From Macrostomum lignano (Eukaryota): DNA of 64,000 bases. The notes under the pieces are model-generated. The model ran no database searches. It was given only the letters and a program-made list of their open reading frames with translations, and had not been told where the DNA came from. Positions 1 to 64,000 of this stretch are shown here, in pieces (positions within the stretch are counted from its first letter, which is position 1; each line of letters starts with the position of its first letter). The stretch is from contig NIVC01001134.1 in assembly GCA_002269645.1 (NCBI GenBank), forward strand, positions 62,001 through 126,000, given 5' to 3'. Made by a program: the position numbers and the translations under genes.

Positions 1-166
1 TAACTATAACTGTCTTATCAAGCCTAAATGCCTCGGCATCTAATTAGTACCGCGCCGCGCCGTACTAATCGCCGCGCGCCGTACGCGCTGCGCTGCGCCG
101 TATTAGATCCGCGCCGGACGCCGTCCGCCAAAATGCCCATGCGCTGCAATCAGGCATTATATGAAC

Positions 167-505
167 CTGACTGACACATTCTCTCGACCTGACCAATCAC
201 TCATACTGACTGACACATTCTCTCAACCTGACCAATCACTCATACTGACTGACACATTCTCTCAACCTGATCAATCACTCACACTGGCTGACACATTCTC
301 TCGACCTGATCAATCACTCATACTGACTGACACATTCTCTCAACCTGACCAATCACTCATACTGACTGACACATTCTCTCAACCTGATCAATCACTCACA
401 CTGGCTGACACATTCTCTCGACCTGATCAATCACTCACACTGGCTGACACATTCTCTCAACCTGACCAATCACTCATACTGACTGACACATTCTCTCGAC
501 CTGAC
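167..505. repeat. 39-bp minisatellite in an OGT intron
   Basis: About 8-9 copies of ctgactgacacattctctcaacctgaccaatcactcata; explains ORF 161..520. Confidence 0.95.
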
Positions 506-596
506 TTACGCATTCATTAATCACACTGACACATTTCCCATAAAATCACGCCCCACTGACTGACACCAGCTAGCAGGAGGGCAGCAAGGGACTCAC

Positions 597-991
597 AGGA
601 CTGTACTGCAGCACCTGCACGTAAGCTCCAACAGCTCCCTCAGTGTCGCCGGCGGCGACCAGGGCGGAGGCCAAATTGACATATCCATCAATAAAGTCGT
701 GCTTCAGCCGCAGGGCGTGACGATAGTTCTCGATAGCCTCGGCCAGGTGGCCGCGCTCCTTGTACACGTTGCCGAGGTTGGAATAGGCCTCAGCCAGCAT
801 CGGGTTCTGCTTGATTGCCAATTGGCTAAAATAGGCAGACTTGTCCAGCCGTCTAGATTGGAAATAAATTGAGCTTAGCAACAAAAGGATGCTGGTATTC
901 TCGGGATCTTGGCGCCACAATTGCATGCAGTGCTGCTCGGCACGTTCATAATCGCCAGCTGAGTACTCGCGCTGAGCTAGTTCTGCTAATC
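597..991 (-). CDS. OGT: O-GlcNAc transferase, N-terminal TPR exon (gene continues left of the window)
   Basis: Translates [81 protein letters not shown]...YSP, a close match to metazoan OGT TPR1-4. Acceptor ttgccgcag|GA at 992 (phase 1); donor CCT|GTGAGT at 596 (phase 0). Confidence 0.97.
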
Positions 992-2356
992 CTGCGGCAA
1001 GGTGACGGGCAGGGGAGAAAGAAGATTAAGCAACACAATAAGGCGATTGGATTACACTATGCAGTGAGTTAGCAATTATTTTGCAGCTGTTGTTTACAGA
1101 GATTAAATAATAATATAATATTATGGAGCTTAAACTTGGCACTATAAATAGCAATTTATACCAAATAGAACAAATGAATGGCAAGCAATGCACAGGTGTC
1201 ATTGGTTTTTCTGTTTTCATACAAATCAGATTATTGGCCTAGCTAAAGTGGACATTGATTTTAATATATTTGTCTATCTTTTAATCTTATCACTAATCTT
1301 TTCATGAAGTTTTGCTGCAAAATTTAAAATCCATATCATTACAATAATCATGAATAATCAACCTGACTAAAAGTTATAATATATATGCATTTCGATTTTT
1401 ACTCTCTACTTTGTCATCTATGATACTAATGTGGATACTGTCATCTACTTGCTGGACAATATGGAATGACCAACTGATTTTTGTGCATGAATAGAACTAA
1501 ACTATGCATAAAACCTTGCATGACATGAATTTTTAATAACATACATTTTAATTTAAACACAGAACTAATAGTACTTACTAATACTAATAGTAATACTAAT
1601 ATTAATAATAAGTCTAGTAATTTTTTAATTAGATATATGCTGATATTAGGGATAATGCCTAGAAAATTGACATATAGAAGCCTTTTTAGTTCAATACATT
1701 GATGCAAGTGGTGCAGTTACAGCATAGTAGCACAACATAAAGCAAGCTGCATAGTGTTTAAAATTCAGCAAATCAAATAAAAAAGGATAAGAAATGTATA
1801 TTTAAATTGAAAATCTATCAGACTAATTTTAGGAATAAAATTTAAATATTTTAAAACTTATTTACCATTTAAATGCAATACTTTTTATTTAAAATTGCTT
1901 TATTGAATATAGTCTATTATTTTAATTTTCTTATACTTTAGTAATGTTGTCAAAATCTTAGAGTTATTACAAAAAGTAAGTTTAGTTTAGTGCTCAAGAA
2001 ATTGACTAAATTTCAGCACAAGGTAAATCTTTTAATATATATCTTTTTTTATAAAAAATGCTCTGGCACATAGTTGACATGATCCTGACTATGGGATAAT
2101 ATACAATGAAAAATAGCAAGTACCCTTGTTATATTCTGGGAAATAGCATATATGTTGCCTTCTAAACTATAATATACAGCATGCACTATGCATTTAGATC
2201 CATAGTTTAAAGAGACCCTTATTTGGTAAAAATTCCTATGCAGATCAGTCTTTCAAATCTATTAAACTGAATTAATTGTCTTATTAATATAAATGTTTTT
2301 TGTAGTTTTGTTTCCTAATAAAATCTATTTTTTTATTAAACCCCAAAAGACTAATA

Positions 2357-3140
2357 GGCCCATTCCATATAAGATGGACATATTTGGAAAAAAGAAAAAA
2401 GTCAATATTTTTGCTTGTCATTGCCTTATCAGCCAATTTTTTTACCAAATCTTTTTTGTATGTAATGTATACAATCTAAAAAAAATAAATGATAAAATGT
2501 TGGATTAGTATGTTATCAATTGGCAAAAAGTTATTTTTGTAAAAAATTGGACATTTTCTAAGCAAAAGACATCATTAAGTTTATGTACCTTTTAAAAACA
2601 AATAGAAAGCTTTAGAAGGTTAAAACAAACTATATATAAAATTATAGTACTTGCATCATTGGATAAAAACATTAGCAACCATATAATCTATTATATTTTT
2701 CATATATTAGTACTTCAAAGTTACTGAATTGACAGAAAAAAATATGTTACCATAATGTTACAACCATAAGGCTGCCTTTTCTTTTGTATCTTTGTTGCCT
2801 TTTTGAGTTTATATATTCTAATAAAAGAGTATGACTTCTAAAGATGTTCTTAGTCAAATTTAAAAAAAAATTATTGCAAAATATCAAAAATGAAAAATTT
2901 TATAAGACTTTTATCTTTTAGTTTCTATATGTCAAAAATCCTGTTGTTACGACCATAAGTGCCATTCAAGGTTTAATAACATCTATACTAATGATGATAT
3001 CTATATGAAACTTTATAAACATATTCTTGACAAAATAATCTTTCATTCAAAATATTGGTTTAGTATATTCTATTATTAGATTTCATTTTATAAGTAAAAA
3101 TAGTCTGTCATGTTACGACCATAATTATATGGAATGGCCC
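2357..3140. mobile_element. Non-autonomous DNA transposon (MITE) with TA-flanked TIRs
   Basis: Left end GGCCCATTCCATATAA; right end reverse-complements to GGGCCATTCCATATAA. TA flanks both ends; AT-rich non-coding interior. Confidence 0.75.
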
Positions 3141-4219
3141 TAACGCTAAGTAAAAGCAAATGGCACAAAAGACCAGCAGATGCAGCCTAGAAAGGGGAAA
3201 TAAACCCCTTAAGCAATGAAATATATTATTTTTTTATTTAAAAGAGAAAAAAAATATTTTGCCAAAAATATGCCAACTCAGCAGCCGCAATGTGTGACTA
3301 AATAGCACAGAGTGGAGGGGGAGGCTGCCCTAAGCTTTGCATGCACGCAGAGCACCAGCATCCCACCAACCTACCAAAGCAAGGCCAGGCTGGCGCAGGG
3401 GGGGTTTAAAACCAGTTAGAGTCAGATACCTACCTAAAACTGACATATTTGTGTCAACAATTCTTATTTCTTTTTATGACATAACAAAAACATGTTTTTA
3501 GTTTTGTTAAACTATTTACTTTAAAAAAAGTTCATGTGCATACATATTAAACAATATAGACATTTAATCTGAAACTGTTTTTCTTTGTGTATGTATTAAT
3601 TACACTAGTGGCATTTTGACTCATTGTTTTTTAATGTTTTATTGTTAGTCATTTTTTAACTTTTTTATGCTAATTAAAATGATCTATTATATAATGCATA
3701 TAACTGTCATAATAACAAAAAAGTCCTTTATAGTCCCAGTGCATAAGGTCCTTTTATTGTCATAACTATAAAAAGGTCCTTTTATTGTCATAACTATAAA
3801 AAGGTCCTTTATTTCCATAGTCAGGAAGATGACCTTTTTCACAGAAAATTCCAGTGCAAAAGGGGGTTTGATGTTTTTTGCACTAGCGCATTAGGACATT
3901 CTTTCTTTAGACAATCCCTAAGTAGGTCAAGTTTCATTTTATAATCCCCATTAAAGAGTCAAAAAGACACTCTAATATATCATGTACAATTATTGTACAT
4001 AGTACTCACTTTTCAAATCATCAAACTTTAAATCATCATTGTAATTGTCATTGAAAATTAACATAGAAAGTTATAGAAGCATAGCTTGTATTCACTTTTG
4101 TCACACAATCATTTAAATGGTAAAATTATATATGTGATTATAAGACAAAATGGAAAGAGCTTATAGGTTTTAAATTACGATCATATTAGTACTTAAATTA
4201 TATTAAAGAGATCATACAT

Positions 4220-4375
4220 GCGCAACCTTGGGATTCTCTCGGCCGTTTCTATTGGCAACACACACATGTAAGTCGCTATTGGCTGAGAGCAGTCACGTGA
4301 CTACTATTCTGTCCAATAGCGACTTACATGTGTGTGTTGCCAATAGAAACGGCCGAGTGAATCCCAAGGTTGCGC
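4220..4375. repeat. 156-bp near-perfect inverted repeat (hairpin / foldback element)
   Basis: Arms 4220-4282 and 4313-4375 match at 62/63 nt; the 30-nt spacer contains the palindrome AGTCACGTGACT. Confidence 0.95.
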
Positions 4376-4482
4376 CCAAGCATGAAAGAGATTGTATCAT
4401 AAAATTAAATGGATTAATATGGTCCCAAATTTGCAGTTTGATTATGTTTATTTTATGGACACAAAGTCTATTCAATCCACAT

Positions 4483-5421
4483 TAGAGATATTGTGAGATC
4501 TTAATGAGATAAGATTCGAGACAAGATCTTGACATTTTTTCTTGTCTCAAGAAATCTTGACTTTTGTGGAAAATTTTGAGACAAGATTCAAGAAATTGAG
4601 AATTTTTTTGCATTGCTAAAAGTGAAATTTTTTATTAAGAAAATATGTGAAAGGACAAGTATTTTCTTTAAAACACCAAATACTATTGTTGAACCTATAC
4701 TTTTTGTTTGAATCAGCAAGAGGATTTTGAAATGGATAAATTCTGTGATAATGTGACAATGTCACTTCTTTCATGCTTTTCTTCCTATTCTGTATCATAT
4801 ATATACAGTATAATTATCATCCTTTTCAACATATATATTATACTTAAATTTTATTTTATTATTTAGCATTGAGTTGATGTATTTTTGTTATACTATATAA
4901 TCCATAGAAATACTTAGCAGTATATAAAGCATTAAATCTATTTACTCTCTTGCAGTTTCGCTCATCCTTCTTTCACATTGTCTCATTGCATTACTATTAC
5001 ACTATGCTTGTTGCTATATCTATAATATTAAGAGTATTATCATTGTGAATTGATCAAAATAAACCCTTAGCATGTGCTATAATAATTAACATCCTTCATT
5101 ACTAAAATAATTAATCTAAATTTATCACAATAGGTAAGGTTAGTTGAGTAGTTTTATATCATCATTTAATAAATGCAAACATTGTTATAAATGCTAACAT
5201 ACAAACTTATACTAATAAATTTTTGTTGTTGTTTCAGTCCTGCAACAAAGTGATTTGGCCCCAGACTCAAAGGATCTGCCAATCTTATGGTGTATTTGTT
5301 GTAATGAGATTTTTCTAATATTTTTTAAATCTTATCTCATTGTATCTCAAAATTTCTTGACTTAAGACTTTGCTTGTCTCAAATCTTTTCTCAGTCCAAA
5401 TCTCAATTTTCAATAGCTCTA
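4483..5421. mobile_element. Non-autonomous hAT-like element
   Basis: 11-bp TIR TAGAG(A/C)TATTG; degenerate 8-bp TSD atccacat / gtccatat; subterminal ttgagacaag / cttgtctcaa motifs at both ends. Confidence 0.65.
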
Positions 5422-5714
5422 GTCCATATCAAATGGTATATCTCTATCAACGATTGATATATAATTAATAACAAAATTAATTGTTATGGTAATTGCTTTT
5501 GCACCTCTCCTTACTTTTGTCTTACAATCCCCATTCAATATAAAACAAGCCCATTTCATTAGGGAGATTGTGAGACAAAAGTGAAAGGGGGGCAAAAGTA
5601 GGTGCATTAGTTATAAATGTCCAATTCTTGCTTCTGCAAAATGTCCAAGATATAGCCAAGACAATTAATAGTGGGAGTCTATTAGTTGGTACAAGGAATA
5701 GTTCTGGCACATGG

Positions 5715-6311
5715 CCATACTCAGGAAGGTGTCACATGTGTGCGGGAATATATTTCAGCATATTTTTAGAGTGTGCGCTGTGCGCGAAGCTAAAATATGA
5801 ATTTGTGCGTCGAGGTCTATATTCGTTTATTGACAAATATATAGCTAGAGTACTAATATGCCATAGCACTAAAAACTCAGTAAAAGTCCAATTAAAACAA
5901 AACTAAAAACATGGTTAAATTTTTGTACCTTATATAGGCTTTTTTTCAACTCAAAACTTTTGCTTTATTTTAGCTTACGTAGAAAATTGTCAAAAGAAAT
6001 AGCTTTATCTTTATGGTAATATCCCATTTTGAATTTTATTATTCAGTTTACTTACCAACAAACAATTTTTTTATTGATATGCTTGGAAAAAAACGTAATC
6101 TTAAAGCATATTTTATGTATTGCATATGCAGATTTTACATTTAGGTGACTCATTGTGAGCTAAATTTTTCTGATTAGGTTTTGCTATGCGCCAATGTGCG
6201 CTAAAAACTTCTGCTAAGCCTTTGTTGTACACCGTATGCGCCATTTTGCGCACATTTATTGTTGATGTGCGCCAGAATTTTCCACCATAATGTACACCTT
6301 CCTGAGTGTGG
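5715..6311. mobile_element. Non-autonomous DNA transposon with perfect 8-bp TSD
   Basis: 18-bp TIR CCA(T/C)ACTCAGGAAGGTGT; TSD GCACATGG at 5707-5714 and 6312-6319; internal gtgcgc repeats. Confidence 0.9.
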
Positions 6312-6416
6312 GCACATGGCACAATCAAATTTTTTAATATGATTTACTCTGGCGCAGGCATGCCATGACCTTAACAAAGTCTACAACAAAGTTTATTGTT
6401 GAACACCTCATGGCCT

Positions 6417-8275
6417 CCATATTGCGGATCGTGTTTTGTGTACGCCGGAAAGTATTTGGCTAGCTGATAAAGTATACGCCAATAAAATATACTAGTAAAG
6501 TGTACCAGTAATGTGTATGCCAGTATTCCACAGGCCTTCTAAAACTGTGCATGTCATCCATGGTCTTCTAAACGAAGCACTATACTAAACTAAACGATAT
6601 AATTACTCGTTACAGGCACAGCCACAGCAGTATTGTAAAAGCAAAAGCAAAGAAATTTGAAAAAGCAAAATATAATTAAATTGTATGAACAAGCAGTGCA
6701 ATATTCGCATATAGACAATAGTAATGCTATAATGCACAGATAAAAAAGTTCGGCCATCTCATTTGAAAAAAATAGCTTTGACTGGTATAGTAAAACACAA
6801 TGTAAGCAAATTATTGATTAAAAACAATTTAACTACAAACAGTAAAACATTTTTTCAATATATTATCAAATTTAACCAATTTATTGTCAAATTTTAAAAT
6901 AAACAGCAACACATATATGGATAGTTTATTATATTGTATTTTACGAAATGGTTTTTTTCTGGACTTCAATGCCTTGTATGTGTGGTAGTTGGGTACCACC
7001 GATTAATCATTTACTCAATTAATTTTTTAATAATATCACAGTTTCTGGACGATAAATTATGCGTACCCTATTCTGGTCCCCGTTAGTCCACTCCCTGGTG
7101 CAAGGCATGATATATTTTTTTCCCTTTTCTGTTCCCTCGCGCTATTTTCTGGCGTTGTTCGTCCAATTTATGTTTTAAATTTGTTTTTCTATGTGTTTCT
7201 GCGGCAACTTCGTTGCATCCTTTTTTTGGCCTTTGCGTTTTTGCTCTTCCCCAGTTTCTGGGCCACATCAGCCACTTTGTGTCCCTCCTTTTGGGTATTT
7301 ATCCCCGCCCTTTGCGCCTGTCCCCCCGCCACATCTTCCTTTCTCCTCTTCTTCTGTCCTGTTTGTTTTCCTTTATGTGTGTTTTTCCCTCGGTTTGCCT
7401 CCCGCTCCTTCCCCTTTGGCTTACCCTCCAACTTAATCTACTCAGTAAGGTCAATTACCATTTATTAATTTGACCGACCAGAAGTTGATTCTAACTATAA
7501 TTTTATTTTGAGTAAAGCCTGCACCGCGGCACCCCTGAACATTAGCGTCTGTCGTAGCTCGTTCAAGTAATATTACTTTAAACCATAATAACTTGATTTA
7601 CCGAATAATAAATAATCAAGCCCACGGTTACAGCATCTTGTCACTTCATCTCTGGATTAAAAGCCATAGCTTATCTTAAGTCATATGCCCGTGGGGCGTA
7701 AAATAACCTAGTCTCACCTCGAAGCAAGCTCTGAGACATCAACGTTCTGTAATACGTAAATTACGGTGGTGGCAGCGCTACTCTACTAACAGTAATCAAT
7801 TAAGCAGTCAAAGTACATTAACTACCGTGTCTGAGGACCCTCTCTGAACACTCGCGCCTAACGAAGACCATTCATCTATGGCTAAACTACCCTCCCCCCG
7901 GAATTGAGGACTCCGGCAGTCGGAGTAAATCAAGAGGCGAACTTCCGTTGTGATTCAATTGCGCGATTTTTCCGGCTTCAATTCGTGCGAATGCAACGAC
8001 GACTGGTTTCAAAGAAACCCCAAGTCCAAATCCGAAATTGCCAAAATTTAAACCCAATTATACAAGTTCTTTTCTCAAACCCCCCCCCACCTCATATGCA
8101 ATGCCAAGTATTACGCTTGCAAAGTTGTATTTCCTGCTTGTACGCCAGTTATACCATTTGTATGCCAGCTAGATTTTTTGTACGCCAGTTATACACCAGC
8201 TAGACCTTTTGTACGCCAGCAAATCCTTTTGTACGCCGGAATTTTCCGGCGTATGCTACACCTTCCGCAATATGG
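6417..8275. mobile_element. Non-autonomous DNA transposon with perfect 8-bp TSD
   Basis: TIR CCATATTGCGGA, extending imperfectly to tacgccggaa; TSD CATGGCCT at 6409-6416 and 8276-8283; many subterminal tacgcc motifs. Confidence 0.9.
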
Positions 8276-9254
8276 CATGGCCTACATATAAAGCTGATAA
8301 CTACTAGCCATGCATAACTTCTATGACAACCAAAAAATGTTTTCACATAGCCAGCATATCCACGAGACTATAGATTTAGATAAAAATTATAACAACAATA
8401 AAATTAGCCTTAGTATATTACATTTATATTTAATCCTATGCAATTTTTCTCTTTTGTTCATTAAATTAATTTTTGGTTTAAACATGAATAGTACTAACTT
8501 TAAACGACAAAAATGATAACAAATCATTAGGATTTTGTGTAAATAGGTACATTTAGGTATGTAGGTAATACCAAATTATTACCTAAATAGGTAACAAAAT
8601 TTGGTAACAAAAAAGATAACTGTTCATGTTCAAACAAAAAAATTAATTTAACAAACGAAAGAGGAAAATTGCCTAATCCTATATTTATATTTTGAAGCTA
8701 TCTTTTACACCTTGGAGGACATAGTGTCCTTCAAATTTAATTTGGTCACTATTAGATTTTAATGCTTTTTCAATTTGTGTAACTTATGCCATTATGGCTA
8801 TGTAATATGATATGACTAGATATACAAGTTACACACATTTCAATAGTTATACACATTTTAGTACAAACAATAGTCGATAGTTTGCTGCTGCAAAATTGTC
8901 TCGTGAATAAAAACAGTCAATAGTGTAAATATTTAATTGTTTTTTTTACCTGTTAAGTCGGCTGGAACGTAATTCATAAATGTGCAAATCAAATTCAATA
9001 GGCTTCTAAGCCCTTCTTAAAATTGGTCTATATTAAACGGATAAAGTAAACAAGACAGGGGAAGAGCAAGGCTTCACATTTGCAGAATTCAATTTATTTT
9101 TTTCGCTTACGATGTGTCGGTATTAGTCGTTCAACTATAGAGGGGTAAAAGGCAGATTTAATAAATTTCATTCGCAAAGCGGCAGAGATCAGTAAAGAGT
9201 TGTTTACGTCAAATTATGCAGTTTTGAATTCGTTGTAAATAACGGTATACTCAC

Positions 9255-9322
9255 TTTTACGACTGTCGTAACAAAGAAGTATTACTTTATTCAACTTCTA
9301 TCCCATTAGCAAGTTTGGCAAC
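9255..9322 (-). other. Candidate 68-nt non-coding (5' UTR) exon, possibly of OGT
   Basis: Long polypyrimidine tract ending cctctttcagcag| and donor AAAA|GTGAGT. It has no frame that opens into OGT and contains only ATG GGA TAG. Confidence 0.45.
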
Positions 9323-10365
9323 CTGCTGAAAGAGGAAGAAGAAGAAAAAGAAGAAAAGTCGGAAGTCATGCAATATTTAGAGATTAGCTCAATTAACTAG
9401 CTGAGACGAGGTAGCAAGTTCCAGTCACCACCAATCCGTGCCATCGTGGAAAAGGCTAGCCAAAAGTACCTTATCTTGAAAATTTAGCGCCAAAATAAAT
9501 GAATTAAGTGACTGTGGCTAGGCAATAACTGCCAAAAATTGGGGGTTAATTTATTACCACCAGATGCCGGCGCCCCCGCAACCCCGGAGCGCGCGCCTTT
9601 TGCGACCCCGGTGCTGCATGGCCCCCGATGCCTGTTATAATTTCCTTTACAATATTATAACGTGCATAGATCTTTTTGAATGCATTTTTTACACCTGCCC
9701 CCTTCAGTAGCCAGATGCAACCCAGCTCAGCTGCAGATTGCGGGCGTACCTGAACAATGTGTACTGTAAAGGCTGCGTTCGCCACACACAACATGCACTC
9801 TCAATTACCCCCGGCTGGGTGAATTGAACTTGAGCATGTACATGTACGTATAAAGCTCAAGGACAACTGTTTCCATATGCAGTTATACGACTGTGGTCCT
9901 TAGTGTAGATACTGCTCCATTGCCCTTACATGTTGTTCAATCTTTCAAATAATTGTCTATTATTTGTCCATTGTCTAAAGAACCATTGCAGAGCAAATAC
10001 AAATGTAAGTGTGTAGAATTCTCGAATTGCAGCATATACATATAACACCGCATGCATATGAAATCGAAATCTGCTAATTTTATACTGTCAGTCACTGCAA
10101 CAACTTTTTAAAAATAACAACTACTTTACTACTTAAATACATTGGCAATAATTCCGGAAAACTAAGAGTATAACTGCAAATACGTACATACCTCTATGCA
10201 TGCAACGTACGTTCACATCACATGCAGAAACAAGGAAGTCATTGAAACCGTTTAAATAGTAGTGTATCTACTATTTCAATTTAGAGAATTCAGAAACGAC
10301 AACCTGCAAATAATGTTAAACGCACAAAAACAAAAAATACCTCTATATTATCTTTGTTCCTGCAG

Positions 10366-10462
10366 GCAACAGGAGCGCAGAGGTGAATCTACTGCAGAAC
10401 AGAATGGCAATCCAGAAAATTTTAAGACACCACAATATCCGACGTAAATACATTTGGCTGAG
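10366..10462 (+). CDS. Internal exon of a tentative small spliced gene, product unknown
   Basis: Acceptor tctttgttcctgcag|, donor GAG|GTGAGG; one open frame, NRSAEVNLLQNRMAIQKILRHHNIRRKYIWLR. Confidence 0.55.
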
Positions 10463-10789
10463 GTGAGGTCCATTCACCATCTGGGTAAACTAGAGTTTCC
10501 ATTGAATTGTTAATTTGATCCGAGCATCTCAGTTGAATCTGGCATGCGCAGAATTGATTTTGCAACATTATGAATGGACCCTCCAAAAGTGAGAAAACAG
10601 CTTAGGAAATGAAAAAAACAAAAATTTTTCACAGTGAAAAGTACACGCATATGAAATTGTCTACGAACAAAGACTAGCGGCTTTTTATAAAGAATCTTAA
10701 TAAACAATATTTACTGCCTTTCACTTCTATGACATTAGATAGGCTTTCAATTCCAACTAACAAGATTTCATTAAGCGATCTCAGTAAGA

Positions 10790-11340
10790 CTATCCTATGA
10801 CGAGATTTTAGACTTCCTATTTCTATCCTATGAGATTCCGGACGTCCTATTTCTATCCTAAGAGATTCCAGACTTCCTATTTCTATCCTAAGAGATTTCA
10901 GACTTCCTATGAGATTCCTATGAGGTTCTATTTCTATCCTATGAGATTCTAGGCGTCCTATTTCTATCCTATGAGATTCCAGACTTCCTATTTCTATCCT
11001 AAGAGATTCCAGACTTCCTATTTCTATCCTAAGAGATTCCAGACTTCCTATTTCTATCCTAAGAGATTTCAGACTTCCTATGAGATTCCTATGAGGTTCT
11101 ATTTCTATCCTATGAGATTCTAGGCGTCCTATTTCTATCCTATGAGATTCCAGACTTCCTATTTCTATCCTATGAGATTCCAGACTTCCTATTTCTATCC
11201 TAAGAGATTTCAGACTTCCTATGAGATTCCTATGAGGTTCTATTTCTATCCTATGAGATTCCAGATTTCCTATTTCTATCCTATGAGATTCCAGATTTCC
11301 TATTTCTATCCTATGAGATTCCAGACTTCCTACTTCTACA
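10790..11340. repeat. 30-bp minisatellite
   Basis: Unit cctatttctatccta(t/a)gagattccagactt with indel variants; source of ORF 10674..11345. Confidence 0.95.
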
Positions 11341-11386
11341 CCCATGTGGTTCCAGTGCCTTTATTTTCTATCCCATGAGATTATAG

Positions 11387-11465
11387 GCCCTCAGTTATAC
11401 ACGATGAGCTCTCAAAACTACCCACGTGCTCAACTTCAAGTCAATCGGCCCTGCTCAAACCCTGA
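11387..11465 (+). CDS. Candidate terminal exon of the same small gene
   Basis: Acceptor ttttctatcccatgagattatag| is phase-compatible with the 10462 donor; reads (R)PSVIHDELSKLPTCSTSSQSALLKP*. Confidence 0.4.
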
Positions 11466-11498
11466 GAAGATTGCCAGACAACTCTCATACAGCAGCTC

Positions 11499-11752
11499 CT
11501 AGCCCCTAAAGTCGTTCCCATTAGAGACGCTGGCAGTCAGCTTCGCCGAGCTCCGTCCTCCCATCATCAGTGGCGCGGTGTCCTCGCTGCACAGAGACTC
11601 GGCGTCAGCGGATTCAATCTCGTCCAAGCCAGAGGAAGCTGCGGCTGCCGCATCAGGACTGGCTAAGTCGGCAGTGTCAAGCGGTATGCTCTGCTGAGTG
11701 TCCTTGGCGCTAACGCTGTTTCTGTAGCCATAGGCTCCGTACATGATGAGGC
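11499..11752 (-). CDS. Cationic amino-acid transporter (SLC7A/CAT family), exon 3 of 3
   Basis: Acceptor ccgcaaag|GC completes WVRFLVWSIF-G-LIMYGAYGYRNS, the conserved CAT C-terminal motif, followed by an acidic tail and TAG. Confidence 0.92.
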
Positions 11753-11898
11753 CTTTGCGGAGAGAGGGACAAATGTCCGTTTTATGATCTATCAGTCATG
11801 CCTTAAAAATGCCCATTTAAAATCATTGCTTACTACTCGTACTCGCGAGTAGAATGTTAGGTTAAGTTGAAAAATAAGTGACAGATTGAATGATTGAG

Positions 11899-13135
11899 AC
11901 AACAGAGGCAGATTGAAGCACTGAGGAAGGCGGAGAGGCTGGTTGAAGCACTGAGGGAGGTGGAGAGGCAGGTTGAAGCACTGAGGGAGGCGGAGAGGCA
12001 GGTTGAAGCACTGAGGGAGGCGAGAGGCAGATTGAAGCACTGAGGGAGGCGGAGAGGCAGATTGAAGCACTGAGGAAGGCGGAGAGGCAGGTTGAAGCAC
12101 TGAGGGAGGCGGAGAGGCAGGTTGAAGCACTGAGGGAGGCGAGAGGCAGATTGAAGCACTGAGGGAGGCGGAGAGGCAGATTGAAGCACTGAGGAAGGCG
12201 GAGAGGCTGGTTGAAGCACTGAGGGAGGTGGAGAGGCAGGTTGAAGCACTGAAGGAGGCGGAGAGGCAGATTGAAGCACTGAGAGAGGGTGGAGAGGCAG
12301 ATTGAAGCACTGAGAGAGGGTGGAGAGGCAGATTGAAGCACTGAGGGAGGGTGGAGAGGCAGATTGAAGCACTGAGGGAGGGTGGAGAGGCAGATTGAAG
12401 CACTGAGAGAGGGTGGAGAGGCAGATTTAAGCACTGAGGGAGGCGGAGAGGCAGGTTGAAGCACTGAGAGAGGGTGGAGAGGCAGATTATAGCACTGAGG
12501 GAGGGTGGAGAGGCAGATTGAAGCACTGAGAGAGGGTGGAGAGGCAGATTGAAGCACTGAGAGAGGGTGGAGAGGCAGATTGAAGCACTGAGGGAGGCGG
12601 AGAGGCAGATTGAAGCACTGAGGGAGGGTGGAGAGGCAGGTTGAAGCACTGAGGGAGGCGGAGAGGCAGGTTGAAGCACTGAGAGAGGGTGGAGAGGCAG
12701 ATTATAGCACTGAGGGAGGGTGGAGAGGCAGATTATAGCACTGAGGGAGGGTGGAGAGGCAGATTATAGCACTGAGGGAGGGTGGAGAGGCAGATTGAAG
12801 CACTGAGGGAGGGTGGAGAGGCAGATTGAAGCACTGAGGGAGGGTGGAGAGGCAGATTGAAGCACTGAGGGAGGGTGGAGAGGCAGGTTGAAGCACTGAG
12901 GGAGGCGGAGAGGCAGGTTGAAGCACTGAGAGAGGGTGGAGAGGCAGATTATAGCACTGAGGGAGGGTGGAGAGGCAGATTATAGCACTGAGGGAGGGTG
13001 GAGAGGCAGATTATAGCACTGAGGGAGGGTGGAGAGGCAGATTATAGCACTGAGGGAGGGTGGAGAGGCAGATTGAAGCACTGAGGGAGGGTGGAGAGGC
13101 AGATTGAAGCACTGAAGGAGGGCGGAGAGGCAGAT
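11899..13135. repeat. 29-31-bp purine-rich minisatellite filling CAT intron 2
   Basis: About 40 copies of gagaggcagattgaagcactgagggaggcg; source of the overlapping ORFs at 11792-13208. Confidence 0.95.
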
Positions 13136-13217
13136 TCTTACTGGCATATAGGCTGTACCATGTGGCGAATTCAAGTGAACCAATAAAAGCAGACTTAAGG
13201 ATCAACAATCAACGCAC

Positions 13218-14645
13218 CGAATATGGACCAGACCAGGAATCGAACCCAGGTGAGCCACTCCAGCCGCACGATGAGCACGGCATTGATGAAAAAGGCCATC
13301 AGCGGCGGCAGCGGCATCAGCGGCGCCTCGTAGACGCCAGGCTCCACAGTCCTTGGCTGGTAGGCGCACAGGCAGACCAGCATGAGCAGATTGACAGCTC
13401 CCACCAGCACAGTAGCCAACAGTGCCCACCAGGTAAGCAGGGGAGCCGCATAGTTAATCAGCACACCTGTGAGCAGACTGACGCCCAGGTACCCAACAAA
13501 CAGCCGTGTCAAAGTGGATCTTCTGCAAAGCCAATTTGCCAAGCCGGGACTGATGCAGCAGGCCCAGGCTCTCAGCGAGTGGTCGCCCCACCTGTGCAGC
13601 AGGTAGCGCAGGTAGAACAGGTCCACCCCGATCATCAGATAGGATAGCAACACGCCCATGGATACAAAATTAGCCAGAGTGTGGATGTTGAACACCAGAG
13701 CCAGCACGGCGGACAGCAGACCGCCGAACACCAGGCCAACCAGAGGCACCCCCAGCCTGGGCTGCACGTAGGCGAAGCAGGGGAAAATCACCCCGTCAGC
13801 TGCCAGGGCGTAGAACAGCCTGGGCATCACGTAGATTGTGGCCAGCTTGGTGGCTCCCGTAGCCAGCAGGGTGCCCCCGGCTGCCACGTAGGACAGCCAG
13901 GCGGCTCCGTGCGACTGGAAGGCCACAACAAAGGGCGAGCCGGCGTCCAGCTCGCTGTACGGGCTGAGGTAGGACAGACCCAGGCTGGAGGCGAAGTACA
14001 GCAGAGTGATGATGCCCAGCGACGTCAGCAGAGCCACCGGCAGGCTCCGGCGAGGATCTTTGCACTCCTCGGCTGCATTGGCGATGGCCTCGAAGCCGGA
14101 GAAGGCGAAGATGGCGACGGTGGCGCCGTTGATGACGCCCGACACGCCGAAGGGGAAGAAGCCGCCGTGCTCCGCGGACCAGTTGTCGGGGGAGCCGAGG
14201 ACGTAGCAGGCGCCGGCCATGAGCGTCAGGCAGACGCACTGGACGGCGCTGAGCACCATGTTGACGCTCATGGAGATGGCGGCCCCAGTCAGGGTCAGCA
14301 GCATCAGCGCGATGATCAGGCTGAATCCCACGAGGTCAATGTTGGGATCGAGATAGTCCGACTCCGGCAGGCTGCCAAAATGTGTCCGCGTGGCGTTGCT
14401 GATCGCCTGATGGCTGATGGCGTCCACGGTGCTGCTGAAGGCCTTCGCCACCGAGGCCATCCCGATGACCAAATCGGAGATCATCGTCCAGCCAACGAGG
14501 AAGGCCGGCAGCTCGCCAAGCGTGATGTACGTGAAGGTGTAGCAGCTGCCGGCTCGGGGGATCAGGGTGGAAAATTCCACGTAGCAGAGGCCGGTGAACA
14601 CGCTGAGCAGGGCGCAGAGCAGGAAGCTCAGAGAGGCTGCCGGGC
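13218..14645 (-). CDS. Cationic amino-acid transporter (SLC7A/CAT family), exon 2 of 3
   Basis: APC-fold motifs GLCYVEF..PRAGSCY, FFPFGVSGVINGA, FAFSGFE..ANAAEE.K.P and MPRLFYALAADG; acceptor cccggcag|, donor G|GTGCGT. Confidence 0.97.
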
Positions 14646-14669
14646 CTGCCGGGTGCAGAGGGGGGTGAC

Positions 14670-14900
14670 AACTGCATTGCATTGTTGCCATGACAACTAA
14701 CTATATTGCATTGTTGCCATGACAACTAACTGTATTGCATTGTTGCCATGACAACTAACTGTATTGCATTGTTGCCATGACATCTATCTGTATTGCATTG
14801 TTGCCATGACAACTGCATTGCATTGTTGCTATGACAACTGAATTGCATTGTTGTCATAACAATTGCACTGTATTGTTGCCATGACAACTGCACTGCATTG
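14670..14900. repeat. ~29-bp degenerate repeat carrying GTTGCCATGACAAC (X-box-like) copies
   Basis: Five exact copies at 14684, 14713, 14742, 14800 and 14875, plus variants. Confidence 0.9.
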
Positions 14901-15380
14901 TTGATTAAAATTTAAAACTGCATTCGAGAAAGGTTTCTCAAAAATTCGTGAAGCTGATGGTGGCTTTTCTTACGGTTTTCCCTCATTTTGTTCAATATTT
15001 GTGGATTCCCTCATTTGGGTTATTAAATTACTTGATCTCTTTCATCTGATCGCTTTTGCTGGTTTCAAAAAGCAGAAGAATGGATCATAAAACACAGTTT
15101 TATTCTGTGAGCGCCAATTTTGATGCACTTTTTCACCGGAAGCTGCATGCAGCGGGTTAGCAGTCATGCACCAACCAGCAATTAGGAGCAAAGGATCGAT
15201 TAAAGCTCCTCCTCACTGACTGATGAGCAGCTGAGTGCTGAGTTCCACAAAATCTGTATGAGGGCGCAGTATCGATCCCCGAGCTAGCATTTAGATCGAT
15301 GGCAACTATTTTTCCTGCCCACGAGCTGCTATGTGAGTTTGCAGCTTCTGTGCTGAATTTGGGGCCGAATTGAACTGCTG

Positions 15381-15657
<277 letters not shown>

Positions 15658-15661
15658 TCAC

Positions 15662-15893
15662 CAGCCTTAGTCTTGATGACGGTGCCCGCCAGCACGTAGA
15701 TGCCGGCGCCGGCCATGTGGGCGATGCCATAGAAGATCAGCTGATAGGCTGTCAGGCACCGTTTCAACGGAGTCTCAAGCGATCGGGCTTCTGTCAGACT
15801 TTTCTGACGGAGCAGTTTTCCCAGAAACGTGCCGCCACCTGAGCAGCAACTTGACAAAATCGAGTTTCGACGCCGATTAGCGGCTCCTGTCAT
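15662..15893 (-). CDS. Cationic amino-acid transporter (SLC7A/CAT family), exon 1 of 3
   Basis: MTGAANRRR...[28 protein letters not shown] (TM1 motif); donor G|GTGAGT. The three exons total 1914 nt = 637 aa + stop. Confidence 0.92.
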
Positions 15894-16964
15894 GATATGA
15901 TGCTGCAATAATGATGGATTATCGGTACTCAGAGGTAGGAGCAGCGGCAATGCTAAGAGAGAAGGCAGGCAGCTCACAACAGTTGAATTCTCTGCCGTAC
16001 TTTGGTCAGCTATTTTAAATATCGCATCGAGTGCGGAGTGAGCGAGAAGGGGGGGTAGCGAATGGAATCGGGGGAGGAGAGAGGCGGAAAGAGAAAATGG
16101 GGTGGCGGGTGCAGTCACGCTGAGAACACTGGGGGGTGGTGAGGGGGAGACCAGAGTGGCGGAAAGGACGAAGAAGTGAGTCAATGTACGTGCAGCTGCA
16201 GCCACGCATATTTGCCGTGCAGCAGCGGGGATATCAGCTGTATACTTGCACAATGCATGAGTACACTTGCAGGTAGAGGTTAAAAACAGGCAAGCCTCTA
16301 AAATCTCTACTCTTGAAACAAATTTTCATTTGAGTTCGAATTTCAAATACAGGAAAATTGGGGATTTTGGGAAGTTTGGTCAAAATTAAAAGGAATAAAA
16401 CAAGTACATGCAGTTGATGAAACCTCTGTCATATTCGGGTCATTCAGTTGGGGCTGGGCCTCCGCTACCTTGATCTTGTCCCAGTGTTGCTAGGGGCGCC
16501 ACTTTGGTTGCTAGGGAGGCGCTGCTAGGGTGGCGCCTGCACTTTGGTTGCTGGGGGTTACGAGTACAAATAAAAGTCATTTAACTTGCCAACGAAAATT
16601 TCGGTAGGAAAATGAGCACACAATGTGCGCGAATGTACAGATCGACTTTCGGAGAGTGAGCTGATTCGACCATAAATGTAAAACAACCTCCTGAATCTGA
16701 GCGGCATGGATGCAGCGCTCTAATTGGCATAAATCCGACAGGTGTTGGAAAAAATGAAAACCTTGACATCAGAACTGCATGCGAGTTCAGAATGTACTAT
16801 TTTGAGCCGTGGTAATTTTTGGTGTGATTATATGACAAAAACTGGGATATTATATCATATAATCTCATCGAAAGCAGGAGCATTATGTGAAACATTGAAG
16901 TGAACAAGCCAAAAGTATATTTAGCAACAAACACATATGACATAGCAGCAAAACTTAGCATACT

Positions 16965-17385
16965 CAACTTGTTTGATCTCTCGCATGCCAGCATCCAGCG
17001 CACGTCGCGTTTCAGCGAACTCGGCGTCAGTCCAGATGGAAAGAGTCCGTTTAAGTCCGTAAACAAAGTGGTGTTGGACCATGAGGATCTTTGAGGGTGC
17101 CAGGTGGAAACTTTTCTCAGTTCTCTTTACGAACTTCGAACACAAAATACTGGAGCAAATGATTCAGGTCGGATTTCGTGTGATCCTCGGTTGGCTTGGC
17201 TTTCCATAGATTGAACAACTTCATTGCCCATTTTTCTTTCGCTCTGGTAGCGGCAGGCAAACTTTCGTCAATTCTTTTTTTAGAGCAGCTTCGTCCAGGG
17301 ACTCAGCAGCAACTCGAGTTGTCGACTCAACTCCGAAAGCAGCAAAGAAAGCGTCAAAAATTGAAGTCTTCTTAGCCTTCCACAT
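16965..17385 (-). mobile_element. Decayed Crypton-like (DUF3504-type tyrosine recombinase) fragment
   Basis: Manual translation from the ATG at 17385: ...ATRAKEKWAMKLFNLW...DLNHLLQYFVFEVRKEN*EKFPPGTL/fs/...IWTDAEFAETRRALDAGMREI. This resembles the N-terminal part of Crypton/ZMYM/KCTD1 DUF3504-associated proteins. In-frame TGA at 17117-17119 and one frameshift. Confidence 0.7.
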
Positions 17386-18299
17386 TGTATTATTGATTCT
17401 AGTTCGAAGAAAAAGCGACTTTTACGTTTTGCCACCACTGACCACAGCCACTGACTGACTGCTGCTTCGTGACTGTATCTTCGTGAGAAATTTATTTTTT
17501 GTCTATGGTCGAAATCAAATGGTCTAAGCCTATATGTGTATCAATCAGATGGGATGCCCCCGGAAAATAAGCAATCGAATTTCATGCATGATAAACGCCG
17601 TTTAATTCATCAGAGTCAATGGTTAGAATGTCCTCGGCTGCAATCAATGTGATTGTACCATAGACTATGTGGCTGAGTTGTACAAGCGCATGAGCTGCAT
17701 TGATGAATACGGGCATGGGGGTGTGGGTGCGAAGCCCCCACATTTCAACCATAGACATAATAATGATTTAGTGAGAAACTATACAGGTCAACTAGAAGAG
17801 AAAGAATAAAGGAAATAATCCATTATCGGCCCGGCTTTTCGGGCCAAAATGAAATCCTCTATGGCAATAATCGAATATCAGCCCGCCCGATAGCCACGTA
17901 GTCATGGTACAATTTCAAGCTCAGGACTACCGGCCTGAGAGTGAGAGGAAAGAAGAGGGAATAGAGGAGAGAAAAGAGGAGGAAAGAGTAGATTAGAGAC
18001 GAGAGGAGAGAGAAGAGGTTGCTATAGTGCGCTAGCTACATTGGTTGCTATGAGATAGATGCTAGAAAGGAGATGAGAGATGGGATATGAGAGAAGATAA
18101 AGGAGAGAGATAAAAGAGAAGAGAGGAGACAAGAGAGGAGAGAGGGAGACGAGAGAGGAGAGAAGAGAGCTGAGAAGAGACACAAAACTTAGGCGGACGG
18201 GATTGTTTCAAAAGACCCGAATTGATATAATATTTTGTAATAAGCTAGTAGCGACAGACCAGGCAGCCACGATTCCGCTGTCTATGGCCAAAGGCCCTG

Positions 18300-18525
18300 G
18301 GTTGGGTCTGGCCAGAGGCAGGGTTGGGTCTGGCCGTCGGCAGGGTTGGGTCTGGCCAGAGGCAGGGTTGGGTTTGGCCAAAGGCAGGGTTGGGTCTGGC
18401 CAGAGGCAGGGTTGGGTCTGGCCAAAGGCAGGGTTGGGTCTGGCCGTCGGCAGGGTTGGGTCTGGCCGTCGGCAGGGTTGGGTCTGGCCAGAGGCAGGGT
18501 TGGGTCTGGCCAGAGGCAGGGTTGG
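18300..18525. repeat. 22-bp G-rich minisatellite
   Basis: Unit ggcagggttgggtctggccaga, about 10 copies. Confidence 0.95.
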
Positions 18526-18863
18526 CCCATACAATACTGTTACATGCAGTTCCGTAGCAACAGGGAGGCTGCACTGTTTTAAGCAGATTAGCATTGCGAT
18601 GCTGCTGGTGCGGAGGACCTGAGCGGGGTTGGGCGGGCGGCTGTACCGGGCTCTCCTCTCCAGACTCTCCGCTTCATCTGTTTTATGCGGAGAAGCAGAG
18701 CAGAGAGGATTTTTGCCAGGACTGGGGGGAGTGTTGAGGAAGTGGCTGGGCTGAAAAATTAAACCCATTCCAGGCAGGAACAGGGCGATGGGGAGATGGG
18801 ATGAGGGTAAAAAATCGATGTTTAGTAGGTAGAAGCAGAGGCTGCAGCTGTCTGTAGTATATA

Positions 18864-18877
18864 GTTGCCATGGCAAC
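18864..18877. promoter_or_regulatory. Perfect palindromic RFX X-box
   Basis: GTTGCCATGGCAAC, about 190 bp upstream of the ATG at 19066. Confidence 0.6.
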
Positions 18878-19065
18878 CGCTTGCCAGCCAATAAACACCA
18901 TCAGTGAAGAGAGGCTGGGATAGTGCGTGGATTATTTTGCAATTCATTCATCCGGAAGGCTCAACAGGATTAGGGACCCAGATATGATCGGCTTGTAAAG
19001 AAAAATTTAGAAAACAACCAGTGCAACTATTCTTTCTCTGTGAGTTTGATTTTGAGAAAACCGAA

Positions 19066-19108
19066 ATGGAGCTGTCAGTCACCTTTGTTCTGTTGGCTGC
19101 CTGCTTGG
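19066..19108 (+). CDS. Orphan type-I membrane protein, exon 1 (signal peptide)
   Basis: MELSVTFVLLAACL, donor G|GTAAGA (phase 1). Confidence 0.8.
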
Positions 19109-19139
19109 GTAAGAATTTTTCTGTCTTTTGTCAAAGTCT

Positions 19140-20206
19140 AGCAGGTGTCTCAAATGTGTCTGTCAGGAGTCTCAAATGTGTCTATCAGCAGTCTAACAGG
19201 TGTCTCGAATGTGTCTGACAGCAGTCTATCAGGTGTCTCAAATGTGTCTGACAGCAGTCTAACAGGTGTCTCAAATGTGTCTGACAGCAGTCTAACAGGT
19301 GTCTCAAATGTGTCTATCAGGTGTCTCAAATGTTTCTGACAGCAGTCTAACAGGTGTCTCAAGTGTGTCTGACAGCAGTCTAACAGGTGTCTCAAATGTG
19401 TCTGACAGCAGTCTAACAGGTGTCTCAAATGTGTCTATCAGGTGTCTCAAATGTTTCTGACAGCAGTCTAACAGGTGTCTCAAATGTGTCTGACAGCAGT
19501 CTAACAGGTGTCTCAAATGTGTCTATCAGGTGTCTCAAATGTTTCTGACAGCAGTCTAACAGGTGTCTCAAGTGTGTCTGACAGCAGTCTAAAAGGTGTC
19601 TCAAATGTGTCTGTCAGCAGTCTAACAGGTGTCTCAAATGTGTCTGTCAGAGGTTTAACGGGTGTCTCAAATGTGTCTGTCAGCAGTCTAACAGGTGTCT
19701 CAAGTGTGTCTGACAGCAGTTTAACAGGTGTCTCAAGTGCGTCTGTCAGCAGTCTAACATGTGTCTCAAATGTGTCTGACAGCAGTCTAACAGGTGTCTC
19801 AAATGTGTCTGTCAGGTGTCTCAAATGTGTCTGTCAGGAGTCTAACAGGTGTCTCAAGTGTGTCTGACAGCAGTCTAACAGGTGTCTCAAATGTGTCTGT
19901 CAGGTGTCTCAAATGTGTCTGACAGCAGTCTAACAGGTGTCTCAAATGTGTCTGACAGCAGTCTAACAGGTGTCTCAAATGTGTCTGTCTCATGTCTCAA
20001 ATGTTTCTGACAGCAGTCTAACAGGTGTCTCAAATGTGTCTGACAGCAGTCTAACATGTGTCTCAAATGTGTCTGTCAGGTATCTCAAATGTGTCTGTCA
20101 GCAGTCTAACAGGTGTCTTAAGTGTGTCTGTCAGCAGTCTAACAGGTGTCTCAAATGTGTCTGACAGCAGTCTAACAGGTGTCTCAAGTGTGTCTGTCAG
20201 CAGTCT
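19140..20206. repeat. 33-bp minisatellite filling intron 1
   Basis: Unit caggtgtctcaaatgtgtctgacagcagtctaa with 22-bp deletion variants. Confidence 0.95.
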
Positions 20207-20249
20207 ATGGGAGATATGCTTGCCCAACCCAACTTTTCGAATTCTCAAG

Positions 20250-20467
20250 CCTCGAGTGCTCAAGCTAACTCGGACTGCCCAGCTCAGTCAACCTGCGACT
20301 CAACCGGAACCTCCTGTTTCGGCTACGGCGAGCTGTCAATCACCTGCGACAATGGGACTCGGATCGGGCACGGCAACTGCTACTCGAGCGAGCTCTGCCC
20401 CACCGTGGCTGCCGAGCAGACCAACGATCTGATCAGCTTCTCCGTGGACAACATCAACCCTAAGCAG
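20250..20467 (+). CDS. Orphan type-I membrane protein, exon 2 (Cys-rich)
   Basis: Phase-1 acceptor cttttcgaattctcaag| gives ...ACL-A-SSAQA^NSDCPAQSTCDSTGTSCFGYG..., completing the signal peptide; donor CAG|GTGGGT. Confidence 0.8.
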
Positions 20468-20479
20468 GTGGGTGCATAG

Positions 20480-21060
20480 CGCGACCCCAATTAGCGCCAT
20501 CCCAATTAGCGCCACCCAATTAGCGCCATCCTAATTAGCGCCATCCCAATTAGCGCCACCCAATTAGCGCCATCCTAATTAGCGCCACCCAATTAGCGTC
20601 ATCCTATTTAGCGCCACCCAATTAGCGTCATCCTAATTAGCGCCACCCAATTAGCGCCATCCCAATTAGCGCCATCCCAATTATCGCCACCCAATTAGCG
20701 CCACCCAATTAGCGCCATCCTAATTAGCGCCATCCCAATTAGCGCCACCCAATTAGCGCCATCCTAATTAGCGCCACCCAATTAGCGTCATCCTAATTAG
20801 CGCCACCCAATTAGCGTCATCCTAATTAGCGCCACCCAATTAGCGCCATCCCAATTAGCGCCACTCCAATTAGCGCCATCCCAATTAGCGCCACTCCAAT
20901 TAGCGCCATCCTAATTAGCGCCACCCCAATTAGCGCCACTGAAAAATAGCGCCACCTCAACTAGCTCCATTCCAAATAGCGCCACCCCAAAGAGTGCCAT
21001 TCCAAATAGCGCCATCCTAAATAGCGCCATTCCAATTAGCGCCGCCCCAATTAGCGCAAC
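20480..21060. repeat. 14-15-bp minisatellite filling intron 2
   Basis: Unit ccaattagcgccatc / ccaattagcgccac. Confidence 0.95.
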
Positions 21061-21154
21061 CACTAAGACTGCCAGCCTGAAAAAAAGGTTTTAACCGAAT
21101 TTCTTCGAGTTTCAGTAAAGTTCGAAACCCCCAAAAATCCACCCCGTCCCCCAG

Positions 21155-21261
21155 TGCCACGCGTACTCCGCCCAGATCAGGGAGACAATCCGCTCCGCCT
21201 ACAACGGCTGGTGCTGTCAGGGTGAAAACTACCTGAAGTGCTGTCCCGGATCCACTGGCTG
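21155..21261 (+). CDS. Orphan type-I membrane protein, exon 3
   Basis: Acceptor gtcccccag| (alternative in-frame acceptor at 21175); CHAYSAQIRETIRSAYNGWCCQGENYLKCCPGSTG; donor TG|GTGAGC. Confidence 0.8.
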
Positions 21262-21271
21262 GTGAGCCTCG

Positions 21272-23255
21272 AGTCTAACAGATTCCTACAGTGTCTAACA
21301 GGTTCCTACAGTGTCTAACAGATTCTTACAGTGTCTAACAGATTCTTACAGTGTCTAACAGATTCCTTCAGTATCTAACAGATTCATACAGTGTCTAACA
21401 GATTCCTTCAGTGTCTAACAGATTCTTACAGTGTCTAACAGATTCTTACAGTGTCTAACAGATTCTTACAGTGTCTAACAGATTCTTACAGTGTCTAACA
21501 GATTCTTACAGTATCTAACAGATTCCTAAAGTGTCTAACAGATTCCTACAGTATCTAACAGATTCTTACAGTGTCTAACAGATTCCTACAGTGTCTAACA
21601 GATTCTCACAGTGTCTAACAGATTCCTACAGTGTCTAACAGATTCTTACAGTGTCTAACAGATTCCTACAGTATCTAACAGATTCCTACAGTGTCTAACA
21701 GAATCTTACAGTGTCTAACAGATTCTTACAGCGTCTAACAGATTCCTACAGTATCTAACAGATTCCTAAAGTGTCTAACAGATTCTCACAGTAGCTAACA
21801 GATTCCTACAGTATCTAACAGATTCCTACAGTGTCTAACAGATTCTCACAGTATCCAACAGATTCTTACAGTATCTAACAGATTCTTACGGTATCTAACA
21901 GATTCTTACAGTATCCAACAGATTCTTACGGTATCTAACAGATTCTTACAGTGTCTAACAGATTCTTACAGTGTCTAACAGATTCCTTCAGTATCTAACA
22001 GATTCATACAGTGTCTAACAGATTCCTTCAGTGTCTAACAGATTCTTACAGTGTCTAACAGATTCTTACAGTGTCTAACAGATTCTTACAGTGTCTAACA
22101 GATTCTTACAGTGTCTAACAGATTCTTACAGTGTCTAACAGATTCTTACAGTGTCTAACAGATTCTTACAGTATCTAACAGATTCCTAAAGTGTCTAACA
22201 GATTCCTACAGTATCTAACAGATTCTTACAGTGTCTAACAGATTCCTACAGTGTCTAACAGATTCTCACAGTGTCTAACAGATTCCTACAGTGTCTAACA
22301 GATTCTTACAGTGTCTAACAGATTCCTAAAGTGTCTAACAGATTCCTACAGTGTCTAACAGAATCTTACAGTATCTAACAGATTCTTACAGCGTCTAACA
22401 GATTCCTACAGTATCTAACAGATTCCTAAAGTGTCTAACAGATTCTCACAGTAGCTAACAGATTCCTACAGTATCTAACAGATTCCTACAGTGTCTAACA
22501 GATTCTCACAGTATCCAACAGATTCTTACAGTATCTAACAGATTCTTACGGTATCTAACAGATTCTTACAGTATCCAACAGATTCTTACGGTATCTAACA
22601 GATTCTTACAGTGTCTAACAGATTCTTACGGTATCTAACAGATTCTTACAGTGTCAAACAGATTCTTACAGTGGCTAACAGATTCCTACAGTATCTAACA
22701 GATTCTTACAGTGTCTAACAGATTCCTACAGTGTCTAACAGATTCCTACAGTATCTAACAGATTCTTACAGTGTCTAACAGATTCCTACAGTGTCTAACA
22801 GATTCTTACAGTGTCAAACAGATTCTTACAGTGTCAAACAGATTCTTACAGTGGCTAACAGATTCCTACAGTATCTAACAGATTCTTACAGTGTCTAACA
22901 GATTCCTACAGTGTCTAACAGATTCCTACAGTATCTAACAGATTCTTACAGTGTCTAACAGATTCCTACAGTGTCTAACAGATTCTTACAGTGTCAAACA
23001 GATTCTTACAGTGTCTAACAGATTCTTACAGTGTCTAACAGATTCTTACAGTGTCTAACAGATTCTTACGGTATCTAACAGATTCTTACAGTGTCTAACA
23101 GATTCTTACAGTATCTAACAGATCTCTTACAGTGTCTAACAGATTCCTACAGTGTCTAACAGTTTCTGACAGTGTCTAACAGATTCTTACAGTATCTAAC
23201 ATATTTCTACAGTGTCTAACAGATTCTTACAGTGTCTAACAGATTCCTACAGTCT
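21272..23255. repeat. 20-bp minisatellite (~99 copies) filling intron 3
   Basis: Unit tgtctaacagattcttacag. Confidence 0.99.
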
Positions 23256-23320
23256 CTAAAAAATCCCTAGCATCCTGTCTCGCAACTCCACTGAGTTCAC
23301 CTGAGATTCCCGTCTCCCAG

Positions 23321-23761
23321 GCCGGCAGGAGTTGCCAAGACCAGCTCCAACTGTGCAGCGATGAGCAGCCCTGCCGATGTCACCTACTTTGGCGCGTCGG
23401 GCAGCTCCAGCCAGACTCGCTTCCTCATCAAACTGAATCCCAGGGGAGAATCCACGCTTTGCCAGCTCCTGGTTTATGCGACTACCACTGCGGCTCCTGC
23501 GACTGCCGCTTCTACCGCCACTTCTACCGCTGCTTCTACCGCCACTTCTACCGACGCTTCTACCGCCGCTTCTACCGCCGCTTCTACCGACGCTTCTACC
23601 GACGCTTCTACCGACGCTTCTACCGACGCTTCTACCGACGCTTCTACCGACGCTTCTACCGCTGCCTCTGCTCGACGCAGGAAGCGTTCCGCTCCAGTGG
23701 GCACTTTCAGCCTGTCTGTGCAAACTGTGCAGCAACTGATTGGGTCTACAGACTTTTCCAG
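23321..23761 (+). CDS. Orphan type-I membrane protein, exon 4 (Thr/Ala/Ser repeat and RRRKR site)
   Basis: Phase-2 acceptor cgtctcccag|G; ...TAASTDASTDAST...ARRRKRSAP...; donor AG|GTTAGT. Confidence 0.85.
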
Positions 23762-23769
23762 GTTAGTTT

Positions 23770-24095
23770 CTAGTCTATATACCCCATGTGTCTTTGTCCA
23801 TGAGTCTATATACCTCATGTGTCTTTGTCCATGAGTCTATATACCTCATGTGTCTTTGTCCATGAGTCTATATACCTCATGTGTCTTTGTCCATGAGTCT
23901 ATATACCTCATGTGTCTTTGTCCATGAGTCTATATACCTCATGTGTCTTTGTCCATGAGTCTATATACCTCATGTGTCTTTGTCCATGAGTCTATATACC
24001 TCATGTGTCTTTGTCCATGAGTCTATATACCTCATGTGTCTTTATCCATGAGTCTGTATACCTCATGTGTCTTTATCCATGAGTCTGTATACCCT
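23770..24095. repeat. 31-bp minisatellite in intron 4
   Basis: Unit ccatgagtctatatacctcatgtgtctttgt. Confidence 0.95.
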
Positions 24096-24139
24096 TACCC
24101 AGCACTTTTACCTCACCATAAAACATTTTCCTGTGTCAG

Positions 24140-24334
24140 CTTGGTCGTCGCAACCATCAGAACGGCTTCAAACAACACTCTGACAGTCTCGGTGTCTGTC
24201 AGCCAGATTGTCGCTCCGGCGTCGACTCTATCGCCGGATCCTCGGTCGGACAGCTGGCTGATCGCCACCGGAACTCTCTGCGGCCTCATCGGCGTCGTCC
24301 TGCTGCTCTACTTGGTCGCCTGCGCTGTTCACAG
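24140..24334 (+). CDS. Orphan type-I membrane protein, exon 5 (transmembrane helix)
   Basis: Acceptor ttcctgtgtcag|C; ...WLIATGTLCGLIGVVLLLYLVACAVHR; donor AG|GTTCGG. Confidence 0.85.
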
Positions 24335-24702
24335 GTTCGGCTATTTATTACTAAGCAAAATTTTTTATTGCCAAATTTGCATATTTCTACTTAAAGTAGG
24401 CTAAAAATGTATGTAACTATTTTTAATTTTATGGAAAATTTCTAGGAAATCAGGGATTATTTTGAGGTTCTTTTGCGCGGCAAACTAAAAGCAAAGATGT
24501 CAAAAGCCAGTTCGTTTTCTGGAAATTTAGCAGCTGTGCCGAATCCCAACAGGATTGATTAAATCTTTGATATATTCCCGGATATATTTAATGTGTGACA
24601 CGTGACATTCATTAAATACACGATGACAGTTGCAAGTATCTGACAGCCAGGAGTTTCTGATTAAATATTTTTCTCAGATATTAACTTTTGCCTTACATCT
24701 GC

Positions 24703-24970
<268 letters not shown>

Positions 24971-25082
24971 TAGCTATTCAAATACCCTAAATAGTTCAAC
25001 TAATTAAGTAAGACATTTCAAACTTCTCACTTAAATAGAATTGTTGGCTCGCGTCCCACTTCAGACCGAATTTGAATTTCAG

Positions 25083-25128
25083 ATCAAGGCGGCCACCAAC
25101 GAACGAGGCTCTGCCACTTTACATGTAG
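25083..25128 (+). CDS. Orphan type-I membrane protein, exon 6 (cytoplasmic tail)
   Basis: Acceptor gaatttcag|A; RSRRPPTNEALPLYM*. The six exons total 1050 nt = 349 aa + stop with all phases consistent. Confidence 0.75.
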
Positions 25129-25354
25129 CTCCAGCACCGGTGGACTGCTCAGCCTGACAGACGTCTCGGGAACCGAAAGAGAAAAAATAAAATAATACGA
25201 TTGCGAAGAACTAGCGAAATGGCAATAAAATAGAGAGATTGATAAGTGAGATACCGAGGAAAAGAAGAGAAGGAGAAAAGACGAGGCAGGGGGAAAGGAA
25301 GAGGTAGAGGGAGAGACGAAGAGAGAGGGAAAGGGAGAGGCACGAGGGGCGAAG

Positions 25355-27557
25355 GTGAGACACGAGGGGAGAGGGTGAGACACGATGGGAAAGGGAAAGA
25401 CACGAGGGGAGAGGGCGAGACACGATGGGAGAGGGTGAGACACGAGAAGAAAGGGAGAGACACGAGAGGAGAGGGTAAGACACGAGGGGAGAGGGTGAGA
25501 CACAAGGGGAGAGGGTAAGACACGAGGGGAGAGGGTAAGACACGAGGGGAGAGGGTAAGACACGAGGGGAGAGGGAGAGACACGATGGGAGAGGGTGAGA
25601 CACGAGGGGAGAGGACGAGACACGATGGGAGAGGGTGAGACACGAGGGGAGAGGGTGAGACACGATGGGAAAGGGAGAGGCACGAGGGGAGAGGGTGAGA
25701 CACGATGGGAAAGGGAAAGACACGAGGGGAGAGGGCGAGACACGATGGGAGAGGGTAAGACACGAGAAGAAAGGGAGAGACACGAGAGGAGAGGGTAAGA
25801 CACGAGGGGAGAGGGTGAGACACAAGGGGAGAGGGTAAGACACGAGGGGAGAGGGTAAGACACGAGGGGAGAGGGAGAGACACGATGGGAGAGGGTGAGA
25901 CACGAGGGGAGAGGGTGAGACACGATGGGAGAGGGTGAGACACGATGGGAGAGGGTGAGACACGATGGGAGAGGGTGAGACACGAGGGGAAAGGGTGGGA
26001 CACGAGGGGAGAGGGGGTGGGACACGAGGGGAGAGGGTGAGACACGATGGGAAAGGGAAAGACACGAGGGGAGAGGGCGAGACACGATGGGAGAGGGTGA
26101 GACACGAGAAGAAAGGGAGAGACACGAGAGGAGAGGGTAAGACACGAGGGGAGAGGGTGAGACACGAGGGGAGAGGGTGAGACACGAGGGGAGAGGGTGA
26201 GACACGATGGGAGAGGGTGAGACACGATGGGAGAGGGTGAGACACGAGGGGAGAGGGTAAGACACGAGGGGAGAGGGTGAGACACGAGGGGAGAGGGCGA
26301 GACACGAGGGGAGAGGGTAAGACACGAGGGGAGAGGGTGAGACACGAGGGGAGAGGGTAAGACACGAGGGGAGAGGGCGAGACACGAGGGGGAGAGGTTA
26401 AGACACGAGGGGAGAGGTTAAGACACGAGGGGAGAGGGTGAGACACGAGGGGAGAGGGCGAGACACGAGGGGAGAGGTTAAGACACGAGGGGAGAGGTTA
26501 AGACACGAGGGGAGAGGGTGAGACACGAGGGGAGAGGGTGAGACACGAGGGGAGAGGGTGAGACACGATGGGAGAGGGTGAGACACGATGGGAGAGGGTG
26601 AGACACGAGGGGAGAGGTTAAGACACGAGGGGAGAGGTTAAGACACGAGGGGAGAGGTTAAGACACGAGGTGAGAGGTTAAGACACGAGGGGAGAGGTTA
26701 AGACACGAGGGGAGAGGGTAAGACACGAGGGGAGAGGGAGAGACACGATGGGAGAGGGTGAGACACGATGGGAAAGGGTGAGACACGATGGGAGAAGGTG
26801 AGACACGATGGGAGAGGGTAAGACACGAGGGGAGAGGGCGAGACACGAGGGGAGAGGTTAAGACACGAGGGGAGAGGGTGAGACACGAGGGGAGAGGGTG
26901 AGACACGAGGGGAGAGGGCGAGACACTAGGGGAGAGGTTAAGACACGAGGGGAGAGGTTAAGACACGAGGGGAGAGGGCGAGACACGAGGGGAGAGGTTA
27001 AGACACGATGGGAGAGGGTGAGACACGAGGGGAGAGGGTAAGACACGAGGGGAGAGGGTGAGACACGAGGGGAGAGGGTGAGACACGAGGGGAGAGGGTG
27101 AGACACGATGGGAGAGGGTGAGACACGAGGGGAGAGGTTAAGACACGAGGGGAGAGGTTAAGACACGAGGGGAGAGGGTGAGACACGAGGGGAGAGGGTG
27201 AGACACGATGGGAGAGGGTGAGACACGAGGGGAGAGGTTAAGACACGAGGGGAGAGGTTAAGACACGAGGGGAGAGGGTGAGACACGAGGGGAGAGGGTG
27301 AGACACGAGGGGAGAGGGTGAGACACGATGGGAGAGGGTGAGACACGAGGGGAGAGGTTAAGACACGAGGGGAGAGGTTAAGACACGAGGGGAGAGGGTG
27401 AGACACGATGGGAGAGGGTGAGACACGAGGGGAGAGGTTAAGACACGAGGGGAGAGGTTAAGACACGAGGGGAGAGGTTAAGACACGAGGGGAGAGGTTA
27501 AGACACGAGGGGAGAGGTTAAGACACGAGGGGAGAGGGTGAGACACGAGGGGAGAGA
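25355..27557. repeat. 20-bp polypurine minisatellite (~110 copies)
   Basis: Unit gagacacgaggggagagggt; source of the ORFs at 25084-27406. Confidence 0.99.
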
Positions 27558-28014
27558 GTAAGCGAGTATGTAGGCAGTGATGAAAGGAACGAATGTCACT
27601 CGCATGAAAATGAACAGTGGCCACATTGATTGCATAAGAACTTTAACGCTTAGCTACTAATTATTACATTATAACTATGACGGCAACAGTGTCAAACAAA
27701 ACAAATTATGCGATAATTTTCTGAATACTCATTAGGCATTCATTTTGCAGTGAATACAATTAGCAATTAGCGCTTGACCACCTGATCCGCAGTGCCTTCT
27801 CACTAAATGCTTTGGTATATCCTGTTTTCATACTTGTTGTCCAATAACTTTTTATCTATTTCTAATTCGTAAGAAACTTTTTAAATATTTTTATTGAAAT
27901 ATATTCATACAATACATTTGAAATAAAATTTTGTTTATTAGAATTGGATTTTTTATTGTGTACTTTTATTATTGCGTTATGTTTTATTTTGTTGACTTTT
28001 TTTAACAGATTAAC

Positions 28015-29095
28015 CATCTGAGGGAGAGTGAAAGCATCTGAGGGAGGGCGAAAGCATCTGAGGGAGGGCGAAAGCATCTGAGGGAGGGTGAAGGCATCTG
28101 AGGGGAGGGTGAAGGCATCTGAGGGGAGGGTGAAGGCATATGAGGGGAGGGTGAAGGCATCTGAGGGAGGGCGAAAGCATCTGAGGGAGGGTGAAGGCAT
28201 CTGAGGGGAGGGTGAAGGCATCTGAGGGGAGGGTGAAGGCATCTGAGGGAGGGTTAAAGCATCTGAGGGGACGTTGAAGGCATCTGAGGGAGGGTGAAAG
28301 CATCTGAGGGAGGGTTAAAGCATCTGAGGGAGGGTTAAAGCATCTGAGGGAGGGTGAAGGCATCTGAGGGAGGGTGAAAGCATCTGAGGGAGGGTTAAAG
28401 CATCTGAGGGAGGGTGAAGGCATCTGAGTGAGGGTGAAAGCATCTGAGGGAGGGTTAAAGCATTTGAGGGAGGGTGAAAGCATCTGAGGGAGGGTGAAAG
28501 CATCTGAGGGAGGGTTAAAGCATCTGAGGGAGGGTGAAAGCATCTGAGGGAGGGTGAAAGCATCGGAGGGAGGGTGAAAGCATCTGAGGGAGGGTGAAAG
28601 CATCTGAGGGAGGGTGAAAGCATCTGAGGGAGGGTGAAAGCATCTGAGGGAGGGTGAAGGCATCTGAGGGAGGGTGAAAGCATCTGAGGGAGGGTGAAAG
28701 CATCTGAGGGAGGGTGAAAGCATCTGAGGGAGGGTGAAAGCATCTGAGGGAGGGTGAAAGCATCTGAGGGAGGGTGAAAGCATCTGAGGGAGGGTGAAAG
28801 CATCTGAGGGAGGGTGAAAGCATCTGAGGGAGGGTGAAAGCATCTGAGGGGGGGTGAAAGCATCTGAGGGAGGGTGAAAGCATCTGAGGGAGGGTGAAAG
28901 CATCTGAGGGAGGGTGAAAGCATCTGAGGGAGGGTGAAAGCATCTGAGGGAGGGTGAAAGCATCTGAGGGAGGGTGAAAGCATCTGAGGGAGGATGAAGG
29001 CATCTGAGGGAGGGTGAAAGCATCTGAGGGAGGGTTAAAGCATTTGAGGGAGGGTGAAAGCATCTGAGGGAGGGTTAAAGCATCTGAGGGAGGGC
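28015..29095. repeat. 20-bp minisatellite
   Basis: Unit gcatctgagggagggtgaaa; source of the ORFs at 27862-29238. Confidence 0.99.
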
Positions 29096-29302
29096 ACCTT
29101 TATCTCTCCTCTCCCTCTCCCTCTCCCTCTCCCTCCTCCCTCCCCTCTCCTTCTACCTCTCCCTTTTTTGTAAATCAAAATCCAACTCACACTTTCCTTT
29201 AGAAGCAGCAAGTTCCATGTAATCGTAGTTTTTCTCACAATCCCAAAAGTGTGTTCTAACTAATAGTCATGGAAATTCTGCGTTATAATTTATAAAATAA
29301 AA

Positions 29303-29338
29303 TCACGTGACTGACAAGACCATACAGACATCACGTGA
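29303..29338. promoter_or_regulatory. Paired TCACGTGA (CLEAR/E-box-like) sites upstream of the DEF8-like gene
   Basis: TCACGTGA at 29303-29310 and 29331-29338, about 100 bp before a candidate first exon ATG...ACA G|GTGGGC (29436-29457). Confidence 0.5.
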
Positions 29339-29435
29339 TCTGTCGGCAGTTATCTTTAGTCTACGGAAAACTTTCAACAAACTCTCTAAACAGAATAATA
29401 ATTATAAAGATTTGCGCTCCTTTCTTATCCGGCGA

Positions 29436-29457
29436 ATGTCGCTTGCGTCCGTCACAG
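29436..29457 (+). CDS. Candidate first coding exon of the DEF8-like gene
   Basis: MSLASVT + G with a phase-1 donor GTGGGC, which matches the phase of the 30988 acceptor. Short, so weakly supported. Confidence 0.35.
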
Positions 29458-29715
29458 GTGGGCGCAGAGCAGTTTGAATAATAATTCCATTCACTGCAGG
29501 TGTCACTGGCTTGTGTAAAACTGGGGTTTCATTGACCTTAATTGCGATAGCAAACAGTTTAGCCATGAGTGAAGATTCTTTCGGGGGAGGGGGTGGCTGC
29601 GATGACGTCAGCATGGCATTAGCATTATTTACCGTGTCAACCTTTGACAATTGAGGGGTCTGTCATGATTGGTAATGTAAAATAGGGGCAGAAGGATTCA
29701 TCAGTTTCTATTTTC

Positions 29716-29885
29716 AGTCAGTCAGTCAGTCAGTCAGTCAGTCAGTCAGTCAGTCAGTCAGTCAGTCAGTCAGTCAGTCAGTCAGTCAGTCAGTCAGTCA
29801 GTCAGTCAGTCAGTCAGTCAGTCAGTCAGTCAGTCAGTCAGTCAGTCAGTCAGTCAGTCAAGCAGTCAGTCAGTCAGTCAGTCAG
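29716..29885. repeat. (GTCA)n microsatellite
   Basis: Pure tetranucleotide run. Confidence 0.99.
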
Positions 29886-30987
29886 TTGGCATGCCTGACT
29901 TTCGGGTCACTCGGGGGTCACGCCAGCTGCCTCTCAACGACCTGTCCCTAAACAGTTTGCTTTTCTCTTACTCATCACTTCAACCGGTCGACCCCCCTAA
30001 CCTGCGACGGGGCAGCCCTGTGGCGGCGTGTCTCCCAGGGTTCAACTGAAGGTCGTTTCTCGTCCCGGCATTTTGCTTTAGGGATGAAGATCCCTTGTAC
30101 GCTGCAGGCATCCCCAACAGAACAAATTTTTCACCCCTCGGGGCACTGAGCCTATTATTAGCTGCATGACGTCATTCGCCAAACCAAACTCTCTGTTCAG
30201 GAATTTTTCCTTCAGACCACACAGGGATATGGAAGAGCGCGAGCTTATATGACTCAGCCCCAATGCAGAATCCCTAACCTCCATCCCTTAGCTAAGGCGG
30301 CCCTAAGGGGCTTTGGAGCTTTAGTCCCATTTTAGGGCTCGCGCATACCTCACCACAACGCCTAAACGTCACCCGAGTTAAAACATAAACACAGAGTTAA
30401 GCATATTGCAGTTAAAACCATAAATCATTTTTTCGGCGAAATCAAACCTAAGTAATATGAAAGACAAGATTTTTACAAAAAACTCAATTTCAAGATTCCG
30501 CTAAATTGTAGGCATAAAAAAGTAGAAATTCTCCCCAGATTCTATCCAGGTCCTCAGTTCCAGAATCCCCTGTTGTGACGGCCAACCACGGATGAGGCAG
30601 AGCAGGTCAGGTTCGGGTCGTCCCTAAACGATCTGGGATCCTAGCCCAGACTCTCGAGGGGGGGAAGGGCAACCGGGGACGCACGCTGGATAGGGGGAGG
30701 GGGAGAGGATTGGGGATAGACTGCCCCCCCCGAGTTTATCCCAATCGGGACACGCACGGAACGACCGCGTGGTTCTGATCGGAAATTTCACCCCACAGGG
30801 CCTCTCCCTGCCTCTCCCCGCCTTATATTATTGCGCAACGCTTTGCAAAGCTCCAAGGACAGGCGGGACGGGGCGGAACAGACAGACGCAGAGAGGCCAG
30901 CCACCCCCGAGCTTCAGCCACCCCCTCCCTACGTATAAAACCCTGGGACGCGACCCGTCTCGACCTCGTCACGTCTCTCCTCTGCAG

Positions 30988-31754
30988 GCCCCGATTTCAC
31001 CTTCATTGTCCCCTCCGAACTCGTCAGGATGGAGAAGCTGCAGCCCGCTGCCACCGAGTCCTGGCGCGGAGGCCACAGTCTCGTGCTCAGCCGTGACCGC
31101 TCCAGCCAGTGGTGCGACCTCTGCGTTCGGCGCCTGCGACGCTTCGAGTTCCTGCCAGCCACCGAGTTCTGGCGCTGCACCGCCTGCGGCTACAGCCTGC
31201 ACAAGGCGTGCCTGCCAAAGTGCACCAGGAAGGCCGGCCAGCAGGAGGCCGACGTGACGATCGCGGCGCCTCGCAGCTGTCCGGCCCAGCTGTCGCCGTC
31301 CTCGCTGAACTGGACGCGCGCTCACCCGGACCCCGTGGTGCAGGATTTGGCCTCGTGGAACGCCAAGTGCGCTGACTGCGGGCGCCAGCTGGTGGGCTGC
31401 GACAGCATCCGGTTCTGCAGTTACTACGGCCGCACCTACTGCCGGCTGTGCCACTGGAATGACAGCGCCGTGGTCCCCGCCAGCCTGCTGGTCACGTGCC
31501 TGGCCCGGCCTCAGCCAGTCAGCCGGGCGGCTCTCGGCGTCATCCGCGCCCTGGAGACCAGCTCGTTTGTCCGGCTGGACAGCCACGAAGGCCTGGCATT
31601 TCTGCAGGAGTACCTGCACCGGAACTTCGACACGCCCGGCGGCGGCGGCATCTCCGCCAGCCTGCACGACATCCTCAACTGCAGGCAGAGCCTGCTCGAG
31701 CGGCTGGACAACTGCCGAGGATGCCCGGCTTTAAAAGAGTCGCTTGAAGTCAAG
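30988..31754 (+). CDS. DEF8: DEF8-like protein (C1 domain + Rubicon-homology domain), main exon
   Basis: C1: HSL..QWCDLC..WRCTACGYSLHKACLPKC. RH: CADCG..RFCSYYGRTYCRLCHWNDSAVVPA. Acceptor tctcctctgcag|, donor AAG|GTGAGA. Confidence 0.85.
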
Positions 31755-32739
31755 GTGAGAATGGAGGGCGAGCTTTCATTTATCAGTGCAGACAAACTGG
31801 AGTATTTTGTAAAACGCGGTAATTGGGCCTTATAATATTTATACAATTTAATATTGCCTTTTAATTATATGATTTCTAAGAAAATGATTTAAGATTTCTT
31901 GGAATTTTTTAGAAAGCTAGATAACGATTTCCCTAGTTCAAATACGCATGGTTATTTCTTAGAAAGTGTATAGTGGTTTCTTAGAAACTGACAAGTGATT
32001 TCTACGAAACTGTATAGTGATTTTTAGTGAATTACTGGGTAATTTCTTGGAAACACGATAAAATTTTGGAGAACTTTAATTTTTCAAAGCCATAAATTGC
32101 TTGCTATTTCATAGAGACCAACAAGAACTGTGATAGAATATACTCTGTAGTTTCTATGAAATAATTTTGTGCTTTTTTGAGAATCTATCTCTTTGGTGAT
32201 TTTCTCAAAGACTCTCAGTGTTACGCTTTATGAACCTAAGCAAACTATCTATGGGTTCACAGCAAAATACCGTACAGGCTAACTTTGAGGTCACGGCCGG
32301 TTTTATCTATCGATAAAAGCAAAACGGTTTAAAAATGCCAAACTTTTAAACAGCCCCATTCTTAAATCCCAAACAGAGGCCCTATCTAATCAAGTTTTGG
32401 AATGCTCTTTGAGTGTCAGTCCCAAACTAGAGCTGGGCCATTACTTTGATTTTCAACTTGTCTCAGTGGTGCAAATATTCAACGGCTCTGATAAGAAGCC
32501 ATAAAAGTATATGATAATTAAAAATGCAGAGCTATTTTCGGTTTTAGCAATATTTAGCATTTGTTAAAATTCAATCAAAAGTTTCGAAAGGCAAAAAATT
32601 ATGAGCCAAGGGTACAGGCTATACTCGTAAATTGCATCTAAGGAAGCGCCCAGGCGGTGTCCTCTGACTTCTTTCTCGCAGATCGTATCCTAGAGAATAA
32701 ACACTATATCATAAACAAAGTAGTCTACGATTTCTAAGG

Positions 32740-33545
32740 AACTGTACGGTGCTTTCACAGAAACTATATGGTGTTTTCTAAGAAATTGTAGTATGAATAT
32801 TTCAAAGAGCCTCTATCATGATTTCTAAGAAGCTGTGCGGTGATTTACAAGAAACTGTATGATGATTTCCAAGAAACTGTGTGATGATTTACAAGAAACT
32901 GTATGATGTTTTACAAGAAACTGTATGATGATTTCTAAGAAACTGTGTGATGATTTCTAAGAAACTGTGTGATGATTTCTAAGAAACTGTAGTATGAATA
33001 TTTCAAAGAGCCTCTATTATGATTTCTAAGAAGCGGTGCGGTGATTTACAAGAAACTGTATGATGAATTCTAAGAAACTGTGTGATGATTTCTAAGAAAC
33101 TGTGTGATGATTTACAAAAAACTGTATGATGTTTTACAAGAAACTGTGATGATTTCTAAGAAACTGTGTAATGATTTACAAGAAACTGTGTGATGATTTA
33201 CAAGAAACTGTATGATGATTTCTAAGAAACTGTGTGATGATTTACAAGAAACTGTGTGATGATTTACAAGAAACTGTATGATGATTTCTGAGAAAATGTA
33301 TGTTGATTTCTAAGAAACTGTGTGATGATTTCTGATCAACTTTGTGATGATTTCTAAGAAACTGTATGATGTTTTACAAGAAACTGTGATGATTTCTAAG
33401 AAACTGTGTAATGATTTACAAGAAACTGTGTGATGATTTACAAGAAACTGTATGATGATTTCTAAGAAACTGTGTGATGATTTACAAGAAACTGTGTGAT
33501 GATTTACAAGAAACTGTATGATGACTTACAAGAAACTGTATATTT
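32740..33545. repeat. 22-bp AT-rich minisatellite
   Basis: Unit gatgattt(ct/ac)aagaaactgt(g/a)t. Confidence 0.95.
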
Positions 33546-34137
33546 ATTTTTTGGAAAGTATATTGCGATCTTTCGGAAAATATCGTGGTTTCTAAGAAAC
33601 TATATAATGAAGCCACCCATCAATGGGCAATCTGCATCTACGAGGCTCGTAATTCTCGCCTATTTCAGCACTGGCTTGGCAAACAAGCCATGATTACGTA
33701 ATCAGGTTATTCAGTGCAGTATGAAAATTAGACAGAAAAAGGAGTGAAGTGAACGCTCATAGGGGTCGGTCTGTTTGACTCACTCGTTTCAATCCAGATT
33801 CCTAAAAGCAGCCATTTCCAGCATGCAGCACAATATAATGTTAGTCATAAATTTAACCTCTTCATGAATCGCTCTGTCTTGCACCTGCCAATCAACGCAA
33901 AACTTAAGAAACATACAAATATTGCTGTGTTTAGGAATTCAACTTAGACCCTTGGTCAGAACTCTATAATAGCTTTAAATATTTTATAATAATTGTTTTA
34001 TAACTTTTCTTAGGCCAACTGACCCAGCATCTCATTATATTATTCATATTAACTACGGCTAACCTTTGACCTTAAAGGCCTTACCCAAGTCACGTGAATT
34101 GATGAATAATTTTACCCTTTAAATAGAGAATTTTTTA

Positions 34138-34940
<803 letters not shown>

Positions 34941-34964
34941 GCTAACCAGCCCTCTCCCCGCCAG

Positions 34965-35227
34965 CTGCCGGACATCAGCCAGCGTCACCTGCTGCCCCAA
35001 TCGGCCTATCAATACAACCTGCGCGAGCTCAGCCTCATCGCCAGCGGCGAGGCCGACCAGCTGATGCTGGAGCTCAGCCGGATGCACAAAGCGGTGGCCA
35101 GTCACGTGACAGCCTGTCTGGACTGCACGCCGCGCGTCTGCCCAACCTGTCTCGACCTCCGGCGTCGGGTGCATCGGTTCAACGAGTTCGCGGTGCACTG
35201 CCTCGGCTGCCGGAGCGTCTATCACGC
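34965..35227 (+). CDS. DEF8: DEF8-like, RH-domain exon
   Basis: LPDISQRHLL...YNLRELSLI...HVTACLDC...CPTC...FNEFAVHCLGCRSVYH; acceptor ccccgccag|, donor GC|GTGAGT. Confidence 0.85.
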
Positions 35228-35464
35228 GTGAGTTTCTGGCGGGCGCGGCTTGTTTGAAGTCGGCAGTTGTCTGTAATTATTGCGGGGCCGATGGATAATG
35301 ACAGACACAAATGATTTTCCCCATTCATTATTCAAACAGCTTTGCCTCTTATGACGCGTGTCTCTGTGTCTCGCAGCTTTCAGATCGTGCTCATGTCTTT
35401 GAGCAAGGGAAAATCTTTCCGGATACAGAAAATAAAAAATGCTGTAACGAATAGTAATTGGGAT

Positions 35465-35468
<4 letters not shown>

Positions 35469-35554
<86 letters not shown>

Positions 35555-35593
35555 ATAGATAAATAGATAGATCGATAGATAGATAGATAGATA
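35469..35593. repeat. (GATA)n microsatellite
   Basis: Tetranucleotide run in the last DEF8-like intron. Confidence 0.99.
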
Positions 35594-35633
35594 AGCCCGC
35601 AGGCATCACAAAGCTCCAACCGCACACCCACAG

Positions 35634-36063
35634 CACTTGCCGGGCGGCCGCAGCTGTGTGCAGGGTCTGCCTCTGCCAGAATGAAATCCGCCGGTTGCAC
35701 AGACGCGCCGGCATCTCAGTTGACAGCCAGCAGCATCGTCAGTCGCAGAGTCAAACGCCAGCTGTCACCATGGCAACCATCGGGAACAGAGACGACGCTC
35801 AATTATTAAGCATCTACGAGGCTGGCAGGTCGTGCCGTGAGCAGTGCTCACTGCTGCAGCGGCTGCTCAGCCTGGCGCCCAGCTGCTGTGAGCCGCCTCA
35901 GCCTCCGGCGCCCCTGCTGCACCCACAGCAGCAGCAGCAGCAGCAGCAGACGCATCTGGCCAACATGCAGGCAAAGAAACTTCAACAGTTCAGCTCAGAA
36001 GATGACGAAGTCGAGAACCACCAGAAGAACTCTGCAGGCGAGCAGCGGTGCCGAACGAAATGA
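35634..36063 (+). CDS. DEF8: DEF8-like, terminal exon (end of RH zinc finger and Gln-rich tail)
   Basis: Phase-2 acceptor cacccacag|C gives ...VYHA-TCRAAAAVCRVC..., matching the DEF8 FHxxC...CxxC ending; stop TGA at 36061-36063. Confidence 0.75.
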
Positions 36064-36631
36064 TTGATGACTGTGACGTCATTGCTGCTTGAGCAGGAGA
36101 CTCAAGTTTGTAAATTTGTATTAAAATGGAACCAATATAGGCTCAAGTACCGCATATTCCCCTCCAGTTCCAGTTTCAATTCCGAACTGCCTGTTGTATT
36201 TTTTATTCGATAATCGAGTCAGTTTTGCCCTTTTGCAAAAAAATGCTCAAGTTTGCGAACTATTTTTCGGGCGAAAAGATGCGAATAATATCGATTTTTA
36301 TTTAACATTTTTATTTCTTTTATCAGCACCATCAAATTGCGACTTTGTACAGAGGCACTGAATTACAGGTGATCGCTGCAATCAATTACTAATATGCATA
36401 CTTTTCCGGAATATTTCGCTATTTTTCCTGAAAACCTGCTCAAATATTTAATGTCATATATTGGTGCCGCATACTACTCATCCGAGAATAGCTAGTAGTA
36501 TGCAGATAAATTCGTACAATAAAGTTTTTTCCCGAAAGTTGTAAATAGATTTTCCATAGAAAAATAAACAATGTATCAAATTCAGGACAGCTTTTTGTCC
36601 TTTCGTTGTCGTAAACTAACTTTTGAATTAA

Positions 36632-37063
<432 letters not shown>

Positions 37064-37509
37064 TCAAGTCATGGCGGACTGGGGGCTGAGCCCGATGGCC
37101 TGCAAGTCAGTCAAAAACGTGTCATTTAGCGTCACAGTTCCGCCTTGGCCACGGCGCAGGCGCTCAGTGGGCTGATGCAGGAGAGCCAGCGCCAGAGGAT
37201 TTTGCTCGCCGCGGCCGTGGCTTCTTAGGCAGTGGCCAAGTAACATCTGACGGCGTTTACGGATAGTGCAGCTGAGCGCGGGAACACCAGCGCGAGTCAT
37301 CAGGTCCCTGGTCGGCACAGTATCAGGGTAGTGCACGCCCAGGGCATAGTGGAGCAGCGACCTGTAGTGAACATATAGGGCTTGCTGTCGCGTCGCAGTC
37401 ATTGGCACAGCCTCCATGCCATATAGGAGAATCGGCTCAACGGCAGTGCGGAAAAGGCGCATCTTTAGGCCGTCGCGAGCGGTTGAATTGAAGACGCTCC
37501 TGAGCATGC
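37064..37509 (-). mobile_element. RTE-like LINE, post-RT C-terminal segment (non-inverted 3' part)
   Basis: RMLRSVF..KMRLFRTAVEPILLYGMEA..IRKRRQMLLGHCLR, typical of the RTE C-terminal region. Confidence 0.85.
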
Positions 37510-38154
37510 GTGGTGGATTCAGACCAGGCAGGTCAACAACTGAGCAGGTTGCAACCATCCGCTGCATCATCGAAGCCTGTAAGATGCACCAGCGTTCCAC
37601 TCTCAATTGATTTTGTCGACTTCCGCAAAGCGTTCGACTCAGTTGACGGACCTGCACTCCCATGGATTCTGTCCTACTGGCGTTCCTTCCAAACTTGTAG
37701 CTGCTGTGATGGACTTGTGCAGCGATTCAGCACAACTTCCGGCGTCCTTCAGGGCGACACGCTGGCTCCACTACTCTTCATTGTTGTGGTAGACTATGTT
37801 CTTCGCCGATGCCTGCGTGAAGATGATGGCTATGTGCTGGTCTCACGTCGAAGCTCCCGACATCCCGCCGTCTCGCTGCCTGCTCTCGCCTATGCTGACG
37901 ACATTGCCCTTCTGTGTCGCGATCCGGCTGCTGCCCAACGGGCTCTGTCTAGACTCTACACTCGAGTTGAGGGCACTCGAGTTGGCTTGGTGATCAACGC
38001 ATCCAAGACTGAGGTGCTCCACGTGGGCACTGCAACTACCCCTGCGCTAGCTCTTCCAAACGGAGAAGTCGTCAAGGTGTGCGAGGACTTCCGCTACCTC
38101 GGCTCCCTTGTCTTGCGCCCCGACACCATTGTCTCTGACAGGAGGACTCAGGCC
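37504..38154 (+). mobile_element. RTE-like LINE reverse-transcriptase core (inverted 5' part, frameshifted)
   Basis: GFRPGRSTTEQ, FVDFRKAFDS, GVLQGDTLAPLLF, YADDIALL, GLVINASKTE, FRYLGS. Confidence 0.92.
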
Positions 38155-38379
38155 ACGCTAAATGGATCGGTTTATACGTCGTGCGCAACATGGCGCAACA
38201 GGACCAGTCGATAAACTGTTGCCTTGGAGTAGGGTTGGGCTCGGAGAAGCTGGAGAGAGCTGGGAGGAGAGAGGCCGACCGATGATTCTCAGTTGGGCTG
38301 TCAAAAACTATAAATACTGTCCAACTACCTGCACTGCAAGCAAATGCACCGCAGTCAATATATTTTTACCTTACTTAGC

Positions 38380-38520
38380 CCCCTTACTTACTTACTTATT
38401 TTAATTTTTATAGCCTTGAGCCCCATCAGAGCATAGCGCAGCGTACAGCTGAATAATTCATTAAAAAGACGTCACCTGTCTATCCCCCCCAGAGACAAAT
38501 CCCACAGCCAACTGTGCCCT
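38380..38520 (-). mobile_element. Short retroposon 3' end with (TAAG)n tail; related copy at ~41100-41290
   Basis: On the minus strand ...gctatgctc..ggggctcaaggc..taagtaagtaag; gccttgagcccc..ctgaataatt..tcacctgt..agacaaat is shared with the 41.1-kb copy. Confidence 0.5.
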
Positions 38521-39670
38521 TCTATTTCCCTAATCGCGGGAATCGCGGAGAATTGTCTGGCGGTCTCGAAACAATGAAGGTGATGCTGCGTTTCGAAGAA
38601 AAAAGCAACGATCAGAAGCAAGAGGAGCAAGAGAGCTTCGTAAAGTGTAGACTCTCCAAAAGAACGCAAGGACGAGTGGTTGAAGCATGTAATCGAGAGC
38701 ACACTACTGTAACAGATGAAAGAAGAAGGGCATTAATATGCAAGACATCAGGAACGAGTTAGGCCTAGCATCAGTGAGAGTGAAGATCGAACGAGCACAT
38801 TTCATTCGTATCGGTCACGTGTTACGCATGCCAGACGAGAGGCAGCCTAAGAAAGCAGTACTAGGCTGGTGCAAGAAACCGGAGGGAATCAGGAGCACCC
38901 GAAGAAGTGGAAATCCATTGTGGAAACGAGAACGAAAGAGATGCAAGAATGGGAGAGGAGTCGAGCTAAGGGGATCGAAGGCGAAAGGGACAGCAATCCG
39001 CTACAGAGTCCCATCCACCAGAAGAAACGGAGGAGAAGCCAGAAGCGAAACCTAGAGAGAGAAAGAAAGAGAAAGAAGAGAGAACGGACTTCAAATGCGA
39101 ATATGAAGGGTGTGAGAAAATCTGTAGGAGCAAAGCAGGACTCACAATACATGGCAAAAAGAATACACCGCGTCAAGGGCATGCAGGTACAATTCGAATG
39201 TAGCAAATGCAGCAAAACCTTTGCACAAGAAGCAACGATAAAAAATCATAGAAAGAGCTGTAGAGGAGAACCGGAAGACAGTGGGAAGACGGCGTGCGAG
39301 AAGTGCGGGAAGAGAGTAAGGACGTCCAACCTAAACAGGCACCGGAAGTAGCGCAGGAAACGCAGACCACTCCACCAAGGAAGTATCGAGCGAAAACAAA
39401 GAGCTGCGATTTATGAGTGCGGAAAGAACCTATCGGCAACCAACATGACGAGACACTAGAGGACATGCGGAGGGCCCTGAGGGAGCCAAGCCGAAAAGCG
39501 AGAACGGCAATCAGAGAAAGAAGAAAAAGAAGAAGAAGAAGAAAAAGAAGAAAAAAGAAGAAGAAGAAAAAGAAGAAAAAGAAAAAGAAGAAAAAGAAAA
39601 AGAAAAAGAAGAAGAAGAAAAAAAAGAAGAAGAAAAAGAAGAAGAAGAATATGATGATGATGATGATGAG
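38520..39670 (+). mobile_element. 5'-truncated RTE-like LINE 3' fragment with several C-terminal C2H2 fingers and an AAG-rich tail
   Basis: RIGHVLRMPDERQPKKAVLGW; CEYEGC..KAGL..H..RIH; CSKC..F..E...NH..SC; CEKCGK...NLNRH; followed by an (AAG/AAGAA)n(GAT)n run at 39515-39670. Confidence 0.8.
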
Positions 39671-39849
39671 GCCGCTGGCGAAGGCTGGTGAGTCATGATC
39701 CGCTTGCTCATGCTGCACCTACCTTCTAGCGGTAGCAAGCGTAGACCGCACGCCTCGGCTGTGCGGAAACAAAAAGGGAGCAGCAAATGCAAAGGAGGCC
39801 AAAACCGATGTAGAGATCTGCTGCGGCTGATTCACTCTAACATCAAAAT

Positions 39850-40590
39850 GACAAGATACATCGGCACATCTGGAGCAGTAAAACGCAACAGCCCCTACGC
39901 GAGATGGAAGAACGGGGAGTGAACATGTTCGAAGTACGTGGACAACTACAAGTAAGGAGCATCGAAAGTAAAATAGAAATCAGAACGCTGGAAAGGATCG
40001 GCCACCTGCTCCGCATGGAGAACTCCCGGATCACGAAGCAGGTGACTCTGGGCTGGCCAAAGAGAAGATTACCAAGGACGACAGCGAGAAAGCGCAAACA
40101 AACAACCATCGACTACTGGCGAAAAGTAATACGAAAAGCTGGATACGAACCGGACGACATCGAGCAGATCGCAAGGGACCGAGGATCTTGGAAAACGGCA
40201 GTCAAGGCAAGAGTGGAGCACATAACAAAATGGGAAGAGACGAAAGCAATGAACAAGAACACAGTTATGCCAAAGGACCAAACAGGACGTCAAACAGAGG
40301 ACAGATACTGCATCATCTGCAACAGAGAGTTCAAGACTCACACGGGACTGAAGATTCACAACACCAGGATGCATCGAGAACAGAGACAAGAGGAGAAGAA
40401 GTGCCCAAGATGCGGAGACATCCTAATTAACAAGGCCAGCGAAACGAACCACCTGAAGATCTGCAAAGGCGCCCCGAAAGGGACTTGCCCGTACTGTCTC
40501 CAGCCCAGGAGCACAGTACAATGGCCTACAAACAGGGTACCAACAAGAGGAAGAGAGCCAAGACGCCGACACGACGGACAGGCCTGAACC
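39850..40590 (+). mobile_element. Second, diverged RTE-like LINE 3' fragment with C-terminal zinc fingers
   Basis: RIGHLLRMENSRITKQVTLGW..ARDRGSWK..CIICNREFKTHTGLKIHNTRMH..CPRCG..NHLKIC. Confidence 0.8.
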
Positions 40591-41362
40591 AACCGACGTA
40601 CCGAGAGGAGCCAAGATTGCTTGCCCAGGTTGCAACAAGAGCATCTCAAAAACAAATATAGCAAGACACCGAAAAGTCTGCACCGCGGAACCGACTCAAA
40701 GCCAATGAGAGGCATGCCTCTTAGGAGGTCGAATGGCTTGACAAGACAAGACAAGATGAGTCACGATCCCACAGGCAAAAAACTGTGGGTCCTTTGCCTC
40801 CTGCTCGAGTCCTCGAATATTTTTGGACCAGCTGTTGATGGAGCCCCAGTTACAGCTGGCTGACTCAACAATGCCGCAGTGCACGCTGCTGGGGTTGGTG
40901 GGCAGACAGCAGCGAATGCAGCCACCAATTTATTATTCCAAAGTTTCGAGGCCTTATTCTGCCTCATCAGGCCTGACTCTTCAGCCTCAATTTCAGATTC
41001 TCTATCTTGACTTACTTGACTCAGCTGCAGGGGGCTCCGTGCGTCCGGAAACAGCGAGGAGGCGTTGCCGCCCATTTCGCTAACTGCAGTCCGAAGTGTT
41101 TTATCATTTTAATTGTCATTGCCTTGAGCCCCGTCGGCAGGCAGCGGCTGAATAATTTATTACAAATGATTGCTGCCCCAGAAAGCAACTAGCCGCTGTG
41201 TCGCCATGCGTCCAGTTCTCTACTTCCAACATCACCTGTTCACCCCTGTCCCCGGAGACAAATGCCCGTCTCTTCATCTGCACCCCACTTCATCTTGGAT
41301 ATTAAAGCCGCAGATGCCTCAGCAGTCAATTTGCCATTCTAGACCAATTCAAGCCCTTCACA

Positions 41363-42406
41363 ATGTCTGCTTTTATCCAAGCTCAGCTGCTAGGGGGCCG
41401 TAGCCCAGCGGTAGCCCAGCGGTAGCGCAGCTGCTCTGGTGTGCCGCGACCCAGGCTCGATTCCAAGTGCAGCCACATTAATTTGGGGCTGGATTGGAAT
41501 CTTGGCTCGGCTCGCTTGTGCAATTAACGGCCTTGAGAGCCAACCCCCCAAGGCGCAGTGAAGTGTACATGCCTAACAATTGATAAAGTTAGGGCCGCTG
41601 TACACTCCTGTGTGAGTGTGTGCCTGCGTAACGTATCCGCGCGCTTGTATGCCTGCTCAGGGGAGTCGGCGGAATGGGCAGTAATGCCTCTCGCCGGTTG
41701 TGTGCCAATGACGCTTAAATTGCGCCAAGGTGCACACAACCCCCCTGCCTCTAAAAAATAAAAAAAAAAGCTCAGCTGCTGGCTCTGCTGCTCCTGCTGC
41801 CGAGTCTGGCCGCGGGTTGTCCATAGAACTTCACCTTGCAGTACGGATTCTGCCTACATGTGAGGCCAGCAAACACTATTGAGAACTTGAGCTGGTGCGA
41901 AGCACAGTGAGCAACCTGATCTGGCGCCACTGATCTCGCCGGTGTCACACAGTGAACGATATTTTTTAGGCTTCACCGACATGCTGAAGGAGGCTGGCAC
42001 GTCTCGCAGAGGCTGGATGAGTATCGATGGCGAGCTGCTGTCTGGCCGACCCGACAGTCTTAATGCCGAAGATGACTGCCTGAGCATCATCAATAGCAAG
42101 ATCCATCCCCTGCTGTAGCTGTCGGACGCGGTGTGCACCAGCAACTACGGCTTCATCTGCGAGCCGGCCGTGCTGTAGGCCTGCCCGACAGTCCAGCCGC
42201 TGCACGTCTCGCCGTTCTGCTGCCGCGGCGAGGAGGTCACAGCCAGGAACCGGATCCACTGCGTGTCCCTGTGCGCCGCCAACCGCGCGTGCAGGGCCGT
42301 CCTGTTCAACAGGGCCACCCGCGCCTGCCGCCAGGTTCTGTACGGAGACGCCGCCGTGGAGGCCGCCATCGAGACCGACGCCAACTGGCAGAAGTTCGTC
42401 CGCTGA
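41363..42406 (+). pseudogene. Secreted C-type lectin + PAN/apple domain pseudogene, interrupted by a SINE
   Basis: MSAFIQAQL[SINE]LALLLLLPSLAAGCP*NFTLQYGFCLH..SWCEAQ*...DCLSI..*LSDAVCTSNYGFICE..*ACP...HCVSLCAANRACRAVLFNRATRACRQV..; several in-frame stops. Confidence 0.8.
41392..41767 (+). mobile_element. Complete tRNA-derived SINE
   Basis: A-box TAGCCCAGCGG (duplicated), B-box GGCTCGATTCC, A-rich tail, and 13-bp TSD AAGCTCAGCTGCT at 41379-41391 and 41768-41780. Confidence 0.9.
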
Positions 42407-42584
42407 TGCGCGAACCACGGTGCACGACTGGGGAGCACGGAGTATTCGATAACACATTGCCTTCTCAACAGTGCCTTGACGTGTTTTCTGCTTTTGTCCT
42501 TTAATTATTCTGCTTAGGATTTCAAACTGTTGGCTATTTTATTCTCGTTGTTTATTAAGTTGGAAACCGTGTTGACAGAGCCCT

Positions 42585-42845
42585 GTCCGTAACCATGACA
42601 GAGCACCCCCCGTAACCATGGTGACAGAGCCGTCTCCGTAACCATGACAGAGCACCCCCCGTAACCATGGTGACAGAGCCGTCTCCATAACCATGACAGA
42701 GCACCCCCCGTAACCATGGTGACAGAGCCGTCTCCATAACCAAGACAGAGCACTCCCCGTAACCATGGTGACAGAGCCCTGTCCATAACAATGACAGAAC
42801 ACTCCCCGTAACCATGGTGACAGAGCACTCCCTGAAACCATGGTG
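42585..42845. repeat. ~49-bp dimeric minisatellite with GTAACCATGGTGAC (X-box-like)
   Basis: Five copies of GTAACCATGGTGAC alternating with gtaaccatgacagag variants. Confidence 0.9.
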
Positions 42846-43453
42846 AAAAAATACACAGTGTTTAGCTACTCCATCTCTCTATCCAATTAGGAGCACTTTT
42901 TATTTTTGCGAAAATGACACAATGTACTTGTAAAAAAGCAAAGTTAAGTTTGATATCTTTCGGCACGGCTGGTGCACGCTACTATTAGTAAAAATCAGTT
43001 TTTCTTTTGAATCGCCGATTCTCAATTGCCAGTGCTGTCACTGGCGCAATCTGAAGGAATTGCAATCAAAAAAGGTATCATAAATAGTTAAAAAAATAGT
43101 GCACTTGATACTTTCCCTGCCATTTCTCTCCCCTATCCGCCCCATCCTTCCCCTTATCCGCCCCATCCTCCTCCTATCCGCCTTATCCTTCTACTATCCG
43201 CCTTATCCTTCTACTATCCGCCTTATCCTTCTACTATCCGCCTTATCCTCCCCCTATCCGCCCCATCCTCCCCCTATTCGCCCCATCTTCCCCCTATTCG
43301 CCCCATCCTCCCCCTATTCGCCCCTTCCGCTCCCATTCCCTTTCCTTCCCCTTTATCTGCCCATGTCTCTGCCATCAGCTCTTTTTCTACCGTCCGCCTT
43401 CCTCCTTCCACCTTCCTCATCCTCTTTCGCCTCTCCCCATCCGCCCCTCCCCC

Positions 43454-43804
43454 TCACTTTCTTCTGCCACGGTCCCCGGCCTTCCCAGCCAGCAGCGAGG
43501 GCAGGCTGGTCCTCCGGCCGGCCGCCGCCACCGGGGTCAGAGCGGCAGCGCGGGCAGCCCACGGTTTTCCCGTCCCGGTCAGGCCGCCTTCAAGACTCAG
43601 CTGGACCGCGGTCGGCTGCCGGCTGGAACTCGCCGAGTTCCCCGCCGACTCGGCAGCCGTTGACGGCTTGGTGGCGCCGTCGCCGCCACTGCCGCTGTCG
43701 GTGGTGACAGTCTTTCTCGAGCTCCGCGTTGGCAGCCTGGACTCGGTGCGGCAGATGCTGCATGCGGCCGGCAGCGACTCCTGCTGGAGGTTGGTGGGTA
43801 TTGG
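43454..43804 (-). CDS. TBATA-like gene, candidate terminal exon (low complexity)
   Basis: Phase-0 acceptor catcagagcag|CCA and a GC3-rich open frame to TGA. The alternative acceptor at 43810 would use another frame. Confidence 0.45.
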   Translation of the reverse strand, partial: PIPTNLQQESLPAACSICRTESRLPTRSSRKTVTTDSGSGGDGATKPSTAAESAGNSASSSRQPTAVQLSLEGGLTGTGKPWAARAAALTPVAAAGRRTSLPSLLAGKAGDRGRRK

Positions 43805-43879
43805 CTGCTCTGATGGAAATCTTTTATTGCGCAAAGTATTTCTGTTTCTCATTCATTTATTTTCTCTTTCTCTCTCTCC

Positions 43880-44190
43880 CTCACTCTACTTCACTTCTCC
43901 CTCCCTCTACTCCCCTTCTCCCTCACTCTACTCCCCTTCTCCCTCACTCTACTCCCCTTCTCCCTCACTCTACTCCCCTTCTCCCTCACTCTACTCCCCT
44001 TTTCCCTCACTCTACTCCCCTTCTCCCTCACTCTACTCCCCTTCTCCCTCACTCTACTCCCCTTCTCCCTCACTCTACTCCCCTTCTCCCTCACTCTACT
44101 CCCCTTCTCCCTCACTCTACTCCCCTTCTCCCTCACTCTACTCCCCTTCTCCCTCACTCTACTCCCCTTCTCCCTTCCTCTACTCCCCTA
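43880..44190. repeat. 21-bp pyrimidine-rich minisatellite (intron)
   Basis: Unit ctctactccccttctccctca. Confidence 0.97.
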
Positions 44191-44267
44191 TAATTATGCT
44201 CAAGTCTCTCTATCTCAGCCGAGTTTCGGCAGTAAAATTCTACCCAATTAACTCAGTCGAGCCTCAC

Positions 44268-44542
44268 CACAAAATACTCGTCCCGGTTGGCCACCGAGGA
44301 TTGGATAATGTCGGTCACGAGTTCGCGCTCTCTAGGCGAAGCGGCCATCAGCCAGGCCTGCACAGCGGCTCGGTCCTGAGTCTGCAGGATGCGGCACAGC
44401 ATGCTTATCACGGAGCCCTGCAGCAGCTCCAGCTTGCCGATGGCAGATGTCGCTGCAGCGTCGCCACCGGCCACCAGGCGGCCCGTCAGCGGACTGTACA
44501 GTCGCTGCGCCTCCTTGGCCAGATGGGGATTTGCAGGTGGGC
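44268..44542 (-). CDS. TBATA: TBATA-like protein, conserved C-terminal domain exon
   Basis: RLYSPLTGRLV...MLCRILQTQDRAAVQAWLMAASPRERELVTDIIQSSV resembles, from recall, TBATA KYSAETGRLI...LLCRILETDLLSAIQFWLLYAPPKEKDLALGLLQTAV. Acceptor atctcag|GC (phase 1), donor GTG|GTGAGG. Confidence 0.75.
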
Positions 44543-44624
44543 CTGAGATTTGCAGTTTGATGAGGGAGGAGACTGGATGAGTTTTTATGTTGAAATAAGG
44601 AGGGAATACATAATTCCCTCATTT

Positions 44625-44820
44625 TACTGAGGGAATACCCCATGTCACTAAGGGAATACCCCATGTCACCAAGGGAATACCCCATGTCACTAAGGGAATA
44701 CCCCATGTCACTAAGGGAATACCCCATGTCACTAAGGGAATACCCCATGTCACTAAGGGAATACCCCATGTCACTAAGGGAATACCCAGGTCACTAAGGG
44801 AATACCCCATGTTACTGAGG
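44625..44820. repeat. 21-bp minisatellite
   Basis: Unit gggaataccccatgtcactaa. Confidence 0.97.
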
Positions 44821-45228
44821 GATCCGCACACTCCAAAATGTTCAGAATTCAGAACACGCAGTGTATAATCCAAGCAACTGCTTGTATAGGCTCTTATTAG
44901 AATGATGCCATACATTATCTTCGGTATTCACATTAGCTTCACAACATCGGAAATCCTATATTGACGAGAAACTATCCACAATATACCTAGTGATTTCCAT
45001 TTTTCCATCCATCCCATGTACTTTCAAATCTATAAAATACTTGTTTTTTAACCCTATTTTCATAAGTCAGTCAAAAATCAGCGACAAAAACCAAGCAAAT
45101 TGTTTTATCAACAAGTGGTATATTTTGAACAAAAACAACGAATCATTACTAATCAGAAATCAAACGAAAGAAACGACTTCAGTAACAGCATGAAGTTCGC
45201 ATTGACATCAAAAGCCAATTCAAAGCGC

Positions 45229-48200
45229 TCAGTAATCAGCGCGGAGTTCATTGTTGTCGCCGAAGTTCCAGTCGTAACTGTTGAGATTGGCGCTACCGAC
45301 TTCCTGCTGTTCTTGTTGCTCCTGCTTCTGGTCGCTGCTGTCGCTGAAGGCATTGTCGAAAGTGTTGTACTGCTTGCTGACTTCGGCACCGCTCGTGCCG
45401 TCCTTCTTGTTGGCATTGAAGGAACTCTCAGAGTCTGAGCCCTGCTGACTGTTTGTCTTGTACTCAATGTAGTTGCTGTCTTTGTTCTCGCTGCTGGCTG
45501 ACTGGAAGTCGGTGTTGGCTGCCTTCCAGTTGTCGTTGCTTTCAGTACCGGTGTTGGCTGCCTTCCAGTTGTCGTTGCTTTCAGTACCGGTGTTGGCTGC
45601 CTTCCAGTTGTCGTTGCTTTCAGTACCGGTGTTGGCTGCCTTCCAGTTGTCGTTGCTTTCAGTACCGGTGTTGGCTGCCTTCCAGTTGTCGTTGCTTTCA
45701 GTACCGGTGTTGGCTGCCTTCCAGTTGTCGTTGCTTTCAGTACCGGTGTTGGCTGCCTTCCAGTTGTCGTTGCTTTCAGTACCGGTGTTGGCTGCCTTCC
45801 AGTTGTCATTGCCTTCAGTACCGGTGTTGGCTGCCTTCCAGTTGTCGTTGCCTTCAGTACCGGTGTTGGCTGCCTTCCAGTTGTCGTTGCCTTCAGTACC
45901 GGTGTTGGCTGCCTTCCAGTTGTCGTTGCTTTCAGTACCGGTGTTGGCTGCCTTCCAGTTGTCGTTGCCTTCAGTACCGGTGTTGGCTGCCTTCCAGTTG
46001 TCGTTGCCTTCAGTACCGGTGTTGGCTGCCTTCCAGTTGTCATTGCCTTCAGTACCGGTGTTGGCTGCCTTCCAGTTGTCGTTGCCTTCAGTACCGGTGT
46101 TGGCTGCCTTCCAGTTGTCGTTGCCTTCAGTACCGGTGTTGGCTGCCTTCCAGTTGTCGTTGCTGCTTTCAGAACCGGTGTTGGCTGCCTTCGAGTTGTC
46201 GTTGCCTTCAGTACCGGTGTTGGCTGCCTTCCAGTTGTCGTTGCTTTCAGTACCGGTGTTGGCTGCCTTCCAGTTGTCGTTGCTTTCAGTACCGGTGTTG
46301 GCTGCCTTCCAGTTGTCGTTGCTTTCAGTACCGGTGTTGGCTGCCTTCCAGATGTCGTTGCTTTCAGTACCGGTGTTGGCTGCCTTCCAGTTGTCGTTGC
46401 CTTCAGTACCGGTGTTGGCTGCCTTCCAGTTGTCGTTGCCTTCAGTACCGGTGTTGGCTGCCTTCCAGTTGTCGTTGCTTTCAGTACCGGTGTTGGCTGC
46501 CTTCCAGTTGTCGTTGCCTTCAGAACCGGTGTTGGCTGCCTTCCAGTTGTCGCTGCCTTCAGTACCGGTGTTGGCTGCCTTCCAGTTGTCGTTGCTGCTT
46601 TCAGAACCGGTGTTGGCTGCCTTCCAGTTGTCGTTGCTTTCAGTACCGGTGTTGGCTGCCTTCGAGTTGTCGTTGCCTTCAGTACCGGTGTTGGCTGCCT
46701 TCCAGTTGTCGTTGCTGCTTTCAGTACCGGTGTTGGCTGCCTTCCAGTTGTCGTTGCTTTCAGTACCGGTGTTGGCTGCCTTCAAGTTGTCGTTGCCTTC
46801 AGTACCGGTGTTGGCTGCCTTCCAGTTGTCGTTGCCTTCAGTACCGGTGTTGGCTGCCTTCCAGTTGTCGTTGCCTTCAGTACCGGTGTTGGCTGCCTTC
46901 CAGTTGTCGTTGCTTTCAGTACCGGTGTTGGCTGCCTTCCAGTTGTCGCTGCCTTCAGAACCGGTGTTGGCTGCCTTCCAGTTGTCGCTGCCTTCAGTAC
47001 CGGTGTTGGCTGCCTTCCAGTTGTCGCTGCCTTCAGAACCGGTGTTGGCTGCCTTCCAGTTGTCGCTGCCTTCAGTACCGGTGTTGGCTGCCTTCCAGTT
47101 GTCGTTGCTACTTTCAGAACCGGTGTTGGCTGCCTTCCACATACTCTTTCCGTTGCTGTCAGCACCAGTTTTTGCCACTTTCCTGTCGTCGTCCTTGCTG
47201 CCAGCCCCGGTTTTGGGCACTTTCCAGTCGTCGTCCTTGCTGCCAGGATTGGTTTTGGGCACTTTCCAGTCGTCATCCTTGCTACCAGCATTGTTTTTGG
47301 GCACTTTCCAGTCGTCATCCTTGGTACCAGTGTTTTCCTTACTGCCAGCACCGGTTTTGGACACTTTCCAATCTTCTTCCTTGGTACCGGCGTTTTCCTT
47401 GTTGCCAGCAACGGTTTTGGGCACTTTCCAGTCGTCGTCCTTGTTACCAGCACCGCTTTTGGGCACTTTCCAGTCGTCGTCCTTTTTAGCAGCACCGGTT
47501 TCGGACACTTTCCAGTCGTCGTCCTTGCTACCAGCACCGCTTTTGGGCACTTTCCAGTCGTCGTCCTTGCTGCCAGGATTGGTTTTGGGCACTTTCCAGT
47601 CGTCATCCTTGCTACCAGCATTGTTTTTGGGCACTTTCCAGTCGTCATCCTTGGTACCAGTGTTTTCCTTACTGCCAGCACCGGTTTTGGACACTTTCCA
47701 ATCTTCTTCCTTGGTACCGGCGTTTTCCTTGTTGCCAGCAACGGTTTTGGACACTTTCCAGTCGTCGTCCTTGTTACCAGCACCGCTTTTGGGCACTTTC
47801 CAGTCGTCGTCCTTGCTGCCAGGATTGGTTTTGGGCACTTTCCAGTCGTCGTCCTTGCTACCAGCACCGCTTTTGGACACTTTCCAGTCGTCGTCCTTGA
47901 TGCCAGGATTGGTTTTGGGCACTTTCCAGTCGTCGTTCTTGCTGCCAGCATTGGTTTTGGACACTTTCCAGTCGTCGTCCTTGCTACCAGCACCGCTTTT
48001 GGACACTTTCCAGTCGTCGTCCTTGCTGCCAGAATTGGTTTTGGGCACTTTCCAGTCGTCGTTCTTGCTGCCAGCATTGGTTTTGGACACTTTCCAGTCG
48101 TCGTCCTTGCTACCAGCACCGCTTTTGGACACATTCCAGTCGTCGTCCTTGCTGCCAGAATTGGTTTTGGGCACTTTCCAGTCGTCGTTCTTGCTGCCAG

Positions 48201-49179
48201 CATTGGTTTTGGACACTTTCCAGTCGTCGTTCTTGCTGCCAGCATTGGTTTTGGACACTTTCCAGTCGTCGTCCTTGCTACCAGCACCGCTTTTGGGCAC
48301 TTTCCAGTCGTCGTCCTTTTTAGCAGCACCGGTTTTTGACACTTTCCAGTCGTCGTCCTTGCTACCAGCACCGCTTTTGGACACTTTCCAGTCGTCGTTC
48401 TTTTTAGCAGCACCGGTTTTTGACACTTTCCAGTCGTCGTCCTTGCTGCCAGGATTGGTATTGGGCACTTTATAGTCGTCGTCCTTGCTGCCAGCATTGG
48501 TTTTGGACACTTTCCAGTCGTCGTCCTTGCTACCAGGATTGGTTTTGGGCACTTTCCAGTCGTCGTCTTTGCTACCAGCATTGTTTTTGGACACTTTCCA
48601 GTCGCCTTCTTTGGTACCAGTGTTTTCCTTACTGCCAGCACCGGTTTCGGACACTTTCCAGTCGTTGTCCTTGCTACCAGGATTGGTTTTGGAAACTTTC
48701 CAGTCGTCGTCCTTTTTAGCAGCACTGGTTTTTGACACTTTCCAGTCTTCTCCCTTGCTACCCGTGTTTTCCTTGTTGCCAGCACCGCTTTTGGGCACTT
48801 TCCAATCGTCGTTCTTGCTTCCAGCATTGTTTTTGGGCACTTTCCAGTCGTCGTCTTTGGTACCAGTGTTTTCCTTACCGCCAGCACCGGTTTTGGACAC
48901 TTTCCAGTCTTCTTCCTTGGTACCAGTGTTTTCCTTGTTGCCAGCAACGGTTTTGGACACTTTCGAGTCTTCATCCTTGGTACCAGTGTTTTCGTTGTTG
49001 CCAGCAGCGGTTTTGGACACTTTCCAGTCGTCGTCCTTGCTGCCAGCACCAGTTTCGGACACTTTCCAGTCGTCGTCACTGCTGTTGTTACCGGTGTCAG
49101 TTCCGAAGGGAGGGGCTGCCAGCGTCAATGAGGCCCAAAGAGCCAACGCAATCAACAACGGATGCAGTCGAGCTGACAT
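45229..49179 (-). CDS. Intronless secreted tandem-repeat protein (1316 aa), function unknown
   Basis: Signal peptide MSARLHPLLIALALWASLTLA; 42 units of DDDWKV(S/P)KxxAGSK (14/20 aa); about 40 units of NWKAANTGTE(S/G)ND (13 aa); unique acidic C-terminus. All unit-length variants are multiples of 3 nt. The ORF-track start at 49188 is TTG; the real ATG is at 49179. Confidence 0.9.
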   Translation of the reverse strand: MSARLHPLLIALALWASLTLAAPPFGTDTGNNSSDDDWKVSETGAGSKDDDWKVSKTAAGNNENTGTKDEDSKVSKTVAGNKENTGTKEEDWKVSKTGAGGKENTGTKDDDWKVPKNNAGSKNDDWKVPKSGAGNKENTGSKGEDWKVSKTSAAKKDDDWKVSKTNPGSKDNDWKVSETGAGSKENTGTKEGDWKVSKNNAGSKDDDWKVPKTNPGSKDDDWKVSKTNAGSKDDDYKVPNTNPGSKDDDWKVSKTGAAKKNDDWKVSKSGAGSKDDDWKVSKTGAAKKDDDWKVPKSGAGSKDDDWKVSKTNAGSKNDDWKVSKTNAGSKNDDWKVPKTNSGSKDDDWNVSKSGAGSKDDDWKVSKTNAGSKNDDWKVPKTNSGSKDDDWKVSKSGAGSKDDDWKVSKTNAGSKNDDWKVPKTNPGIKDDDWKVSKSGAGSKDDDWKVPKTNPGSKDDDWKVPKSGAGNKDDDWKVSKTVAGNKENAGTKEEDWKVSKTGAGSKENTGTKDDDWKVPKNNAGSKDDDWKVPKTNPGSKDDDWKVPKSGAGSKDDDWKVSETGAAKKDDDWKVPKSGAGNKDDDWKVPKTVAGNKENAGTKEEDWKVSKTGAGSKENTGTKDDDWKVPKNNAGSKDDDWKVPKTNPGSKDDDWKVPKTGAGSKDDDRKVAKTGADSNGKSMWKAANTGSESSNDNWKAANTGTEGSDNWKAANTGSEGSDNWKAANTGTEGSDNWKAANTGSEGSDNWKAANTGTESNDNWKAANTGTEGNDNWKAANTGTEGNDNWKAANTGTEGNDNLKAANTGTESNDNWKAANTGTESSNDNWKAANTGTEGNDNSKAANTGTESNDNWKAANTGSESSNDNWKAANTGTEGSDNWKAANTGSEGNDNWKAANTGTESNDNWKAANTGTEGNDNWKAANTGTEGNDNWKAANTGTESNDIWKAANTGTESNDNWKAANTGTESNDNWKAANTGTESNDNWKAANTGTEGNDNSKAANTGSESSNDNWKAANTGTEGNDNWKAANTGTEGNDNWKAANTGTEGNDNWKAANTGTEGNDNWKAANTGTEGNDNWKAANTGTESNDNWKAANTGTEGNDNWKAANTGTEGNDNWKAANTGTEGNDNWKAANTGTESNDNWKAANTGTESNDNWKAANTGTESNDNWKAANTGTESNDNWKAANTGTESNDNWKAANTGTESNDNWKAANTGTESNDNWKAANTDFQSASSENKDSNYIEYKTNSQQGSDSESSFNANKKDGTSGAEVSKQYNTFDNAFSDSSDQKQEQQEQQEVGSANLNSYDWNFGDNNELRADY

Positions 49180-49252
49180 TTTTGACAATTCGATAAGTCA
49201 ATTAGATTGGCAATCGGTATTGAAATACACACGATGGTTGAAGACGCATGAG

Positions 49253-49258
49253 TTTATA
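49253..49258 (-). promoter_or_regulatory. TATA box of the repeat-protein gene
   Basis: TATAAA on the minus strand, about 75 bp upstream of the ATG. Confidence 0.45.
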
Positions 49259-49889
49259 TTGTGCAGTGTACCCACCCCTAATTATTTAGAATGATAATTT
49301 GAAAATTACCCTTGCAAACCCTTGTGCTAATGCAACAGTCTGGGTTGGGGGTGGGGGTTGGGGGTTGGGGTGGAGGTTCAATGGGAGAGGGTCTGAGAGA
49401 GGTCCGGCTGTCCGACCAATCAGACAGCTTCTCCATTTCCATTGTACACCGAGGCTAGCAGACCACCCCAAGCCCAATTATAAATAATCGATCGTTTCAT
49501 TGAAACGAAACTTTGTCAAGTCGGACTCTCACAGAACTATTCTGATTTACCGTTTGAAACCAGCATTGTACACTGTTAAAAATATGTACATAATTATTAT
49601 GATGCTACTTTCATTCAATTTGTTGTTAGATTTTACAAACTGAAGTACCTATAGAGAGAAAAACAATCCACTGTATAAAAATCCTTTGTCTCTAGGTATC
49701 TATCTATACTCAGAAACATTGAAAAGTCGCCACCCTTTGTCCCAGTGAGCATGAGTGCCTTTCGACCAGTGTCTATCACCTGGCCAGCCATTTTGATATT
49801 AAAAAAATGCTTGAAAAAAAACAATTAAAACCGGGTGGAAGCTTCAATTCACCCAATCTTTACCCTCCGCTCTTCCCAATTCTCTTTCT

Positions 49890-52800
49890 TCTTAATACTA
49901 AAAGTGGTGCGTTGTTTGTCTGTGTGATACATATCTCCTCCTAGACGACTTGCAAGTCAGCGTCGAAACTTATATGGGAAAACTGCAAATTTTCCGAGGA
50001 TGGCAGTGGGCTATTTCAATTTTTTATTTTTGCATTTTAAGATCCCGAAAAAAGCAAAAAACTGCAATATTGACCTTTGATAATCTTATTTGTCCCCTCT
50101 TTCTGCTTGGAGCTGAAAACTTGCATGAATTTTGAGCGATTGCGCCATAACTTTCTCCTATCTCTGCAGTGTATTTTCTCTCCAGTGGGGGTGCTTGCGT
50201 TCTCAGTGGCGGCGTGTGTACACTTGGACCTTGGCGCACGGGCTGACTGTATAGACAATTGCGCAACGATATGTGCTCTGATTTTCAATTAGGCAGCCCG
50301 GTGTATTTTTTGCACACTGAAATTCAATGCATCAACTTGCGAGCCTTTTTAGCAGGCAGGTGAACGTACACTCGATACTTCAATGCTTTAAATCGGGACA
50401 TTTCAAACGCAAACTGTTCCTCGAGTTCTAAACTTTAAAAGAATATACTTATATTGCTGGAAAGGTCTCGCAACACTGAGTTCGGGGATATAAGTTGTTT
50501 GTTTTAAATGTGAAAAGAAAAAACACAGCGATCGAAAACAATTTCCATACTTTTTACTTTCTGGAAATATTGTACTCATTTTGGGGTTCAATGGGGGTTC
50601 GACCAACCCCCCAACAGTTGGTGGGAGGGGGGGGGCGGTTCAACTTTTAATTGCCACTGCGGAAGGGGGTCAGTCGCTGTGTATTGGACGGTTGATTTAG
50701 ATTGCGCAATCATTTCGTTAACTTTACCTGAGCCTGATACTGACTGAATGAGAAAACGGTTGCGCAATAAATTGATTCAATTAATTCATATTTTTATCGG
50801 CGCCTTTCAACACGCAGCTCTGTGCAGCTCTAACCCTAACCCTAACTAATGAATCCTGAGAGTTGAGTTCTGTTTGACGGAGAAAATTTCGATTGGGTCC
50901 AGTTTCGCGGAGAGGATTTCTGTTTCGCGGAGAGGATTTCGATGGTGTTCAGTTTCACGGAGAGGATTTTAATGGATTTGGAGAACAGTTAGATGATGGG
51001 ATTCAGCTGATAGAGATCAGGGAATGGAATTCCGGTGATGGGAGTTCTTCCCCTTTCTCCTCCAGAGGAGGAGTTGGCCTCGTCCTAATACTAAAGTTGG
51101 TGCGATGATTGTTTGTTTGTTTGTCTGTTTGTTTGTGTGTTGCATAACTCCTCCTAGAATACTTGCAAGTCAGCGTTGAAACTTATATGGGGAAACTGCA
51201 AATTTTCCGGGGACTGCAGTGGGCTATTTCAATTTTTTATTTTCACATTTTAAGATCCCTAAAAAAGCAGAAAACTGATTTCCTAACCTTCTCTGGACAC
51301 TTTTTCTGCTCGGAGCCGAAAATTTGCATGATTTTGAGCGATTGCGCCACAACTTTCTCCTATCTCTGTAGTGTATTTTCTCGCCAGTGGGGTTGGTCGC
51401 GTTCTCAGTGGCAGCGTGTGTACAAGCGGACCCCGGCTGAAAAAATGAACTGTGTGTATTTCGTGGGGTGGTGGGTAAGTAAGCGCAATTATATGGCTAT
51501 TGTGCTGAGATTCAATTGGTTTTATTATCAGCACCTTTCAATTGACTGCCCTGTGCATTGGTTAGACAGTGAAATTCAATGAATAAACTTGCGGGCCTCT
51601 TTAGCAGGCAGTGAACGTATGAACGTACACTCAATATTGCAATGCTATAAATCGGCAAATTTCAAACTCAGACTGTTGCTGGAGTTTTTAACTTTGAGAG
51701 GAGAGACTTATATTGCTGGAAAGAACTTGCAACGCTGAGTTCGGGGATATAAATTGTTTGCTTTAAATATGAAAACTAAAAGCGCGGGATTCAAAAAACG
51801 ATTTCCATACTTTTAACTTCCTGCAAAGATTGTAGGAAGATTTTAGTTGAGGGGTTGAGTTAAATTTAATGATTCCCCGGAACGAGGGGGTTGGGCTTGG
51901 ACTGAGTGTACATAGCTGTTTTAAAAAGATAGAACTGTGCCGAGATTCAATTGGTTTTATTATCGGCCCTGTGTATTAGCTGGGCAGTGAAATTCAATGA
52001 ATTGCGAGCTTCTCTAGCAAGCAGTCGGGAAATCGGTAAATTTCAAACGCTAACTGTTCCTCGAGTTTTAAACTTTGAGAGGAGAAACTTATATTGCTGG
52101 AAAGATCTTGCAACGCTGAGTTCGGGAATATAAGTTGTTTGCTTTAAATATGAAAAGAAAATGCACAGCATTTGAAAAACTATGTCCATACTTTTAACTT
52201 TCTGCAAAAATTGTACTCAGTTTTGCGAGACGTAATAGATAAAGTTGGGGGAGGGTTCAACTTCTCACTGCTGCTGTGTATTGGAGGGTTGATTTAGATT
52301 GCGCAATGTTTTTGTTAACTTTAACTGAGACTGATACTGACTGACTGTGAAATCGGTTGCGCAATGAATTGATTCAATTAGTTCAATATTTTTATCAGTG
52401 CCTTTTAACACGAAGCTGTGCGTATAGTTCTAACCCTAACCCTAACCCTAACCCTAACCAATGAATCCGGAGAGTTGAGTTGTTTGACGGAAAAAATTCG
52501 ATTGAGTCCAGTTTAGCGGAGACGATTTCAATGTTTTAATTTTGACGGAGAGAATTTCTGTTTCGTGGAGAGGATTTCGATGGTGTTCAGTTTCACGGAG
52601 AGGATTTCGATCACGTTCATCTTCACAGTGAGGATTTCTGTTTCGCGGAGATAATTTATGATTGATTTCTGTTTTATCGAGACGATTTAGATGGATTTAA
52701 GTTTCAATGAGAGGATTTCGAAGGAGTCCAGTTTCATGGAGAGGATTTCGATAGTTTTCATTTGAACGGACAGGATTTCTGCTTTGCGGAGAGGATTTTG

Positions 52801-55800
52801 ATGGATTTGGCATCTTCAGTCAGTCAGAGAAGAGAGTAAAGAGAAGAATGAAAAAGAAGAGAGATGAGATGATAGAAAACAGAGTAGAAATGAGACGAGA
52901 GATTAGACATGACAGATGGGAGAAAAGAGGGGAGTAAGGCGGGAACGAAGGAGAGAGAAGAGAAGAGGAGAGAGGAGACGAGAGGGGAGATATGAGATAG
53001 CAGAGGGAGACAAGAGAGATGATAGGAGAGAGAATAGAGATGAGGGATAAGAGCGTACAGAGGTAATAGAAAAGAGGGGAGAGTAGAGGAGAAAGAAGGA
53101 GTGAGATGAGGGATGAGAGATGAGAGAGGAGGGGAGAGAGAAGAGAGGAGAAAAGAGGGAGAAATGAGAGATGCGATGAGAAAAGAGATGAGTGAGAACA
53201 TAAGAGAGAAGAGATTAGAGATTAGAGAAGAGAGGGGAGAAGATGAAATGAGAAAGGAGAGGAGAGAAGAGAGAATGGAGAGGATAGAAAAGAGAGAAGA
53301 GAAGAGATAGGGGATAGTGGTAAGGAGGAAAGAAAGATGGGAGACAAGAAAGTAGAGTGTGAGAGCGTATATGAGATATGAGAAATGAGAAGCAGATAGG
53401 AGAGAAAAGAGAAGAGAGAGAGGGTTAAGAGAGACGATAAATAAGTAAGAAGAGATGACATATGAGAGAGGAGAGAAGAGGGAGAGATAAAGAGAAGAGA
53501 GGAGACAGGAGACAGAAGTGAAGAGGAGAGATATGAGAGAAGAGAGGAGACAAGAGACAGGAGAGGGTACAAACGAAAGACGAGGGAGAAGAGATAAATA
53601 AGGGAGTAGGGGTAGAGATGAGATGAGAGAGAGGAGAGAGAAGAGAGTCACGATAATAGCGAATAGAAGAGAGAGGAGATATGAGAGACGTGAGAGTCTT
53701 TGAGCTATGGTCTTTCAAAGATTTTGTAAAGAATTTGGAGACGATTTGGAAGATAGGGTTCAAGACATGGAATTTCAGTTGATGGATATTTCAGGGAATG
53801 GAATTCCGGTGATGGGAGTTCTTCCCCTTTCTCCTCCGAAGGAGGAGTTGGCCTCGTCTTAATACTAAAACTGGTGCGTTGTTTGTCTGTGTGATACATA
53901 TCTCCTCCTAGACGACTTGCAAGTCAGCGTCGAAACTTATATGGGAAAACTGCAAATTTTCCGAGGATGGCAGTGGGCTATTTCAATTTTTTATTTTTAC
54001 ATTTTAAGATCCCGAAAAAAGCAAAAAACTGCAATCTTGACCTTTGATAATCTTATTTGTCCCCTCTTTCTGCTTGGAGCTAAAAATTTGCATGAATTTT
54101 GAGCGATTGCGCCATAACTTTCTCCTATCTCTGCAGTGTATTTTCTCTCCAGTGGGGGTGCTCGCGTTCTCAGTGGCGGCGTGTGTACACTTGGACCTTG
54201 GCGCACGGGCTGACTGTATAGACAATTGCGCAACGATACGTGCTCTGATTTTCAATTAGGCAGCCCGGTGTATTTTTTGCACACTGAAATTCAATGCATC
54301 AACATGCGAGCCTTTTTAGCAGGCAGGTGAACGTACACTCGATACTTCAATGCTTTAAATCGGGACATTTCAAACGCTAACTGTTGCTCGAGTTCTAAAC
54401 TTTAAAAGAATAGACTTATATTGCTGGAAAGATCTTGCAAAACTGAGTTCGGGGATATAAGTTGTTTGTTTTAAATGTGAAAAGAAAAAACACAGCGATC
54501 GAAAACAACTTCCATACTTTTTACTTTCTGGAAAGATTGTACTCATTTTGGGGTTCAATGGGGTTCGACCAACCCCCCAACAGTTGGTGGGAGGGGGGCG
54601 GTTCAACTTTTAATTGCCACTGCGGAAGGGGGTCAGTCGCTGTGTATTGGAGGGTTGATTTAGATTGCGCAATCATTTCGTGTGCACTTGGACCTTGGCG
54701 CACGGGCTGACTGTATAGACAATTGCAATTCACTGTTGCAGGCAGTGAACGTACACTCGATACTTCAATGCTTAAAATCAGAAAGTTTCAAACACTAACT
54801 GTTGCTCGAGTTTTGAACTTAGAGAGGAGAGACTTATATTGCTGGAAAGATCTTGCTGCGATGAGTTCGGAGATATAAGTTTTTTGCTTTAAATATGAAA
54901 ATTAAATTCACAGCATTCAAGAAAAGATTTTAATACTTTTAGCTTTCTGCAAAGATTGTTCTCATTTTGGAGTTCAATGGGGGTTCGACCGACCCCCAAT
55001 AGTTGGTGAGGGGGGGTTCAATTTCTAGCTGCACTGCGTATTGGAAGGGGGGTCGGTTGCTGTGTATTTGAGGGTTGATTTAGATTGCGCAATCTTTTTG
55101 TTAACTTTAACTTTTTGAGGCTGATACTGACTGCCTGAGAAATAAGTTGCGCAATTTAATTGGTTCAATGTTTTTACGGCGTCTTTCAACACGCAGCTGT
55201 GTGTAGCTCTAACCCTAACCCTAACCTTAACCAATGAATTCTGAGAGCTAGGCTGTTTGACGTAGAAATTTCGATTTAGTCCAGTTTCACGGAGAGGATT
55301 TCTATTTCGCGGAGAATATTTCGATGGTGTTCAGTTTCACGGAGAGGATTTCGATAGTGTTCAGTTTCACGGAGACGATTTCTGTTGCGCGGAGAGGTGT
55401 TGGAAAATGGGATTCCGCTGATGGAGTTCAGGGAATGGAATTCCGCTGATTGGAGTTCTTCCCCTTTCTTCTCCGAAGGAGGAGTTGGCCTCGTAAATAC
55501 TAAAGTTGGTGCGATGTTTGTCTGTCTGTATGTTGCAATTTTTCTCCTAGACTACTTGCAACTCAGCGTTGAAACTCACATGGGTAAACTGCAAATTTTC
55601 CGGGTTGGGTTTATAGCTATTTTAATCTTTCATTTTTATATTTTAAGATCCCTAAAAAAGCAGAAATAATAAAACAATAGGGAATATGATCCACCTTGCG
55701 CAACTCTTAGTGATTGCGCCACAACAGCTGGCCTATCTGTGTAGTGTATTCTTTTAGCTGAAGGGGTGTAACTGGGCCAGTTGGCATCAATTTTTAGTGA

Positions 55801-58548
55801 TTACGCCACAACTTTCTCCTATCTCGGCAGTGTATTTTCTCTCCAATGGGGAATGGGGCATTCTCAGTGGCTGCGTGTGTACAATCGGACCCTAGCTCAC
55901 TGGCTGATTGTATAGACAATTGCGCAACGATATGTTTTCTGATTTTCAATAGGCAGCCCTGTGTATTTGTTGGACAGTAAAATTCAATGAATAAACTTGC
56001 GAGCCTCCCACTGCTGCAGGCAGTGAACGTACACTCAATAGTTCAATTCCTTAAAACGGGAAATTTCAAAGCCAAACTGTTCCTTGAGTTTTAAACTTTA
56101 AGAGAAGAGACTTATATTGCTGGAAAGAGGTTGCAATGCTGAGTTAGGGGATATAAGTTTTTTGCTCTAAATGTGAAAATTAAAAGCACAGCATTCAAAA
56201 AGTGATTTCCATACTTTTAACTTTTTGCAAAGATTGTACTCCATTTCGGGGTTCAATGAGGGTTTGACAGACTCCCAACAGTGGGGGGGTTCAATTTCTA
56301 GCTGCACTGCGTATTCGAAGGGGTTCAGTCGCTGTGTATTGGAGGGTTGATTTAGATTGCGCAATTTTTTTGTTAACTTTAACCGAAGCTGATACTGACT
56401 GCCTGAGAAATAAGTTGCGCAATTTAATTGGTTCAATGTTTTAACGGCGCCTTTCAACATGCAGCTGTGTAGCTCTAACCCTAACCCTAACCATAACCAA
56501 TGAATTCTGAGAGCTGGGTTCTGTTTGACAGAGAAATTTCGATTGAGTCCAGTTACACGGAGAGGATTTTCGCGGAGAGGATTTTGATGGTGTTCAGTTT
56601 CACGGAGACAATTTCTGTTTCGCGGAGAGTTCAGGAAATGGGATTCCGGTGATGGGAGTTCTTCCCCTTTCTCCTCCAGCGGAGGAGTTGGCCTCGTCTC
56701 CTAATCCTAATACTAAAACCGACGCGATGTTTGTCTGTCTGTATGTCTGTCTGTCTGTATGTAGCAAGTGAACTCCTACAATTCTGCCAAGTCAACGTCG
56801 AAACTTATATGGGAAAACTGCAAATTTTCCGGAGCAGGCTTTAGGCTATTTTAATTTTTAATTTTCACATTTTAACATCCCTAAAAAAGCAGAAAACTGC
56901 TTTTTTAACCCCCAATAACCTTCTTTGGTCACTCTGCCTGGGGCATCAGCCAGTTTGTAAAAATAGCCACCCCAACCTCCGCCCGCGGGCCGCTGTGTAT
57001 TGAGGGGTGGTGGGTGCGCGTGTTCTGCGTTCAATGCAAATAAAACCCCCGCGTGTTGGGGGGTTAAGTTCAATTTAATGATTCCCCCAGACTGGGGGTT
57101 GGGCTTGGGCTGAGTGTACATAGCAGTTGTACAGTGTAAATAGATAGACTGTGTCGAGATTCATTTGGTTTTATTATTGGCAGCCATGTGTATTAGTTTG
57201 GCAGTGAAATTCAATGAATAAACTTGCGAGCTTCTCTAGCAAGCAGTCGGGAAATCGGTAAATTTCAAACGCTAACTGTTCCTCGAGTTTTAAACTTTGA
57301 GAGGAGAGACTTATATTGCTGGAAAGATCTTGCAACGCTGAGTTTGGGGATATAAGTTGTTTGCTTTATATATGAAAAGAAAAAGCACAGCATTTGAAAA
57401 ACTATTTTCATACTTTTAACTTTCTGCAAAGATTGTACTTAGTTTTGCGAGACGTAATAGATAAAGTTGGGGGAGGGTTCAACTTCTCACTGCTGCTGTG
57501 TATTGGAGGGTTGATTTAGATTGCGCAACTGTTTATTTAACTTTAAATAAGACTGATACTGTCTGACTGAGAAATGGTTTGCGCAATTAATTGATTCAAT
57601 TAATTCAACACGCAGCTCTGTGCAGCTCGAACCCTAACCCTAACCAATGAATTCTGAAAGTTAAGTTCTTTTTGACAGAGAAAATTTCGATTGAGTCCAG
57701 TTTCACGGAGTATTCTGATGGTTTTCGGTTTCACGGAGAGGATTTATTTTTCGTGGAGAGAATTTAGATGTATTTCTGTTTTACGGAGACGATTTTGATG
57801 GATGTCAGTTTCACTCAGAGGATTTCCATGGAGCCCAGTTTCACGGAGAGGATTTCTGTTTCGCTGAGAGGATTTCTGTTTCACGGAGGGATTTTGATGG
57901 ATTTGGTATCTTCAGTCAGTCAGTAAAGAGAGTAAAGAGAAGAGTGAAAAGAGAAGAGAGAAGAGATTATAGAAAAGAGAGTAGAGATGAGAGAGGACAG
58001 ATTAGACATGACAGATGGGAGAGAAGAGGGGAGTAAGGCGGGAACGAAGAGGGAGAGAGAAGAAAAGAGGAGAGAGGAGATGAGAGGGAATATATGAGAT
58101 AGCAGAGGGAGACAGGAGAGATGAGAGGAGAGAGAAGAGAGGAGCTGAGAGTAGAGGAGAAAGAAATAGTGAGATGAGGCATGAGGGATGAGAGATGAGA
58201 GAGGAGAGAAGAGAGGAGAGAGGAGAGAGGAGAAAACAGGGGATAAAGGAGACAGAAGAGAAAGACGAAAGACGAGGGAGAAGAGATAAATAAGGTGGTA
58301 GAGATGAGAGACGTGAGAGGAGAGAAAAGAGAAGAGAGGAGACAGAAGAATCTGAGTCTGGACAATGGCAGTCAGTTTTTGCGAACAGGGAAAACAAGAT
58401 ATGGTATTTGAAAGGCTTTACAGAGGATTTGGAGATGATTTGGAAGATGGGATTCAAGTCATGGAATTTCAGCTGATGGATTTCAGGGAATGGAATTCCG
58501 GTGATGGGAGTTCTTCCCCTTTCTCCTCCAGAGGAGGAGTTGGCCTCG
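49890..58548 (+). mobile_element. Head-to-tail array of five non-autonomous Helitron-like units
   Basis: Units 49890-51082, 51083-53856, 53857-55493, 55494-56696 and 56697-58548. Each begins T(C)..TAATACTAAA..TTTGTCTG and ends with the hairpin CTCCTCC-nnn-GGAGGAG followed by TTGGCCTCG. Internal modules are shared. Confidence 0.7.
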
Positions 58549-61500
58549 TAATAATATATCTAAAGTAGCAACCCCCCTCCACCGGCCCTGTCTGTCTGTG
58601 GGTATGTAACAGGTTATCTCCCAAAAGGCTCAACCGATTTTCTCCGTTTCTTCGCCAAAAGATGTCAAATGTGCCCGGGACGGTACATGTAATTTTATTA
58701 AGCTCTAGCTCAATGCTAAGGGGATTAAATATTCGAAAAACTGTTTTAAATGGCCTTTTTAGTGTATTTTTTTATCAGCCTGCGCGCAGCGAGAAACTTC
58801 ACAGCCAATTTTAATGATTGCGCCAGAGCCAACTGATAAGAAAATTCACTTTGCCCCACTGCCCAGATAATTACTCTATTTAACTTGCGTAACCAATTAA
58901 GGGGGGGGGTATAATAAAAATTCTGGATGCTTCCAATATACTAAAAATCAAAACTATGTACCTATAGGAACCTTCGCTTAACTTCACTCTACATGGTCGG
59001 AATTTCGTGGGGTTTTCTGCATTCGATGCGTATTGATGGTGCGCAGGTACACAAAATTTTGCTAAGAAATTGCTTCATTTTTTCGGGCTTAAATATTCGA
59101 AAAACTCGATTTTCTCCCTGTTTTTTAAAGTTCAAACAGTTCTTTCCGATTGAGAAGCAGTCTGCCGGCCGATGGAATTGTATTGCATCATAACTCAGTG
59201 CCAACTATAGCATTGGTTCTCTACACTGGCGTGGAGAGCTACAAGCGTTGAAAGGTTGCGCAACACATTTTAATTGAGGGGCGGGTGTCGCTATTCAATT
59301 ATTCATGGGCTGGCTTGGTTGTTAATTTCAATGCATCAACTTGCAGGCCTCTCACTGTAGCTGGCGCTGAATGTACGCCTTATGAATTTGAATGCTTTAA
59401 AGCAGGAATGTTCAATCATTGTTTGTGCTTCGAGTTTTTTACTTTCAGAAGAGAGCCTTGTATTGCTAGAAAGAGCTTGAAACGCTGAGTTCGGGAATAA
59501 TTTCTTTGCTTAGATTCGAAAAATTAAAAGCACAGCATTAAAAAGAAGATTCCTTTGAATTTTACTTTATATACTCATTGTACGCTCTCCAATATCGCAA
59601 ACCCCTACTTTATCGCAATTCCACAATTCAAGCCAGCGCCATTGAATTTAGATTTAGATTGCGTAACCATATTGGTGACTTTATTTGAAACTGATACAGA
59701 CTGGCTGAGAAATTATGTCATAACTGCTTCGTGTGATTTACTCTGTGCGTGGAGTTTTGAAAGTGTTGAATTATGTAAGTGCTACAATTTATGTTATCAA
59801 AGCATTGAGAGATAGCCTAGAGGTAAACAGACTGACCTGCTAATGCAGCGACGTGGGTTCGAATTTTTAAATTGTAGAAGTATTTTATTAAAAAAAATTA
59901 ATTTTAAACTTTTTAGCGAAAGAAAACTAAAAAACGTCAGGTAAATCAGGTAGAAGAGAAGCTACGAGTATTATATTCAAAAAAAATTTATTAAACTGAG
60001 ATGCCAAGGCTAAGAGGGAATTGCTGAGATATCAAGACGTGAGGGGAATTGCTGAGATGTCAAGACTTACTGGGGGAATTACTGAGATATAAGGGCTTAC
60101 TGAGAGAATTACTGAGATGCCAAGGCTTAAGAGTGAATTGCTGAGATGTCAAGGCTTGGAGGGAATTTCTGAGGTGTCAGGGCTTGGTGGGAATTGCTGA
60201 GATGTTAAGTCTTGGGGAGGAATTCTATGGATCGGGGAATCTTTGAACGAGAGATGCTTCTAATGGATATCTCGAGGAGATGAGGGGATTCTTTGGCCAA
60301 GAATTCTATTCATGGGCGGATTATTTGGATGGGAGTTTCTTTGGATTCCTTGAATGGGGGATTCTGTTGATGGGGATTATTTGGACGTAAAGTTTTTTGA
60401 ACGGGTTTTTTTAGATGAGGGTATTATTTGGCCAATTATTCTTTTGATGGGAGAATCAATGGATAATGTGGATGGAGATTCTGTGGATGGGGATTATTTG
60501 GACGTGGATTATTTGCATGGGGATTTTTTGGAGGGAGATTCTTTAGTTAGGAATGGATGGGGATGGATAGGAGGATTCTTTGGATAGGGATAAATAGGGG
60601 CATTTTTTCGATAGGGATGGATGGGGGATTCTTTGGATATGGATGGGTGGGGGGTTTCTTTGGATATGGATGGGAGGGGGATTCTTTGGATATAGATGGG
60701 TGGGGGGATTCTTTGGATATGGATGGGTGGGGGATTCTTTGGATATGGATGGGTGGGGGATTCTTTGGATATGGATGGGTGGGGGATTCTTTCGATGGGG
60801 ACTCTGTGAATGAGGGACTCTTTTAATAGGGATTCTTTTGAAGGGGATTCTTTGCATGTGAGATGTTATGGATGGGCAATGCATTGGATGGGAAATTCTT
60901 CAGATAGGAGAATTCCTTGAATGGGGAATTCTTTGGATCCGGGATTCTATTGATAGGGGTTCTTTGGATGGGAGATTTTTTGATATGGATGGAGGTCGAG
61001 GATTTTTTGGATAGGGATGGATAGGGGGATTCTTCGGATCGGGGATTCTATCGATGGGGGTTCTTTGGATGGGGATTCTCTGCATGTAAGATTCTATGGA
61101 TGGGCAATTCTTCAGATAGGAGAATTCCTTGAATGGGGAATTCTTCGGATCGGTGATTCTATCGATGGGAGGTTTTTTGGATGGCGGATTCTTTGCATGT
61201 GAGATTCTTTGCATCGTGGATTTTATGGGTGGTGTATTCTTTGGATGAGGGATTCTTTGTATGGGAGATTCAGTTGGGTGAAATTTTATTGCGTGGGAAA
61301 ACTGTGGCTGGAGTTTGGACGGAAAGCCTCAACGGGAGTTGGAATTGGCTAGCTGAGGAAATTGCTTCATTAATCTTGCTGGGGGTACTTTCTATCAGGG
61401 GTTGCTTGCTATCGGAAGGACGCTTGCTCTTGGGGTATGCTTGCTCGGAAGAGAATTTTAAGATGTCAAGTTTTACAAGGGGAATTATTGAGATACATGT

Positions 61501-62757
61501 ATAAAATCTTACCTTGGGGAATTAATGACATGTGAAGGCTTAAGTGGGACTTGCTGAGATGCCAAGGCTTGTGGGGGAATTGCTGAGGTGTGAAGGCTTA
61601 AAAAGGAATTGCTGAGGTCTTAAGTCTCGGGGAGGGGAATCGCTAAGATGTCAAGACTTACTGGAGGAATTACTGAGATATGAAGGCTTACTGGGAGAAT
61701 TACTGAGATATCAAGGCTTGGGGAGGGGAATTACTGAGATGTCAAGGCTTTGGACGGGGAGAAATTGGTAACATGTCAAGGCTTGCGCCGGAATTGCTTA
61801 GATGTCAATGCTTGGGGAAAATTTCTGAGGTGTCGAGGCTTGGGGAAATTGCTGAGATGTTAAGTCTTGGGGGAATTCTATGGATTGATGATTCTTTGGA
61901 TGAGGGATGCTTCTAATGGATAAATTTGAATAGGTGATTCATTGGGCAATTTCTTTGGTGGGGCATTGTTTCGATTGAGGGTTTTTTGAATGGGGATTCT
62001 TTAGATGAATGATTCTTTAGATGGGGGTTATTTGAACGGGGGTTCTTTAGATGAGGGGATTCTGGATTCTTTGGCCAATTATGCTTTTGATGGGGGATTA
62101 TTTAAGGATGTGAATTATTTAGAGGGGGATTTTTTGGAGAAGGAATTTTTTGGATATGGATGGTTAAGGTGATTACTTAGATAGGAATGGATGGGGAAAT
62201 TCTTTGGATAGGGATGAATAGGAGGATTCTTGGATAGGGATGGATGGGGGATTGTTTAGATAGGGATGGATGGGCGATTCTTTGGATAGGGATGGGTGGG
62301 GGATTCTTTGGATAGAGGGTTTCTGTGGATGAGGGATTTCTTGAATAAGGGATTCATTGGACGGGGAATTCTTCAGATGGGAGGATTCCTTGAATGGGGA
62401 ATTCTTCGGATCGGGGATTCTATCAATGGGATGGGATGGGGATGGGACGGGAAGGATTGGTATTCTTTGCATGTGAGATTCTATGGATGGGCGATTCATT
62501 AAATAGGGAATTCTACAGATAGAGGATTCCTTGAATGGGGAATTCTTCGGATCGGGGATTCTGTCGATGGGGGGTTCTTTGTATGGGATTCTTTGGATGA
62601 GGGTTTTTTGCACGTGAGATTATTTGCATCAGGGACTTTATGGATTAGAGATTCTTTGGATGGGGGGGGGGGGTTCAGTTGGGTGAATTTCTTTTGCGTG
62701 GGAAAACTTTGGTAGGAGTTCTGACGGAAAGCCCCAACGGGGGTTGGAATTGGCTAG
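58549..62757 (+). mobile_element. Related diverged Helitron-like region with two CTAG 3' ends and internal minisatellites
   Basis: Head taatatatctaaag..ctgtctgtctgt; 59300-59700 is similar to the array modules; termini ..aacggg..ttggaattggCTAG at 61352 and 62757; two duplicated blocks of ctgagatgtcaaggctt and ggattcttt repeats. Confidence 0.5.
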
Positions 62758-63087
62758 TCCCTCCTCATCCAGACCAACTCTGCGTCGCGTGGCGCAAGTT
62801 GCATCACTCAAAAGTCAAAACTGAGCTGGAATTTAATGTTGTTGAGTATATCTATCTTTTGTCACCCTCTCCCCCCTACTGCATCTCTCCCTGCCTCTCT
62901 CCTGCCTCTTCCCTGCTTCTCTACACATCTCTTAGTACGCGGCTTAAGGCTTATCCGCGTTTACTCCAACACTATACAAACAAGAGAAATTCTCTAGCGC
63001 ATGAGGACGGTGATAAATAAAAAACAATATAGTGCTTATTTTAAGGACGAACAGCTTTACACAGGCTTGGGTTAATTTCTTAATCTG

Positions 63088-63260
63088 GAGAGGCAGGGGG
63101 AGAGGCAGGGAGAGAGGCAGGGAGAGAGGCAGGGAGAGAGGCAGAGGGAGAGGCAGGGAGAGAGGCAGGGAGAGAGGCAGGGGGAGAGGCAGGGAGAGAG
63201 GCAGGGAGAGAAGCAGGGAGAAAAGGCAGGGAGAGAAGCAGGGAGAGAGGCAGAGAGAGA
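63088..63260. repeat. 12-bp minisatellite
   Basis: Unit gggagagaggca. Confidence 0.95.
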
Positions 63261-63378
63261 CCATAATAGTGTCACTGTTATAGCACCCTCTGCCGTCACC
63301 CTTCTGTCACTCTGTGCTGTAACCCTTCCGTCACCCTTCTGGCACTCTAGACTATCACCCCGAAAAACCAAGTTTCAC

Positions 63379-63626
63379 CCGCTCGAGTCCGGCCGGGCCG
63401 TTCCGGAACGGCGCCGTCACCGCTGCTGCCGTCGCCGCCGACGCCGAAAGTCTCCCGGGTGAGGCTGGACAGCGCACCGCGCCAGGCACTACAGGACTCG
63501 GACTTATCCTTAGCCAGCAGCCGAGAAAACTGCTCAAGGTGCTCAGGTTTCGCCAGACCGTTGAGCTGCTCGCTGGGCTTGGCAGCGGCCGCGCGCAGCA
63601 CTTCCGGCCGGGCTGTCGGGTAGCAG
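63379..63626 (-). CDS. TBATA: TBATA-like protein, upstream exon
   Basis: CYPTARPEVLRAAAAK...ESCSAWRGALSSLTRET resembles TBATA SSEAWKKELKELASR. Acceptor ccgctcag|C; donor GCG G|GTGAAA is phase 1 and matches the 44542 acceptor. Confidence 0.6.
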
Positions 63627-63837
63627 CTGAGCGGATTTCCAGCAAGTTTAATTGAAGATCAGCTAAACTCTCAATGTACTGCTTTTACTACTGGTAATTA
63701 GTGTCTGTCAGTAGTGCGCAAAAAATTAAAAAGTAAAATTCTTTAAATTTAATTTCAATTTTGGTTTTTAACGAATATTTAGTAATGATACTGGACAGCG
63801 AATTGAACTCATCTGGTGAGCAGGAATTCAGAGTCGC

Positions 63838-64000
63838 ACCCACGAACAGGTACTCAGCACCCACGAACAGGTACTCAGCACCCACGAACAGGTAATCAGC
63901 ACCCACGAACAGGTACTCAGCACCCACGAACAGGTACTCAGCACCCACGAACAGGTACTCAGCACCCACGAACAGGTAATCAGCACCCACGAACAGGTAA
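63838..64000. repeat. 21-bp minisatellite (runs off the window end)
   Basis: Unit cacccacgaacaggtactcag. Confidence 0.95.

What the first reader, a model, noticed from the sequence alone, without database searches (positions are those of the whole stretch)
45229..49260. Intronless gene for a 1316-aa secreted protein made of two different Trp-Lys repeat blocks
Seen: a signal peptide, then 42 zwitterionic units DDDWKV(S/P)KxxAGSK (some extended by ENTGTK), an abrupt switch to about 40 polar units NWKAANTGTE(S/G)ND, and a short acidic tail. There are no Cys in the mature repeats. Every length variant preserves the frame, unlike the neighbouring non-coding minisatellites, and there is a TATA box ~75 bp upstream. 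Higher-order duplications are visible (units 29-33 recur as 36-40). I recognise no family; it does not have the Gly/Arg/Lys-rich, lectin/EGF architecture I recall for flatworm adhesive proteins. Inference: a gland secretion (rhabdite, mucus, adhesive, eggshell or seminal-fluid protein) that self-assembles through Trp spaced every 13-14 residues (beta-solenoid, fibre or coacervate), or a precursor cut at K/KK into many short WK peptides.
Basis: partly seen in the sequence, partly recalled or inferred. Interest (0 to 1): 0.85.

Follow-up and report, generated by a model that had tools for sequence, protein, structure and literature searches.

The report
Orphan secreted Trp-Lys repeat protein gene
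An unannotated, single-exon gene in the flatworm Macrostomum lignano most likely encodes a 138-kDa secreted, cysteine-free, probably disordered protein made of two blocks of 13-14-residue tryptophan-lysine repeats; it has no relatives in any database searched, and nothing here shows that it is expressed or what it does.

Summary
On the minus strand, 49179-45229 is one 1316-codon ORF. It encodes a signal-peptide-like start, 42 zwitterionic DDDWKVxKxxxGxK units (nine of them extended by ENTGTK), 42 acidic-polar NWKAANTGTE(G/S)ND units, and a 93-aa unique acidic tail. There is no Cys.

The window is Macrostomum lignano contig NIVC01001134.1, which is crowded with minisatellites. This 3.6-kb compound array is the only array of 700 bp or more with a frame open right through it.

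Further support for coding:
- The ORF runs into both unique flanks.
- An in-frame stop lies 21 nt before the ATG.
- The unique tail has coding-type GC periodicity (0.47/0.34/0.74 by codon position).

Against coding, differences between units show no synonymous excess, no GenBank or UniProt protein corresponds to it, and expression could not be tested.

It is an orphan: no Pfam, PDB or genuine sequence relatives, only unrelated repeats of the same period. AlphaFold calls it disordered, and a weak beta-solenoid signal for block B was not reproducible.

Best reading: a lineage-specific secreted disordered diblock material protein that evolves as a coding minisatellite. The gland, the function and Trp-mediated assembly remain inference. 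The peptide-precursor idea is disfavoured.

The parts
49253..49258 (-). TATAAA box, 74-79 nt upstream of the ATG (candidate core promoter)
   Evidence: Read directly from the sequence. Function is inferred, not tested.
49198..49200 (-). In-frame TGA stop 21 nt upstream of the ATG. It closes the frame, so the ATG at 49179 is the first Met.
   Evidence: Sequence. The ORF listing starts this ORF at the TTG at 49188.
49117..49179 (-). Start codon and predicted signal peptide (aa 1-21, MSARLHPLLIALALWASLTLA; likely cleavage TLA|AP)
   Evidence: Arg in the n-region. Hydrophobic core L8-L20 with an 11-residue Kyte-Doolittle mean up to 2.47. Thr at -3 and Ala at -1. No SignalP was available, so this rests on rules.
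49078..49116 (-). Short unique N-terminal linker (aa 22-34, APPFGTDTGNNSS), which holds 2 of the 3 NxS/T sequons
47143..49077 (-). Block A: 42 zwitterionic units DDDWKV(S/P)Kxx(A/P)G(S/N)K of 14 aa. Nine are extended to 20 aa by ENTGTK and one is a 17-aa junction unit. There are 134 K+R against 130 D+E.
   Evidence: Segmentation. TRF periods 42 and 60, about 80% matches. Charge fraction 0.41, net charge per residue about 0, kappa 0.08.
47152..47811 (-). Higher-order 330-nt tandem duplication inside block A (units 29-35 at 47482-47811 and units 36-42 at 47152-47481)
   Evidence: 14 differences in 330 nt, 3 synonymous and 11 non-synonymous
45511..47142 (-). Block B: 42 polar-acidic units NWKAANTG(T/S)E(G/S)(N/S)D of 13 aa (four of 14 aa). 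Net charge -40, pI about 4.0.
   Evidence: TRF period 39, 41.5 copies, 96% matches. Segmentation. Charge. At DNA level the B unit aligns with the 'ENTGTK + DDDWKV' part of the long A unit.
45232..45510 (-). Unique 93-aa acidic Ser/Asn/Gln-rich C-terminal tail, with no hydrophobic anchor
   Evidence: Chance of an open frame is 0.023. GC by codon position is 0.47/0.34/0.74. Only 0.7% of 1127 background windows reach that periodicity, which matches the transporter exon.
45229..45231 (-). TGA stop codon. GC falls from 0.52 in the tail to 0.33 in the 3' flank.
45119..45124 (-). AATATA, candidate variant poly(A) signal 105 nt after the stop. No canonical AATAAA lies within 500 nt.
   Evidence: inferred only

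Best explanation
This is a real but unannotated, single-exon, lineage-specific gene of Macrostomum lignano. It encodes a classically secreted protein of about 138 kDa (pI about 4.5) with no Cys, which is probably intrinsically disordered and built as a diblock.

**The two blocks.**
- The N-terminal half (block A) is a strong, well-mixed polyampholyte. Each unit has DDD followed by three spaced Lys.
- The C-terminal half (block B plus tail) is a polar polyanion.
- In both halves the only recurrent hydrophobic residue is one Trp next to a Lys every 13-14 residues.

**Proposed mechanism (inferred).** The protein is a bulk secretory or extracellular material such as mucus, granule matrix, glue or coating. 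The highly hydrated charged spacers keep the chain expanded. The periodic Trp-Lys 'stickers' (pi-pi and cation-pi contacts), together with attraction between the basic Lys of block A and the acidic block B, give reversible multivalent cross-links. This is gel or coacervate behaviour, not a folded domain.

**Evolution.** The gene evolves as a compound coding minisatellite. Block B arose from the 'ENTGTK + DDDWKV' portion of the long A unit. Unequal crossing-over then made higher-order duplications, with selection on frame, composition and periodicity and not on the exact sequence.

**Shown:** the ORF anatomy, the uniqueness of the open frame, the coding-type tail, the orphan status and the disorder prediction.

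**Inferred:** secretion, expression, material function and Trp-mediated assembly.

**Confidence.** About 0.8 that it is a genuine coding gene for a secreted protein. About 0.45 for the material, sticker-and-spacer mechanism. The figure given is for the statement as a whole.
For: **Coding.**
- This is the only one of six frames open over all 3951 nt.
- Of 30 arrays in the window, none of the others of 700 bp or more has any open frame. This 3.6-kb array has exactly one, with an ATG 31 codons upstream and 92 open codons downstream.
- An in-frame stop lies 21 nt before the ATG, with an A at -3 and a TATAAA at -79.
- The unique tail has GC3 of 0.74 against 0.47 and 0.34 at positions 1 and 2. That periodicity is reached by 0.7% of background windows and equals the bona fide transporter exon.
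- GC drops to 0.33 right after the stop.
- All length variants (+18 nt nine times, +3 nt four times, and a 51-nt junction unit) keep the frame, although block A units are only about 80% alike.

**Secretion.** The N-terminus has n-, h- and c-regions and a TLA|A site. There is no other hydrophobic segment and no C-terminal anchor.

**Disorder and material character.**
- 87-92% of residues are disorder-promoting and mean hydropathy is about -1.6.
- Block A has a charge fraction of 0.41, net charge per residue near 0 and kappa 0.08. Block B has net charge -40.
- AF2 gives pLDDT 30-45 for block A, and pLDDT 30 with no secondary structure for all of block B plus the tail.

**Orphan status.** Nothing in Pfam or among PDB sequences. 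No real hit among 5.8 billion proteins with the full length or with a collapsed-repeat query. The exhaustive search returned only unrelated repeats of the same period.

**Origin of block B from block A.** DNA alignment.

**Why it could have been missed.** Repetitive flatworm secretory genes are known to assemble badly in transcriptomes (PMC9229212).
Against: - Differences between units show no excess of synonymous change: 15 synonymous and 46 non-synonymous events against 13.5 synonymous expected. The 330-nt duplication has 3 synonymous and 11 non-synonymous differences. Internal variation therefore gives no sign of purifying selection.
- The absence of stop-creating variants is only weakly improbable (P about 0.08).
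- No protein from the GenBank annotation of this very contig, and none from UniProt, corresponds to it.
- No transcript or peptide evidence was found. Its tryptic peptides are absent from the footprint and tail mass-spectrometry tables of PMC6410801. Those searches used a transcriptome database that may lack this protein.
- No canonical AATAAA.
- The function and the sticker-spacer mechanism rest on composition alone.
Confidence: 0.5

Rival explanations
1. It is a non-coding compound minisatellite whose long ORF is a by-product of its repeat composition. It is either not transcribed or not translated.
For: - The window is crowded with minisatellites.
- Five of the six frames over the array carry only 3-9 stops, and ORFs of 678-1000 aa appear on the opposite strand.
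- There is no synonymous excess among units.
- No annotated gene model, no homologue and no expression evidence.
Against: - Only one frame is fully open, and it continues 31 codons upstream to an ATG with a signal-peptide-like sequence and 92 codons downstream into unique sequence.
- The tail has coding-type GC3 periodicity at the 0.7% level.
- There is no frameshifting indel although block A has diverged by about 20%.
- No other long array in the window has an open frame.
Confidence: 0.15
2. Block B, and perhaps block A, folds into a beta-solenoid or amyloid-like fibre with a Trp ladder, one strand per 13-residue unit. That would give a structural fibre or a carbohydrate- or ice-binding surface.
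For: - AF2 on aa 567-810 placed a beta-strand in every B unit at pLDDT 60-65 and pTM 0.45.
- All Foldseek neighbours of that model are beta-solenoids: the SufB/SufD helix, FapC amyloid, hemolysin A and beta-helical antifreeze proteins.
- The period is strictly 13 residues with a conserved Trp.
Against: - Only 3 of the 5 models reached about 50 mean pLDDT.
- The same repeats modelled as a 637-aa segment gave pLDDT 30 and no strands.
- All Foldseek hits had E>0.4 and probability of 0.21 or less.
- Each unit has only Trp plus Ala-Ala as non-polar residues and there are no Cys, which is too little for a solenoid core.
- Both predictions were made from a single sequence.
Confidence: 0.1
3. It is a polyprotein precursor that is processed at Lys or Lys-Lys into many short Trp-Lys peptides, either antimicrobial or signalling.
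For: - A signal peptide followed by about 84 near-identical short units is the general layout of peptide polyproteins.
- Trp/Lys-rich peptides are a known antimicrobial class (general knowledge).
Against: - There are only 6 KK sites and no KR or RR sites for 84 units, and no Gly-Lys-Arg amidation signals.
- Cutting at single Lys would give DDDWK, VSK and TNAGSK fragments, which are too short and acidic to act on membranes.
- B units carry net negative charge.
Confidence: 0.05
4. It is an anti-adhesive or release agent. A zwitterionic-anionic polymer secreted by the releasing glands, or as lubricating mucus, would mask the Lys/Arg-rich cohesive protein Mlig-ap1 or hydrate the surface.
For: - The mature protein has net charge about -49 at pH 8, with an acidic half of -51.
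- PMC6410801 and PMC9229212 propose a still unidentified negatively charged releasing factor.
- PMC6410801 also shows that the worms cannot adhere to strongly hydrated surfaces.
- Well-mixed polyampholytes are strongly hydrated (general polymer knowledge).
Against: - PMC6410801 predicts a small molecule and reports low protein density in the releasing vesicles.
- Nothing ties this gene to the tail plate.
- Its peptides are not in that paper's mass-spectrometry tables.
Confidence: 0.05

Closest known systems
Coding minisatellite (VNTR) genes for secreted low-complexity proteins, such as mucin VNTR domains and the yeast cell-wall adhesin mini- and megasatellites (PMC2566889)
   Same: - A signal peptide followed by long in-frame tandem arrays.
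- Compound arrays made of two unit types.
- Higher-order duplications from unequal crossing-over.
- Conservation of frame and composition more than of exact sequence.
   Different: - It is not Pro/Thr/Ser-rich (P 2%, S+T 19%).
- It has no Cys-rich flanking domains and no anchor.
- The unit chemistry is unlike any of them: an Asp triplet, Trp-Lys and spaced Lys.
- There is no sequence relationship.
[quoted passage not shown]
   Same: - Same organism.
- Large secreted proteins with extensive repeats that transcriptome assemblies handle badly.
- Lys-rich repeats whose function depends on charge.
   Different: - Mlig-ap1/ap2 are 5,407 and 14,794 aa and carry vWD, TIL, EGF, TSP1 and lectin domains with Gly/Arg/Lys repeats.
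- This protein has no Pfam domain, 0.2% Arg and no Cys, and is net acidic.
- It is not found in the footprint mass-spectrometry tables.
Perna viridis foot protein 1 (Pvfp-1), a mussel adhesive with Trp- and Lys-containing decapeptide repeats whose Trp is C-mannosylated and 7-hydroxylated (PMC4275877)
   Same: A secreted marine-invertebrate protein in which short tandem repeats carry regularly spaced Trp and Lys, and Trp rather than DOPA is thought to provide cohesion and adsorption.
   Different: - The C-mannosylated Trp of Pvfp-1 implies the WxxW/C sequon of C-mannosylation (PMC8433626).
- Here the smallest Trp-Trp spacing is 13 residues, so that sequon is absent.
- The repeats here are Asp/Asn-rich, not Pro-rich.
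- There is no sequence similarity.
Bacterial or phage-like proteins with 14-residue 'G(S/T)xDLRWAV' repeats (P0002, P0117, P0123, P0133)
   Same: Same 14-residue period, sharing G-S-x-D-x-x-W-x-V in register with block A. Identity is 29% over 370 residues, and this was the best hit of the exhaustive search.
   Different: - Those units have the alternating hydrophobic pattern L-x-L-x-W-x-V typical of buried strands, and they sit behind a globular N-terminal domain of about 420 aa.
- The flatworm units are D-D-D-W-K-V with charged neighbours.
- By my own estimate, sharing 4-5 of 14 positions in some rotation is expected by chance among the many 14-mer repeat families. I treat it as coincidence of period, not homology.
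Polyampholyte or oppositely charged coacervating secretions, such as the sandcastle-worm cement proteins Pc1-Pc3 (listed in PMC4275877)
   Same: High charge density, low complexity, secretion from glands, and charge-driven condensation as the proposed way of working.
   Different: There, opposite charges sit on separate proteins and depend on phosphoserine and DOPA. Here both charge types are on one chain, Trp is the only aromatic residue, and no condensation has been shown.

Membership tests
Classical secretory protein (cleavable N-terminal signal peptide) | N-terminal basic n-region, hydrophobic h-region of 7-15 residues, small residues at -3 and -1, and no further membrane segment | tested here: met
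   The N-terminus is MSAR-LHPLLIALALWASLTL-A|AP. The 11-residue Kyte-Doolittle mean peaks at 2.47, with Thr at -3 and Ala at -1. The rest of the protein has a mean hydropathy of about -1.6. This was judged by rule, because no SignalP was available.
Coding minisatellite (in-frame tandem-repeat gene) | Unit lengths are multiples of 3, one frame stays open through the array and into unique coding flanks, and indels preserve the frame | tested here: met
   Units are 39, 42, 51 and 60 nt. Exactly one frame is open, whereas no other array of 700 bp or more in the window has any.
Coding sequence under purifying selection | Excess of synonymous over non-synonymous differences between copies | tested here: not met
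   There are 15 synonymous and 46 non-synonymous events against 13.5 synonymous expected under random mutation. The 330-nt duplicate has 3 synonymous and 11 non-synonymous differences. Concerted evolution blurs this test.
Flatworm duo-gland adhesive proteins (Mlig-ap1/ap2 type) | vWD, TIL, EGF, TSP1 or lectin domains, Gly/Arg/Lys-rich repeats, and presence in adhesive footprints | tested here: not met
   No Pfam domain. Arg is 0.2% and Cys 0%. No tryptic peptides of this protein appear in the supplementary mass-spectrometry tables of PMC6410801.
Mucins and mucin-like PTS-repeat proteins | Pro/Thr/Ser-dominated repeats, usually with Cys-rich vWD or CK domains | tested here: not met
   P is 2.1%, S+T 19% and Cys 0. 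O-glycosylation itself cannot be tested here.
Neuropeptide or antimicrobial-peptide polyprotein precursors | Each peptide unit is flanked by dibasic (KR/RR/KK) cleavage sites, often with Gly for amidation | tested here: not met
   There are 6 KK sites in 1316 aa against 84 units, and no KR or RR.
C-mannosylated Trp-repeat proteins (TSR superfamily, Pvfp-1) | W-x-x-W/C sequon | tested here: not met
   The minimum Trp-Trp spacing is 13 residues and there is no Cys. The sequon definition is taken from PMC8433626.
Beta-solenoid repeat proteins (beta-helical antifreeze proteins, functional amyloids) | Confidently predicted or solved stack of one strand-turn per repeat with an ordered core | tested here: inconclusive
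   AF2 gave periodic strands at pLDDT 60-65 for 244 aa but pLDDT 30 and no strands for 637 aa. Foldseek hits to beta-solenoids all had E>0.4.
Expressed gene | Transcript and/or peptide evidence | not testable with these tools
   No M. lignano RNA-seq or transcriptome could be queried. Exact-product look-up and protein searches found no record.

The most novel reading that the evidence does not exclude
The protein could be a natural 'zwitterionic-block plus anionic-block' polymer with periodic Trp-Lys stickers, which would be a class of secreted biomaterial protein not described before. It would act as a hydration, anti-adhesion or release agent. One candidate role is the unidentified negatively charged releasing factor of the flatworm duo-gland system. 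It may also have been born and expanded from minisatellite DNA in a genome crowded with minisatellites.
Probability: 0.07. Interest if true: 0.8.

Novelty: new variant of a known kind. Interest (0 to 1): 0.45.

Why it matters
If the gene is expressed, it adds a large secreted protein to the gene set of a model flatworm used for work on bioadhesion, regeneration and sexual selection. It is missing from the GenBank annotation of its own contig.

Its chemistry is unusual for a secretion. It has no Cys, Tyr/DOPA or Pro/Thr/Ser bias. It has one Trp-Lys pair every 13-14 residues in a perfectly mixed polyampholyte, joined to a polyanion. That makes it a compact natural test case for sticker-and-spacer and charge-patterning ideas. 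It is also a possible template for reversible wet adhesives or non-fouling coatings.

It also shows how coding minisatellites can be told apart from the many non-coding ones in the same genome: an open frame that runs through into unique flanks, and GC3 periodicity in the unique tail.

If it is not expressed, it is a caution about ORFs in repeat arrays.

Tried and rejected
- **Full-length protein search**. It returned two compositional hits only, a Spodoptera Asn/Ser-repeat membrane protein and a jgi hypothetical. I rejected both as homologues after reading the sequences.
- **Collapsed-repeat query** with both unique termini, one to three units of each type and the junction. No hits.
- **Exhaustive phmmer** of the last 1200 aa. 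There were 234 hits at E of 0.001 or less. Every one I inspected is an unrelated 13- or 14-residue repeat (STVTKADDVAKDI, PSGRPSNDPTSSQ, PEDRLPVPGTGTV, GSxDLRWAV). Repetition inflates the E-values.
- **Pfam** gave only a sub-threshold Tsi3 match. **PDB sequences** gave nothing. **Rfam** found nothing in the window.
- **Exact-product look-up** found no record.
- **Degenerate DNA patterns** for WKAANTGTE in metagenomes and for DDDWKVxK in prokaryote genomes gave only single chance matches and no arrays.
- **Literature.** Peptide strings were not found in full text, nor in the supplements of PMC6410801, PMC5977470 and PMC8621496. Keyword searches did not turn up this protein.
- **Ka/Ks-type tests** among units and between the 330-nt duplicates were uninformative, because the pattern looks neutral.
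- **Structure.** Two single-sequence AF2 runs disagreed with each other. Foldseek was not significant.
- **Considered and rejected on sequence.** A GPI or membrane anchor (no hydrophobic C-terminus), N-glycoprotein (3 sequons), tyrosine-tanned eggshell protein (6 Tyr) and C-mannosylation (no WxxW).
- **Not possible.** I could not reach a second, allelic or homeologous, copy of the locus. The contig look-up gives only 10-kb flanks around the transporter gene, which lies 31 kb away.

Full report
**1. What is there**

The finding's coordinates hold one ORF on the minus strand. The ATG is at 49179 and the TGA at 45231-45229, giving 1316 codons. The ORF listing extends it by three codons to a TTG at 49188.

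Segmenting the translation gives:
- aa 1-34: MSARLHPLLIALALWASLTLAAPPFGTDTGNNSS.
- 42 'A' units with consensus DDDWKV(S/P)K(T/S)(N/G)(A/P)G(S/N)K. Of these, 32 are 14 aa, 9 are 20 aa because of an ENTGTK-type extension, and one is a 17-aa junction unit.
- 42 'B' units with consensus NWKAANTG(T/S)E(G/S)(N/S)D. Of these, 37 are 13 aa, 4 are 14 aa, and the last is partial.
- A unique 93-aa tail rich in Ser, Asn, Gln, Asp and Glu.

The protein has no Cys at all. It has 80 Trp, almost all 13 or 14 residues apart. Units 29-35 are duplicated as units 36-42, a 330-nt duplication with 14 differences. TRF sees the same structure at DNA level: period 39 with 96% matches for block B, and periods 42 and 60 with about 80% matches for block A.

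A TATAAA lies at 49258-49253. There is an A at -3 of the ATG, and an in-frame TGA 21 nt upstream. The only things it did not state are the strand and the organism.

**2. Where it comes from**

A 498-codon exon at 13195-14691 (minus strand) is 100% identical to the Macrostomum lignano cationic amino-acid transporter BOX15_Mlig012557g1. The 24,506 nt around that gene in GenBank contig NIVC01001134.1 (assembly GCA_002269645.1) match the window base for base. The window is therefore M. lignano, at about contig positions 62001-126000.

**3. Is it a gene or just another minisatellite?**

This had to be asked for two reasons. The window holds some 30 mini- and microsatellite arrays. The repeat composition also leaves all six frames largely open across the array, and ORFs of 678 and 1000 aa appear on the opposite strand.

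Evidence for coding:
- (a) Only the claimed frame has no stop over the full 3951 nt. The other five have 3-81 stops.
- (b) As an internal control I checked every array in the window. None of the other arrays of 700 bp or more has any frame open across it. This compound array is the longest at 3.6 kb and has exactly one. That frame reaches an ATG 31 codons upstream and runs 92 codons into unique downstream sequence.
- (c) The unique tail has GC of 0.47, 0.34 and 0.74 at codon positions 1, 2 and 3. Only 0.7% of 1127 background windows of the same length reach that periodicity, and it equals the mean of the transporter exon. GC then drops from 0.52 to 0.33 right after the stop.
- (d) All length variants keep the frame, although block A units have diverged to about 80% identity. 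Diverged neighbouring arrays carry 2-14% indels.
- (e) The N-terminus has the anatomy of a cleavable signal peptide.

Evidence against coding, or neutral:
- Variation among units shows no excess of synonymous change: 15 synonymous and 46 non-synonymous events against 13.5 synonymous expected. The 330-nt duplicate has 3 synonymous and 11 non-synonymous differences.
- The absence of stop-creating variants is only mildly unlikely (P about 0.08).
- There is no canonical AATAAA, only an AATATA 105 nt after the stop.
- No GenBank or UniProt protein corresponds to this ORF, even though the contig is annotated.

Repetitive flatworm secretory genes are known to be split or lost in short-read transcriptomes (PMC9229212). 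That makes the missing annotation weak evidence. I put the probability that this is a genuine protein-coding gene at about 0.8. Expression could not be tested with the tools at hand.

**4. Relatives**

- Pfam gives only a sub-threshold Tsi3 match, and PDB sequences give nothing.
- The full-length search of 5.8 billion proteins gave two compositional hits.
- A 253-aa 'collapsed' query, which held both unique termini, the junction unit and one to three units of each type, gave nothing.
- An exhaustive phmmer search of 1.84 billion representatives with the last 1200 residues gave 234 hits at E of 0.001 or less. Every sequence I inspected is an unrelated protein that happens to have 13- or 14-residue repeats.
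- The best hit is a bacterial or phage-like family with 'G(S/T)xDLRWAV' repeats. It shares G-S-x-D-x-x-W-x-V with block A in register, at 29% identity. By my own estimate, sharing four or five of 14 positions in some rotation is expected by chance among many repeat families. Those units also have a buried-strand hydrophobic pattern that the flatworm units lack.
- Degenerate DNA patterns found only isolated chance matches in metagenomes and prokaryote genomes.

The protein is an orphan in all the collections available here. Those collections seem to lack other Macrostomum species: no transporter hit lies between the M. lignano copies and paralogues (97-100% and 51-56% identity) and the 40-52% identical hits. 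Conservation within the genus therefore remains open.

**5. Physical character**

- The mature protein is about 138 kDa with pI about 4.5.
- Block A has 134 Lys+Arg against 130 Asp+Glu. Its charge fraction is 0.41, its net charge per residue is near 0, and kappa is 0.08 against 0.155 for shuffles. It is a strong polyampholyte whose charges are mixed more evenly than random.
- Block B has net charge -40 (pI 4.0), and the tail has net charge -11.
- Between 87% and 92% of residues are disorder-promoting.
- Trp is the only regular hydrophobic residue. It is always followed by Lys and is joined by Val in block A and Ala-Ala in block B.
- There are 3 N-glycosylation sequons, 6 Lys-Lys pairs and no WxxW.
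- At DNA level the B unit aligns with the 'ENTGTK + DDDWKV' portion of the long A unit. Block B is therefore a derived, charge-neutralised offshoot of block A (Lys to Glu, DDD to NDN).

**6. Structure prediction**

AF2 was run from single sequences. On aa 567-810 it predicted block A as disordered (pLDDT 30-45). It placed one beta-strand in each B unit at pLDDT 60-65 and pTM 0.45, with three of the five models near a mean of 50.

Foldseek neighbours of that model are all beta-solenoids: SufB/SufD, FapC amyloid, hemolysin A and beta-helical antifreeze proteins. All have E>0.4.

The complete block B plus tail (637 aa) came out at pLDDT 30 with no secondary structure. The solenoid idea is therefore unconfirmed, and disorder is the default reading.

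**7. Most likely mechanism**

I commit to a secreted, disordered diblock material protein. The hydrated charged spacers keep the chain expanded. The periodic Trp-Lys stickers, and attraction between the Lys of block A and the acidic block B, give reversible multivalent cross-links, so it would behave as a gel or coacervate. The gene evolves as a compound coding minisatellite under selection for frame, composition and period.

The gene anatomy and composition are shown. Secretion is inferred from the signal peptide. The material function and Trp-mediated assembly are inferred from composition alone.

Rivals, with my estimates:
- Non-coding minisatellite: 0.15.
- Beta-solenoid fibre: 0.10.
- Peptide precursor: 0.05. 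It is disfavoured by the lack of dibasic sites.
- Anti-adhesive or releasing agent of the duo-gland system: 0.05. PMC6410801 and PMC9229212 still list the negatively charged releasing factor as unknown, but they predict a small molecule and protein-poor vesicles.

**8. Comparison with known things**

It works most like the secreted low-complexity proteins encoded by coding minisatellites. Examples are mucin VNTR domains and yeast adhesin minisatellites (PMC2566889). It also resembles charge- and aromatic-driven marine secretions, such as Pvfp-1 with its Trp/Lys decapeptides (PMC4275877) and the sandcastle-worm coacervates.

It is not a member of any of these. The defining features of Mlig-ap1/ap2, mucins, peptide precursors and C-mannosylated Trp repeats were each tested and not met (see the membership table).

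**9. Verdict**

The feature is real and the description accurate. It is most probably a genuine, unannotated orphan gene for a secreted repeat protein of unusual chemistry. I rate it of moderate interest (0.45) and as a new variant of a known kind. Interest would rise sharply if in situ hybridisation or proteomics placed it in a specific gland.

Noticed in passing
window 1-64000: The window is Macrostomum lignano contig NIVC01001134.1 (GCA_002269645.1), about positions 62001-126000. A 24,506-nt stretch (window 1499-26004) is identical to the GenBank record.
   Followed up: yes
window 11499-16004 (minus strand): A cationic amino-acid transporter gene (SLC7/CAT family, BOX15_Mlig012557g1, 674 aa) with one 498-codon exon at 13195-14691. 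A (GACA)n microsatellite at 15383-15657 lies inside the gene span, apparently in an intron. M. lignano also has a 97% identical copy (P0004) and paralogues at 56% and 51% identity.
   Followed up: partly
window about 1499-8977 (minus strand; L001 17028-24506): An annotated gene for a TPR-rich protein (1072-aa product with many TPR_1/TPR_11/TPR_12 hits) lies next to the transporter gene and runs off the end of the fetched locus.
   Followed up: no
window 31029-31835 (+): An ORF with a C1 (phorbol-ester/DAG-type) zinc finger and the start of a Rubicon-homology domain. It is probably one exon of a Rubicon/PLEKHM-like gene. The region is GC-rich (0.56).
   Followed up: partly
window 37064-40587: Retroelement remains. 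There is a reverse-transcriptase (RVT_1) fragment at 37510-38214 (+), an overlapping ORF on the minus strand, two ORFs with C2H2-type zinc fingers (38869-39351 and 39904-40587) and a long A/T-rich tract at 39513-39649.
   Followed up: partly
window 10802-29094 and 32729-37058: Minisatellite density is very high. Arrays of 1-2.2 kb have 20-33-bp units: 11904-13136 (31 bp), 19135-20207 (33 bp), 21273-23259 (20 bp), 25327-27556 (20 bp, G-rich) and 28015-29094 (20 bp). There are also long (AGTT)n and (TGTC)n tracts. None of these long arrays has an open frame across it. Several show strong strand asymmetry, with GC skew up to 0.57.
   Followed up: partly
window 43875-44189 and 44626-44822: Two 21-bp minisatellites lie just 3' of the gene. 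Their period is divisible by 3 and they give short spurious ORFs in several frames. This shows that period alone does not indicate coding here.
   Followed up: yes
proteins P0002, P0117, P0123, P0133 (not in the window): An uncharacterised bacterial or phage-like family has 20-28 tandem 14-residue 'G(S/T)xDLRWAV' repeats behind a globular N-terminal domain of about 420 aa. Its pattern of period, Trp and Val coincides in register with block A. I could not run Pfam on it because the call exceeded the size limit.
   Followed up: partly
window 49300-64000: No convincing protein-coding ORF lies in the 15 kb upstream of the gene, only repeat-derived ORFs and diverged 26-33-bp arrays (59996-62655). 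The gene sits in a gene-poor, repeat-rich stretch.
   Followed up: partly
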